Source: a bacterium
GTDB taxonomy: Bacteria; SAR324; NAC60-12
Direction: 5' to 3'
Assembly (NCBI GenBank): GCA_965233585.1
Contig: CBDDTI010000437.1
Location: 1 to 42,259 of the forward strand
Length of the DNA stretch: 42,259 nucleotides
Shown here: piece after piece, positions 1-42,259 of the stretch
Numbering within the stretch: the stretch's first letter is position 1
Layout: every line of letters starts with the position of its first letter
Translations under genes and position numbers: made by a program
Notes under the pieces: generated by a model
Database searches by the model: none
Seen by the model: the letters and a program-made list of their open reading frames with translations, nothing else
What the model was told of the DNA's origin: nothing

Positions 1-78
1 AAGAGATCTTCCCGGTAATCAAAAACTTTGTGGCAAAGATGCATGCTTCTTTTGGTTAATCAGTCAGTGGAAGTCAAT

Positions 79-576
79 ATGGGATCTGGAAACAGTGCTC
101 CAGTCGAACGTGCACAAACCGTGGAAACAGAAGCACATCAAGATGTGTTCGAACTTCGGTTCGACCACCTCGCATTTGGTGGCACTTCCATCCTCTTCTT
201 GGCCGTGTTGATTGGACTCTGTTGGTTCTGTCGGCGACGCAACAAGCGTCGGCAGCGCAAACGGCAAAATAAGACGTGTCATTGTCATCAGTCGCCGACA
301 AGCCAACCAGCCTTGCCGATGAACCAATCCTACCCGATGCAACCGATGTCGCCGCCGATGCCAGTGCCGATGCCATGGTATCCCGTGATGCCATACCAAC
401 ATCATCCGACCACCAGCAATTGGCCTCCAGCACCTTCACCATTTGCCTCGGAACCGGGTCGCTTCACGGAGATCCTGGAGCAAACGACCTCGCAGCCACC
501 AAGACCGCCACCGCTGCGGGCAAGGGAGCTTCCACCGCCGACGACTTCGAAGAATGCAGAAGCCACCGCTACATAA
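79..576 (+). CDS. Small N-myristoylated single-pass membrane protein (165 aa), FAST-protein-like architecture; accessory ORF of an LTR retroelement
   Basis: ATG at 79 gives MGSGNS (MGxxxS myristoylation motif). It is followed by a ~32-aa ectodomain, the hydrophobic segment FGGTSILFLAVLIGLCWFC, the polybasic stretch RRRNKRRQRKRQNK and a Pro-rich tail. An upstream frame ends at TAA 57-59, and PPT/LTR lie downstream. Confidence 0.75.
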   Translation: MGSGNSAPVERAQTVETEAHQDVFELRFDHLAFGGTSILFLAVLIGLCWFCRRRNKRRQRKRQNKTCHCHQSPTSQPALPMNQSYPMQPMSPPMPVPMPWYPVMPYQHHPTTSNWPPAPSPFASEPGRFTEILEQTTSQPPRPPPLRARELPPPTTSKNAEATAT

Positions 577-1310
577 TTAATTCGCATTTAATTTATTTTT
601 CCTTACTTTGATTATTGTATTTTTATGTACCTCGCCGCGGCCACTCCGTCACAGCCGCGGATGAACCCGCTTCCACATTCACATCAGCTTCATCGCGGAC
701 GCCTTGCGGCTCTGTCACAGCCGCAGTGGGTTCCGCCTCATAGCCTCGAACTCATCCTCCATTCTGGCGAGATCTTCAACTCATCGAGTGAATCGAATTC
801 ATCGAACGAAATTATCTCGTTCATCGATATTCATCCCCACTCGTTGATCCGGCCTGAATTAACTCACGCATGACAATCTTTTTCGGTGCTCGTGCTGGTA
901 CGTCTTCCGTCGTTTGGCATTTTTGCCTGCCATTTGATCTGTTCCCTCTTTGAGTAACCTGTCTATCATGGGCGACAAAGAATGCGACAGTTGTTTCTGA
1001 GCACCAACGTTGTCATGTCGGTTAGATATACCTTCCGTATCTCACCGATCTTTCATCCCGGATCATGGGTGTATTTCTCGCCCCAAGTCTTCATCACGGC
1101 GCTCTTGCGAGCGCCTTTTCTCCGTGACTACACGAAGTCCGGCATCACCTCATCTCATAACGGGCCAGGGGTCCCGTCTGTTCAGTTCGGCAATATGCCT
1201 AACCCCTATAGGCCCGGAGTGCGGACTGCCCTTGTGGCATCGGCCCGGGACTGCCCCAGACTGTGACACCTCCAAATTTCTTTTATATTTCATCCACAGG
1301 TCAATTGACT

Positions 1311-1432
1311 GGAAGGGGGGTGTTACGGTCTATCTATCCATCTTCTATCCATCTATCTATCATCATCATATATCATTGTATATATTCATGACTCACAGAT
1401 AAATATAGACAGCATTCGCTTATCAGCAGACA
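1311..1432 (+). mobile_element. Polypurine tract plus 3' LTR (short or truncated) of an LTR retrotransposon
   Basis: GGAAGGGGGG (1311-1320) is immediately followed by TGTTACGG (1321). A candidate end ...GACA is at 1432, after which Polinton-like sequence begins. The 5' LTR is outside the window, so the right boundary is tentative. Confidence 0.6.
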
Positions 1433-1473
1433 TTAATGAACGATTTTTAAAATAAAAAAATTTAATTTTGTAC

Positions 1474-2597
1474 CGTCAAATCCGACAAATATGATTCAAC
1501 AGTATTTATTGATTTGTCGCATGTTTCTGGTGCAGCATTAACAACAGTTGGAGAGAAGTTATGTCCGTAACTTCTACATGTGATTCAGGAATAGAATCTT
1601 GACTGACTTTTTGGAGAAGTGTTGTCATTTCAATAAACTGAAAATAAATAGGAAAATTATAATCATATCAAAAGCAGAAATTTTTAAAATTAGAAAATAC
1701 TTCAGAATTGGGTTGATTGCATTGGGCTAGTTGGCGATTCAATTTCCATATTCTAGCTGATAAGGCCTTCACCAAAAAACATATGATCATTAGAATAATG
1801 AATACCAATAATTTAAATCCGTCTGCAAAATAGTAATATAATCATCAGAGAAAATAAAAATAAAACAGAGACAAATCAGACTTACTGTCGAAAGTAAAAT
1901 TGTTGAGAAGAAATTTGCCAATTGTCATCTTCGGTGTGGTGATTTTGGGTTTTGCGGTGGTGGTGGTGGTGGCAATGGTAGAGGTAATTGTTGGGGATGT
2001 GGTGAATGGAGTGGTAGAGGAGTTTGTTGTGGTTGTGGAGCTGGTGGTTGATTCAGTGGAAGTTGTTGAGGTTGTGGGGCTGGTAGTTGAGGCAATTGTT
2101 GTGGGTGAAGAGCCACTGGTTAATGGAGTAGTATAGGTGATTGTTGTAGTTGTGGGACTGGTGGTTGATACAGTGGAAGTTGTTGAGGTTGTGGAGCTGG
2201 TGGTTGATACAGTGGTGGTGACACTGTCGATGGTAGAGGCAATTGATGTGGTTGAAGAGATGGTGGTTGATGGGGTGGAAGAAACTATTGTTGCGGTTGT
2301 GGTGCTGCTAGTCGGTAAAGTAGAGGTAGTTGTAATAGCGATGGTGATCGAGGTGGTAATTGTAGTGGTCGTGAACGGGACGGTGGTAGACGTAGTAATT
2401 TCAGCGGTGGTGGAAGCGGTGGTTGTAGAGCTAGTGGTTGTCAATTGAGCGGTAATAGTCGTGTTGAGAATGGAATTGATTAAAATGGGGGAGAATCCAG
2501 AAGCCTTTTTTAAGATATTTTCCCAAAAAGTAATGTTTTGGGCGAAGGAATTTTGCATCAAAAAAGTGACACAAAAAAATGAAATGAAGAATTTCAT
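1474..2597 (-). pseudogene. Thr-rich mucin-like type I membrane glycoprotein, spliced and truncated; homolog of 32850-33898
   Basis: Signal peptide MKFFISFFCVTFLMQNSFA and a Thr/Ser-rich ectodomain. Exons 2597-1886, 1822-1701 (TM LLVFIILMIICFLV) and 1637-~1474 have GT-AG introns at the same positions as the intact copy. Exon 3 has an apparent frameshift and the last exon is replaced by the LTR. Confidence 0.7.
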
Positions 2598-2857
2598 GAT
2601 GGGATTGGGTGTTGATGTAAATTATTCAAGATTTTAAATTAAAGTGAGGACTTTTAATTATGGAATTTGTGATTTTTATTTATATGATAAAAAATCACGG
2701 TCAAAACGCGCTCATTTACATATTTATTATAAATAAGAGACGATTTTTGGCTGCATATACTGTGCATAAAATGTTGCGCGCTTTAATGCACATTACACGC
2801 ATGAATTGAATGCAAAGGATTGAAAGACACGCGTTGCAAAAAATAAGACATTGCACA

Positions 2858-3109
2858 TCAAATCAATGAATTGTTTGTATTATGGCGGAGAAAGGAATCA
2901 TTAGTATTATTATTGGTATTTACATAGTATAATTGATATTCATGTTCAAATAAAGTGAATAAACTGAGTGACATTAATAACAGGTACAAGAAACTTAATA
3001 ACCCGGCAGAAACATTGTCTTCTACGAGATGGGAATTATAATAATAATCGTGTGCGATAATTTGTTGTTCATTTTCACTCTCGGATGGTGAGTCAAAAAT
3101 TGACATCAT
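2858..3109 (-). CDS. Small predicted membrane protein, homolog of 34210-34464
   Basis: Hydrophobic stretch followed by LFEHEY, also present in 34210-34464. Likely ATG at 3109. Confidence 0.5.
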   Translation of the reverse strand: MMSIFDSPSESENEQQIIAHDYYYNSHLVEDNVSAGLLSFLYLLLMSLSLFTLFEHEYQLYYVNTNNNTNDSFLRHNTNNSLI

Positions 3110-3201
3110 TAAAAGATGTTGATGTTTTTGAGCACTTTGTCCAAAAATTTGAGAACGGGTTTTTATAATAATGATACACTCGTAATTCTTCTGACGATCT
3201 T

Positions 3202-3450
3202 TTAAGTAAAAAAAAATTCGCACAAAAGTTTAAGAGTTACTTCTTTATAATAATGGTACACTTTTAGTTCTTTTTGAATGACGGATATGATTAGTACACG
3301 AGTTTCAAAATCATCTCTTCGTTCATAAAATAAAAACTTGTGATTTTTAACATCTTGACGATAAACAGATACTTGTTGATCCAACAACTCAAAAGTGTTG
3401 TTTATTGTGTTGAGAAGAATGGAGATGTGTTGCAGAAGAACGTCTTCTCT
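3202..3450 (-). pseudogene. Remnant of hypothetical Polinton ORF, homolog of 34427-34771
   Basis: Shares LDQ.V..YR..VK, ETR and IQKEL.VYHYYK with 34427-34771. No clear ATG. Confidence 0.55.
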
Positions 3451-3657
3451 TAAATTATTTTGAAATAAATTAATGTTGTAGAGCTTGACTTTGTAACAAG
3501 TGTTTTCTAAACAAGACAGGATGCTATACTGAAAATAGTTTATTAGGAAATTAAGATTTTAGATGGAAAATTTTTAAAAAACCACATTGAAACTAACCCT
3601 CTTGGTGCACAAATTAATTTAAGCAGGATTGAAGTGAATTGGCAATGGAAAATAGAT

Positions 3658-3980
3658 GTTGCAACAAGCCTGCAACCGGCTTGTTTTCGTCTGTAACCGG
3701 CTTGCAACAGGCTCGATCGAGCCTGTAATTGGCTTGTTTTCATCTGCAATCGGCTTGCAACAGGCCGATTACAGGCTCGATCGAGCCTGTTGCAAGCCGA
3801 TTGCAGACAAAAACAAGCCAGTTGCAGGCCGATTACAGGCTCGATCGAGCCTGTTGCAAGCCGATTGCAGATGAAAACAAGCCGGTTGCAGGCCGATTAC
3901 AGACAAAAACAAGCCGGTTCCAGACGATTGCAAGCCAGTTGCAGATGAAAACAGGCTCGATCGAGCCTGCAACAGGCTCA
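3658..3980. repeat. Subterminal array of palindromic repeats (~64-bp period), partly in inverted orientation
   Basis: The palindrome CAGGCTCGATCGAGCCTG occurs at ~3708, 3772, 3836 and 3952. Units left of ~3765 are reverse complements of those to the right. Confidence 0.85.
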
Positions 3981-4093
3981 ATGTTGATGCCATCAAGATG
4001 GTTTGAGAGCGCTTCAAGATGGTTTTCATGTGTAAACGGATGGTTGAAAGCCCGCTTTAGCCTGTTTTAAGGTGTTTTGAGAACCTTTTGAGA

Positions 4094-4143
4094 AGAAATG
4101 TGCCTACATCAGGCTTGAAAGAGCCTGATGTAGGTACATTTCT
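4094..4143. repeat. Terminal 22-bp inverted repeat (hairpin) at the Polinton end
   Basis: AGAAATGTGCCTACATCAGGCT-TGAAAG-AGCCTGATGTAGGTACATTTCT, with one mismatch. Confidence 0.85.
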
Positions 4144-4145
4144 AT

Positions 4146-4624
4146 ACAACACCCGACAAACAAATTATTCGAGGCGTTACGATGATTTGTTCCAAACCGT
4201 GGTGATGTTGAATCATTAACTAAAACATCATGACCTGTTAGGCGAGCCATAAGCCTGTACCAGGTTTTGGGATTTGCCACATTTGAAGTAGTTCGACCAA
4301 GTTGATGAGACGGGGGAGGAACTCTCCCACCTCGTCCAACACCGCGACCGGCAGGAGAGGAGTTTGAGACGTTATTCGGTCTCGGAAACCTCAGCCTCGT
4401 CCAATCGGCACGACAGGCGGAGATGTTGATGTTAAATCATCAGCAGAGTTGTTGGTTGATGTCAAATCATCAGCGTAATAGTTGTTGGTGGGGGCCAATG
4501 TTGAATCATCGGCAGTGTTGTTGTTGTGGGTTGATGTTGAATCATCAGCAATGCAAACTGTAACCCTTAACCCTTTCGAATCATGGGCTGCTTGACGAGA
4601 TTCAGAATTGAAAAGACCAGGCAT
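4146..4624 (-). pseudogene. RG-rich/DDLTS-repeat gene remnant, homolog of 29959-30786
   Basis: ADDLTSTNNSADDLTS and SPPVVPIGRG match the intact copy. It has a premature TGA at 4391-4393 and frameshifts, and is cut by the A1 terminus. Confidence 0.7.
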
Positions 4625-5189
4625 TTTTACCTTTTTGGATTGACTTGGGTGGAGAACTTCTCTCGATAAATGTACGAAGATGGAATGACGGAATGGAAAA
4701 TATATATTCCGACTTTTATACAATTTTGTGCGGTGAAGCGCCCACTTCTTAAACAGCTCATAGACCAATCGCACGAAAGAAATAACTGCATGAGAAAATC
4801 ACTACTAATCCGCCGATAACCCAGACAACCAGACTTGTCACAGTAAAATTTATGGTCACTGTTTGACAATGCGCATTATTAAATCTCCGTTAAATATTTC
4901 AAACAATGGGAAAAATATGTTCGTGTCATTTTTAAGTTTTTTTTTTTTTTTTTTTTTTTTAAATTCCTTGAACACGTGTCCGGCTCCATATTTGAAATTT
5001 TTTATTCAATGATCGTATCGACCACTCGCCCACACATACTCGGAGTTGGGCCCTTTTAGGGCATCAACTAGCTCCTGTTGTTGGCAGACATTAAACTTTG
5101 AAAAAGGTTAAAAAAAAAAGGAAATTTTAACATTGAATGCCAGTGTACATTTATGCTCAGAATAAATCACCCGCATTTAAGAAAAGAAT

Positions 5190-6025
5190 ATGAAGAAATC
5201 ACCAGCGAAAAAGAGAAAATTAAATTTTTGCATTAAAGATGCCGAAGAGGACAATCATAAGACCTTTCAGCATGAGAAGAAAAAAAAGACCGAAAAGGAG
5301 ACAGAAAAGAATGATAAAAAGGCTGATAAGAAGAAACATGCATGTGGAAACTCCAAGAAGAATTCAAATAAGAAACATAAATTAAAATCGGGTAATTTCA
5401 AATTTATAAATTTTTATACACGTAACTCTTATTAGCTATATGACATTTTAGATAAGAACAAAAAAAGAGAGAAGACATGACAGCATCAGAATCAGATGCC
5501 GTGTCTGAAGAAATTGAGGAATCAGAAATGGAAGAGTTAACTTCCGATTCTGATCATGCTTCAACTGTTGTAGAAGAACCGAGCGATGAAAGTTCAGAAA
5601 ATAATGATTATGATAAAAGGATGTGTGAATAGCTCAGTGGTAGAGCATCAGCTTCGTGCCCCCTGGACCCGGGTTCAACTCCCAGTCCAGGAGCCAAGGT
5701 AAGTATAAGCTGATGCTTTTTTGAGCTAGACCACATCCTTAGGGGGGAGGTTGGCAACTCCTGTAATTCTTGCAACTGAGAACACAACCTGCTGGTCAAG
5801 GGTGAGGTAAAGACTACAGCGCATATCTGAGACAAGATATGTGCTGTCATCGCTCTAAGAGCCATGAGCACCATTGGAGCTCGCTCGAGGGAATATCCCA
5901 GCGATCAATATAACATAACAAATGATTATGATGATGATGATGATGATGATGATGACAATGCGGTCGGTGCGGATGAAGACCTTGACCAACAGACTCAAGA
6001 CGTTTTAGGAAAGAAAAGAAAAAAG
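5190..6025 (+). pseudogene. Lys-rich/acidic gene remnant interrupted by a SINE, homolog of 31528-32741
   Basis: MKKSPAKK...NKKHKLKSG with the same splice donor, then an acidic exon ending QTQDVLGKKRK. A SINE sits in the GAT-repeat region and the 3' half is missing. Confidence 0.75.
5615..5920 (+). mobile_element. tRNA-derived SINE with 12-bp target site duplication
   Basis: Pol III A box TAGCTCAGTGG (5630-5640), B box GGTTCAACTCC (5672-5682) and tail CAATATAACATAACA. AATGATTATGAT is duplicated at 5603-5614 and 5921-5932. The insert is absent from the homologous gene at ~31965. Confidence 0.85.
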
Positions 6026-6661
6026 CCGAACAATTTTTTGTCCCTGGCGCCTTTGTATCAACTCTTCTTTGCAACAACTCCAATGCTTAATGTAAAGATT
6101 ATATTCCCCTACAGATGATGTCCAATGATGAAAATGCAAGATGAATTGTGGAATGTATTGTTACCAAGTTTGTACAAGAGTAAAAATGACACAGTAAAAC
6201 TAAAGGTCTTCACATGATGACTATACCTAAAAGAATGATGGTAACTGTTGCTTTGATCTTTAATGTTGATTCTTTCCAATGTGGAGAGGTGTGGCTTGGT
6301 TCTTTGTTCCCTGGTGTGTGTTGTTGATAAGTTACCATCTATTATCAGATTTGTACCCATTTCAATTGATAATTTGAATTTATATTTATATGTGATGACA
6401 ATTTGACTATAATCATTGTTCCCTCCACTTATATTTTCACCATATTTTCAGAAAGGTCCCATTCAAAAAAAAAAAAGAGAGGTGGCTCAACCCTTCGACC
6501 ATTGTAGGCCAACAACATCATGTCAGCCATCCCAACCCACCAAGCAGTCACATCAGCACTAATTACAAAAACCAGTCACCAGTCAACATCGATAAGCAGT
6601 GTCCCCAATCAATTTTCCAGCTTATAAAAAAACCTCCCCTTTTTCATCTCTACTGCTTTCT

Positions 6662-6694
6662 AGCAGGGGGGTGATGCTTCATATCCGGCTCTTG
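6662..6694 (+). mobile_element. Possible PPT and first ~23 bp of a 3' LTR
   Basis: AGCAGGGGGG followed by TGATGCTTCATATCCGG, then an abrupt junction to inverted env sequence. No second LTR copy is available for confirmation. Confidence 0.4.
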
Positions 6695-7326
6695 AGCGAA
6701 GTATAGAGGGTGTAAGGATCAATTCGTGAAGTTTGGAGTAAGTATGAAAAGGGGTGTTTCAGGTGTAAGGTGTCGTAAACATAGTCTGTGGTGTTGGGGC
6801 AGGTGTTGGACGGGAAGGTAGGCCTGAGAAATTCCGTTTTAACAAATTTGCGCAACAGTTTCTGAATGAGAGTGCTAAGTTGTTTTACCAGTTTAATTGC
6901 CACTATCTGATGGCTGGGAATTGCACATATGGTGGGGTAGGCCGCTGAACAATAAACTTGTGTTATTTTTCCGGTACTTAAGTTAATGACGGTGCAAGGT
7001 TTGGTGGAGACTAAGTTTCGGTCCATGGTGAGTGTGTCTTTAAGAAGAGCTGGAACAGGTTTCCCTGAGGCGAATGTTAGTTTTTTAGTTTTACCAGAGT
7101 ATCCAGTGTCTAACCAAGTTTGTGTAATATCCGGAAAAGTGGAATGGTAGAAATTTAGATCCTTGTCTGAGTGGATTTCAACAATAGGTACTTCCAATGG
7201 CAGGCAAAAGTCATGTGCTTGTTGAAAGGTGAGAAATCGCTTTTCAACAATGTACTGGTATTCAGGGTGGCTAATTGTGATACCATCTGGTACCTTGGTT
7301 GTTTGGCTCAACAGAAGGTCGACATG
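6695..7326 (-). pseudogene. Inverted fragment of gypsy env-like ORF (copy of 15222-15853)
   Basis: 632-bp reverse complement; translation identical to the env ORF from HVDLLL to LYTSL. Confidence 0.95.
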
Positions 7327-7404
7327 GACTTTTCTAATGACTACTGAAATTACCACAGTGCCATTTTAAAACTTTTGCTTTACCAAATTCAGCTAGATGT
7401 TACT

Positions 7405-7748
7405 CACCAGCACTTGCAGGTCCTGACCCTGAATGTTTGCCTTGAAGAGCAATTCACCTTTGTCGCTTTTTATAAATTTGGGATGTTTTTCCAGATTTGA
7501 GCTTATATGATTGCAAAAATCATCACTGGCTTGCGCGGCTACAATGGCTGAGCTTGAAACTAAGGGTTTCAATTCCTCCACTAGAGACAAAGGTGAGTTG
7601 ACCTTCGCAATTTGTACTTTTGGCATCGGATCAGCAGGTTCCAAAGGATTTGCAGAGCTTTGGCCAACAGGGCTCATTTCAGCCGATTCAATGTTATTTA
7701 TGGGTTGAACTAAAGAAGGATCTTTTTCCAAAGCTTCTCGAAGGTGTC
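7405..7748 (-). pseudogene. Inverted fragment of gypsy pol (copy of 13317-13660)
   Basis: 344-bp reverse complement with a few substitutions (VGQ vs VSK, PMPKVQ vs PIPKAQ). Confidence 0.95.
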
Positions 7749-8121
7749 ACTTTTCTAGCTCAAGGGAAAGATACATTCAGAAAAGGTTGCTTAAACCTTT
7801 TGTCAATGTAAATTTGGTAAAAATGTATCCATTTTCTTTGAAAATTCTAAGCAGTTGCGCAAGCCTGGTCCTTTTCAAAAATCTTGATCTTAAAATCCAC
7901 TATTAGATGGAAGGAAAGAGAAACTAAAGGGAAAATAATTTTTTTTCTTTGTTTTTGCATTTAAAAGACATTAATTATTTGACTTCAATGTGTTACTAAA
8001 TTATAAAAAATGATGGATACCAAACTTTTTTTAACTATAATGGCCTTACTGTTTCTTTACCACTATGTAGAAAGTTTTTTAATTTAATAAAGGGTGGCTT
8101 TTACCTTTTGCACAATGGATA

Positions 8122-8403
8122 TAGGGCAAAAATTTGATCCTTTAAATCTCTTAAATTTTTCCCAGACCGCGTATCCATTTGCATGTAAAGTCATGATTGA
8201 AACGAAACAAAATTGTAAAATGAATGGGGAAAGGCAGAATGCCATTTTACGATGGTGTCAAACGCGAAGGTGGGTGTACAAAATTCTTTTCAAAAAATAC
8301 GCTGAACATGATGACCGGTTAATGCCTTCAGCAAAACAGGTTTAGGGCAAAAATTGATCCCTCAGATCTCTAAAATTTTCCCCATAACGCGAACCTGTTT
8401 GCA
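8122..8403 (+). repeat. Two diverged ~60-bp direct repeats in an unrelated AT-rich insert
   Basis: TAGGGCAAAAATT(T)GATCC...AAATTTT...CGCG...TTTGCA at ~8122 and ~8343. Confidence 0.55.
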
Positions 8404-8540
8404 ATTTGAAAGGCAATCTTTTCAAATAAGGTTAGAAAATAAGAAGTGGGATTTTTGTTAAAACATGTGTAGTGAAATTATTGATATTTGACCCCTTACT
8501 TATTTGGGTGAAAGTTGACTCTTAGTCTTAAATGTTTTGT

Positions 8541-9361
8541 TGTTAAATCCAAACTTGAAAACAGCACGGGTTTTGCATTGCCAATTTTTGTGAAAATGCT
8601 CTGGATATCTTGGTTGGGATAGGCCAAAGGATTCAGTGTTTTGTTCAATGCCTTGTAATTGGCAACCATCCTATCTCTGATTGGCTGTCCAGGCAAAGGA
8701 TTTTTCTTAACAAGGAATAAAGGGGAGGCATACGGGCTTATTCCCCGGGTCATTAAACCCCTCTCAATATAAATATCAATTATTCGTTTCAGCCTATCCC
8801 TCATTTCACCGTGCAGAGGTATGACCTTGCTTCTAACTGGGGGACCCGTTGCTCCAAAATCTTCGATCATGTAGATGTCCGGATCCAAACAACCCGGGTC
8901 AAACTCATCCCTGGGCACCAGTTTAGCATAGTCCTGCGTGAAAAATGCTATCAGCCTATCAGAAATTTGTTTCGGGAGGCCTTGCTTCAGGATCCCGTGG
9001 GTCCAATCGGGTGAAGGCGCGGTAGTAAGGTTTGCCAGCCGCTCCAGCACCACCTCATCCATGTCAACTTCGGTATCTATCTTGTCTGTATTATTGTTGG
9101 GGACCAAGGGGTCACTAGGATTTCTTAATTCAGGTGGTAATTGTGTGTCTTTTGTAGGGATGGAGTGGACAATGTTGATGTTGGATTCGAAGGCCTTGTC
9201 TTTGTGCAAGGTTCTGAATACATTTCTAATCATGAAGTCTTTGCTAACCAACATCATTTGTTGTCCCTTCCAAATGAGGTTGGCCTTCAAATGTGCAAGC
9301 AGGTCCAATCCAATCAGGTTGTCACCTGATCTTACTACATAAAAGGGCCAATGGACTAATG
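8541..9361 (-). pseudogene. Inverted fragment of gypsy pol, protease end to RT start (copy of 11208-12028)
   Basis: 821-bp reverse complement with near-identical translation (CLDPD vs CLNPD). Confidence 0.95.
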
Positions 9362-9657
9362 ACAACAGCTTCTAACCTTCTTTTCCTTATCCAGCGAACC
9401 TACCATAAACTTGGCTGACCTATTACAATCTTTCTCTCTGCTTCCACCTAACCATGACATTTTCCAAGTAGATAATTTGATTTGTATCTGTCCAACTAAC
9501 TCCTCCTCAACAGTAAGTACTCCAGATACTGTCACCATAACGGAGGATAACACCACCACACTTCCTAATGACCTCCCTACCCAAGGTGATGGAGAGAATA
9601 CCTTTTATGACAACATGACGATCAATGATGATGGCACCATTTCCTTTGGTAATGTTA
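9362..9657 (+). pseudogene. Direct fragment of gypsy env-like ORF (copy of 15866-16161)
   Basis: 296-bp direct repeat with few substitutions (QGDG vs QGYG, NMT vs NIT). Confidence 0.95.
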
Positions 9658-10009
9658 GACAGCTCCTTTGAATGAAGTGACTGTCCCTCTAATTGGTGGT
9701 TGCTTGTATCTTTGGATGGAAATGAAGTGAATGTTTTGGGTGCTTAAGAGGTTGCAGCATAGAGATGGAATGGGGTTTAGATTGCCTCTTTGCCTGTAGT
9801 AATCTTCCCTCTAATTGATGAATTTTGGTGTCTTTGGATGAAGGCAAGAAACCAATGTTTTCAGTTGGTCAGAGGTGATTATTTTTTGAAGCTTTATGTG
9901 GACGCTGAAAACAGGTGGAGAGATGGCAGGAGGAGAGCTTTGAAGTTTATTGTGTGCGCTTGTGCTCTGAGGTGCGCACCACTGTTTGAGAAAATGAAAT
10001 ACTAAATCG

Positions 10010-10699
10010 TTGGAACAGAGACGTATTGATTTGGAGGGAAAATCGATTCGAAAGAATCATTTTATGGAAGATGCTCTCCAGATTTTTGGTGAGGAAATTT
10101 CTGTCAATCCTCACATGTCACAAGCCGTTCTCGAGGAACTAACCTTGAGAAAAGCAATGGAGTCTGTGCCCCCATCTTTGAAATTGGAGGTGCACAGGAA
10201 AATGGCAAGGGCAACATGCCTTAATTTTATGGAAAAACTAACAGCAATTGCTGACTTGGTAGAATCTACTATCCCAAAAAGGGAACCTACTCTCCCCATC
10301 AGGCAGGTGCCCCTTCCAAGTCAGGGGCCTCTCCCAAGTCAAAGCCTCCACAAAAAAACCCCATCTGCTATGCAGATTTTAAAGGACGACTATCATAGGG
10401 CCATACAGAATGGGGCTGTTTTTGAACAACTCCCACCTTCAGATGGGATTATGTACAATAGAAGGGGAGATTATTACTTGCCCAGAAGTCGCCCGTTAAA
10501 TTTTCCGGTCTTGAACAATGGGAGATTCTCTGCAGCTGCTCTCATTCACTTTGCACAAGCTTGTGCCAAATGTGGTGAACCATCTCACTTGATTGGACAC
10601 CCTAACTGTGCATACGCAAGGGACCCTTTGCTAACGCAAAATTGCCAAAGATGCAACAGGGGGTTGCACAGAGAGGATCACTGTTTAGCTTTCATTTGA
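10010..10699 (+). CDS. gag: Gag, C-terminal part (probably 5'-truncated) with two zinc knuckles
   Basis: CAKCGEPSHLIGHPNC and CQRCNRGLHREDHC directly upstream of pol. Confidence 0.85.
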   Translation: MEQRRIDLEGKSIRKNHFMEDALQIFGEEISVNPHMSQAVLEELTLRKAMESVPPSLKLEVHRKMARATCLNFMEKLTAIADLVESTIPKREPTLPIRQVPLPSQGPLPSQSLHKKTPSAMQILKDDYHRAIQNGAVFEQLPPSDGIMYNRRGDYYLPRSRPLNFPVLNNGRFSAAALIHFAQACAKCGEPSHLIGHPNCAYARDPLLTQNCQRCNRGLHREDHCLAFI

Positions 10700-13600
10700 G
10701 ACAGGGGGGATAAGTGGGATCGGCGAAACCATCGCCATCATTATACCACTCAGCATACCCATCCCATAAACCGAAATTGTCATCTCCATTCTTCACATCG
10801 TCACTTCCCACTAAAATCCCCCAAACACACTAAAACCCATGCTCAGAACACTCATTACACAAAAAAACAGAAAATATGGAAGGAAAGGTTCCGACCTTAC
10901 TCCAATAAAAAACAAAAAAATTCACGCCATTTCAGAATCAATAAAATACTGAGACAAAGGTTGGGTAGTCTCCATGCCAATGTAATAATCGACTATAAAA
11001 CTTCAGTAGAATTTCAAATTGACCCGGGTGCAGTAGTGTCAATTTTAAATGAAAATACCCTTCACCAACTTTTGAGATCCCATCCTCGCGCGGTTCGCCC
11101 CTTAGAAAATTATCGACCCCTAAGAATAACAGATTATAGCAACAACACAATATCCACCGTAACCCCACACACCCTCGCGTTCATGATTGGGGACCATCCC
11201 CAATCAACATTAGTCCATTGGCCCTTTTATGTAGTAAGATCAGGTGACAACCTGATTGGATTGGACCTGCTTGCACATTTGAAGGCCAACCTCATTTGGA
11301 AGGGACAACAAATGATGTTAGTTAGCAAAGACTTCATGATTAGAAATGTATTCAGAACCTTGCACAAAGACAAGGCCTTCGAATCCAACATCAACATTGT
11401 CCACTCCATCCCTACAAAAGACACACAATTACCACCTGAATTAAGAAATCCTAGTGACCCCTTGGTCCCCAATAATAATACAGACAAGATAGATACCGAA
11501 GTTGACATGGATGAGGTGGTGCTGGAGCGGCTGGCAAACCTTACTACCGCGCCTTCACCCGATTGGACCCACGGGATCCTTAAGCAAGGCCTCCCGAAAC
11601 AAATTTCCGATAGGCTGATAGCATTTTTCACGCAGGACTATGCTAAACTGGTGCCCAGGGATGAGTTTGACCCGGGTTGTTTGAATCCAGACATCTACAT
11701 GATCGAAGATTTTGGAGCAACAGGTCCCCCAGTTAGAAGCAAGGTCATACCTCTGCACGGTGAAATGAGGGATAGGCTGAAACGAATAATTGATATTTAT
11801 ATTGAGAGGGGTTTAATGACCCGGGGAATAAGCCCGTATGCCTCCCCTTTATTCCTTGTTAAGAAAAATCCTTTGCCTGGACAGCCAATCAGAGATAGGA
11901 TGGTTGCCAATTACAAGGCATTGAACAAAACACTGAATCCTTTGGCCTATCCAAACCAAGATATCCAGAGCATTTTCACAAAAATTGGCAATGCAAAACC
12001 CGTGCTGTTTTCAAGTTTGGATTTAACATCAGCTTTTACTTCGGTACAAATCAAACCAGGGTCAAAGGCCATGATGCAATCCAGTGTCATCACGGACTTT
12101 GGTCAATTTCACATGACACGATTAGGTATGGGTATTTCCAGTAGTCCAGCCATCTTTTCCATAGTCATGGACAAAATTTTGACAAACATACCACCACCCA
12201 GATTCAAAAACTATCCCGCACAACATTCCTTTGTAGTTTGGTATCAAGATGATGTGTGCATCTTCACCACACAAGCTGAAGACATGTCCCAGAATGACCT
12301 CTATCAGCTACACTTATTGCAAATTAATGTGATCTTGGCAAAGATTTCAGCTGCGGGCTTAAAAATTAATCCTGCAAAGTGCAAATTCTTTCGCACAGAA
12401 ATTCCTCTGTTAGGACGACTGATCACTAGGCAAGGGTTCACACCTCTTGAGAAGCACATCCAACAGCTGAAAGATTTTCCAAGACCATCTACAGTGAAAG
12501 GAATCCAGCAGTTTATGGGGACATGCAATTTTCTGCGGCAGCACATCCCTAACTTTAGTCAAAAAATTGCACCTCTGACTGAGTTGTTACGGAAGAACAC
12601 CCCTTTTATTTGGGCAGATACCCAAGACAAGGCTTTCAAAACCCTGAAAAATGATATCTGTAATACCAGCCAGACCACCTATCCTGATTTTGAGGAAAAC
12701 CTTTATTTGTATGTTGATGGTAGTAATGTTGCTGTTGGAAATGTCCTCCTGCAGATTAAGACTATACCAGATGCTGAATTTAATAAAGCAAAAGGGCTCA
12801 AGGATGATGAACTTGACCAACCCATCCTTCTTCAACAAGGCAAAAATGTGCCTCAAGTAACAGATGTGTGGGGAAATCAGGTTGATTCCATCAAATTTGA
12901 TCCAAACAGGCACTTGATCATGCCCATTGCCTTTGGCAGTAAAGCACTGACACCTAGTCAGAAACAGTATTCAACCATCAAGCTCGAGGCCTTGGCCATT
13001 GTCACTGCATTCCATCAACATCAAGATATTCTGAAGGGTGCCAAAAGGATAGTTCTTGTCAGCGATTCCTCTCCTCTTCTATACATTCTGAAAGGAAGCA
13101 CAAAAATTAGTTTGCTAGAAAGGTGGTCACTATATCTGCAATCTTTCAATTACAACATCTGTGTTAGTCATGTTTCAGGGACACACAACACAATTGCAGA
13201 TATGCTTTCCCGCAGATCCGCATTCATGGTTACTGACAAACCCTCTGATAACTTTAATACCAAAACAGCCTTTGAGTTTAAGTCACCCTACCCTATTGGC
13301 TCGGTCATTACCTATAGACACCTTCGAGAAGCTTTGGAAAAAGATCCTTCTTTAGTTCAACCCATAAATAACATTGAATCGGCTGAAATGAGCCCTGTTA
13401 GCAAAAGCTCTGCAAATCCTTTGGAACCTGCTGATCCGATACCAAAAGCACAAATTGCAAAGGTCAACTCACCTTTGTCTCTAGTGGAGGAATTGAAACC
13501 CTTAGTTTCAAGCTCAGCCATTGTAGCCGCGCAAGCCAGTGATGATTTTTGCAATCATATAAGCTCAAATCTGGAAAAACATCCCAAATTTATAAAAAGC

Positions 13601-15013
13601 GACAAAGGTGAATTGCTCTTCAAGGCAAACATTCAGGGTCAGGACCTGCAAGTGCTGGTGGTTCCAGAAACTTTGCAACCCATCATCATGGCTTATTACC
13701 ATGCTGATAACCACTGTGGGGGCAACTCCTTGGCAGGAGTTCTAACCTCCAGGTTCTACTGGCCTAATATCCGAAAAGACTGCTCAGACTTTGTGAGTGG
13801 CTGTCACCTATGTGCCATCTTTCGGGCACAGAAAAATCCAGAAACTGAGCTGGGTAAAACCTCTGACTACATTCCCAGATTGAAAACATATTGCTGGTCT
13901 GTAGATATTTTAGAAGGGTTCCCTGTGTTTGGACCATACAATGGACAAATTCTGGCAGTGGCTGAGCATTACACTCATTTCAGAGTCTTAAGACCACTAA
14001 AGAAATCTCATGCCACAGAAATTGCAAAAATCTTGGAGGAGGTCATTACCACCTTTGCACCCTCCATGTTCATTTCGGATAGGGGAACTAACCTTTTGAT
14101 GAGTCAACAAGTCAAAGAACTCTTTACTAAATATAATATCAAGGGCCATGTCACTGTACCTTACAGCGGCAAGTCTCATGGTATGATTGAAGCTTTGCAC
14201 AAAAGTGTCAGTGCTTTAATCCGGATCTGTGTGGAAGAACAACAGACTGCGAACTGGCCCAGCCTAATTCCATATATTCAACTGACCTTGAATCAAAAGA
14301 AGTTGTGCTACTTTGACAACTATTCTCCTTTTGAGTTGATGTTTGGCATGGAACCAATTCGTAGTCGTCGAGACCCACCCACCGAATCTGAGATATTTCG
14401 GACTCCTGACAACACCATGGCTGCCTGGCACAAAACAAACAGTGCCATCCAGGCCACCATTGAGAAACATTTCCGGAAATTGCAAAGACAGTATGACACT
14501 CTAACACTCAAACCTCGCCCTTTCCCGGTAGGCAGCTTTGTATATCTGCGTGATTTGCGACCAATCCCAAATAAAAAAATCAAGGCTAGGTATTTTCAGC
14601 AACCCCTCAGAGTAATGGAAGAGAGGCCACAATCATTATTGCTGAAATCCTTTGATGGGAGGTTGCTAAAAGTACACAAAGATAATTGTAAACGGGCACA
14701 TCCCAGAGGAGAAAAAGCCTTTGGCTCACTGCCCACTAGAGTGAAAATGGCATTGGGAACTCCATTTGCCTATAGTGACCTAAAAGATCTCATGGATAAG
14801 GAACAAATACCGGAATTTTTTAAAGATAAAGACACCATACCCCCACCTGAACCAATACAAACTAGGTCCAGGACGAAAAAAACGAACCACCCGGGGGTAA
14901 AGGTTACCGTACCGACAGACATCCCACCCATGGTGGATATAAACCACTTAGATGATCCCGAGCCTATGCAAGACATAGCACCACCAATGCTAGAGACCAT
15001 CTTTGAGGAATGA
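10700..15013 (+). CDS. pol: Pol polyprotein (protease, RT, RNase H, integrase), in frame with gag
   Basis: Protease IDPGAVVSIL. RT SPYASPLFLV, LDLTSAF, YQDD, KCKF. RNase H VDGS, EALA, ADMLSR. Integrase HADNH..CHLC, VDIL, SDRG, IEALH. The frame is open from 10700, straight after the gag TGA. Confidence 0.95.
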   Translation, partial: DRGDKWDRRNHRHHYTTQHTHPINRNCHLHSSHRHFPLKSPKHTKTHAQNTHYTKKQKIWKERFRPYSNKKQKNSRHFRINKILRQRLGSLHANVIIDYKTSVEFQIDPGAVVSILNENTLHQLLRSHPRAVRPLENYRPLRITDYSNNTISTVTPHTLAFMIGDHPQSTLVHWPFYVVRSGDNLIGLDLLAHLKANLIWKGQQMMLVSKDFMIRNVFRTLHKDKAFESNINIVHSIPTKDTQLPPELRNPSDPLVPNNNTDKIDTEVDMDEVVLERLANLTTAPSPDWTHGILKQGLPKQISDRLIAFFTQDYAKLVPRDEFDPGCLNPDIYMIEDFGATGPPVRSKVIPLHGEMRDRLKRIIDIYIERGLMTRGISPYASPLFLVKKNPLPGQPIRDRMVANYKALNKTLNPLAYPNQDIQSIFTKIGNAKPVLFSSLDLTSAFTSVQIKPGSKAMMQSSVITDFGQFHMTRLGMGISSSPAIFSIVMDKILTNIPPPRFKNYPAQHSFVVWYQDDVCIFTTQAEDMSQNDLYQLHLLQINVILAKISAAGLKINPAKCKFFRTEIPLLGRLITRQGFTPLEKHIQQLKDFPRPSTVKGIQQFMGTCNFLRQHIPNFSQKIAPLTELLRKNTPFIWADTQDKAFKTLKNDICNTSQTTYPDFEENLYLYVDGSNVAVGNVLLQIKTIPDAEFNKAKGLKDDELDQPILLQQGKNVPQVTDVWGNQVDSIKFDPNRHLIMPIAFGSKALTPSQKQYSTIKLEALAIVTAFHQHQDILKGAKRIVLVSDSSPLLYILKGSTKISLLERWSLYLQSFNYNICVSHVSGTHNTIADMLSRRSAFMVTDKPSDNFNTKTAFEFKSPYPIGSVITYRHLREALEKDPSLVQPINNIESAEMSPVSKSSANPLEPADPIPKAQIAKVNSPLSLVEELKPLVSSSAIVAAQASDDFCNHISSNLEKHPKFIKSDKGELLFKANIQGQDLQVLVVPETLQPIIMAYYHADNHCGGNSLAGVLTSRFYWPNIRKDCSDFVSGCHLCAIFRAQKNPETELGKTSDYIPRLKTYCWSVDILEGFPVFGPYNGQILAVAEHYTHFRVLRPLKKSHATEIAKILEEVITTFAPSMFISDRGTNLLMSQQVKELFTKYNIKGHVTVPYSGKSHGMIEALHKSVSALIRICVEEQQTANWPSLIPYIQLTLNQKKLCYFDNYSPFELMFGMEPIRSRRDPPTESEIFRTPDNTMAAWHKTNSAIQATIEKHFRKLQRQYDTLTLKPRPFPVGSFVYLRDLRPIPNKKIKARYFQQPLRVMEERPQSLLLKSFDGRLLKVHKDNCKRAHPRGEKAFGSLPTRVKMALGTPFAYSDLKDLMDKEQIPEFFKDKDTIPPPEPIQTRSRTKKTNHPGVKVTVPTDIPPMVDINHLDDPEPMQDIAPPMLETIFEE

Positions 15014-15047
15014 TTTTTGGAAAGGAGCTAATCATTTTATTTGCAGG

Positions 15048-16376
15048 ATGATATGCATAATCAGTCTTATCATAGGACTTCACATAGATGTCACCTGCTC
15101 AACCACTAACCATACCACATCTGGCAAACCCAGCACGGACATCCCTGATGACAACCTCTGCCCAACATCTTTCATTTACTCCTTCCAGGAACTCCAGGAG
15201 GCAATCGAGTTAAAAATGGTACATGTCGACCTTCTGTTGAGCCAAACAACCAAGGTACCAGATGGTATCACAATTAGCCACCCTGAATACCAGTACATTG
15301 TTGAAAAGCGATTTCTCACCTTTCAACAAGCACATGACTTTTGCCTGCCATTGGAAGTACCTATTGTTGAAATCCACTCAGACAAGGATCTAAATTTCTA
15401 CCATTCCACTTTTCCGGATATTACACAAACTTGGTTAGACACTGGATACTCTGGTAAAACTAAAAAACTAACATTCGCCTCAGGGAAACCTGTTCCAGCT
15501 CTTCTTAAAGACACACTCACCATGGACCGAAACTTAGTCTCCACCAAACCTTGCACCGTCATTAACTTAAGTACCGGAAAAATAACACAAGTTTATTGTT
15601 CAGCGGCCTACCCCACCATATGTGCAATTCCCAGCCATCAGATAGTGGCAATTAAACTGGTAAAACAACTTAGCACTCTCATTCAGAAACTGTTGCGCAA
15701 ATTTGTTAAAACGGAATTTCTCAGGCCTACCTTCCCGTCCAACACCTGCCCCAACACCACAGACTATGTTTACGACACCTTACACCTGAAACACCCCTTT
15801 TCATACTTACTCCAAACTTCACGAATTGATCCTTACACCCTCTATACTTCGCTACTTGCCTTAAAACAACAGCTTCTAACCTTCTTTTCCTTATCCAGCG
15901 AACCTACCATAAACTTGGCTGACCTATTACAATCTTTCTCTCTGCTTCCACCTAACCATGACATTTTCCAAGTAGATAATTTGATTTGTATCTGTCCAAC
16001 TAACTCCTCCTCAACAGTAAGTACTCCAGATACTGTCACCATAACGGAGGATAACACCACCACACTTCCTAATGACCTCCCTACCCAAGGTTATGGAGAG
16101 AATACCTTTTATGACAACATCACGATCAATGATGATGGCACCATTTCCTTTGGTAATGTTACCACCATCTTGAATCAATTTGGTTTCTCAACCCCAGATT
16201 TGATAAATCTGGTTTGCACAGTCATTGTTGCAATTGTGAGCCTCCTGACAGGTGCACAAATCATCATCCTATGGAAAAGACAGGCCAGGAACAACCAGGA
16301 GCCACCCATCCCTATTCACCAAATTCGAAGTCATGAACCCCTACTTCAAAATCAACCGATTATCAGCATAAGATGA
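15048..16376 (+). CDS. Env-like type I membrane glycoprotein with a C-type lectin-like domain
   Basis: Signal peptide MICIISLIIGLHIDVTC after a splice acceptor TTTTATTTGCAG (AG 15045-15046). CTLD-like pattern LTFQQAHDFC..IVEIHS..TWLD..CTVIN..VYCS..TIC. Multiple N-x-S/T sites and a C-terminal TM LVCTVIVAIVSLLTGAQIIILW. Confidence 0.8.
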   Translation: MICIISLIIGLHIDVTCSTTNHTTSGKPSTDIPDDNLCPTSFIYSFQELQEAIELKMVHVDLLLSQTTKVPDGITISHPEYQYIVEKRFLTFQQAHDFCLPLEVPIVEIHSDKDLNFYHSTFPDITQTWLDTGYSGKTKKLTFASGKPVPALLKDTLTMDRNLVSTKPCTVINLSTGKITQVYCSAAYPTICAIPSHQIVAIKLVKQLSTLIQKLLRKFVKTEFLRPTFPSNTCPNTTDYVYDTLHLKHPFSYLLQTSRIDPYTLYTSLLALKQQLLTFFSLSSEPTINLADLLQSFSLLPPNHDIFQVDNLICICPTNSSSTVSTPDTVTITEDNTTTLPNDLPTQGYGENTFYDNITINDDGTISFGNVTTILNQFGFSTPDLINLVCTVIVAIVSLLTGAQIIILWKRQARNNQEPPIPIHQIRSHEPLLQNQPIISIR

Positions 16377-16476
16377 CCAAAGCCTTCCCACCCAAAGCCC
16401 TTGTTTGATAAGCGTGGAAAACATCATATTCACCTCCGGCAATACTTGTCATATACCTATGTCCTTACCTAAATGC

Positions 16477-16989
16477 TCAAAAATCAACCCTCACCAGTTG
16501 CTCCTGTCCAACTTCCTCATCCTGATGGAGATTACCCATGGGAATCTCCTCAACCAACTGTTCCACTGGCCTGAAGACACACCAACACAGCCAATTCTTC
16601 ATTTCACAGATGATCTTGACACCATAGAGACGTATGAAGAGTAAAACCCATAGGGACCACGGCACCATGACCAAAGTCAATGTCTCCCAGCTTCTTCCTT
16701 GCAACCATGAGACACACTCTTCTTCCTTGTGGTATTCTTCTGTAGGTGGGCATGCTTTCATCTCCAACGAATCTTTCCCCTCACTGGTGAGATTTCTGTT
16801 CTTGCACCAGTCAGCCAACACCTGCCCACAGCTGCCCCAATCTCTAGAGATTATTTCTGCCAGCTCAACTGCGAAGTTTTCACATACCAGTTGACCAACC
16901 ACCATGGGGACAAACAGCAATCCTGGAAAGAAAAACATCATTAACATGAATGGGATGCTTACCCAATTCATACCGAGTAAGAATTTCAT
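16477..16989 (-). CDS. Antisense 170-aa predicted membrane protein
   Basis: ATG start, hydrophobic N-terminus, Cys-spaced middle domain, TM-like TLTLVMVPWSLWVLLFI, and a Cys-containing then acidic tail. Confidence 0.5.
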   Translation of the reverse strand: MKFLLGMNWVSIPFMLMMFFFPGLLFVPMVVGQLVCENFAVELAEIISRDWGSCGQVLADWCKNRNLTSEGKDSLEMKACPPTEEYHKEEECVSWLQGRSWETLTLVMVPWSLWVLLFIRLYGVKIICEMKNWLCWCVFRPVEQLVEEIPMGNLHQDEEVGQEQLVRVDF

Positions 16990-17083
16990 GATCTAGTTTT
17001 CTGTGCTCTCTCTGCAACACACCACTCCTGAATAACTTCCATTTCTAATGCAATCATGAAGGAGTAAATTATTCTACATTTAG

Positions 17084-17500
17084 CTACTTGATTAATGGAC
17101 GGCTTCTAGTCCTGTTGCTTGGATAAAAGCATAAAAGAGATCCTTCCTTGTAAATATATTGCATCAAGTTTTGCATCAGTCTATGCACTGTCAATACATC
17201 TTCATCTAAATTAGGCAAAACCCAAATGGATTTTGTCTGGTCTAAAATTTCGGACTTTATGTCTTCTTCCGAAGAATTTATAGATGTTAATTCGTTTTTT
17301 AGCGTGATGAAACAAGGTTGGCCTTTTGACAAAGTCAATTGGTTGTAATTGTAATGTAATCCAATAGACACTACCCCAATTTCCCATTCTCTATTTTTCA
17401 AGTCTAAACTTTGTGGGAATAAATTGGTAAAAGAATTCAAAGTATTTTTGTCATCCGTATCGGAACTAGCGTTTGACACGCAATAAATATTATAATCCAT
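17084..17500 (-). pseudogene. Minor capsid protein (penton), N-terminal part, 3'-truncated
   Basis: SNAS...NTLNSFTNLFPQSLDL...WEIGVVSI matches the typical Polinton penton N-terminus. The ORF runs into gypsy-derived sequence. Confidence 0.75.
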
Positions 17501-17506
17501 TCCGCG

Positions 17507-18595
17507 TTATTGTGGCATATCAACTATGTCTTTTTCGTATGTCCAACTAGGGTTTTTATACCCTTTCCATTTTATTAAAGCCATTTTTTCTCCGGTTTTT
17601 TTATCTTTTTTTGTCCGAAGAATTTTTTCGATGGCAAATACTTCCGGCTCATCTACGGGTGTAAGTTCACTCTCATAAAAATTTCCTTCCAAAGTTTCAT
17701 CCTGTTCTAAAGTCTCCAACTCATAAGTGGGTTTTGGCAAACGTGTAGAAATTGATTTTATTTTAAAAATTTCTTCTTTGAATTGCGGTGTAAATCCTCT
17801 GTCAAATTTTCCCTTCATAATGCTAATACGCACAGTTTGGCCGATTTTGTATTTTGGTTTCATTCTTTTAATCTTTGAATAAACCAATTCTTGTTTTCTT
17901 CTAATGTGATAGGTTTTTCCGGGGAGTTCTGCTTCAGCGGGTGTCATTCCAATCATGCGATGTTTACGATTGTTGTAGGTATGGACAAGAAATGGTAACG
18001 CGTCAATGTACCTGTCAGTATTTTCGTGAGTCATGTATTTGAACAACAGGTTTTTTAAAGTTCGGTTAAATCTTTCCACAAAAGGGGCGTGCACAAAATT
18101 ATTGCTGTGTAACAAAAGAATGTTATTGTTTTTGCAGTAGGCTTGAAATAATTTATTCTTAATTTCCGCTCCTTTATCGGCTAAAATTCTACGCGGAAAT
18201 TGTTTTGCTCTTTTCATAATAGATTCAAACCCTTCCATAAATGTTTTTGCCGTTTTATTAATAAGTGGTTCTACAAAGGCGAATCGTGTAAAAATATCGA
18301 TGGCTGTCAAAAGGTATCTATTAGAATCATTTTGTTCAGCCAAATTTCCTAAATCTATAAGGTCAATTTGAAACTGATACCGTTTCCGATAAGCAAATGT
18401 TGGATTTCTCGGTCTGGGAAATTTAGCCTGTTTGTGTAATGTGTAAGAGTCTGTTCCTTTTAGCCACTCCTCGATTAACGTCAGAGGGATTTTTTTCCCA
18501 TAATAATGATAAATTAGCGCGGGAGACGCAAAAGCTATTGGTGAACCCGGTTTCGCGTATTCTTTTAAAAAAGTCTCTTTCGTTGTTATCGACAT
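17507..18595 (-). CDS. int: Retroviral-like (rve) integrase with C-terminal chromodomain
   Basis: DDE motifs QIDLID, ADKGAE, VERFNRTLK. C-terminal FAIEKIL...LIKWKGY..SW. Confidence 0.95.
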   Translation of the reverse strand: MSITTKETFLKEYAKPGSPIAFASPALIYHYYGKKIPLTLIEEWLKGTDSYTLHKQAKFPRPRNPTFAYRKRYQFQIDLIDLGNLAEQNDSNRYLLTAIDIFTRFAFVEPLINKTAKTFMEGFESIMKRAKQFPRRILADKGAEIKNKLFQAYCKNNNILLLHSNNFVHAPFVERFNRTLKNLLFKYMTHENTDRYIDALPFLVHTYNNRKHRMIGMTPAEAELPGKTYHIRRKQELVYSKIKRMKPKYKIGQTVRISIMKGKFDRGFTPQFKEEIFKIKSISTRLPKPTYELETLEQDETLEGNFYESELTPVDEPEVFAIEKILRTKKDKKTGEKMALIKWKGYKNPSWTYEKDIVDMPQ

Positions 18596-18997
18596 TTAAA
18601 ACAGAGGTTCTTTAGAAATTTTGCGCCTTTTTTTCCTAGATTGCGTGATTGACGAGGATTTCCTTTTTTTGTTTGAATTTTGAGTTCGATAATCGTCGTT
18701 GCTATCGGCTTGTCGGGCAGCGTTAAGCAAAATACCTCGCGTAGCGGATTTCAAACGTTGTTTTGCTTTTCTGCCCACCGGTTGACCCTCCAAAGCTTCT
18801 ATTGCCGTTTCTACAGCCGCTCTTGTCGCTTCTTTCTTTAAAGCTTTTCCTACAGATTTTATCGGGGCGCTTTTAGCTACACGTCCAATAGTTTTTATCG
18901 TTGATTTCGCTACCGGCATTAATCCGCGAAAAATTCCGGAAAAAAGCGATCCAATTCCCGAACCTCGTTGCCAATGTAAACCGCTGTGGTAATTCAT
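18596..18997 (-). CDS. Basic virion core protein with amphipathic N-terminus (adenovirus pVI-like)
   Basis: QRGSGIGSLFSGIFRGLMP, the conserved Polinton Q.G.G motif followed by an amphipathic helix. Basic C-terminus. Confidence 0.75.
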   Translation of the reverse strand: MNYHSGLHWQRGSGIGSLFSGIFRGLMPVAKSTIKTIGRVAKSAPIKSVGKALKKEATRAAVETAIEALEGQPVGRKAKQRLKSATRGILLNAARQADSNDDYRTQNSNKKRKSSSITQSRKKRRKISKEPLF

Positions 18998-19006
18998 ATA
19001 TGTATT

Positions 19007-19765
19007 TTATTGATTTAGACTTTTACGACATCTGTACAACGACATAACACTGACGCCTAAAATGTGAGCCATATTTTTGACGCTTAAATACCTCAATTTG
19101 GATTCTTTTAAAAAGGCATAAGCGCATGCAGCTAATAAAGTTCTTGGAGCAAAAGAACTATTTTCATTTTTTTTTAATATTTGTTCAACGGACGTCATTT
19201 CTTGATAATTTAACTGCAGCGGCTGTAAAAAATATTCTTTCATATCTTTTGCCTTTATGTAATTGTCTAATTTATTCATGTCAGTCAAATCCCGTCTGTA
19301 TAATTTCATCCAACGCCACACTATCTTTGGATTAATGCCGACTTCTTGACACAAATGACTTATCGGGCGGGGAATTTTTTCTTTTATTAACCCCTGATAC
19401 AACGTCATTACCACCAATCCTTTAGCATCCATTTTAATTTTTCCGCCTTTTTGATAATGCCACGCTGCTATATCTGACCATAGATTTAAAATAACATTTG
19501 TAACATCATTATTTAAATGTAATTTATTACATAAAATTTTTAAAATATTTTTTTCTTTCTCTAAATGCTGGTTTTTTTGTTTAATTTCTTTATCAAATGT
19601 TTTTATTTTGTCCCATTCTGTTTCCAAATTTGATTTTGTTAAATTATAACAATATATTTTATCAATAACTAATCCACACTCGGTACACACCACGTCTCCT
19701 TGCCTGGTGTCTTCTACTGGATATTGATGATTGCATATTTTAGTATAATCTACTTTCTCGTGCAT
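19007..19765 (-). CDS. TFIIB: TFIIB-like transcription initiation factor
   Basis: Zn ribbon CNH...EDTRQGDVVCTECGLVID and a B-reader-like EWDKIKTF. Two cyclin-fold-like repeats: LCNKLHL...PRPISHLCQEVGI and PRTLLAACAY...SVKNMAHILGVSVMSL. Confidence 0.85.
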   Translation of the reverse strand: MHEKVDYTKICNHQYPVEDTRQGDVVCTECGLVIDKIYCYNLTKSNLETEWDKIKTFDKEIKQKNQHLEKEKNILKILCNKLHLNNDVTNVILNLWSDIAAWHYQKGGKIKMDAKGLVVMTLYQGLIKEKIPRPISHLCQEVGINPKIVWRWMKLYRRDLTDMNKLDNYIKAKDMKEYFLQPLQLNYQEMTSVEQILKKNENSSFAPRTLLAACAYAFLKESKLRYLSVKNMAHILGVSVMSLYRCRKSLNQ

Positions 19766-19821
19766 GATTTCGATGTTTATTGTATAGATATCAAAACTCG
19801 ACTAAATAAACATTATTCACA

Positions 19822-20364
19822 TCATTCAATTTTATATTTTTTTAATAATTTAATAATAATTTTTATTCCTTGTTTAGCATCTTCTTCGCTGGAGGCTCCA
19901 ATTATAACTATTTTTCCTGACGAAAATATTAAAGCTGAACATTTTTTTATTTTTAAAAATACGCCTGGGAATTTTTCTGGATCATATCTCTTAAGAATAA
20001 TTTCAAAATCTTTATTCGATTTTAAATGGTTGTATAATTTTAATAATTTAATCTCTTCTTTTGATTGATACAAACAAGTCATGTTTTCTACTTTAAATAT
20101 TTCAACAACAAATTCGTTACTTATAATAAATTTTAGTTCGTCTAATGCTTTCGCAATGTGTTCTGTAGAGGGGATTTTTGTAATGTTTACGTGAAAATGA
20201 CGATTTTGCTTTGTTTTGGTAAATATAATAAAGGAATATTTTTTTCTTATTACAACAAAATTATTATAACGTTTTATTGTATTATCAGTATTAAAAGAGA
20301 TTTCGTCGCTGTTGATAAGATGAACTTTACAACTAATTTTTACATTGCTGACCAACACTTCCAT
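19822..20364 (-). CDS. TBP: TATA-binding protein-like (180 aa)
   Basis: Two-repeat structure VSNVKIS / VENMTCL. The second repeat YDPEKFPGVFLK...ALIFSSGKIVIIGASSEED is canonical TBP. ATG at 20364. Confidence 0.92.
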   Translation of the reverse strand: MEVLVSNVKISCKVHLINSDEISFNTDNTIKRYNNFVVIRKKYSFIIFTKTKQNRHFHVNITKIPSTEHIAKALDELKFIISNEFVVEIFKVENMTCLYQSKEEIKLLKLYNHLKSNKDFEIILKRYDPEKFPGVFLKIKKCSALIFSSGKIVIIGASSEEDAKQGIKIIIKLLKKYKIE

Positions 20365-20370
20365 TTTGTT

Positions 20371-21714
20371 ATGGGCGTACCTGAAAAAAGTGGAATTGCC
20401 GGATTGGCCGTTGAACAAAACGACGGCACCGAAAGTGGTTTAGCGCTTCACTCACCGTTAGAAGTAGAAACGGGTTTATTAGATGGAGCTCACGTTATTT
20501 ACAATAGCGTGGCTTCTATTACCAACACCGGACCGGTCGAATTTCTTGTTCCTCGCGATAACGAATGCTCTTTTATACTGAATCAAACCAGACTTAGCGG
20601 CTATTTTGTAGTGACAAATGACGATGGTGAACAGGTAAAAAATGATACTAAAGCCACACTGGCTAATCATTTTGCCGCTTGTTTATTCAGCCAAGTAGAA
20701 GTATATTTAAACGGGGTCCAAGTAGCTGATTTAAGTTCAGCGGTCACTTATCCTTGGAGAATGTTCATACAATCATTTTTAAGTTACAATTCAGAGGTGA
20801 AAAAAACTTATCTGGCTGCTGAAGGGTATTATCCCGAAAATGCTGACGAAGTTGATACCATAAATCTTACAGCCGCCACACCTTCTTTGAATAAAAGAAA
20901 GCAGTTAATTATGGACGGTAAAAAAGTGTATTTTAATACGCGCTTAGCCGTTGATCTGTTTGACACCGACAGATTTTTACCCCCAAATGTGGATATCAAA
21001 ATCAAGCTGGTTAGATCCGCTGAAAAGTTTGGTTTGCTTCAAGATGCTGCGGCAGAAAAACCTTTTAAAATTGTTTTAAAAGATGTTAAACTACATATGA
21101 GAAAAGTGTTGCCCACATTATTGCTGAGAGAAAGTTTTAAAAACAAACTTTTAAAAGAACCGTGCTACCTACCTTTTAGCGCTACACGTTTAAGACATTA
21201 TGTTATTCCTCAAGGTGTGTCGTCCTTCAACATCGCTAATATCGCTAATGGTACTTTACCGAAACAAGTGTTTTTTGTGATGGTTCACAATCAAGCCATG
21301 TCACACGCCCCGGACAAAAACCCTTTCAACTTTCAACATTTTAATCTGTCTACTTTTAATTTAAAAAAGAACGGTCAATGCGTATTTCCCAGACCATTTC
21401 AACCTAATATAAACGAGGGGGACGCCATTGACTTGTATCGGCATTTATACGACAGTATTGGCATTTCGCACGGCAATCAATCCATCGGTTTAACGTATGA
21501 ACAATATTTAAAAGGAAGATTTTTTCTAGCGGCCGATTTAACACCGGATCAATGTAATTCGTTCCACGTGCATCCAGAAAATTACGGAAATTTAGATTTA
21601 GAATTGGCTTTTTCCGTAATAACTCCTCATCCTATATACGTCCTGGCTTTTTCTGTTTTCAACTCCGGCATCAAAATAGATCAATTCCAACAAGTTATAA
21701 AAGGAACAAATTAA
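20371..21714 (+). CDS. Major capsid protein (double jelly-roll, Polinton PY), 447 aa
   Basis: GPVEFLVP, LFSQVEVYLNG, TYPWR, PPNVDIKIKLVRS, NPFNFQHFN, DLTPD and GNLDLEL match the Polinton MCP. Likely ATG at 20371. Confidence 0.92.
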   Translation: MGVPEKSGIAGLAVEQNDGTESGLALHSPLEVETGLLDGAHVIYNSVASITNTGPVEFLVPRDNECSFILNQTRLSGYFVVTNDDGEQVKNDTKATLANHFAACLFSQVEVYLNGVQVADLSSAVTYPWRMFIQSFLSYNSEVKKTYLAAEGYYPENADEVDTINLTAATPSLNKRKQLIMDGKKVYFNTRLAVDLFDTDRFLPPNVDIKIKLVRSAEKFGLLQDAAAEKPFKIVLKDVKLHMRKVLPTLLLRESFKNKLLKEPCYLPFSATRLRHYVIPQGVSSFNIANIANGTLPKQVFFVMVHNQAMSHAPDKNPFNFQHFNLSTFNLKKNGQCVFPRPFQPNINEGDAIDLYRHLYDSIGISHGNQSIGLTYEQYLKGRFFLAADLTPDQCNSFHVHPENYGNLDLELAFSVITPHPIYVLAFSVFNSGIKIDQFQQVIKGTN

Positions 21715-21717
21715 ATC

Positions 21718-22200
21718 ATGGAAAACGGATTATCAAATATCTTTTTATCCAATTATATTCAACCAAGATGTAAATATTTCATCGGGGTTTTTTCAAGCGA
21801 TAATTTGCCGTCTGATTCGCTTAAGTTGCCTTGTTGCTTAATCACTAACTTATCAAAAAAAAATCAAAAAGGATCACATTTCATAGCGATGTATATTAAC
21901 GGAAAAAATCAACTCTATTATTTTGATTCATTCGGTTTTTTACCGCCGATATGGAATCGATCTTTAATGAAGTTCTTACGACCTTGGATAGAAAAAAACT
22001 CATTCAAAACAATTCTGTCTTACTCCATTCAGGATTTTCATTCATTGTTTTGCGGCTGGTACGTGACCGCTTTTTGTTTATCCGTGGGCAACAATTTAAT
22101 GTCTCCTCAACAATTTGTTAAAATATTTGTAAAAAAACCCAAAATAAAAAATGATGAAATTGTAACTCATTTTATAAAAAAACTTGAAAATAAACGATGA
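21718..22200 (+). CDS. Adenain-family cysteine protease (virion maturation)
   Basis: FIGVFSSD, GSHF (His), YFDSFG (Asp), IQ....FCG (Gln/Cys). Confidence 0.95.
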   Translation: MENGLSNIFLSNYIQPRCKYFIGVFSSDNLPSDSLKLPCCLITNLSKKNQKGSHFIAMYINGKNQLYYFDSFGFLPPIWNRSLMKFLRPWIEKNSFKTILSYSIQDFHSLFCGWYVTAFCLSVGNNLMSPQQFVKIFVKKPKIKNDEIVTHFIKKLENKR

Positions 22201-22217
22201 TATATATTTTACTTTTA

Positions 22218-23063
22218 TTATAATTTTGGGTATTTTCCCGGAAAAAGTAATTTTTTTTTAACAGCATCTGCATCAGTTTTTGAAAGTTTTTTTGATTTAG
22301 ATCTAGTTTGTACGGGAGAAATAGTAAAAGTTTTCTTTTTTGCACCTCCTGATCCTGTTTTAAGGGATGACATTGAAACTGAAGGAGATTTTGATGCTTG
22401 TGAAGAGACCGAGGCTATATCTTTACCGATTTTTTCTGTGTCAAATATAGACAATTCTTTCATATGATCTCTTACAAGGTGTTTGCCGAATTGCGCATCG
22501 TCAACATACTGCTTCCCGCATGCGCTAAAAGGACAAACTATTTTGCCGTCTGAATTTTTTTGTGTCAAAGCCTTTATAATAGGCGAATTTCGCCATTCTG
22601 GCACGTCAGAACTTAAAGTATCGTCCTTGCTTTTTGGTTTTGAAGCGGTATAAAACAAGTCTGGATCGGGTTCTCTTTCCATAATGGGAGTAGTGGGTGA
22701 AAACTGAGCGGTATTTTCTTTTTGTTGGGGAGTTTGAGCGGTTGTTGATCTTGAAATAGATTGGTACGTGCGACCCGCACTGCTATCGATTTGTACTGGC
22801 GGCATAACATTCGATATATTATCAGAACCAAAACGATACAATTTATCGCCGCTTTGATTCATTTTTTGCCTGTCTTGTAAATTTTTAAAATTAATGGCAT
22901 TTTCAATGTAATTGGTCGTATTTGGTTTTTCATTCATAGAAATAAGTTCTTTTTTTGTTTCATTATCTTCTATATTTTTTATTAAAGAATGATATAGCCT
23001 TTTGGGGACTAAAAACATAGAGTATATTTCATCATTTGTTTTTCTTTTCACGCCTGAACTCAT
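22218..23063 (-). CDS. Polinton hypothetical protein with a C2H2 zinc finger and basic tail
   Basis: ATG at 23063 just after the PW stop. N-terminal MFLVP motif typical of the ORF following PW. Zinc finger CPFSACGKQY....FGKHLVRDH. Confidence 0.75.
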   Translation of the reverse strand: MSSGVKRKTNDEIYSMFLVPKRLYHSLIKNIEDNETKKELISMNEKPNTTNYIENAINFKNLQDRQKMNQSGDKLYRFGSDNISNVMPPVQIDSSAGRTYQSISRSTTAQTPQQKENTAQFSPTTPIMEREPDPDLFYTASKPKSKDDTLSSDVPEWRNSPIIKALTQKNSDGKIVCPFSACGKQYVDDAQFGKHLVRDHMKELSIFDTEKIGKDIASVSSQASKSPSVSMSSLKTGSGGAKKKTFTISPVQTRSKSKKLSKTDADAVKKKLLFPGKYPKL

Positions 23064-23067
23064 CCTT

Positions 23068-23442
23068 TTAACGACGACGTTGTAAGCTTTTTTTTGCAAT
23101 AATTTGAGCTAAAATAGGGACGATAATGCTGGCAATTGTTGATAAAGTTCCTAAAATTCCGCCCCTTTGTAGTATTATTCTTTTTTTTGAAATGTCGGAA
23201 GAGCGACGAGGCGGCGTGGCAAGACGTCTAAACTCCCCTAAATGAGCTCTTATTTTTTTCTGAAGTCGTGTTCGCACTTCGCCATGTAAGGGCAATTCAC
23301 CGTTCAAAACGTAATGTAAAATACGACAAAGCAATTCAACGCCGCGATCGTCCAAATAATTTAAAAAATTTGCGCAATCTTGATGTTTTAATTTTTTTAT
23401 TGCATTAAAAAGCGAACTAGCTTTTTCTAATTTTTTTGACAT
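23068..23442 (-). CDS. Polinton PW-like basic core protein
   Basis: LC.I...VLNGELPL and KKRIILQRGGILG followed by a hydrophobic tail; located downstream of the ATPase. Confidence 0.8.
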   Translation of the reverse strand: MSKKLEKASSLFNAIKKLKHQDCANFLNYLDDRGVELLCRILHYVLNGELPLHGEVRTRLQKKIRAHLGEFRRLATPPRRSSDISKKRIILQRGGILGTLSTIASIIVPILAQIIAKKSLQRRR

Positions 23443-23489
23443 TTTAACAGTAATTGTTTTTAATTTTTCTTAAATAGATATGAAATTTT

Positions 23490-24185
23490 TTAAACAGTAA
23501 CGTAGGCTTTCATTAATCCTTCATAAGAAAAGATGTTACTTCGAATTCTGACTTTATCGTCTTGCTGTTGATGGAAATCTAGAAGAAGATATCCGTGACT
23601 TCGGCCGTTAACTGCTTCTCTATATGCTTTATTTAAAATTCCAACACGACCGGGAAAAATTTGTTTTGCCAAATGTGTGATGGCGCTTCTGTCCCGTGGA
23701 TTGTTAAAAAGGATCATGTATTGCGTATTTATGCTCAATGTCCGTAAATCGCCTTTTTTGTCAAATAAATTTTGGCAAAGAAAAACGGTGAAACAATTGT
23801 AATGATGAGTCAAAACCGTAAAAAAATGTTTTAATATTTGCCCAACATCGTCTAAATAATCGTCAAAAACAATCAATTTGGGCATTTTTCTCGGATATAA
23901 TTCTAAAATATCTTTCAACTCTTCAATTGAATTTGGAATATTTTTGAATTTACGAAAAGACGGAAATTGCGTGTCAGAACCTTTGCCCTCGTTCATGTCA
24001 TCTTCCATGTACTGATATGCTTTTTGCGGCTCCTTGTAAAACAACAACATTGTTTCAGGCGGAGTTGCAAAATACTCGTGTCGACGAAGCACTAAATGTT
24101 TTAACCACGTTGTTTTTCCGCTTGATGTTGGACCGACAACCAACATGTTGGACGGAATATTAAACCTCAAATCAAAACCGTTCAT
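23490..24185 (-). CDS. A32/FtsK-like DNA packaging ATPase
   Basis: Walker A GPTSSGKT, Walker B LIVFDD, QNLF, RTLSINTQY...NPRD, GYLLLD. Confidence 0.95.
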   Translation of the reverse strand: MNGFDLRFNIPSNMLVVGPTSSGKTTWLKHLVLRRHEYFATPPETMLLFYKEPQKAYQYMEDDMNEGKGSDTQFPSFRKFKNIPNSIEELKDILELYPRKMPKLIVFDDYLDDVGQILKHFFTVLTHHYNCFTVFLCQNLFDKKGDLRTLSINTQYMILFNNPRDRSAITHLAKQIFPGRVGILNKAYREAVNGRSHGYLLLDFHQQQDDKVRIRSNIFSYEGLMKAYVTV

Positions 24186-24242
24186 TTTTTTAATTTTAAA
24201 AAAGAAACTACAAAATTTTCTTTTAAATAAAAGTAATGATTT

Positions 24243-27200
24243 TTATTTACAAATTTGGCATTTAGACATTTTGTTGTTAACAATAAGGCAATTTCCTAGC
24301 GATAAAGTGTGACATCCACAATTTAAAACATATCTTTTAGAATCCATTGCCGACAACGCAATTTTTCTTTGAAAACACGTTCGGATTTTGTGATTTTTTG
24401 ATCTTAAATTTTTAAAAGATTTGTAAATTACAACAGTTTGCTTTAAGCACTTTTTGTAATCTGCATAAGTTAATTGCTTTTTTATACTAGATTTTTTTAA
24501 ACCTTTGCATACTTTTTTCTCATCAGTTTTGTTTTTGTCCAAAAAATCGACTATTTTCATTGAATAACATTTTGGACGTAAGCCTATAAAATCAGTAATA
24601 GCCGCTCTACCTTTTAATTCATCTTTGAAATAAAAAAGTTGATTGGCTTTACTGTTGTCAAAAAGTGGATGTTGTTTAGGGTACTTTGAAAAATCAAACA
24701 TGTGTTTCAATCTCTTCATTTCCCTTTCCAAATTGTTGCATGTAACTTTTAAAAGAAAAGAATCCGTGTCCGAAAAACACAAAGACACATTGTCTTTGCC
24801 GAAATGTTTTTGAATGGTGTCATAGTATGATCTGTACATGAACAACTTGGACAACTCCAGAATGGAAAATCCGACGGCTAAAGGCTTTCTAAGCTCTATC
24901 ATTGCCGGCTTCTTGTTGACAGCCACCAAATTCTCATTAATAATTTGAAAATTGTTGATGTGTTGACCAAGACTGGCTTTCCTCAAGCTTTTTTCATCTC
25001 CACAAAGCACCACTTCGATGTAATTTCGAACATTTTCTGAAAAATATAAAATTAAATAAATATTTTATAAAGAATACAACATTTTTTATAAAAATTCATT
25101 ATAAAGTGTGTAGGAGTTTGGAGATTTATTTTTTAAAAACTTCCTAAAACCATGTGGCAATTTTCAAAACAAACTTTCAAAACAAAAAAAAAGAAAGAGG
25201 ACAGTGATGATGATGATGATGATGATGATGAAGAGAGGATATATGAGGTTGAAGGATGAGGAGGACGACGACGAGCAGTGGCTGCTGAAGGAGGAGAAGG
25301 AGGAGAAAAAGAACCGGAGACCGGGGGGCGTAATCGGACGGATCCGGTCGGCCGTGGCCGGCATTTTCCGCCGCCTGATGCTCCGCCGCCCGCTGCCGCC
25401 TCCGCCACCGCCAGCGCCGCTGCCGTTGCATTCTCTGTTAGCGTTGCTGTGCTTGCCGCCAGCGGCGCTGGCGGCGGGAGGCGGCAGCGGTCGCGCTGTC
25501 CGAGGCCTTCAAAACGAAAATTTTATTGCGCCTGACGTGCCCACCGGCATTCTTGTTGATCTCCCCACCAACACCAACGTCCCCACCGAGGTGCCCACCG
25601 AGGTCCCTACCGAGGTCCCCACCGAGTCCCCATCGAGGTGCTCACCGAGGCCCCCACCGAGTCCCCCATCGAGGTGCCTCATCGAGGCCCCCACCGAGTC
25701 CCCCATCGAGGTGCTCATCGAGGCCCCCACCGAGTCCCCCATCGAGATGCTCATCGAGGCCCCCACCGAGTCCCCCATCGAAATGCTCATCGAGGCCCCC
25801 ATTGAAGTCCCCACCGCTGAAATTCCCTCCAATGTCCCCATCGATGTGCTCATTGACGTCCCCGTCCCCATCGAGGCGCCCACCGAGACCCCCACCGAGT
25901 TCCCCACCGAGGCGTTTGTCGAATTTCCCATCGAGATCCCCACCGACAACCCCATCGAGGCTCCCATCCCCATTAGACTCCCCGCTGACGACAGATCTTT
26001 TGCCGCCAGACGTCGGGCGACGGAGATTGTCCGCCTGGCTAAAATCCGGGCGGCGGAAAACCGGATGGCGGATTTTGACGGGGAGGTCATCACCGTGGAG
26101 GCTGAGGTTCACGCGCCTCCCGACAACATTGAAGATGCGAATGAGCGTGTGGTGTGTACTGCCAACACATTTTGCACTAAATATTGGCAGTACCACCACA
26201 CGCTTGTGCAAATATAAAAATACAAAAAAGATTTAAATCCGGGTATTTACTTACCGATAAACTTTCCAAAAGTAGAGTTGGCAAAAAGCTTAAAAAGTCG
26301 AAGTTCAAAATCGTTGCGGGCGTTTGATCGTAGCATCGTGACCTTTTCAATAAACTCTTTTAAAAAAGCTTTTTGCCGAAACTTCACAGCTCTTCTTATC
26401 CTCAACAGTTTCATGCCTTTTTTCAAATAATATTGTAGATTTTCCAGATGCACCACGTACTTTTTTCGATCATAAAAAGTGCTCAACAGTTTCTTGCTTC
26501 GGTATCTTTTGTTCTTATAATCTCGAGGGTTAAGATGTTTTAGTAAACGACGATTATAAGGAGACAGATGTTTGTAAGAAACCGTGTCTGTATACGGAGC
26601 CAGCGGAAATTGATCATGTGTCTGTAAATATTTTACCGTTTATCAAAATGCAAAACGTGTTAAAAAGATCAGATTTACCGGGTGAAGATGAGGAGGATAA
26701 TGCAAATCAACTTCGAATGCGTACCCGGTCTCGTCTTGAGAAGGAATCTTGATAATATCTTTGGCAGTCCATTTTTCAAGATCTTTTTTTGCAACCCACT
26801 CGAAATCAGAAACTGGCAATTTTAAAGTTTCCATGCTCCCGTACAAGTTGTTTGCTAAAAAGTCACCGATTTAAAATAAATAGATTAATCAAACGATGCA
26901 GTATAAAATTACCGTCAATGTAAAGTAAATGATCGCCACTTTTTCTCGGATTGCTGTTTCCTTTTGCATAACGCTGAGAGATAAAGCTTTGTCCGCCTCT
27001 GATACCCTTTGTGAAAAAGTGCTCCATTTCAGGATCGGAATAGATATCCAGAGATCCTAGAGGTTTGGAAGATTCACCCGCGAGGTTATCTTTTGTTGTT
27101 GTAGCTCGTTCAGAATTTTGATAGAACATAAGCATAACATCAAAACTTAGTCCAGGAATTCCTAAATTAAACGAAATAAATTTCATATTTAAACTTTATA

Positions 27201-29037
27201 TGTCAAGCAACAGAAAAGAAATTTACCTAAGTAATAGATTGGATCCAATTGAAAATGTTCCATAACCATTTTTCTGTATTGAAGAAACGCTTCACATAGC
27301 AGGATAACATCCAAAGAACAATAAAGCATCATGTAATCCGCCACATTCTTGCACTTGAACAGTTTGAAGACTTCTTGCGCATGAGAATAATCCGTTTCTG
27401 AGATGTGTTCTTCATTTAATTCAGAATAAAAAGCATCTTTGGTTGGGAGGTTTCGACTCTTTTTCATTTCTTGTAATGATTGAAAATGCTCGTAACAAAA
27501 AATGCCTTTTCTTTTTAAAAGTTTAAAAGCTTTTGATTTTTGACGGATAGGAATTTTTTTGAATCTTTCCATCTGTTGTAAAATAGGGAAAGAAAAGTTT
27601 GAAGTTTGATTTAAATCTTGGACAAGAGCGTCTAAGCTGGCAGATATGTGCTCTAATGAATCCTGAATTTTGAATCTGCCTAATGTAAGAGTGCGGAATT
27701 TCTCACTGTTTCTAGCCAAGACTTCCGGCATTCTCTTGAATCGGCGAATGTTTAACTCTTCTATGATCAGATGCAAATCGTATCTGAAACGTTTAATTTG
27801 TAAAATTGATTGGAAAAAATAAAATAAATAAAAAATTTTACCCTTGAGCGTTGTGAAAAAAAATTGGCGTATGATAGGGTCCGGATCTTGTCAAATTGCA
27901 CAGCGAATGAGCCGCACCCATTATTTTTCCTGTGACATGATCGTGATCCAAAACCTTTCTATACTTTTTAGGATGGGTAGCAAATCGAAGACCGCATATA
28001 TGACAAACGGTTGCTTTTCGAAACATTTGCCATTCCTCCTGGGTGGCTTGAGTTTTGAGAACATCTCTGAATTTTTGTTTTCTTTCTTCAACAACTTTTT
28101 CGTAGAGAGGTATCCGATCCAAAAAACGTTTAGCCGCATCCTCTCCTAAATATTCTTCTTGAAAGAATACTTCATTTTCGGAGTCCACAAAAATCAGGCT
28201 GTAGCCTACCGGTCTATGCACATTTATATCGTCACTTGTGGGAAAAGCACATAAGCATTCCAATTTAGAACAAAGTCGACATTTAGATCGTTCCTTGTTT
28301 CTTTGAAGTACACTTTCAAAATCACAAAATCCCACAACAGGCGCTTTAAACTTATGTTTGTGGTTAGAAAAACTTATAGCAGCATTTTTGCCAGGATAAA
28401 TGGTGCGTTGCTTATCGTAGCAAATCCGCTCATGCTTTTCTTTCTTGGATTTTGATCGGAAACGCAGCAGACATTTTTCACAGTGGATGTACTTCTGTTG
28501 ACCCGCTTTGTTAATCGACAACAGTCCGGCCCGATTATTCAAAAAACCTTGGAGTTTTGTAATTTTAAAGAAATGATGCTGTTGATTTAAATCTTTGATT
28601 TTTTTAGGAAACTTGGAAGGAAAACTCGATTTTTTGGGACGGGAATTACTAGAAATTTTATCGGAAGAGATTTTAGGATCGTGTTTTATCATTAACAAAT
28701 GTAGAGTATTTTCTCTCCTATCGTTGTTTTTGTTAGTAATAAACCCTAACTTTGAAACGTGGCCTTCACTCTCATAAAGTACGGAAATTGAAATTGGTAA
28801 ATGACGATTTCTATACAAAAATTTTTTTATGTCACAAAATTGAAGAGGAAACGTAAAACCTTTTATGTTAAATTTTTTAAGATATTTTACTGGCATTTGA
28901 CGAAAATCTGTAATGGAAGCAGTTTCTGGAAAAAGATGTCTAATGTACAGATAAAGAAAGTTGAATTTATCATATCGAGTATTCCATTCCAAGCAGTTAG
29001 ATCTTTTTAAATTTCGCGGAATTTCTATAAAATCCAT
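24243..29037 (-). CDS. polB: Protein-primed family B DNA polymerase, 6 exons, 1112 aa
   Basis: Exons 29037-27842, 27783-27227, 27161-26913, 26854-26679, 26621-26255 and 25036-24243. All introns are GT-AG. Splicing restores HNAQGYD (Exo II), IDANNLYG (motif A), LHPTHDQFPLAP and KLFANSTFGKFIENVR (motif B). DTDS, Exo I DFES, a C2H2 finger and an Endo VII-like CHIC..DHDH..CNL are also present. Confidence 0.93.
25207..26217 (+). CDS. Nested antisense GC-rich ORF with Pro/Glu/Thr repeats inside pPolB intron 5
   Basis: A ~336-codon frame lying wholly within intron 25037-26254. Compensating -1/+1 indels in the repeat keep the frame. The start within the ATG run is uncertain. Confidence 0.5.
   Translation: MMMMMMMMKRGYMRLKDEEDDDEQWLLKEEKEEKKNRRPGGVIGRIRSAVAGIFRRLMLRRPLPPPPPPAPLPLHSLLALLCLPPAALAAGGGSGRAVRGLQNENFIAPDVPTGILVDLPTNTNVPTEVPTEVPTEVPTESPSRCSPRPPPSPPSRCLIEAPTESPIEVLIEAPTESPIEMLIEAPTESPIEMLIEAPIEVPTAEIPSNVPIDVLIDVPVPIEAPTETPTEFPTEAFVEFPIEIPTDNPIEAPIPIRLPADDRSFAARRRATEIVRLAKIRAAENRMADFDGEVITVEAEVHAPPDNIEDANERVVCTANTFCTKYWQYHHTLVQI
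25575..25975 (+). repeat. 12-bp-based / 36-bp tandem repeat
   Basis: ATCGAGGCCCCCACCGAGTCCCCCATCGAGRTGCTC units and CCCACCGAGGTN subunits. Confidence 0.85.
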
Positions 29038-29087
29038 TTCCAAAGCTTACTTGAATTTTTTATATACAACAAAATAAGTCCTTTAAA

Positions 29088-29843
29088 TCAAATATTGGTA
29101 ATTTGGATGTCACTAAAAGACAGAGATTCAAATCTCCATCCGGAACCTCTCATCAACAAATCCTCTTCTCGACTTATTAAATTGTTTAATAATTTTTGAA
29201 CTTTACCTTTTAACGAGCGAGAAGAATCAAAAGACGTGAATTGAATATAGCCGGTTCTTAAAGCAAAGACATCTCGATCGCTAGGCATTAATTCATGTGA
29301 CGACTGATCAAGACTTTTTTCAGTTGAATTATCAATGTTGCTAACAACCGTTTGAGGCTGTGTTGAAGTATTATCAACAGCGGCTTCCGTCTCAGTGTCT
29401 TTTGTAGCTGAATTTAAATCAGGAATTTGATACGCCGCTGATAAAATTAAAGCAACTTTTACTGTAAAGGTTTTACTCAATTCATGACGAATAACATCAA
29501 CAATTTCTTGTCTATTTGCTCTATTAACAACAAAGGCGTGAAGCGTTTCTGTAGAAAATATATGTTTCCGAAAAATTTTAATTTTACCGTTCAAAGCAGA
29601 TTTAAAAAGAGAATAATTTAAATCTTCTAAATGAGAGGAATCAATGTGAGAGACCAAATCTTTTCTTGATTTAAAGGAACTTAATTCATTCTTACAAAAC
29701 GGACACTGAAGCGATTGATTTAATGGAGTCCGATTTTGGAATTTTGACGATGTTTCACGATGACGAAACGATTCATGTTTGTCTCGGGAAGATTTTCTAG
29801 CAAACGATTTTTGACATTCACGGCAGACGTAGGATTTTGGCAT
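29088..29843 (-). CDS. Two C2H2 fingers plus terminal-protein-like region normally at the pPolB N-terminus
   Basis: CREC..H..H and CPFC..H..H. C-terminal RGSGWRFESL matches the GSGW motif of Polinton pPolB N-terminal regions. Confidence 0.75.
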   Translation of the reverse strand: MPKSYVCRECQKSFARKSSRDKHESFRHRETSSKFQNRTPLNQSLQCPFCKNELSSFKSRKDLVSHIDSSHLEDLNYSLFKSALNGKIKIFRKHIFSTETLHAFVVNRANRQEIVDVIRHELSKTFTVKVALILSAAYQIPDLNSATKDTETEAAVDNTSTQPQTVVSNIDNSTEKSLDQSSHELMPSDRDVFALRTGYIQFTSFDSSRSLKGKVQKLLNNLISREEDLLMRGSGWRFESLSFSDIQITNI

Positions 29844-29958
29844 TTCTGTTAAAATTCTGAAACAAAATTTATTGACGCATGAATTTTGGAAATAATATAT
29901 ACAAACACATTAAAACTATATAGCTCAGACAAAATATAAACAAATTACTTAATACAAA

Positions 29959-30786
29959 TCATTCTTGTCTAAAATGACGCAACAATCTTTGATATTGAGC
30001 ACGTAAGCGTTCGCGTTCACGCTCAAGCATTTGAATGCGTTGACGCAATACGTACTCAGCATAACGATTGAACAAATCATAAGGTGAGCCTCCTTCAGCA
30101 TCGATTAAATCGAGAATGAAAGAGGCTAAACGACCGTCACTCGATCTTTCTAAATTTGAGGGTGCGGGGAAATAATTTTCCTCTTCTATTTCTTCTGCTG
30201 ATCGATTTGGACGTTGATAAGGAGAAGAATATCTTCCGGCCCTACCAACACCACGTCTGACCTCTCGTCCAATCGAGGGTGAAGTCGTTTGATTGAAGGG
30301 GCGATAAATATTTTGTCCCCGACCAACACCACGACCAACGACCGAAGTGTTTGAGGTGTTGCGCTCAGCAAAAATTCTTTGAGACATGGGACTCGATGTT
30401 GAATCATCGACAGCGTTGTTTGATGATGGCGATGTTAAATCATCGGCGGAGTTATTGGTCGATGTTAAATCATCGGCTGGATTGTTATTGATTTGAACCA
30501 TAATTCCAAATCCTTCGGGGTTTACAACTATCGGTTCAGATACTCGACCCCGTTGATTAAACGAGGAAGATGTTGTCTGGCCTCGACCAACACCGCGAGC
30601 AGGGAGAGAGGAACTTGGGCCATCATTTGACCTTAAATCTCCTCGACCTCGTCCAATTGGCACAACCGGTGGAGATGGCGGTGATGTTAAATCATCAGCG
30701 TTTCTTAGATGAAATCTTATTCTTAACCCTGCAGGGCCAAGAAAAACTTGGCGAGGGTTGTTTGAATCATTTGGTGAATTAGACAT
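29959..30786 (-). CDS. Disordered RG-rich protein with DDLTS repeats and C-terminal coiled coil
   Basis: Repeated GRGVGRG and ADDLTS, and C-terminal ERERERLRAQ. A homologous remnant lies at 4146-4624. Confidence 0.7.
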   Translation of the reverse strand: MSNSPNDSNNPRQVFLGPAGLRIRFHLRNADDLTSPPSPPVVPIGRGRGDLRSNDGPSSSLPARGVGRGQTTSSSFNQRGRVSEPIVVNPEGFGIMVQINNNPADDLTSTNNSADDLTSPSSNNAVDDSTSSPMSQRIFAERNTSNTSVVGRGVGRGQNIYRPFNQTTSPSIGREVRRGVGRAGRYSSPYQRPNRSAEEIEEENYFPAPSNLERSSDGRLASFILDLIDAEGGSPYDLFNRYAEYVLRQRIQMLERERERLRAQYQRLLRHFRQE

Positions 30787-30874
30787 TTTAATTACCTTTG
30801 ATAGCAAATGGCAGAAGATCTTCTTTCAACGAATGTTCAAACTTATAATGGATGAATTTGAAAATATGACCGCG

Positions 30875-30924
30875 TTTTTATACAATTTTTGGTGGGAAAT
30901 AGTTTGGCGCATTTACGAGCCAAT
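30875..30924 (-). promoter_or_regulatory. Pol II-type promoter: TATA box, E2F-like site, CCAAT element
   Basis: TATAAAAA on the minus strand (30875-30882), TTTGGCGC (30903-30910) and CCAAT (30920-30924). TATA and CCAAT are conserved in copy A2 (4713-4720, 4765-4769). Confidence 0.55.
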
Positions 30925-31527
30925 TGCATGAGAAAAAATTAATGACAAATTAAGCACAAAAAAATTAAGGATATCCACAGCAAATTACAAATCTTGAGCA
31001 TGAGAAACATTAAGTACTTAGAAAAATTAATGGTGATTTGATCGAGTTTTGACAAATATAATTTGTTACAAATATGAACTAGTTGAATGAGAAAAATTGA
31101 TGGAAAATACACGCACACAAAGAGCACTCATTTTCCGTAATTTTCTTGAACCATTGTTTAATTCACAATTTAACATGTTCAAAAACACAAATTATCCATA
31201 ATTTCCTTAGGGCATTGTCTGTTAACGACTTGACGCGTTATAATTTAAAATGAACCAAAAACATTAATAAGAATTGACCTCAAACGCGTTCAGCATCGTT
31301 AAAATTTACAACCATCAGCGCCATAGCTTATTTATGCTGTGTAACCAATCAAAATTGATGAAACTTATCAGCTACTTGCCCGCGCATGTGGAATTGAGAG
31401 CCCCTTAGAACATTGCCATACTGACACTCCCTTGAACTTAAAAAGATTTAAAAAGAACCTACATTCGATGACAAACGTCAGTACAGATTTATTGTCAGAA
31501 TAAATCACCCGCATTTAAAGCAATAAG

Positions 31528-32741
31528 ATGAAGAAATCACCAGCAAAAAAGAAAAAGTTTAACACAGCCAATAAAAATGGCAAATCGCAAGAGATTGATA
31601 ATAAAGCCGTTGATGATGAGAAGAAAAAAAAGGCTGAAAATACGTCAGAGGCGGAAAAGAAAAATAAAAAGACTAATAAAAAGAAGATTGGTAATGGAAA
31701 ATCCAAGAAGAATACAAATAAAAAACATAAATTGAAATCAGGTAATTTTAATTTTAAGTCGGTTTTTTACACGCTTTACAATTAATTAAAAATTTTATAA
31801 TTAAAGGAAAAAAACAAAAAAGAAACCACGACATTTCGTCATCAGAACCGGAGTCTGTGAATGAAGAAACGGAAGAAGAATCAGAGTCAGAAATTTCGAC
31901 TGTTCAATCTGATGATGATGATGTTTCAACCGATGCGGAGGAGTTAAGCGTTGAAAGTTCAGAAAATGATGACAATGACGACGACGATGATGATGATGAT
32001 GATGATGATGACGAAGATCTTAATGAGCAGACTCAAGACATTTTAGGAAAGAAAAGAAAAAGGTCAAATAAAAAAGGATTGTTGGTGGACAATGAAATCA
32101 ACAATCATGCGGTCTATGAAGGTGCGTCATTGATGTCGTATCAAATTTTAATGGACGAAGATGAGCAAAAGCAATATTTTCGAAATTGGACCACCGAAAA
32201 AATATGCGAGACAAGGGATATCGATTTTGCTGAATGGCAAAAAGAACATTCAACAAGAGAAGCCTACTTTTTTGGTCCAGACAATGTAAGTTTATATTAA
32301 TTTAATTTGATGAATTAAAATAATTTTAATTTTTTTAGTATATGTACATAAATCCAGCCACGCTCAAAAAATTTATTGAGCTGATCAAGACAAAAAAAGT
32401 GGATGAGAAAAGCATCAGCCTTCCAATCAAGCCGATGTACAAGGTAGTATACCTTAATCCGCAAGTGACCGTTGGAATCACCGGGTTGAGGCATATTCAA
32501 AAGGCCGGAGGACTATCAGCCTGGCCGGTGATTTATGTGAAAAAGGAACACGTAAGTACGTCAAATAGCGTGAAAAATTTTATCTAAAAAGGCATTTTTT
32601 CAGTATAACGAAAACAACCAACAGTATTCGACCAAGATTATGAAGATTCAAGTACCGCTAAGAGGGCTGGAGGAAATAACAAAAGCCTTCATGGAATTGT
32701 GTTTTGGCATCAAGAAAAAACTGCCTCATATCCAACAATAA
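31528..32741 (+). CDS. Lys-rich/acidic nuclear protein with globular C-terminal domain, 4 exons, 347 aa
   Basis: Exons 31528-31741, 31807-32285, 32339-32551 and 32604-32741. GT-AG introns of 65, 53 and 52 bp keep the frame. AATAAA follows the stop. Confidence 0.8.
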
Positions 32742-32849
32742 AATAAAACGACCAAAAATGTACATAGGCATGAATGTATTTTGAGAAATAAAATGAAATG
32801 CGCATTTATTTTATTCAAATAAAAATAAAAACTAGATTATATATATATA

Positions 32850-33898
32850 TTATACGGGAGTAGACAGATTTTGCCTGGCACAAAGAGGAGGAGAAGGGTC
32901 ATCGTTTATTGAAGAAGCCGCCGCAGGTTCCGTCCGAGGCATGTTAAATAACGGAGGAATCATGCTTGAAAAATACGGTCGTCTATGATAAACCTAAAAA
33001 TAAATTATATTTAATAAGCGATTTAAAAATAATAATAAATTTCCTACCGTATACTCCGTGTTGGTCGCTTGATCTACTTTTTCGGGAATTGGCAAAAAAG
33101 TAGTTGCGTCGGTCGGCAACGCCGATGCGGTTGACTCAACCGGCAAAATTTCGACGTTTGATTCTTCCACAGCCTCGCCGTTTGTCGATGAATCTGCAGC
33201 AGCTTGTATTGAAATCATTTCAATAGGCTAAAAAAAAATATAGAGTAGACAAAATATTTTATAAAATGCAATAATCATACTTCGACATTAGACGGCTGTT
33301 GGTGGTGATGGCCCAGTCTTCTTAATTTATACATTATTATGGCGAACGTCACAAAAATGAAGACGAACACCAATCCGACAAATATCTTGAAGACATCTGA
33401 AAATAATAAGATATTTGTATAAAATGTTGACTTGAAAGAAAATAATCAATACTTACTGTCAAAAATTGCGAAGTCAAAACCAGCGAAGGAGAAACTATTA
33501 TCTGTGGTTGATACATTAGGTGAAGCAGAAAAGATCGGCGGATTGAAAGTGGTGGCAGAACCGGTGCTTGTTTCCAACACAGGCACGGGTGAAGTCGTAG
33601 TTGAAAGAGTAGAGCTCGTGACAGTGGTAGCAACGGTAGTAGGCAGGACAGTGGTAGTACTGGTAGAAGTTGTGGTGCTTGAAGTGGACGTGGTGCTTGA
33701 AGTGGACGTGGTGCTTGAAGTGGAAGAAGTGGTTGATGCAAAGTCAATCGTAGGCGTGATGGTTGTTTCAGAAGAATTGGAAGAAGCAACAATTTTAGCG
33801 AGAAGATTTTTTAATAAAATGATGTCTTCCTCGCACGAAATTTTTTGTGCCAAATAAAAGACCCAAATGAAAAAGACGAAAATAATGTTGAAGTTCAT
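32850..33898 (-). CDS. Mucin-like type I membrane glycoprotein, 4 exons, 293 aa
   Basis: Exons 33898-33457, 33396-33281, 33227-33048 and 32993-32850. Signal peptide, Thr/Ser-rich stalk, TM IFVGLVFVFIFVTFAIIMY followed by KLRR. Confidence 0.8.
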
Positions 33899-34209
33899 TG
33901 TGTCAGAATTGAAAATTTACTTTGAACTTTGAAATGTCCAAGAATTGAAAATGAAGTGAAGTATTTGAATCGCAAACTTGAAATTATTTATTTTCTATAA
34001 TAAAAGCGGGCGGTCAAACACGCGAACATTTGTACATTTATTATAAATAAAGTTAGAAGTTGTTGTCTAAATTAAATAAAAAGAACTTTTTCATACAATA
34101 AAATGCTTTGAAAGATTCTTTATGAAAAACACTTCGCAAAGGGAGGGTTGAGCGAAATTTACGCAAAGAAACGAGAAAACTCACGCTGAGAATGTAAAAC
34201 ACACCGCGC

Positions 34210-34464
34210 TTACAACACATTTGTATTTTGAGGGATAGAAAAATCTACAGTTTTGTTGTTAACATTTATATTCTTCCATAATTTGTATTCATGTTCAAAT
34301 AAAACGTATAGACCAAGCAGCATTAAAAAAGACCAAAGAAAAACTAAAAGCCAAGGAGAAATGGTGTCTTTTACAAAATAAATATATTTAAAAGGATCTT
34401 CTCCATCTCTATTTCTCCGGACACAATTACGGCGATTGGCGGGAGGCGAGTCGTGGCTCCACAT
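34210..34464 (-). CDS. Small predicted membrane protein
   Basis: TM WLLVFLWSFLMLLGLYVLF; homolog at 2858-3109. Confidence 0.6.
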   Translation of the reverse strand: MWSHDSPPANRRNCVRRNRDGEDPFKYIYFVKDTISPWLLVFLWSFLMLLGLYVLFEHEYKLWKNINVNNKTVDFSIPQNTNVL

Positions 34465-34771
34465 AATTAAAAATGTCGTTGTTTTTCGAACAAAACGTTT
34501 TAGACAAAAACTTGATGGTTATTTTTTTATAATAATGGTACACTCGTAATTCTTTTTGAATGGCAAAAATAATTTGCGCGCGTGTTTCGGAATCATATGT
34601 TGGAATATAAAAGAAACACGTGCGGTCCTTAACGTTTTTACGATACGCAAATACTCGTTGATCCAACGACTTTAGGATTTTGTTGATCCTGTTGAGAAGA
34701 ATTGAGATATTTCGCAACAAAACGTGGGAATTTTTAAAATGTCGATACGTGAGATTGCTGTTGATGACCAT
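34427..34771 (-). CDS. Hypothetical protein (114 aa)
   Basis: ATG-initiated; protein-level conservation with 3202-3450. Confidence 0.6.
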   Translation of the reverse strand: MVINSNLTYRHFKNSHVLLRNISILLNRINKILKSLDQRVFAYRKNVKDRTCFFYIPTYDSETRAQIIFAIQKELRVYHYYKKITIKFLSKTFCSKNNDIFNYVEPRLASRQSP

Positions 34772-35254
34772 GAAGTTGCAGCAAATGTTTATACAAAGAC
34801 GTGTGATGTATTACTGAAATAGTTTATGACATAAAAATAATAAATTTAAAATTAAGCGCGCTCTTTTATTTTAAAATTAAGGATAATAGTCTGCTACTTA
34901 AAAATTAGACACAGCGGCAGAAAAATCATCCAAAAAATCAAAATAAAATCAAACGTGATTTTTTCTGTTAATAAATAATTGCGACATTTGGTTGGGTTGA
35001 GAATCTTTTCGTAAACACCGATAAACAATAACTGTTGAAAAGTTGAACATGTATATATTTTTGATAAAATTATCGAGCGGAAATTATTGTTTATGACAAT
35101 AGCTTTGGTGCGAGTTATGATTTGTTGATGCAAAACGAGTTGCGCTTTAATTTGTGTTTGTTTTGGAGAACGGAAACTTAAACATTGTCGTTCTCAGAAC
35201 CTTTCTTCGCGCCCCCGAACTGATTCAAAACGTGGAAAGTGGGAAAAATTGAAG

Positions 35255-35565
35255 TTGCAAACGGCTTGCAATCGGCTTGCAACAGGCCGATTGCAGACGA
35301 AAACAAGCCGATTACAGGCTCGATTGAGCCTGTTGCAAGCCGATTGCAGACGAAAACAAGCCGATTGCAGGCTCGATTGAGCCTGTTGCAAGCCGATTGC
35401 AGACGAAAACAAGCCGATTACAGGCTCGATTGAGGTTGTTGCAAGCCGATTGCAGACGAAAACAAGCCGATTGCAGGCTCGATTGAGGTTGTTGCAAGCC
35501 GATTGCAGACGAAAACAAGCCGGTTGCAGACGATTACAAGCCGATTTCAGGTTGAAACAGGCTCA
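35255..35565. repeat. Subterminal 53-bp tandem repeat (~5 copies) with internal hairpin
   Basis: CGATTGCAGACGAAAACAAG at 35288, 35341, 35394, 35447 and 35500. CAGGCTCGATTGAGCCTG hairpin in the first units. Confidence 0.9.
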
Positions 35566-36712
35566 ATGTAGATGCCATCAAGGTGTTTTGAGAGCGCATC
35601 AAGATGGTTTTTATCGGTAAACGGATGGTTGAAAGACGGTTTCAGCCTGTTTTAAGGTGTTTTGAGAACGTTTTAAGGTGATTTTAGAGCGTAACAAGCT
35701 CGAATGAGAGTGATGTAGGGACATTACTCCACACAGCTTCTATTCCTTTTAATATTTCGATGATGCGTACCAAGCTTTTTCTTTCTTTATAGACCATTTA
35801 ATAAAGTACTTTCCAAAAAATTTTGTTTATCTCTTCACTGACGCCAATTTAAGAAAAATTCCATAGTTAAAAATTGTTAAGCAGAAAATTATGAATCTTT
35901 TAAGATAAAATAATTTCTCAATTTATAGGCTAGAAGCTTGCTTATTGCCTTCAGAAAATGACCAAAAATTGAATACTTAAAGTACCAATAAAACCCTCAA
36001 ATATTCAAACAATCATTTGAAATTGTGTTTTTAAAAATCTTTAAACTTATAAAATTGATATCAAGACTAATGTAGAAAAAGAAAAAAATCTTTTCAATTG
36101 TTAATCTTTTAAGCTTTGTCCTAACAAGAACCAACAATAGAAAAAAATAGACAAAATTTTAGGGCTTTATTAGCTTTACAACTTTCATCACTACAATATT
36201 TTTGAACTTTATGACAAAACTGAACAAACCTGTTACATTTTGCCTCTCTTACTGCATCCTAGAACTCGTCAGAAGTCCGCCTTGGGGCAATCTACCTAAA
36301 CAAACCATCCAAACATTTTCCATTGAGTTTCAAGCTGAGATTGATCCTTTTTAAAGGATATTGTGAATTATTATTGAATAGATTATAGTCAGAGATATGT
36401 TTTACTCGATTGAATTGTAACAATTTAATGACCTCAATACACTTTTGAACCTCATGACACCAGCAGATGACACCACAAGTCCTTTGTCACTTAGCTATTC
36501 TCTTTGTGGGTAATGGCATGGCTGCTAGTTGTCTCAAAGTGCAACAGATGGCGTTAGTCAATGTTATGTAATATTCCTCTCCCAAACTTTCTCCGTAAAT
36601 CTGAAGCTAGCGCCATTCACAGGATGTTGTCTGAAACTAGAGTCATAAAGAGAATTCAAACAGAGTTAGTGAAGCGCTTCACTTGACTCAAGAGTTGATT
36701 GATGCTCTTCCA

Positions 36713-37928
36713 CACTGTAAAGGTTTACCAGCAGCACTTTACTGACAAATTTGATTACTGGCATAAAATGTACTGAAAATGTCAGTGTGATGGTATAACC
36801 CTTACTCATTACCGACCCCATTAGATGATACATTGCTGCTTTTGCCAGTGCCTTACCATCACATAAAAATAGCAGTGTATAATACTGGCAATGCTTGTAA
36901 AAGAATTTCATGGCATGAGCTTGTAAAATTTACTGATTCTATTGGGCAATCTTTACTGACGTTATCAGTACTTTTTCAGAAATTAGATCAGTGAAGAATC
37001 ACTGGCAATCTCAGTAAGTCTTATCATGCAAAAAAAAGCAATTGGAAAACACTACAGCCAAAACACTGTGAAGTCAACAGATGGCTCTGCAAGTCAGAGG
37101 GCATCTTATGAATGGTTAAACATTGGTCACTCAAGTGTTAGTGGTCAAATTGAAATTTTTTCATTTTCATTTAGTTTAATAAAAACAAATGCTTTTTTTG
37201 TTGCATTACATTTGTGAAGTGATTTACTATAATTTTGCTTATTGGCAATATTTTCAATGTCATTGCGAATGAAGGACTACGGCTAAATGACTTGCAGAAG
37301 GAGTTGTGGGTCCTGAGAAGAATTGATGATATTGTTTCAGGTTTATTAATTGTATTAGTATGGTATTATGTATTGTTTCCATAAGTAGAGCATTACATGT
37401 ATTAATTCCATTAGTTTTGCATTATGTATTATTTCCATTAGTATTGCATTATGTATTGCTTTTATTAGATCAATAATTTAGAACAAAATGTCTGTTCCTT
37501 TAATTATTATTTATTGATTTCATTTTAAATATATGATGAATTTTAATTTTTTATTAAATGTCAGGAAGACAGACTTTAATTTTTCAGTAATCTATACTCA
37601 AAAACTCAAACACACATTACTGACAATGTTGGTGGTTATTGGTGATTCTTAAATTGTGACATTCCATGGTATAAGCCATGAAAATTTACTGGAAAATGAT
37701 TGGTAACTATTACAGGCCATTAGAAGTAACAATCACTGAAAAAAGCAGTAATACGAATTTGTCAGTAAGGTAAGCTTGCCAGTAATATATACAGGCTTTG
37801 CTTGTACACCTAATTTCACTGACAATGTCAGTGTACTGGGAAAAGCAGTAAAAATTACAAGCACTTTACGGGGCTGCAAATTAACACTGATTAAAACAGT
37901 AATGAATACAGGTAAAACATTTACAGTG
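36713..37928. mobile_element. Non-autonomous DNA transposon with CACTG termini (CACTA/CMC-like)
   Basis: CACTGTAAAGGTTTACC ... GGTAAAACATTTACAGTG, with many subterminal TTTACTG/CAGTAA motifs in inverted orientation. No clean TSD. Confidence 0.5.
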
Positions 37929-38010
37929 CTCAACATCTACGATTTGAGCCATGTTATCCAGGTTCACCACTGGGCACAACAACCTTCTCAGACACATGTG
38001 TAAACTTGCT

Positions 38011-38292
38011 GGGGGGGGGGGGGAGTGATGTGTGCAGATTGCGTGGGGAGAGTAAAGAGGATGCCCTATCATGTCAGCTCAGCAGGTTCCTTAGGGAGCC
38101 AACAATTGCTGAGCTGCTGGACCATGATGGGTCAGAACATCCTGAGACTCACCCTGGTCAGCCGGGGTTATCTCTGATGTTGTATTAAACTCACATTGCT
38201 CAGAGAGTCATGAGCACCCTGTCTGGTGCTCGCTCGAGCGGGGTTTGACCTTTTCATGGAGTTCCCCCAGCCATCAATACAACAACAACAAC
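38011..38292 (+). mobile_element. 5'-truncated LINE 3' end
   Basis: Decayed CRLRGESKE resembling an ORF2 C-terminal zinc knuckle, a 3' UTR shared with the SINE at 5615-5920, and a (CAA)n tail. Confidence 0.55.
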
Positions 38293-41200
38293 TACTTCAT
38301 ACATTTTGAGGGCAGCAAAGTGCCATGGGCCTGTTAGGTTTCCTATTAATTTTTTACTCCAAAAAAATTTGTATCAGTAAAACATTTTTTTCCAAGCAGA
38401 TTTGCACATTTGGGACAATATGAAAATATTTTATTTAGCTCTAATTGATCACAGAGCTGCCTGAAGCTTGCAATTTTTTTTTCATTTTAATTCCATATAT
38501 TTGTACTTTTTTAACAGAGCTGTCTATTTTGGTTTATCTCAAACTTTGTCAAACTTATTTAGTGCTAGTAAATACCCACTCACTTTGAATGGAAGATAAA
38601 AAGATTTCTTTTTTTTCCTCTAGATTTTAAGACTTCACAAACTCAACCTGTAGTATACAAAAAGACATGGTATCATTAAAAAGGTTGAATAAGAACAGCA
38701 CTACCAAAAAATAAGTCTTGTGAAAATTCTAGGTGCTAAAGGAAGTAAATTTGAATGCAACATCATAAATTCTGTATGGTCTCAAATTTTATAAAATTAT
38801 TATTTTTGTGAATGTCATGTGAAAGCCTTGCTATTTCATCTATTTTGAAACTACAAAAAACCTTGCAAATGTTAATATTTGGCCTTGTCAAAATTTTTAA
38901 ATATACTTGTCACATTTGATTTATTTAGCTTCAGGTTGTAATCAATCTCCTCTTTTCCCCTAATGCTATTATATTTCTTTCGCAAATCTGAGTGGAATGA
39001 ATCGTGACTAGATCAATTAATAATTTTCATTCAAGTGTATTAAATACTCTATACTACTAATCTCGTTTATTTTGTCATATTTTGATAGGAATACAATTTC
39101 GTGAATAAATCTAACAGACTAGGGAATCTATGAACAAGATTGAAAAAAAAAGAAACAGTTTATCATATTCGTAGTTTGATTATTTTCTTATTACTTTTAT
39201 ACGCTGACGAATGTTCAATTTACACATGTATATTGAGAACCTTTGCAAAGAAAATATGGACAGATTTAATCTGGTACTCAGGGATGGCAAATACTATGAC
39301 GTTGATTATCGTATAAGCGGCAGCAATGCCGTTGTCGGCGGACTGATAATTGCCGCTTGCCGACTGTGCCGCAGCACCCTTGAGCCTAGCCGTCGAGCGG
39401 CCGATCATTGCTTGCTTGCTGGGTTGTATTATTTGTTTATAACTCACGCCATGCGGTGTTCAGCAGTACCAAACGCCTAATGAACGCTTGCTAGAGGTTC
39501 AGCAAATGTGCTGTAGCCGTCCTAAGCCTCAAAACATGATAATAAAATGTCTATACCATATTATGGTTAGCGTAATTCAAATTTGCCGTACTCGTCCGTT
39601 AAGAGTTAAAAGAGAAAATTTTTTGCACGAGATCGGATAATTTCGTTGTAAGTTATCAAGGAATTCAAATATGTATTAAATTTCTTATAACAAATTAAAT
39701 TTCCAATTTATTCGAAATATAAACCATTATTAGATCACAAGCAAACCGTTACACAGATATAGTGAGGCTAAAATTTTCAATAGTTAGTTTGCATATTCTA
39801 TTGAAACTTAGATTGGAAAGTCGGCCAGATCCGCTAACTTTTATGACTAGGATTTTAGGCTAAAAACTGATTAGTGTCGCTCGTCGCTGCCGAGTATCGC
39901 TAATTTGTCCTATTGATTGCTCGTAATTTCGAGAATAGGGTAACGAGACATCGCAATTGAGAATTATTAGAATTTATATTCCAAATATGCATATTTTTCT
40001 CACGTTGTAGCATATGAGACTGTTATAAAACAATTTGAATAAAGAATTGAAAATATTCGAGAGAGATTGAGTTGTTGAAGTGGCGCAAATGCGGGATCGT
40101 GAGTTGGACAAAATTCTCCATAACGGCTTTAGATGGAGGAGCCACGGCTCTGCTGGACGTCTGCCAGCGCATAAACACGCTCAAATGTCGGGCAAAAAGA
40201 ATGCATAAAGTGGCCCATCATTTTGGTTATCAAACTGCTTACAGAACTCCTTATATCGTGGATATACTTGTGGATGCGATTCTCGTAGCCGATACAGTAT
40301 AGTGAGATTCATCTATCAACATCATACTATGATAGACTGAAGAATTCTTGTTAGTTGCTAAAAAGAGATTCTTTTGACTCATCATATTATTATGCTGTTC
40401 ATTTATTAATTTCATATACAATTCAGAATTGAATGAATGAAAGGGTTGAATTTAAGGCATCAATTACAGATGAAATTTAATAATTCATACGTGTAAATTT
40501 TGACTCAGGGTAAGTACAATTTAATATAACCAAGAAGAAAAATACATTGCTCTATTATAAGTTTTTTATAATCCATCAAGGCATTTGATGTATGAGGAAT
40601 ATCATTGCTATAGCACGGATGTGCAGAATGTCAATCATTATAGAATTATACCAAAGAATTTTTCTTCATCAGCATTCAGGTTTATCATCATCTTCGAAAG
40701 AATGTTTGCAACTGACCAAGAGATAATCCAATACATTATCAACATTTCCTCGTAAAATATCAAATACTCGACTCTGCTCTCGACGTTGGGAAATCTTCTC
40801 AGAGAATTTTCTCAAACTCGAATTGGTGAATTGGTATATTTGTGTCATAGGTGAATGAAGAAGTCAGCATGGTAGACAATAATCATTGTTGATGCACTCC
40901 CTTAAGTAGCATCTATTAAACATACAAAGATAGAAGACAGACGCACCTTTTAAACACTGTATTCAGGATTGTGGACTGCCAGTAGTTTGGCTATCCTCCC
41001 ATTGCACCAAACACGTTTCACTGGATGCAGTGGATACCACAACGCGCTGGTCGAAACGCTACACACCACACACTCGCTGGCACACCACACCCACATATCC
41101 CAAGCAGCTCGCAGTGCGATGACGAGTATGTATGATATCACTGTCATCCCTACATACCACGAACCCTTTGACACACCACATACCCACATCCTACACACTC

Positions 41201-41328
41201 CGCAGTGGGATGTACCACTGTCAACCCTATTGTAGCACTTCCTCTATACGATGTATGTGTGTGTATGTAAGCAGCGCAGTTGTATTGTTCTCAACTGACA
41301 ACAATGCGTGATTGCTGCCGTGTTATTG

Positions 41329-42045
41329 TTACCGCTCCAATACTGCCGCTACACCACTGCCGCTACACCACTACCGCTATACCACTGCCGCTACACCACT
41401 GCCGCTACACCACTGCCGCTACCCCACTGCCGCTAAACCACTGCCGCTACACTACTGCCGCTACACCACTGCCGCTCCAATACTACCGCTACACCACTGC
41501 CGCTACACCTCTGCTGGGGCACCACTGCCGCTACACCACTGCCGCTACACCACTGCCGCTACGCCACTACCGCTACACTACTGCCGCTACAGCACTGCCG
41601 CTACACCACTGCCGCTATACGACTGCCGCTACCCCACTGCCGCTAAACCACTGCCGCTACACTACTGCCGCTACACCACTGCCGCTACAGCACTGCCGCT
41701 ACACCAGTACCGCTACACCACTGCCGCTTCTCGACTGCCGCTACAACAATGCCGCTACCCCACTGCCGCTAAACCACTGCCGCTACACTACTGCCGCTAC
41801 ACCACTACCGCTCCAATACTGCCGCTACACCACTGCCGCTACACCAATACCGCTACAACTACTACCGCTACACCACTACCGCTACACCACTACCGCTACA
41901 CCACTACCGCTACACCACTGCCGCTACACCACTACCGCTCCAATACTGCCGCTAAACCACTGCCGCCAAACCACTACCGCTACAGCGCACTATCGCTACA
42001 CCACTGCCGCCAAACCACTGCCGCTACACCACTGCCGCTAAACCA
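41329..42045. repeat. 14-bp minisatellite (TACACCACTGCCGC)n, ~50 copies
   Basis: Directly visible tandem units with minor variants. Confidence 0.95.
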
Positions 42046-42259
42046 AAACTGGACGTCAAGTTTTAGTTACGCAATGCAGCCGGCAAATTCGGGAATACAA
42101 ACCTTCTCATCCTAAGAACAGACTTTTTTATATACAAATAAGGCTACTACAATCGATCAAATAGGAATATGAATAATAATTCTTTGCAAGAGTTTTGTAT
42201 CTTTATTACTAATGAATTGTGAAATAATTTCCGTATGAACCCACCTTTATATATACTCT

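Follow-up and report, generated by a model that had tools for sequence, protein, structure and literature searches.

A Ty3/gypsy-type retrotransposon without a conventional env carries a predicted membrane protein of FAST-like layout

FAST-like proteins encoded by retrotransposons have been known only since 2025, and from insects alone. Voichek et al. (2025, PMC11952523) report that env-less MDG1-group Ty3/gypsy elements of Drosophila encode sORF2, a FAST-like protein whose ectodomain measures ~30 residues and whose transmembrane (TM) segment is followed by an aromatic residue; it localises with capsids to invasive protrusions. By the account given in that paper, seven of 22 Lepidoptera consensus sequences carry their sORF2 gene downstream of pol, and sORF1 is a nuclear helix-turn-helix protein. 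Homology searches for sORF2 were unproductive according to the same account, its authors stressing that such genes are not found by sequence similarity, and fusion driven by sORF2 was not reproduced in heterologous cell assays (PMC11952523). Because fusion could not be reproduced there, an analogy with sORF2 rests on an incompletely proven mechanism. The occurrence of FAST-like small ORFs in env-less insect gypsy elements, which the sequence-only reading of the present locus had mentioned, is in print in this paper. For such genes outside insects we found no prior description in the literature, and neither sORF2 nor small TM ORFs are mentioned in a 2026 eLife study of metazoan elements that carry env.

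The window described here is the whole stretch of DNA that was analysed, 42,259 nt in length. Within it ORFb runs from an ATG at 79–81 to a TAA at 574–576 and encodes a protein of 165 aa, P0001 (Table 1), which is very probably a selected retroelement accessory membrane protein with a FAST-like layout. The features picked out by the sequence-only reading are all present in the translation: the MGSGNS start, a hydrophobic patch in the ectodomain, one TM segment with CWFC, a polybasic stretch and a Pro-rich tail. The start, MGSGNSA, matches the N-myristoylation pattern G-{EDRKHPFYW}-x2-[STAGCN]-{P}, and the patch, VFELRFDHLAF (residues 23–33), is hydrophobic and alternating. The single hydrophobic segment spans residues 31–49 (Kyte-Doolittle 2.12), with CWFC at residues 48–51, and a net charge of +9 is found within the 15 residues after the hydrophobic window. 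AlphaFold2 predicts one helix in P0001, at residues 28–65, with pLDDT of 83–97 across residues 31–60, and no helix past residue 65; in the tail, which is 22% Pro, pLDDT reaches up to 67–74 over residues 128–154.

Table 1. Features of the 3' end of the element, in window coordinates. TM, transmembrane; LTR, long terminal repeat.
Feature	Position	Strand	Basis
ORFa tail: last 18 codons and TAA (57–59) of a conserved mini-ORF, cut by the contig start	3..59	+	Alignment to relatives
Candidate splice acceptor TTCTTTTGGTTAATCAG, AG at 62–63	47..63	+	Present in sequence; proposed by the sequence-only reading
ORFb, encoding P0001, a FAST-like or sORF2-like membrane protein; intact	79..576	+	Homologues, alignment, architecture scan, AlphaFold2
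Residues 1–30: MGSGNSA N-myristoylation motif and acidic, strongly conserved predicted ectodomain	79..168	+	Alignment A1, pairwise identity
Residues 31–51: TM helix with CWFC end	169..231	+	Kyte-Doolittle, AlphaFold2
Residues 52–65: RRRNKRRQRKRQNK, polybasic juxtamembrane stretch	232..273	+	Net charge +9
Residues 67–69: CHC di-cysteine motif	277..285	+	CxC or CC in endodomain of 22/44 members
Residues 70–127: rich in Pro and Met, low conservation, predicted disordered	286..459	+	Alignment, AlphaFold2
Residues 128–154: RFTEI and PPRPPPLRARELPPP (Arg-flanked polyproline), conserved C-terminal motifs	460..540	+	Alignment A1
3' untranslated region of the element, GC-rich, 734 nt; hairpins at ~632–664 and 687–745 sharing GUCACAGCCGC	577..1310	+	Folding
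Polypurine tract GGAAGGGGGG	1311..1320	+	Sequence; matching tracts before C228 and C476 LTRs
3' LTR, 112 nt, TG...CA	1321..1432	+	Host repeat resumption

The first part of the window (positions 1–1432) is the 3' end of an LTR retrotransposon of Ty3/gypsy type that lacks a conventional env. The 5' half of this copy lies off the contig, and the evidence for gag-pol and the 5' LTR comes from paralogues in the assembly (C476, C228 and C106). A host repeat family, which 11 other loci carry without the element, picks up at position 1434. The hairpin region of the 3' untranslated region folds with a minimum free energy of -43.6 kcal/mol (z of -3.1), and an Rfam search of window positions 1–1500 gave no match. 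Upstream of ORFb lies the tail of ORFa, which in relatives is 42–57 aa long with a Met-Cys start and one TM segment. Its frame-3 translation here, EIFPVIKNFVAKMHASFG followed by the stop, aligns with the tails of the N-terminal extensions of P0006, P0008, P0027, P0048 and P0059; it also matches an internal stretch of P0063 and the mini-ORF of C476. A search for stand-alone ORFa proteins scored none. A second element within the window has an env-like ORF of 460 aa, and four sequencing runs from one study contain 0.19–0.24 of the sampled words, with no RNA run among the holders listed.

A profile search of the assembly identified three copies of the ORF, on C437 (E of 1.6e-70), C228 (1.4e-32) and C476 (1.7e-4), which share 23–34% protein identity. 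On C228 an integrase (Integrase_H2C2 and rve) terminates 12 nt ahead of the ORF, which is followed by a polypurine tract and an LTR starting TGTTAC. On C476 it lies inside a full-length element of 5.6 kb, whose 176-nt LTRs are 100% identical and whose intact gag-pol of 1442 aa contains Asp_protease_2 (457–519), RVT_1 (685–831), RT_RNaseH (919–1028), Integrase_H2C2 (1135–1187) and rve (1217–1292). This paralogue thereby displays the PR-RT-RNase H-INT order of Ty3/gypsy elements. On C106 a related 5' LTR precedes a TGGCG primer-binding site and then gag-PR-RT-RH, and the Ty3/gypsy set of LTRs, primer-binding site and polypurine tract is seen across the window (polypurine tract and LTR), C106 and C476.

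The C228 and C476 paralogues, together with the window's own polypurine tract and LTR, show that ORFb belongs to an LTR retroelement as an accessory ORF, as the sequence-only reading had proposed. The same evidence places it between pol and a polypurine tract with LTR; the upstream ORF stop of that reading belongs to the mini-TM ORF and not to pol or env. Nor do the polypurine tract and LTR adjoin ORFb as described, since they begin ~735 nt downstream of its stop.

P0001 has 35 homologues and 50 cluster representatives, with identity down to ~30%; all are metagenome proteins without a name, and the family, ~145–200 aa in length, is previously unnamed. Its conservation peak is the N-terminal segment, with a mean pairwise identity of 0.64 versus 0.19–0.37 elsewhere. 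Conservation of the TM segment is moderate (0.37), without any conserved polar residue that could line a pore. In alignment A1 the ectodomain columns E16, H20, Q21, R27 and D29 are invariant, and R128, F129 and E131 are conserved at 90% or more. Of 15 proteins with a called frame that runs on upstream, 12 retain Met-Gly at the start of the family. Every one of 44 members has one TM segment, starting at residue 29–36, and in 43 of them it is followed by a net charge of +4 or more; Tyr or Trp is present at its cytosolic end in 41. Gly2, the TM segment and the basic patch are kept across copies, with the myristoylation pattern in 39/44 (a count for which one reference start, a codon early, was corrected). 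In the tail, R[FI]xE[IL] occurs in 31 and LPxP in 28 of the 44. Among the family, the retroelement context is visible only for the three assembly copies and for P0063, a protein of 474 aa that joins an integrase, a mini-TM segment and the ORFb domain.

By layout alone, we scanned the 12-Mb assembly, which contains 38,370 ATG-start ORFs of 60–250 aa, 438 of them with the myristoylation pattern. Requiring also a TM start at residues 21–46, at least +4 after the TM segment, a non-positive N-terminus and no second TM segment left three: the P0001 ORF and two paralogues adjoining integrases, each of the three having a Ty3/gypsy integrase just upstream or a polypurine tract and LTR downstream. The 35 homologues, the 50 representatives and the presence of only three such ORFs in the assembly show that ORFb is more than a chance ORF. 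Scanning genome, metagenome and viral contig collections with A1 yielded no confirmed relatives, and a search for longer fused forms of 351–2000 aa scored none, a weak search that also missed the known P0063.

The sequence-only reading had credited ORFb with the full architecture of a FAST fusogen, and the layout does fit reovirus FAST proteins and sORF2 on most sequence criteria. For FAST proteins we took these to include a length of ~80–200 aa, a single TM pass, no signal peptide, N-out/C-in topology and an ectodomain of ~20–40 aa. P0001 has this size and layout, the topology being predicted from a charge bias in which the N-terminus is net negative in 43/44 members. Acylation sites are present as motifs, the myristoylation pattern being joined by a Cys at the TM end in 34/44, and the polybasic cluster is evident both in P0001 and in the family. 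The wording was too strong with respect to amphipathic motifs: by hydrophobic moments, these exceeded composition-matched shuffles (p <= 0.05) in 0/44 members for an ectodomain alpha helix, 2/44 for an ectodomain beta strand and 0/44 for an endodomain alpha helix.

Family searches gave no assignment for P0001, with no Pfam family above its cut-off. Its match to Orthoreo_P10, the p10 FAST family, scored 12.1 bits against a cut-off of 21.4 bits and spans only the TM segment and basic stretch. Orthoreo_P10 is nonetheless the commonest Pfam match across the family, in all cases sub-threshold and confined to the TM and basic region (24/44 members at E <= 1, best 6.2e-4), followed by CcmD (9/44); a reduced form of the architecture occurs in only four ORFs of the assembly, three of them from the family, which is too few for a matched control of these matches. 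A PDB profile search returned only chance TM matches (best E 0.083), and the best ESM Atlas matches (score up to 0.81) were generic single-pass proteins. An Env is a large glycoprotein that begins with a signal peptide, contains a fusion domain and is anchored by a C-terminal TM segment; P0001 differs in its 165 aa, its N-proximal TM segment and the lack of any Env family match.

Compared with sORF2, the ORFb family shares an env-less Ty3/gypsy host element, sense orientation, a small single-pass protein with predicted N-out/C-in topology, an ectodomain of ~30 aa, an MGxxxS/T myristoylation motif, a polybasic stretch past the TM segment and an aromatic residue where that segment ends. By the published account, a minority of the insect genes are likewise downstream of pol. 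Under the sORF2 search criteria as the paper gives them (PMC11952523), which ask for a short ORF on the sense strand of a Metaviridae element lacking env, with a TM segment and an N-myristoylation motif, ORFb would be retrieved, apart from its length: the family is 145–200 aa, whereas sORF2 proteins are 63–107 aa. Further differences are that the ORFb family is traceable by sequence with a nearly invariant ectodomain, that it has a long Pro- and Met-rich tail with conserved RFTEI and polyproline motifs, that its companion is a mini-TM ORF rather than the nuclear helix-turn-helix sORF1, and that amphipathic motifs were not detected in it above shuffles. No significant homology to sORF2 came to light, and none of three ORFb-family motifs was found in two supplement files of the sORF2 paper.

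The p14 protein of reptilian orthoreovirus has a lipidated ectodomain, a polybasic cluster and a Pro-rich endodomain. With the reovirus FAST proteins (p14, p10), ORFb proteins have in common a small bitopic form, a short ectodomain for which lipidation is predicted, basic residues clustered next to the membrane and a disordered endodomain rich in Pro; they differ in lacking significant homology, in being encoded by a retrotransposon and not a dsRNA virus, and in an ectodomain rich in conserved charged and His residues. The same feature list describes further proposed FAST-like proteins, namely smORF2 of fish nackednaviruses and ORF2 of avian megriviruses and poeciviruses. These are non-enveloped viruses, either reverse-transcribing or RNA viruses, in which function has also been deduced only from sequence; their proteins, compared by feature list, are 67–115 aa long and have other genome contexts. 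Nef is myristoylated, carries PxxP-type motifs and comes from an accessory gene situated after the last structural gene and before the 3' LTR; it has a folded core and no TM segment. ORFb resembles Nef-type genes in its 3' position, predicted myristoylation and PxxP-type motifs, and differs from Nef in having one TM helix and a remainder predicted to be disordered.

The host of the element is probably an animal. This is suggested by THAP, Pao-type, Baculo_F and Monjiviricetes-type glycoprotein ORFs on contigs C212, C288, C224 and C93 of the window's group. A scan for host markers found no cuticle R&R and no C1q matches, one weak C1-set match and 41 rhodopsin-type GPCR matches, of which only the contig C93 is linked through shared repeats to the contig group of the window. 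Other elements on the linked contigs have conventional env-type genes (Baculo_F-type and Monjiviricetes-type glycoproteins). One end of contig C13 consists of (TTTAGGG)n, from which the bin may include a second eukaryote.

By analogy with these systems, our tentative reading, to which we give slightly less than even weight, is that P0001 is the product of an accessory gene, a predicted single-pass, N-myristoylated protein acting in cell-cell fusion or apposition for the envelope-free spread of capsids. Expression would probably be through a subgenomic spliced RNA, or through reinitiation after the closely packed upstream ORFs, both candidate routes. The protein would be myristoylated at Gly2 and insert with its acidic ectodomain of ~30 aa outside and its polybasic, Pro-rich tail in the cytoplasm. 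Its most likely site of action would be the plasma membrane of the cell that expresses it, where it would bring about local apposition or fusion with a neighbouring cell, so that capsids could pass from cell to cell without an envelope, and its Arg-flanked polyproline tail may recruit SH3, WW or profilin-type host adaptors, leading to protrusions. The invariant polar residues of the ectodomain suggest a specific binding surface, which counts against a FAST reading, such a surface not being a known requirement of FAST proteins. The more specific proposal that these are sequence-conserved minimal fusogens of Ty3/gypsy elements in a non-insect animal, with a mini-TM companion and a specific invariant ectodomain surface, we regard as doubtful.

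P0001 could instead be a membrane-anchored adaptor that does not fuse cells, serving assembly, trafficking, egress or host manipulation as Nef, Vpu or glycoGag do, with a tail that docks SH3, WW or ESCRT-type factors or Gag. The position 3' of pol and before the LTR, the myristoylated-type start, the Pro-rich tail with its Arg-flanked polyproline and RFTEI, and the failure to detect an amphipathic fusion-type motif are all consistent with this role. A late-domain string (PPxY, P[ST]AP or YPxL-type) is present in 13/44 members, but absent from P0001 itself. Moreover, the conservation peak is the predicted extracellular N-terminus and not the cytoplasmic tail, and a purely cytoplasmic role needs neither a TM segment nor a short lipidated ectodomain; we judge such an adaptor unlikely.

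In a viroporin-like role, TM oligomers would alter permeability or the ER/Golgi ion balance and so aid particle maturation or release. The small size, the one TM segment followed by a basic cluster, the viral-type accessory position and the adjacent second mini-TM ORF would suit a viroporin, but the only moderate conservation of the TM segment, its lack of a conserved polar pore-lining residue, a conservation peak outside the membrane and a tail of ~110 aa, longer than expected, make this improbable. That ORFb is a captured or decaying sequence without present function, whether it arose by chance, is left over from a lost env or is a piece of a host gene, is a reading we consider largely refuted and give very little credence. 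It would explain the lack of Pfam, PDB or Atlas family matches and the existence of frameshifted or fused relatives (P0004, P0007, P0018 and P0063), but not the conservation over 50 representatives with a near-invariant start and ectodomain, the presence of the ORF, intact, in three diverged elements of the same assembly, of which one has identical LTRs, or an architecture that in 12 Mb is unique to ORFs of the family.

The ORFb family has the layout of the insect proteins and can be traced by sequence. Were P0001 not a fusogen, ORFb would still be a selected accessory gene, as yet unannotated, in a lineage of retrotransposons. If it mediates spread, its invariant ectodomain and tail motifs offer handles for mutagenesis, and a profile of the family could find such genes in other genomes. 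If the fusogen reading is true, these would be the first FAST-like proteins traceable by ordinary homology searches, the host range of the strategy would widen beyond insects, and envelope-free spread from soma to germline would be a widespread, perhaps ancient, metazoan strategy.

The first base of the window is base 1 of contig C437, part of a 12-Mb bin of 747 contigs. Every feature that the sequence-only reading had named for the FAST-like ORF was found in its product, P0001: the MGSGNSA start, VFELRFDHLAF, one transmembrane (TM) segment ending in CWFC, the basic stretch and a proline-rich tail, in which proline makes up 22% of residues. P0001 has strongly asymmetric charge around its one TM and a conserved Met-Gly start; it is predicted to be myristoylated at Gly2, and to adopt an N-out/C-in orientation because of the positive-inside rule. 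The AlphaFold2 model, built from a 44-sequence alignment, is a single helix (residues 28–65) with the remainder disordered, with a pLDDT of 83–97 at residues 31–60 and a mean of 65.9.

Features of the FAST-like ORF, its product P0001 and the flanking element sequence
Feature	Location	Strand	Remark
ORFa (mini-TM ORF)	window 3–59		between pol and FAST-like ORF
ORFa (mini-TM ORF)	L015 2115..1942	minus	between pol and FAST-like ORF
FAST-like ORF	window 79–576	+	open frame, 165-aa product P0001
MGSGNSA	P0001 N-terminal start		
VFELRFDHLAF	P0001 residues 23–33		
Sole hydrophobic segment	P0001 residues 31–49		Kyte-Doolittle 2.12; ends C48-W-F-C51
RRRNKRRQRKRQNK	P0001 residues 52–65		net +9 across 15 residues past hydrophobic window
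Polypurine tract GGAAGGGGGG	window 1311–1320		directly before LTR
LTR TGTTAC...AGACA	window 1321–1432		

This layout is rare in the assembly. We scanned all 38,370 ATG-start ORFs of 60–250 aa by layout, without using homology, and found the myristoylation pattern in 438 and the full layout in only three, the FAST-like ORF and its two paralogues. With the myristoylation requirement removed, four ORFs passed, comprising the three family members and one ORF on a bacterial contig.

Among 5.8 billion proteins, a word-indexed search gave 179 candidates, including 35 relatives at E ≤0.01, all from ENA assemblies and none with a name or Pfam domain. Scanned in full with HMMER, a set of 1.84 billion cluster representatives yielded 50 matches at E ≤0.001, 29 at ≤1e-10 and four at ≤1e-30. 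In a 36-row family alignment, E16, H20, Q21, R27 and D29 are invariant, while conservation is 90% or higher at MGSGNS, P8, the VETEAHQD stretch, F24, F28, H30, G34-G35-T36 and R128-F129-E131. A second alignment of 44 rows combined the 42 of 69 proteins (P0001–P0069) that begin at the family start with the two other genomic copies; the 27 proteins left out were N-terminally extended, truncated or fragments. Conservation across copies, which the sequence-only reading had singled out for checking, is evident here: all 44 members have a single hydrophobic segment, starting at residue 29–36, 43 carry a net charge of at least +4 over the 15 residues after it, and 39 have the myristoylation pattern (absent from P0014, P0041, P0060, P0062 and P0066). 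The N-terminal segment is net negative in 43/44, the cytoplasmic end of the TM carries Tyr or Trp in 41/44 and Cys in 34/44, and a CxC or CC motif lies deeper in the tail of 22 members. Met-Gly is kept at the family start in 12 of the 15 proteins whose called frame extends upstream, so gene-caller bias cannot account for it. Mean pairwise identity is 0.64 over residues 1–30, 0.37 in the TM, 0.28 in the basic stretch, 0.31 in the middle region, 0.35 in the C-terminal motif region and 0.19 over the last 13 residues.

Because the window's own upstream DNA lies off the contig, the element was classified through its paralogues. Searched with the family profile, the assembly gave C437 (E = 1.6e-70) and the two contigs with paralogous copies, C228 (1.4e-32) and C476 (1.7e-4); two further matches were insignificant. 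On C228, the FAST-like ORF starts 12 nt past the TAG that closes an integrase frame with Integrase_H2C2 and rve domains, and is followed after ∼110 nt by GACTGGGAGGGGGG and an LTR beginning TGTTAC. On C476, it lies inside a 5,589-bp element with 176-nt, 100% identical LTRs, inserted in a Maverick/Polinton-like element; the intact 1442-aa gag-pol comprises protease, RVT_1, RT_RNaseH, Integrase_H2C2 and rve domains, and the element is therefore of the Ty3/gypsy type. C106 carries a related LTR of ∼100 nt, with a primer-binding site (TGGCG) and a 928-aa frame encoding gag-PR-RT-RNase H downstream of it. From 1434, the window aligns with a host repeat family at 11 further loci, and the nine inspected run on upstream without the element. 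The proposal of an accessory ORF lying 3′ of pol and before a polypurine tract and LTR is thus upheld by the pol context on C228 and C476 together with the window's own tract and LTR. Retroelement context is visible in only four family members, and collection-wide scans for related loci beyond the assembly found none. These data show that the FAST-like ORF is an accessory gene under selection, carried by a Ty3/gypsy lineage without a conventional env, with the context confirmed through the paralogues.

The upstream ORF stop noted from the sequence is present (TAA at 57–59), but it closes a small conserved ORF, ORFa, and not pol. ORFa encodes 42–57 aa with a Met-Cys start and one TM followed by W-[ED]-[ED]. 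The C476 version (57 aa, one TM) begins 3 nt past the pol stop, and its TAA overlaps the ATG of the next ORF (TAATG). The same segment, again Met-Cys, one TM and W-[ED]-[ED], forms the N-terminal extension of P0006, P0008, P0027, P0048 and P0059, and follows the integrase in P0063; the C228 copy has no ORFa. A protein-database search with the ORFa alignment gave no matches. Gaps between successive ORFs in the three copies are 3, -1, 12 and 19 nt, and the string TTCTTTTGGTTAATCAG (window 47–63) places a candidate splice acceptor at 62–63, just past the ORFa stop. The FAST-like ORF may be expressed from a spliced subgenomic RNA using this putative acceptor, or alternatively by reinitiation. Hairpins in the 3′ UTR (632–664 and 687–745) share GUCACAGCCGC (z -3.1) and have no match in Rfam; in P0007 and P0018, the read-through tails seem to preserve these shared nucleotides in two different reading frames, a hint of a cis-acting element.

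Neighbouring elements fill the corresponding position differently. A second LTR retrotransposon in the window (9347–16150; 300-nt LTRs at 9347 and 15851, 97% identical; pol 10700–15013) has an env-like ORF of 460 aa in that place (14994–16376), with its TM at the C-terminal end. In the window's contig group, a Baculo_F-type env ORF adjoins a Pao-type pol on C212 (L018:7377–9218), and C288 holds part of a fusion glycoprotein of Monjiviricetes type (L021:894–1406). The genome therefore holds several different envelope solutions, and the FAST-like ORF sits in the slot taken by env in neighbouring elements.

Elsewhere in the window, part of the env-like ORF recurs inverted at 6679–7365 (minus strand) with 100% identity, and this copy gives a Lectin_C match; large perfect inverted duplications (I1–I3) suggest rearrangement or an assembly artefact. 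A Maverick/Polinton-like element (∼17500–30800; also L017–L026) encodes an integrase (rve and chromodomain), a TFIIB-zinc-ribbon protein and a protein resembling endonuclease VII; its relatives on C212, C288, C224 and C93 add a TBP-like protein, and that on C212 also a type-B DNA polymerase. A Thr/Ser-rich mucin-like ORF (1845–2621, minus strand) has at its 3′ flank (1434–2000) the repeat family, whose 11 other assembly copies are 72–91% identical. There are long arrays of a 14-nt unit (41220–41900; ∼50 copies) and of a 12-nt unit (25558–25969); the 12-nt array is within open frames and would encode short peptide repeats.

The bin combines a SAR324-like bacterium and eukaryotic contigs, the latter perhaps from several organisms. 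THAP, Pao-type, Baculo_F and Monjiviricetes-type genes on C212, C288, C224 and C93, which belong to the window's composition group, point to an animal host; of 41 GPCR matches in the assembly, most are on contigs without a demonstrable link to this group. C13 ends (52768–53282) in an array of (TTTAGGG)n accompanied by subtelomeric repeats, and the bin may therefore include a second eukaryote. C408 has (TCAGG)n and (TTAGG)n arrays in its interior.

Among known kinds of gene, the P0001 family comes closest to sORF2/FAST-like genes, which are described from env-less Metaviridae in insects. That such small ORFs occur in env-less insect gypsy elements is in print: Voichek et al. (PMC11952523) describe sORF2 with the same feature list, including a ∼30-residue ectodomain and an aromatic residue following the TM, and count 105 candidates among consensus sequences of arthropod Metaviridae. 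In follicle cells they show sORF2 together with capsids in invasive protrusions, and they state that heterologous assays failed to reproduce fusion. PMC13486581 follows the gene across drosophilids. The P0001 family differs in its size (∼145–200 aa), its traceability by sequence conservation, its conserved tail motifs, its ORFa companion, and its consistent placement, 3′ of pol in each of the three genomic copies (sORF2 is downstream of pol in 7/22 Lepidoptera consensus sequences; PMC11952523). Literature searches, a check of a 2026 paper about metazoan elements that carry env, and a motif search of two supplement files brought up no earlier description of the family; other supplements could contain one.

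The full FAST architecture claimed from the sequence stands for the myristoylation motif, TM, basic stretch and proline-rich tail, but the amphipathic motifs that FAST and sORF2 proteins are described as having did not show up in hydrophobic-moment tests. Pfam gave no significant homology to FAST: P0001 scored 12.1 bits against Orthoreo_P10 (cut-off 21.4), in a match confined to the TM and basic stretch. Orthoreo_P10 is the commonest Pfam match in the family (24/44 members at E ≤1, best 6.2e-4, a count without matched control), followed by CcmD with nine. The invariant polar residues of the ectodomain resemble a surface for a specific interaction more than a generic patch for fusion, and the Arg-flanked polyproline tail (PPRPPPLRARELPPP) and RFTEI motif are candidate docks for host proline-recognition modules. 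By analogy with FAST and sORF2, we infer that P0001 may act as a fusion or apposition factor, which would bring about local membrane apposition or fusion and so let capsids pass to a neighbouring cell.

Follow-up and report, generated by a model that had tools for sequence, protein, structure and literature searches.

Homologues of both basal transcription factors, the TATA-binding protein (TBP) and TFIIB, are encoded by giant viruses (Nucleocytoviricota), including the poxviruses with their VITF-3 heterodimer. These viruses transcribe in the cytoplasm or in a viral factory and encode their own multisubunit RNA polymerase, whereas no polymerase gene has been found in the Polinton elements of ~20 kb considered here. 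The atypical TBP/TFIIB-like pair of the poxviruses is described as recognising promoters (PMC12917281). The closest functional analogue of the Polinton gene pair, and an analogue only, is the late-gene pre-initiation complex of beta- and gammaherpesviruses, which are nuclear DNA viruses without an RNA polymerase of their own; their TBP mimics ORF24, BcRF1 and UL87 are described as directing host Pol II to late promoters (PMC6541308, PMC12529657, PMC4922670). This complex comprises six viral subunits but no TFIIB homologue, and the TBP mimic resides within a much larger protein. The archaeal TBP and TFB and the eukaryotic TBP and TFIIB share their domain plan with the Polinton pair. Cellular TBP paralogues work with TFIIB and are host genes, whereas the TBP described here is element-borne. 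These paralogues (TRF2/TBPL1 and similar) are reported as diverged TBP-fold proteins at special promoter classes (PMC4422821). A gene label "TBP" appears in the legend of a MELD-virus map in the adintovirus paper of Starrett et al. 2021, so that a TBP gene in such viruses has been seen before; there, it is known from the label alone, the text containing no discussion of it and no mention of TFIIB, and one supplementary file containing none of the terms "TBP", "TATA" or "TFIIB" (PMC8502044). A literature search that mostly covered sources other than subscription journals retrieved no report of a TBP-TFIIB pair in Polintons, Mavericks, adintoviruses or Polinton-like viruses.

The pair analysed here lies in a 42,259-nt stretch of DNA (hereinafter, the window; contig CBDDTI010000437.1) that is deposited under a bacterial (SAR324) assembly, GCA_965233585.1. 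The pair is carried by an element that has inserted into a eukaryotic chromosome next to LTR retrotransposons; this element is one of a multi-copy family, in which the cluster of the major capsid protein (MCP) has 70 members and that of TFIIB has 38. Relatives of the element are present as contaminant contigs in bacterial genome bins. Five distant relatives with DNA context (L001-L005), of which L004 and L005 are ~20 kb in length, come from environmental assemblies. By homology, the element is a Polinton/Maverick with genes for an rve-family integrase, a protein-primed DNA polymerase (PolB), an MCP, a packaging ATPase and a protease, and its central gene blocks are arranged in the order protease-MCP and TBP-TFIIB-core-integrase.

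The first-pass annotation had described intact, tandem TBP-like and TFIIB-like genes located between the core protein and integrase genes on one side and the MCP on the other, and both the genes and their neighbours are as described. The TFIIB homologue (vTFIIB, 252 aa; 19007..19765, minus strand) and the TBP homologue (vTBP, 180 aa; 19822..20364, minus strand) contain no internal stops and are separated by 56 nt from the TBP stop to the TFIIB start (19766..19821, minus strand). Only 6 nt (20365..20370) separate the divergent start codons of vTBP and the MCP, and therefore each of the two promoters must lie inside the coding sequence of the other gene. The MCP (20371..21714, plus strand), of the double jelly-roll type of Polintons and Mavericks, was recognised through a chain of homology via its relatives: it has 80 homologues, including an "F54H12.2-like" protein at 30% identity, and the distant homologues P0355 and P0358 contain the DJR-like_dom domain (PF21738) above cut-off; its start is supported by homologues that begin with MG[VL]P. 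The next gene (21718..22200, plus strand) encodes a candidate adenain-like cysteine protease that is 38% identical to the L005 protease (E 4e-19), with weak Peptidase_C5 matches for both proteins (E 0.031, under the cut-off, in the window and 0.0083 in L005). On the other side, vTFIIB adjoins a basic 133-aa "core protein" (18596..18997, minus strand) that is 38% identical to orf126 of L005 (E 5e-18); a core-like ORF occupies the same place in 5/5 related loci. The integrase (17507..18595, minus strand), 43% identical to that of L005 (E 4e-98), combines an rve domain (35.4 bits; cut-off 32.6) with a C-terminal chromodomain (22.9 bits; cut-off 25.1). The leftmost gene (17084..17500, minus strand) consists of the N-terminal 138 aa of a protein that is 666 aa long in L005 (BLASTP to residues 19-87 of orf666, E 2.8e-9) and marks the truncation point of the element, leftward of which, from ~17050, the GC content climbs from 0.35 to 0.44.

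To the right of the protease, a 281-aa ORF (22218..23063, minus strand), with an apparent C2H2-like zinc-finger motif read by eye from the translation and a sub-threshold DUF4729 match (E 0.088), has no match in the L005 protein set. It is followed by a 124-aa homologue of L005 orf115 (23068..23442, minus strand; BLASTP E 5.6e-9) and by the A32/FtsK-type packaging ATPase (23490..24185, minus strand), which is 33% identical to the L005 ATPase (E 2.8e-39) and scores 17.6 bits with Pox_A32, compared to 31.5 bits for the L005 protein (cut-off 22.8). PolB is broken into four pieces around an insert of ~2 kb. Its C-terminal piece (24243..24902, minus strand) is 43% identical to orf193 of L005 (E 2.5e-49); the GC-rich insert (24903..26862; GC 0.55) contains a 12-nt tandem repeat; and three further pieces in alternating reading frames (26863..29037, minus strand; 27838-29037, 27189-27731 and 26863-27186) match residues 221-590, 614-777 and 798-840 of the L005 PolB, respectively (E 3e-35, 2e-33 and 3e-4). 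The identity of the PolB pieces and of the MCP rests on the comparison with L005, whose PolB matches DNA_pol_B_2 at E 6.9e-10 vs 0.075 for the window pieces alone; searches of these pieces and of the MCP against Pfam, PHROGs and PDB sequences returned nothing significant. A 251-aa C2H2 zinc-finger protein (29088..29843, minus strand) with weak Pfam zinc-finger matches, at the right edge of the AT-rich element, is a candidate member, and no minor capsid (penton) protein was identified in the element.

Thus delimited, the visible element spans ~12.8 kb (17084-29900) and is truncated on the left at ~17084, so that the initial description of a virus of ~20 kb does not fit this copy. No terminal inverted repeats join 16000-17200 to 29000-36000; their absence marks this copy as incomplete and says nothing on the repeats of the family. 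Given the truncation and the fragmented PolB, the pair in this particular copy may be a relic. No RNA polymerase domain was detected in the 27 of the 33 window ORFs of at least 100 aa that were scanned, in 15 ORFs of L005 or in 7 further ORFs of L004, in agreement with the first-pass annotation, and a search of Rfam yielded no family at gathering score.

The start of vTBP was placed at the ATG that yields 180 aa rather than at an upstream TTG that would yield 198 aa, and an equivalent ME or MD start is present in 21/21 aligned relatives. Homology to TBP is apparent from the Pfam family PF00352 (68.1 bits; cut-off 22.9), which covers only residues 108-195 of the 198-aa form, that is, repeat 2, and from PDB sequences, among which archaeal TBPs provide the top scores (E 7e-19) and eukaryotic TBPs follow (near 1e-14), with both match stretches located in query residues 122-178, again in repeat 2. 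The AlphaFold model (pLDDT 90.8), in which DSSP assigns strands S1-S5 plus helix H2 twice, retrieves only TBPs as its best 44 PDB fold matches (E <= 0.001; TM 0.58-0.74); because these matches extend over ~195 columns, repeat 1 also has the TBP fold. As modelled, vTBP thus consists of two tandem TBP-fold repeats in one saddle, and the homology proposed for both proteins is borne out. The two halves are strongly asymmetric, in contrast to the archaeal and eukaryotic factors. Repeat 1, whose sequence is peculiar to the family, has no PF00352 match in the Pfam scan, where the profile covers one stretch only, and in the model it is missing helix H1 and contains an insertion ahead of strand S5. The early characterization of repeat 2 as canonical and repeat 1 as highly diverged is valid with respect to canonical TBPs but not within the family, where repeat 1 is the better conserved half (143-row alignment).

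The phenylalanines of the NNF and IIF motifs of vTBP, flagged from the outset as candidate intercalating residues, are F36 and F48, and both are invariant in the 22-row family alignment. F36 falls on a canonical phenylalanine in a 15-row L-INS-i alignment, but the automatic alignment of 143 rows places it in a column of L, V or A, and therefore its equivalence depends on the alignment. With this proviso, we take F36, F48, F132 and F147, together with N7 and N94, to be the equivalents of the four DNA-kinking phenylalanines and the two central asparagines of canonical TBP. Among 111 asymmetric TBP rows, F48 is kept in 108, F132 in 111, F147 in 110, F or Y at position 36 in 109, N7 in 105 and N94 in 108, and repeat 2 of vTBP contains the stirrup motif Y-x-P-E-x-F-P-G. 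K9 and N60 are invariant in 45/45 diverse asymmetric members, whereas canonical TBPs have V or I in the N60 column. The protein would, judging from these residues, bind and bend TATA-type DNA. In contrast to TRF2, from which the intercalating phenylalanines have disappeared, vTBP retains these residues. The best viral fold matches of vTBP are giant-virus TBPs, yet the identity to these is only 10-20%; the herpesvirus mimics have no sequence relationship to vTBP, and BcRF1 and UL87 are weak fold matches (E 2.9e-4 and 1.1e-3; TM 0.37-0.40).

vTFIIB consists of a Zn ribbon, a short variable linker and two cyclin folds, with a conserved C-terminal helix-turn-helix. The ribbon scores 28.4 bits with the Pfam family Zn_Ribbon_TF, just below the cut-off of 29, and this family matches 28/28 members of the vTFIIB family at E <= 0.01. 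Among the Zn ligands C11, H13, C27 and C30, the last three are invariant and C11 is conserved in at least 90% of 28 rows; the ribbon cysteines and histidine are invariant in the L001-L005 homologues as well. The family profile matches human TFIIB at E 8.9e-8 across the ribbon and both cyclin folds, the core corresponding to human residues 107-286. The cyclin-fold family PF00382 matches 7/28 members of the window family at E <= 0.01, not including the window protein, and scores above cut-off in 5/5 related loci; the profiles of the window family and the L001-L005 family match each other with 99.4% probability (E 3.9e-21). In the model (pLDDT 73.5), ten helices form two sets of five, and every PDB fold match from rank 1 to rank 37 is a TFIIB, TFB or Brf chain. 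Fold matches common to the vTBP and vTFIIB models include the ternary TBP-TFIIB/TFB-DNA structures 1vol, 1ais, 1c9b and 1d3u. The C-terminal stretch LGVSVMSLYRC is nearly invariant (28 rows).

The ribbon and the two cyclin folds thus agree with the identification of this gene as TFIIB, but most or all of the B-reader/B-linker is missing, also in contrast to the archaeal and eukaryotic factors, and therefore the homologue is not simply "TFIIB". The span from ribbon to core is 31 profile positions in the window family vs 65 residues in human TFIIB, and no part of the vTFIIB alignment (A2) is less conserved than this indel-rich span, which has pLDDT < 50. The L001-L005 family is without the B-reader/B-linker: residues 50 and 106 of human TFIIB both align to position 40 of its profile. 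As judged from these alignments, the window family keeps half the length of the B-reader/B-linker and the distant relatives none of it. In TFIIB, this region extends to the active centre of the polymerase, and therefore vTFIIB may not replace host TFIIB in DNA opening. The Zn ribbon is the part that docks on the polymerase, and vTFIIB, which retains it, would bridge the TBP-DNA complex to RNA polymerase.

The arrangement of these genes is conserved over large distances. The order TBP-TFIIB-core-integrase is kept in 5/5 loci with a full-length asymmetric TBP, with TFIIB directly after TBP, and a divergent MCP lies upstream of TBP in 4/4 loci that reach that far, at identities between the window and L005 of 33% for the MCP (E 2e-81), 43% for the integrase, 32% for TBP and 27% for TFIIB. 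The spacing differs: the TBP and TFIIB ORFs overlap by 34-43 nt in L001-L005 vs the 56-nt spacer in the window, and the TBP-MCP spacer is 42-52 nt in L002-L005 vs 6 nt in the window. Contigs of the same size recur across the protein families, namely, 8156 (TBP, TFIIB and MCP), 10894, 6759 and 14469 (TBP and TFIIB), 5974 and 11868 (MCP and TBP), and 11734, 5966, 21519 and 6860 (MCP and TFIIB). In the one unsaturated pair, L002-L003, dN/dS is 0.139 for TBP (dS 0.57) and 0.133 for TFIIB (dS 0.67), values indicating that both genes are under purifying selection. The 111 asymmetric TBP rows, representing a clade in which 99 or more full-length clusters (50% identity) fall, split from 32 canonical rows at an SH-aLRT of 100 in a tree built by a quick method from unlabelled sequences, in which the canonical TBPs are only those scoring best against the family profile. 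Shortened forms, which weigh against a working pair, account for 15/36 close TBP relatives and 20/48 TFIIB relatives. A search of prokaryotic genomes with the TBP family alignment (A1) found no relative. Taken together, the comparisons of synteny, selection and phylogeny indicate that the pair is an integral, old component of this Polinton lineage and not a recent capture from the host. Of the outcomes named as refuting in the first-pass annotation, neither a recent neutral capture nor absence from sister elements is borne out. The opposite reading, under which TBP and TFIIB genes of the host were recently and neutrally captured and have no function in the element, is barely credible: "TBP" is counted with the "homologs of host proteins" in a preprint version of the adintovirus paper (10.1101/697771), but that reading is already contradicted by the separate clade, by synteny kept at 27-33% identity, by a dN/dS of ~0.13, by a repeat 1 that Pfam misses and by a repeat 2 that scores higher against archaeal than against eukaryotic TBPs.

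An element without a polymerase probably directs host transcription to its own genes by means of this TBP-TFIIB pair. Specifically, we consider it somewhat better than an even bet that the pair serves a Polinton lineage as its own, virus-encoded module for promoter recognition and acts through a cellular RNA polymerase. Under this scenario, vTBP would bind and bend a TATA-like element in the promoters of the element itself, as a conventional saddle; the cyclin core of vTFIIB would use the conserved C-terminal helix-turn-helix to clamp vTBP, at its canonical C-terminal half, as well as the flanking DNA; and the zinc ribbon would dock on a cellular polymerase, for which Pol II is the likeliest candidate given that the element has no polymerase gene and that its genes yield proteins. 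In cellular TBP, TFIIA and negative regulators contact the repeat 1 half. The rebuilt repeat 1 of vTBP would free the module from host control of the TFIID type and could shift the half-site preference; an altered TATA specificity and a restriction to late genes, both put forward in the first-pass annotation, are conceivable properties of such a module.

Searches for the cognate promoter element were negative. The motif TATTTAAR has 12 matches vs 8.9 expected, and 12 or more were reached in 13/100 shuffles; among 1207 hexamers tested over the 60 nt that precede 43 genes of the non-independent loci L002, L004 and L005 and 12 window genes, the best has p 1.6e-4 and none survives correction for multiple tests. 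A scan for bacterial-type promoters and terminators remained at chance level, as expected for a eukaryotic element. In L002-L005, CAGTT precedes the TBP ATG by 12-13 nt in 4/4 loci, and TATA-like strings, counted by hand, are found at -35, -31, -32 and -22; both are leads only.

Several other functions could be assigned to the pair. It might adapt the Pol II-like polymerase of a giant virus to the promoters of an element with the life style of a virophage or Polinton-like virus, replicating inside the factory of this helper. The best viral fold matches of vTBP among giant-virus TBPs and the environmental origin of L001-L005 are compatible with this possibility, as are the language-model look-alikes of both proteins, mostly clusters with viral labels, Nucleocytoviricota being the commonest, but these taxon labels rest on few members and involve no alignment. 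We nevertheless consider a helper virus unlikely, given that vTBP is so distant from its giant-virus counterparts, that the window copy is chromosomal, with LTR retrotransposons as neighbours and a multi-copy family behind it, and that the chromodomain of the integrase points to a nuclear life style.

Alternatively, the two proteins could work against transcription of the host, as a shut-off or competition device: decoys that sit on its TATA promoters or tie up its partner proteins, with no productive initiation. A TFIIB mimic of this kind would be expected to miss the B-reader/B-linker, and the side of TBP used by host regulators is the one rebuilt in vTBP; a decoy, however, needs neither the polymerase-docking ribbon, which is kept throughout the window family and, in its cysteines and histidine, in the distant relatives, nor a co-inherited, matched partner, and shut-off of the host would be of little gain to an endogenous multi-copy element. 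This makes such a role quite improbable in our estimate.

Less plausible still is a function outside transcription, with the pair marking the origin or the termini for protein-primed replication or acting in packaging. The TFIIB of L005 weakly matches the second cyclin-like domain of ORC6 (E 0.0053, below cut-off), and the pair adjoins the basic core-like protein and the integrase, but the best matches of both proteins are transcription factors at every level, and we know of no role of a TFIIB-type ribbon in origin binding, which counts against this function.

Returning to the promoter-recognition module, a bolder version of this idea, which we put forward tentatively and hold to be possible but clearly on the doubtful side, is that co-inheritance of the asymmetric vTBP with the reader-less vTFIIB is an ancient hallmark of a large Polinton branch, and that the two proteins constitute a self-contained minimal initiation system with its own promoter grammar, one that bypasses host TFIID and TFIIA and hands host Pol II to viral genes. 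If so, the TBP/TFIIB systems of archaea, eukaryotes and giant viruses would be joined by one of a new kind. To our knowledge, small polymerase-less DNA viruses and transposons depend on the host for basal factors, adding at most activators or, in herpesviruses, a TBP mimic; a Polinton lineage with matched TBP and TFIIB homologues in a conserved block by its capsid gene would differ from these and show that an integrating virus of 15-25 kb can possess both of the proteins that set the starting point of a polymerase. Because several groups of eukaryotic DNA viruses have been proposed to descend from Polintons, the pair may relate to the origin of the basal factors of giant viruses, and it bears on where their transcription factors came from. 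It bears also on the purpose of the TFIIA-facing half of TBP and on how endogenous viruses escape from, or make use of, host promoter control, and the two small proteins, of ~180 and 210-250 aa, open a test of the minimal TFIIB that is needed for the recruitment of a polymerase.

Two uninterrupted ORFs, both on the minus strand, occupy positions 19007-20364. The first (19822-20364) encodes a TBP homologue of 180 aa (vTBP); an alternative start at an upstream TTG would give 198 aa, and the ATG position is the start in 21 of 21 aligned relatives. The Pfam profile PF00352 scores 68.1 bits on vTBP (cut-off 22.9), with the match confined to the C-terminal repeat, and a sequence search of the PDB retrieves TBPs both from archaea (E = 7e-19 to 7.5e-18) and from eukaryotes (1e-14 to 1e-10). 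When the predicted model (pLDDT 90.8, with 22 family sequences as input) is compared to the PDB, all 44 fold matches with E ≤ 0.001 are TBPs (TM-scores 0.58-0.74). Because these matches span about 195 columns, the N-terminal half is a TBP repeat too, albeit one invisible to the sequence profile, in keeping with the asymmetry originally described, that is, a canonical repeat 2 preceded by a diverged repeat 1. Repeat 1 is devoid of the short helix H1 in the model and carries an insertion ahead of the last strand. Conservation of repeat 1 within the vTBP family equals or exceeds that of repeat 2 (mean majority fraction 0.746 versus 0.681, the latter rising to 0.764 without the variable loop).

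The second ORF (19007-19765, minus strand), 56 nt downstream of the vTBP ORF, is likewise uninterrupted and encodes a TFIIB homologue of 252 aa (vTFIIB). The Zn_Ribbon_TF profile scores 28.4 bits, slightly below the cut-off of 29, and is found at E ≤ 0.01 in all 28 family members; the family profile matches human TFIIB (E = 8.9e-8) via the ribbon and residues 107-286, which include both cyclin folds. In the predicted model (pLDDT 73.5), a linker of low confidence joins a ribbon to ten helices arranged as two sets of five. Each of its PDB fold matches at ranks 1-37 is a TFIIB, TFB or Brf chain, with TM-scores that are low, about 0.3, because domain placement differs. Among the ribbon ligands, H13, C27 and C30 are invariant in the family alignment, with C11 conserved at 90% or higher, and the C-terminal helix-turn-helix LGVSVMSLYRC is almost invariant. 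The first-pass annotation was thus right on the identity of both proteins. In the window family, the linker between the ribbon and the core is about half as long as in human TFIIB (31 profile positions versus 65 residues), and it is gone in the TFIIB family of five distant related loci (L001-L005), where profile position 40 aligns to human residue 50, at which the ribbon match stops, as well as to residue 106, at which the core match starts. No part of the window-family alignment varies more than this stretch, which is modelled at pLDDT < 50. In human TFIIB it comprises the B-reader and B-linker, which help to open DNA and set the start site. The shortened or absent stretch is a real departure and the chief argument against a plain "private TFIIB".

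The pair sits in an AT-rich stretch (GC 0.29-0.38) of tightly packed genes. The genes for the major capsid protein (MCP; 20371-21714) and a protease (21718-22200) are divergent from the pair, whereas a basic 133-aa protein (18596-18997), an integrase with rve and chromodomain (17507-18595) and the start of a longer gene (138 aa; 17084-17500) follow vTFIIB in this order, all three reading with the pair. The intergenic spacers in this block are 6, 56, 9, 0 and 6 nt. Homologues beginning with MG[VL]P place the MCP start at 20371, so that the start codons of vTBP and MCP are 6 nt apart and point away from one another. Past the protease, on the far side, the element continues with two small ORFs and with genes for an A32-type ATPase (23490-24185) and a protein-primed family B DNA polymerase (PolB). 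No RNA polymerase domain was detected in the 27 scanned ORFs among the 33 window ORFs of at least 100 aa, in 15 ORFs of L005 or in 7 further ORFs of L004, which agrees with the reported lack of a polymerase subunit.

The window PolB is split into four pieces whose reading frames alternate, with a GC-rich insert of 2 kb (24903-26862, GC 0.55) between them; the insert carries a 12-nt tandem repeat (25558-25969) that can be translated as PTE/PIE repeats. An endonuclease VII-like zinc domain lies within the N-terminal part of PolB (27838-29037, piece residues 332-383; Pfam E = 1.1e-5, above the cut-off; PHROGs endonuclease VII E = 3.8e-7). Left of ~17084, the composition shifts and Ty3/gypsy-type retrotransposon sequence starts, and no terminal inverted repeats were found for the window copy; this Polinton copy is therefore truncated and partly decayed, and the notion of an intact virus of ~20 kb does not survive. 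Because the PolB of this Polinton lineage may contain introns, some of the breaks (24243-29037) may be introns rather than damage. The C-terminal third of PolB is also found in separate ORFs (orf165, orf193) in L002, L004 and L005 (e.g., L005 1735-5976), each after a splice-acceptor-like T-rich run ending in CAG. Zinc-finger proteins are encoded in the window element (22218-23063, 29088-29843) and in L005 (16258-17469), with no similarity detected between the former and the latter. The Pfam C2H2-type matches, to 29088-29843 and the L005 protein, are all sub-cut-off, and the zinc finger in 22218-23063 appears in the translation by eye; these proteins might be further transcription regulators.

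Adjoining the truncated Polinton end, positions 6695-16161 hold a nest of Ty3/gypsy-type LTR retrotransposon sequence, with a pol ORF of 1276 aa (11183-15013; RT, RNase H and integrase zinc domain), direct repeats (9362-9657 and 15866-16161, 99%) and a partial, inverted second copy (6695-9361; three arms, 99-100%). The retrotransposon/Polinton block is flanked by segments 2627-6033 and 30544-35728, which share 70-80% identity and their orientation, although the order of their parts is permuted. Both contain an acidic poly-Asp ORF, an ORF rich in Ser/Thr whose product looks secreted, and an array whose 53-nt units are also self-complementary (3667-4143; 35230-35728). These segments could represent host genes or a different repeat family, hence the right border of the Polinton is uncertain. 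In a GC-rich stretch at the right end (41220-42040), a 14-nt satellite unit close to TGCCGCTACACCAC is repeated about 50 times or more.

The window element belongs to a multi-copy family, given that the 90%-identity clusters hold 23 (TBP), 38 (TFIIB) and 70 (MCP) members. A word-indexed protein search yielded 36 close relatives of vTBP (50-93% identity; 21 of them of 178-200 aa), 48 of vTFIIB (39-98%; 28 of at least 239 aa) and 80 of MCP. An identical contig size, 8156, is common to relatives of TBP (55% identity to the window), TFIIB (49%) and MCP (74%); further sizes are shared by TBP and TFIIB (10894, 6759, 14469), MCP and TBP (5974, 11868), and MCP and TFIIB (11734, 5966, 21519, 6860), and six more match via cluster members (44432, 52646, 36934, 9941, 6453, 10811). 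Because a rough estimate puts the chance expectation of such exact matches, for lists of this size, well under one, the equal contig sizes suggest, indirectly, that the three genes co-occur down to 54% (MCP) and 40% (TFIIB) identity.

A scan of species genomes of bacteria and archaea, for which a sub-clade TBP alignment of 18 rows was used, confirmed 32 loci, 27 of which, in archaeal bins, match repeat 2 only (28-42% identity) and are, by sequence, probably ordinary archaeal TBPs. Each of the other five, L001-L005 (NZ_JBEIET010000157.1 and JAIXOW010000415.1, 277.1, 294.1 and 041.1), holds an asymmetric TBP of full length on a contig, of 3.9-23.7 kb, that was binned with bacteria. These are Polinton-like contigs with eukaryote-type genes in bacterial metagenome-assembled genomes used as species representatives, and one bacterial bin contains four different variants of the element. 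In all five loci, a TFIIB homologue with PF00382 above the cut-off directly follows TBP, the ORFs overlapping by 34-43 nt; the pair is present in these sister elements too. Next in order come the counterpart of the basic protein, an integrase with rve and chromodomain, and a gene that, where complete, encodes 605-666 aa. In the four loci that reach upstream, MCP is divergent and immediately upstream of TBP (spacer 42-52 nt), and beyond it lie the protease and, further on, PolB. Between the window and L005, identity is 33% for MCP (E = 2e-81), 43% for the integrase (4e-98), 32% for TBP (6e-24), 27% for TFIIB (6e-15), 38% for the core-like basic protein (5e-18), 38% for the protease (4e-19) and 33% for the ATPase (2.8e-39); the window PolB pieces align to L005 PolB, which matches DNA_pol_B_2 (E = 6.9e-10), and the window and L001-L005 TFIIB families match one another with 99.4% probability. 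In the MCP/TBP spacers (L002 9946-9997, L003 889-940, L004 9950-10000, L005 9956-9997), an initiator-like CAGTT precedes the TBP start codon by 12-13 nt in all four loci, and TATA-like strings, counted by eye, lie about 22-35 nt further upstream. These sequences hint that the TBP-TFIIB unit itself is under an ordinary host-type promoter; the hexamer is not significant after correction, and no shared upstream promoter motif survived testing.

The vTBP family profile matches 3087 proteins at E ≤ 0.001 (531 at E ≤ 1e-10) among 1.84 billion representatives. The best 150 of the 3087 include 4 known family members, 107 new asymmetric proteins (a single-stretch match over the full profile) and 39 canonical, symmetric ones (two or more stretches, repeat 2 only). 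A quick maximum-likelihood tree of 143 rows was built from the window vTBP, 11 family members, 99 single-stretch proteins (150-240 aa; eight fragments or over-long proteins omitted) and 32 of the 39 multi-stretch proteins (170-225 aa). In this tree, with unlabelled sequences, a canonical set consisting of the best scorers against the vTBP profile and a root of our choice, the 111 asymmetric rows separate from the 32 canonical rows at SH-aLRT 100, and the window family is a starred 13-row clade deep within the asymmetric side. The putative DNA-contact residues are kept across the 111 asymmetric rows, namely, F48 in 108, F132 in 111, F147 in 110, F or Y at 36 in 109, N7 in 105 and N94 in 108, including the candidate intercalating Phe residues of repeat 1 pointed out previously. 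All 45 diverse asymmetric members compared have K9 and N60, and canonical TBPs have V or I in the N60 column; both residues fall on what we take, from yeast TBP-DNA contacts, to be DNA-facing valines of repeat 1. It is this placement that would give vTBP an altered promoter specificity.

Selection was estimated by the Nei-Gojobori method for L002-L003, the sole pair with unsaturated synonymous divergence, yielding dN/dS of 0.139 for TBP (dS 0.57), 0.133 for TFIIB (0.67), 0.075 for the core-like gene (0.59) and 0.046 for the integrase (0.85); in the remaining pairs, dS exceeds 1 and the TBP and TFIIB ratios are 0.16-0.48. Thus, it is in the sister lineage that the pair is under purifying selection.

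Full-text literature searches found no description of a TBP and TFIIB pair in Polintons, Mavericks, adintoviruses or Polinton-like viruses. A "TBP" gene label appears in the MELD-virus map of an adintovirus paper (PMC8502044), whose text does not discuss the label or mention TFIIB, and passages in 10.1101/2022.05.25.493380, PMC11502894 and PMC10675990 deal with TBP or TFIIB of giant-virus or mirusvirus-like origin, not of Polintons. The closest functional analogue is the late-gene complex of herpesviruses, which includes a TBP mimic. The closest homologous systems are the TBP/TFIIB-like factors of giant viruses and poxviruses, as indicated by fold matches and PMC12917281, and those serve viral polymerases.

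We somewhat favor the interpretation that the pair nucleates initiation at promoters of the element itself and recruits host Pol II. The original proposal is partly supported: the homology and fold of both proteins, the retention of putative contact residues and of the ribbon, the kept gene order, purifying selection in the sister lineage and the lack of a polymerase gene are established, but the intact virus does not stand. The degraded window copy and the failure of any upstream motif to survive testing speak against the favored interpretation. That the pair instead serves the polymerase of a helper giant virus is unlikely, and a decoy against host transcription is slightly less likely still. 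Action at origins or termini is improbable. Neutral host capture, the remaining alternative, can hardly be entertained, being contradicted by the split from canonical TBPs, the gene order kept in L001-L005 and the dN/dS of ~0.13.

The presence of the pair in the window is confirmed and extended to distant relatives. Under the favored interpretation of Pol II recruitment, vTBP would bind DNA, perhaps at a changed box, and contact vTFIIB, and the two would start initiation complexes on the element's own promoters, possibly of the late class, and bring to them a docked polymerase, presumably host Pol II.

Follow-up and report, generated by a model that had tools for sequence, protein, structure and literature searches.

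A TBP/TFIIB gene pair in a Polinton and a candidate promoter box within its TBP gene

The window analysed here, a stretch of 42,259 nucleotides (contig C437), holds a copy of a Polinton of about 23 kb that carries adjacent genes for a TATA-binding protein (vTBP) and a TFIIB-like protein (vTFIIB), and a candidate promoter box, CWNTATYTAAR, lies antisense within the TBP gene, upstream of the putative capsid gene. We consider it probable that host-driven expression of vTBP and vTFIIB comes early, that the two proteins then direct the host's RNA polymerase II (Pol II) through the box to virion genes, and that this step possibly damps the pair's own expression. To our knowledge, essentially nothing is known of how Polintons control their virion genes.

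Results

The TBP/TFIIB pair is carried by a Polinton

The assembly combines about 3 Mb of gene-dense bacterial DNA with low-coding eukaryotic contigs, and because the remainder beyond the bacterial portion is low-coding, the window is eukaryotic DNA inside a bacterial bin. A search of the assembly for host TBP, host TFIIB and mitochondrial COX1 found none of them. Sister copies in the assembly match the window at about 98% from 17141 to 35727, and complete ones measure about 22.9 kb with inverted repeats of about 540 bp (for example C30 1003-23884). With its terminal repeats, a length within the 15-25 kb range of Polintons, 41 integrated copies, a retroviral-type integrase and a family B DNA polymerase (weak Pfam match to DNA_pol_B_2, E 0.075), the carrier of the pair is a Polinton of about 23 kb. 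The ATPase and protease have weak Pfam matches only, and the capsid and penton have no Pfam or PDB sequence match; the putative capsid is named from its size, its position and a profile match (Table 1) to a like ORF of another Polinton type.

The sequence-only reading had described intact, intronless TBP-like and TFIIB-like ORFs in tandem between the integrase and core-protein genes and the capsid gene, in an element with no RNA polymerase subunit. Both ORFs are indeed uninterrupted and lie on the minus strand; the order runs integrase, core-like protein, TFIIB, TBP, capsid-like ORF, as described, and no RNA polymerase subunit was detected by Pfam among the 20 window proteins scanned. The small protein X is one that we take to be core-like. 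The most likely capsid start is 20371, which puts the gene head-to-head with TBP at a distance of 6 nt from the TBP ATG; a longer ORF from 20197 would overlap TBP.

Table 1. Coordinates of the element's features in the window
Feature	Positions	Strand	Evidence
Putative penton gene, 5′ part	17141..17500	-	Sister match stops at 17141
Retroviral-type integrase with chromodomain	17507..18595	-	Pfam rve E 1.3e-8, Chromo E 8e-5
Small basic core-like protein (X)	18596..18997	-	No family match (Pfam)
Viral TFIIB, 252 aa	19007..19765	-	Zinc ribbon Pfam; Foldseek
Viral TBP, 180 aa; canonical repeat 2, rebuilt repeat 1	19822..20364	-	Pfam, profile-profile, structure
Promoter-like box CAGTATTAAAA (family form CWNTATYTAAR)	20286..20296	+	Function inferred
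Putative major capsid protein, 447 aa	20371..21714	+	Size, position, profile match E 4e-15
Adenovirus-type protease	21718..22200	+	Weak Pfam Peptidase_C5, E 0.031
Conserved small basic ORF (X2)	23068..23442	-	
Packaging ATPase	23490..24185	-	Pfam Pox_A32 E 0.0029
Protein-primed DNA polymerase B, five blocks	24243..29037	-	tblastn blocks against intronless PolB-like ORF of C492
Terminal inverted repeat, about 540 bp	35190..35727	.	Matched at either end of sister copies such as C30 1003-23884

The polymerase gene is interrupted by three short GT-AG introns (27841-27784, 27226-27162 and 26912-26855), and a fourth donor at 26254 opens a gap of about 1.2 kb whose acceptor was not located. Because the gene has these short introns as well as the long fourth gap, its structure points to nuclear Pol II transcription. 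The long gap contains an antisense, repeat-rich ORF of 336 aa (25207-26217, plus strand); in other subfamilies the polymerase ORF ends at similar places, and the gap of locus L007 holds different ORFs.

vTBP has a canonical second repeat and a rebuilt first repeat

A marked asymmetry had been noted in vTBP, and Pfam PF00352 reaches repeat 2 only (E 3.4e-19). Two repeat-1 phenylalanines, said to be kept, do align with their canonical TBP counterparts: F36 (NNF) and F48 (IIF). When a profile of 56 family members was aligned with one of 30 canonical TBPs (hhalign), the match covered both repeats in 166 columns at a probability of 99.9, and because of this alignment we regard repeat 1 as homologous, on profile evidence, to canonical repeat 1 though rebuilt. 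TBPs take the top three VIA-align places for the repeat 2 model, with Z 12.0-12.5 and rmsd 1.3-1.7 across 79-84 residues. Residues 1-56 of the model have pLDDT <50 and repeat 1 is only partly modelled, so the two-repeat saddle of PF00352 is recovered from the profile alignment, with repeat 2 at Z 12 in structure.

The residues that we presume to act in DNA intercalation and as the central Asn pair are nearly invariant among the 56 TBPs: F36 is present in 54, F48 in 56, F132 in 56 and F147 in 55, and N7 and N94 in all 56. The hydrophobic reading surface of canonical repeat 1 is missing, with K9 and N60 invariant (56/56) where canonical TBPs have Val. At the stirrups the second Glu is kept in 51 and the first is Asn in 52. 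In TBP-DNA structures the minor-groove surface and the TFIIB contact are lined by these positions, a pattern that suggests an altered DNA specificity and a partner-specific interface of vTBP.

vTFIIB retains a zinc ribbon, two cyclin folds and a terminal helix-turn-helix

The vTFIIB protein comprises a C-x-H...C-x2-C zinc ribbon, an unconserved linker and two cyclin folds that end at a helix-turn-helix (HTH), the layout of TFIIB and archaeal TFB. The ribbon scores just below the curated Pfam cut-off (E 1.2e-6), and relatives pass the cut-off for Pfam TFIIB; the predicted structure likewise shows a ribbon, followed by a disordered segment and then two helical repeats. Foldseek placed human TFIIB first (E 7e-9), followed by yeast TFIIB, archaeal TFB and Brf1, and VIA-align ranked BRF1 first, within 1 Z of TFIIB, which is a tie. 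Among 46 TFIIBs, the zinc ligands C11, C27 and C30 occur in 46/46 and H13 in 40/46; HTH residues S239 and R245 are also conserved among the 46, and the protein ends directly past the HTH. A conserved B-reader or B-linker was not found: the region varies in length and is modelled at pLDDT <50 (residues 36-65). Because this region is unconserved and of low confidence, start-site selection by vTFIIB must, judged from its sequence, differ from that of cellular TFIIB. In the wider family (L012-L097), the final 30-65 nt of TBP are shared with the TFIIB ORF, for which no separate promoter is evident.

The pair is conserved across a family of related elements

Absence of the pair from sister elements had been set as grounds for rejecting its significance. 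The assembly contains 41 TBP copies, 39 of them full-length, in three subfamilies whose TFIIBs are about 95-100%, 73% and 31% identical to that of the window. TFIIB follows TBP in 41/41 of these copies, and a capsid ORF stands opposite TBP in 40/41. The pair was absent from other Polinton types within the assembly. In subfamily 3 there are two tandem capsid-like paralogues (L001 14774-17532, L002 11394-14299, L005 7973-10717), and in L002 and L003 a separate TATTTAAG box lies 91-108 nt upstream of the second paralogue.

A profile search of 1.84 billion representatives recovered more than 100 proteins with the same rebuilt repeat 1 among the best 150 matches. DNA loci were fetched with a 22-sequence subset, yielding 1 viral match, the best 80 of 187 metagenome matches and 32 genome matches; 27 of the 32 were archaeal by title and were excluded, leaving 86 loci, 85 with a callable TBP ORF. 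In these related loci, whose TBPs are 24-37% identical to that of the window, TFIIB lies downstream of TBP in 78/78 and the capsid upstream on the other strand in 72/72 with enough room; as the loci were chosen via TBP, these counts cover TBP-bearing members and not the whole Polinton clade. Viral-contig scans with queries A4, A5, P0189 and a single capsid found no family member (L008-L011 are unrelated TFIIBs), and a scan with a capsid alignment found the L012 contig only.

A second ground for rejection had been placement of the proteins within host TBP/TFIIB clades, as recent neutral captures. In a tree of 76 rows (23 locus TBPs, 23 protein-only sequences and 30 canonical TBPs, with no animal or identified giant-virus TBP among them), the asymmetric TBPs form one side of a branch, apart from all 30 canonical sequences (SH-aLRT 99). 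Between subfamilies 1 and 2, dN/dS is 0.20 for TBP, 0.23 for TFIIB, 0.11 for the capsid and 0.07 for the integrase. A recent neutral capture from the host is ruled out by the dN/dS of about 0.2 and the TBP tree. Seven sequences (P0154, P0188, P0215, P0220, P0233, P0239 and P0256) are deeper-branching asymmetric TBPs with a shorter repeat-1 loop. Other family members are filed as bacterial MAGs or in a giant-virus bin (L093-L097, L012), and because members sit in such records, database labels for this family are unreliable.

A candidate box is maintained inside the TBP gene

The prediction of an altered TATA element was borne out to the extent that a candidate box, CWNTATYTAAR, occurs upstream of the capsid gene. 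After removal of near-duplicates, 59 loci remained, among which 45 capsid ORFs were examined, five loci with doubtful starts being excluded; in the region from 125 to 50 nt upstream of these 45 ORFs there were 41 occurrences of TATYTAA. In the window the box reads TATTAAAA and lies antisense inside TBP codons 24-27; counted from the first T of the box, the capsid ATG is 82 nt away. Across the assembly, 38/39 full-length TBP genes contain the box, as TATTAAAA in subfamilies 1-2 and as TATTTAAG in subfamily 3. Position 4 of the box is C in 31/54 and never A.

Because the box is antisense in TBP codons, protein constraint might account for its conservation, and we therefore examined codon choice in 51 TBPs from outside the window's own assembly (median identity 41%). 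The box Leu codon is TTA in 50/51, against 38% elsewhere (binomial p 3e-20; the loci are akin, so that p-values overstate independence and the counts are not phylogenetically independent). The codon before it ends in a pyrimidine in 51/51 across seven amino acids, and the codon after it ends in T in 51/51. The codon following that one starts with A in 51/51 across five amino acids, and one starting with G in 51/51 was also seen. Codon identity reaches 0.96 at the box column, compared with 0.17-0.76 in 32 other degenerate columns. Judged by codon choice, then, the box is held by selection at the DNA level inside the TBP ORF.

Elsewhere in the elements the box also tends to precede genes. In 19 loci of at least 10 kb, 35/45 boxes stand 28-165 nt before a same-strand ORF (18 capsid genes, 4 ATPase genes and 13 others), and 17/27 precede a gene start when the capsid cases used to derive the box are excluded. 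The reverse complement gave 0/45, and six permuted or related words gave 0-12%. Within the window subfamily the upstream C occurs at the capsid box only; the ATPase, X2 and X have a core lacking it, which is TATTTAAA 44 nt upstream of the ATPase (24229-24222), TATTTAAG 34 nt upstream of X2 (23476-23469) and TATTTAAG 93 nt upstream of X (19090-19083). An internal box occurs with X2 in only 7/22 elements, and the protease, penton, integrase and polymerase genes are mostly without one. Polinton types that lack TBP had the full box in 0/72 ORF upstreams (six contigs). What ties the box to vTBP is that the two occur together, and TBP-less controls are few.

In relatives a distinct, putative host-type promoter precedes TBP

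Of 52 relatives, 29 have CAGT in the 28 nt directly preceding the TBP start, compared with 1/45 for the capsid; the viral box precedes TBP in 0/52. A TATA-like word lies 20-40 nt before CAGT in 19/29, and 20/25 distances fall at 30-33 nt. We take TCAGT before TBP to be an arthropod-type initiator, and in relatives the TBP gene would have a host-type promoter made of TATA and CAGT. A reading of CAGT as a splice acceptor is disfavoured, CAGG occurring in 0/52; for a branch-point candidate, ACTRAY at +28 to +33, inspection by eye showed no conserved AG behind it.

In the window's own clade no CAGT or like initiator is visible before TBP. There the start codons of TBP and the capsid gene nearly touch, with 6 nt between them, or overlap (window 20362-20373; L001 17526-17532; L002 14298-14299), and therefore each promoter must lie in the other gene. 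In the wider family the spacing is about 20-60 nt.

Capsid boxes suggest a start at +31, where 47/50 TBPs carry a pyrimidine at the third base of codon 10 (p 1.5e-8). At other boxes the pyrimidine-purine peak is stronger at +26 (14/23) than at +31 (8/23), and one common start-site distance is not supported. The predicted capsid leader is poor in ATG, with 8 in 1884 nt compared with 95 in the 4350 nt upstream, a deficit partly confounded by TBP codons. The capsid sense strand has six runs of at least five T.

Discussion

A proposed order of events

We propose that host Pol II transcribes the TBP-TFIIB unit early, from a promoter of TATA and CAGT initiator. The products, vTBP with its rebuilt repeat 1 and vTFIIB, would then bind the TATA variant CWNTATYTAAR; the fixed C three bases upstream of TATA is a plausible contact for the TFIIB HTH. 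The zinc ribbon and first cyclin fold of vTFIIB would set host Pol II about 26-31 nt downstream, so switching on the capsid, the ATPase and several other genes. Both the late timing of this step and the redirection of Pol II by the pair are inferences. More speculatively, because the capsid box is antisense inside the TBP ORF, its use might occupy the TBP gene and send transcription across the TBP start, damping the early unit.

The same two proteins might instead act mainly as decoys, sequestering Pol II or general factors of the host, with the box read by host TBP or a TBP-related factor. TATTTAA is a TATA variant that cellular TBP tolerates, and repeat 1 and the B-reader region are so altered that normal initiation is not guaranteed; however, the frequent C and missing A at position 4 are unlike host TATA, the DNA-facing Asn and Phe and the HTH residues S239 and R245 are retained, and TBP-less Polintons of the same host DNA do not have the full box, and we consider decoys unlikely. 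A virophage-like cycle, in which the pair would serve a co-infecting giant virus's RNA polymerase, strikes us as quite improbable. The nearest Atlas clusters are largely viral, with Nucleocytoviricota the commonest label, and the relative L012 is filed in a giant-virus bin, but L012 itself is a complete-looking Polinton, so its label may reflect binning, and spliceosomal-type introns together with a TATA-plus-initiator promoter indicate the nucleus.

That the pair binds the box for replication, packaging or integration targeting finds a precedent in KSHV ORF24, which an excerpt of PMC6541308 describes as acting also at a replication origin. The strict strand and distance bias of the box to gene starts (35/45 against 0/45 for the reverse complement) and the shortage of ATG in the predicted capsid leader, confounded in part as it is by TBP codons, speak against such a role, to which we give very little weight. 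Least credible of all, in our estimate, is a Brf-like protein that recruits Pol III: BRF1 does come first in VIA-align, tied with TFIIB, yet the Brf1-type C-terminal extension is absent and Foldseek puts TFIIB first. Pol III terminates at runs of T, and the six runs on the capsid sense strand would stop it; because of these runs and the GT-AG introns of the polymerase gene, nuclear Pol II is favoured. Redirection of host Pol II by vTBP and vTFIIB remains the reading that we prefer.

Comparison with known systems

The closest parallel is the late pre-initiation complex of beta- and gammaherpesviruses, in which, as an excerpt of PMC6541308 describes, the TBP mimics KSHV ORF24, EBV BcRF1 and HCMV UL87 act with host Pol II at TATT/TATTWAA promoters. 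The Polinton shares with this system a viral TBP-like factor, a predicted use of host Pol II and a modified TATA about 30 bp before structural genes; the window core TATTAAA and the subfamily 3 core TATTTAA both fit TATTWAA. In herpesviruses the mimic is large and itself binds Pol II as part of a complex of six proteins, and none of the Pfam families of the mimic and its five partners was found among the 20 window proteins. The Polinton has instead a stand-alone TBP of 170-190 aa and a true TFIIB fold in an integrating element of about 23 kb, with C common at position 4 and the box inside the TBP gene. By analogy, the pair resembles the herpesvirus late system and is not a member of it.

Chloroviruses, prasinoviruses and CpV-BQ1 encode TBP and TFIIB without an RNA polymerase and, according to an excerpt of PMC12085832, are proposed to redirect host Pol II. 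These viruses are much larger, and in the same excerpt their two genes are dispersed between those for VLTF3, TFIIS and capping enzymes; the structural matches of our pair show only 10-20% identity. Ariadnaviruses retain TFIIB (10.64898/2026.08.29.747986, in part). Poxvirus VITF-3, a TBP/TFIIB-like heterodimer for the viral polymerase, is likewise a stage-specific asymmetric pair, whereas it is described in the excerpted text as cytoplasmic and as acting on an AT-rich core without consensus (PMC12917281). Relative to the cellular TBP-TFIIB and archaeal TBP-TFB systems, the Polinton proteins keep the folds, the Asn pair, the four Phe, the second stirrup Glu, the zinc ribbon and the HTH, and differ in their identity of about 25%, the replacement of repeat-1 Val by invariant Lys9 and Asn60, a first stirrup Glu that is usually Asn and a B-reader that is not conserved.

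A TBP in a Polinton-like element is listed in a figure legend (PMC8502044; also bioRxiv 697771); the excerpted text of these two sources on Polintons, Mavericks and adintoviruses mentions no TFIIB, gene pair, promoter or clade-wide conservation. In the excerpt of 10.1101/2022.05.25.493380, TFIIB is treated in giant viruses only, and in that of PMC12220804 matches to Polinton TBP/TFIIB terms are confined to the reference list. A literature search on Polintons with TBP, TATA or TFIIB, whose scope left outside most subscription journals, figures and bioRxiv supplements (one supplement gave no match), returned no account of the pair or the box. Both appear new for Polintons as a class, none being described in the literature examined.

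We rate as evenly balanced whether a complete temporal switch of two genes, with host-orthogonal CWNTATYTAAR promoters and self-turn-down via the embedded capsid promoter, operates in a widespread clade of Polintons; if so, no smaller viral system for Pol II pre-initiation would be known, and it would be convergent with the TATT promoters of herpesviruses. A 23-kb member of the supposed ancestral group of large DNA viruses here has a trait regarded as typical of those viruses. The proposal names two factors, a candidate 11-base target and an expected order of events, and is testable with two small proteins and a reporter. A natural TBP that would accept C at the fourth TATA position, paired with a TFIIB that appears to have no conserved B-reader, is relevant to the rewiring of promoter specificity and of start-site choice.

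Further features of the window and assembly

In the window the element is cut short within the putative penton gene (a full ORF of 583 aa in L007), against a retroelement. The cut-off gene is bordered by a Gypsy-type LTR retroelement with inverted partial copies (6500-17140), which includes pol (11183-15013) and a C-type-lectin ORF (15048-16376). Positions 1800-6100 and 30400-35700 are 70-83% alike, the former being the end region of a related element, and each such region has a Thr-rich, secreted-looking ORF (1845-2597 and 33446-33898). Among contigs C328, C112, C224, C670 and C435 of the assembly, several have at least two element copies close together. A satellite with a 14-bp period occupies 41220-42100 of the window.
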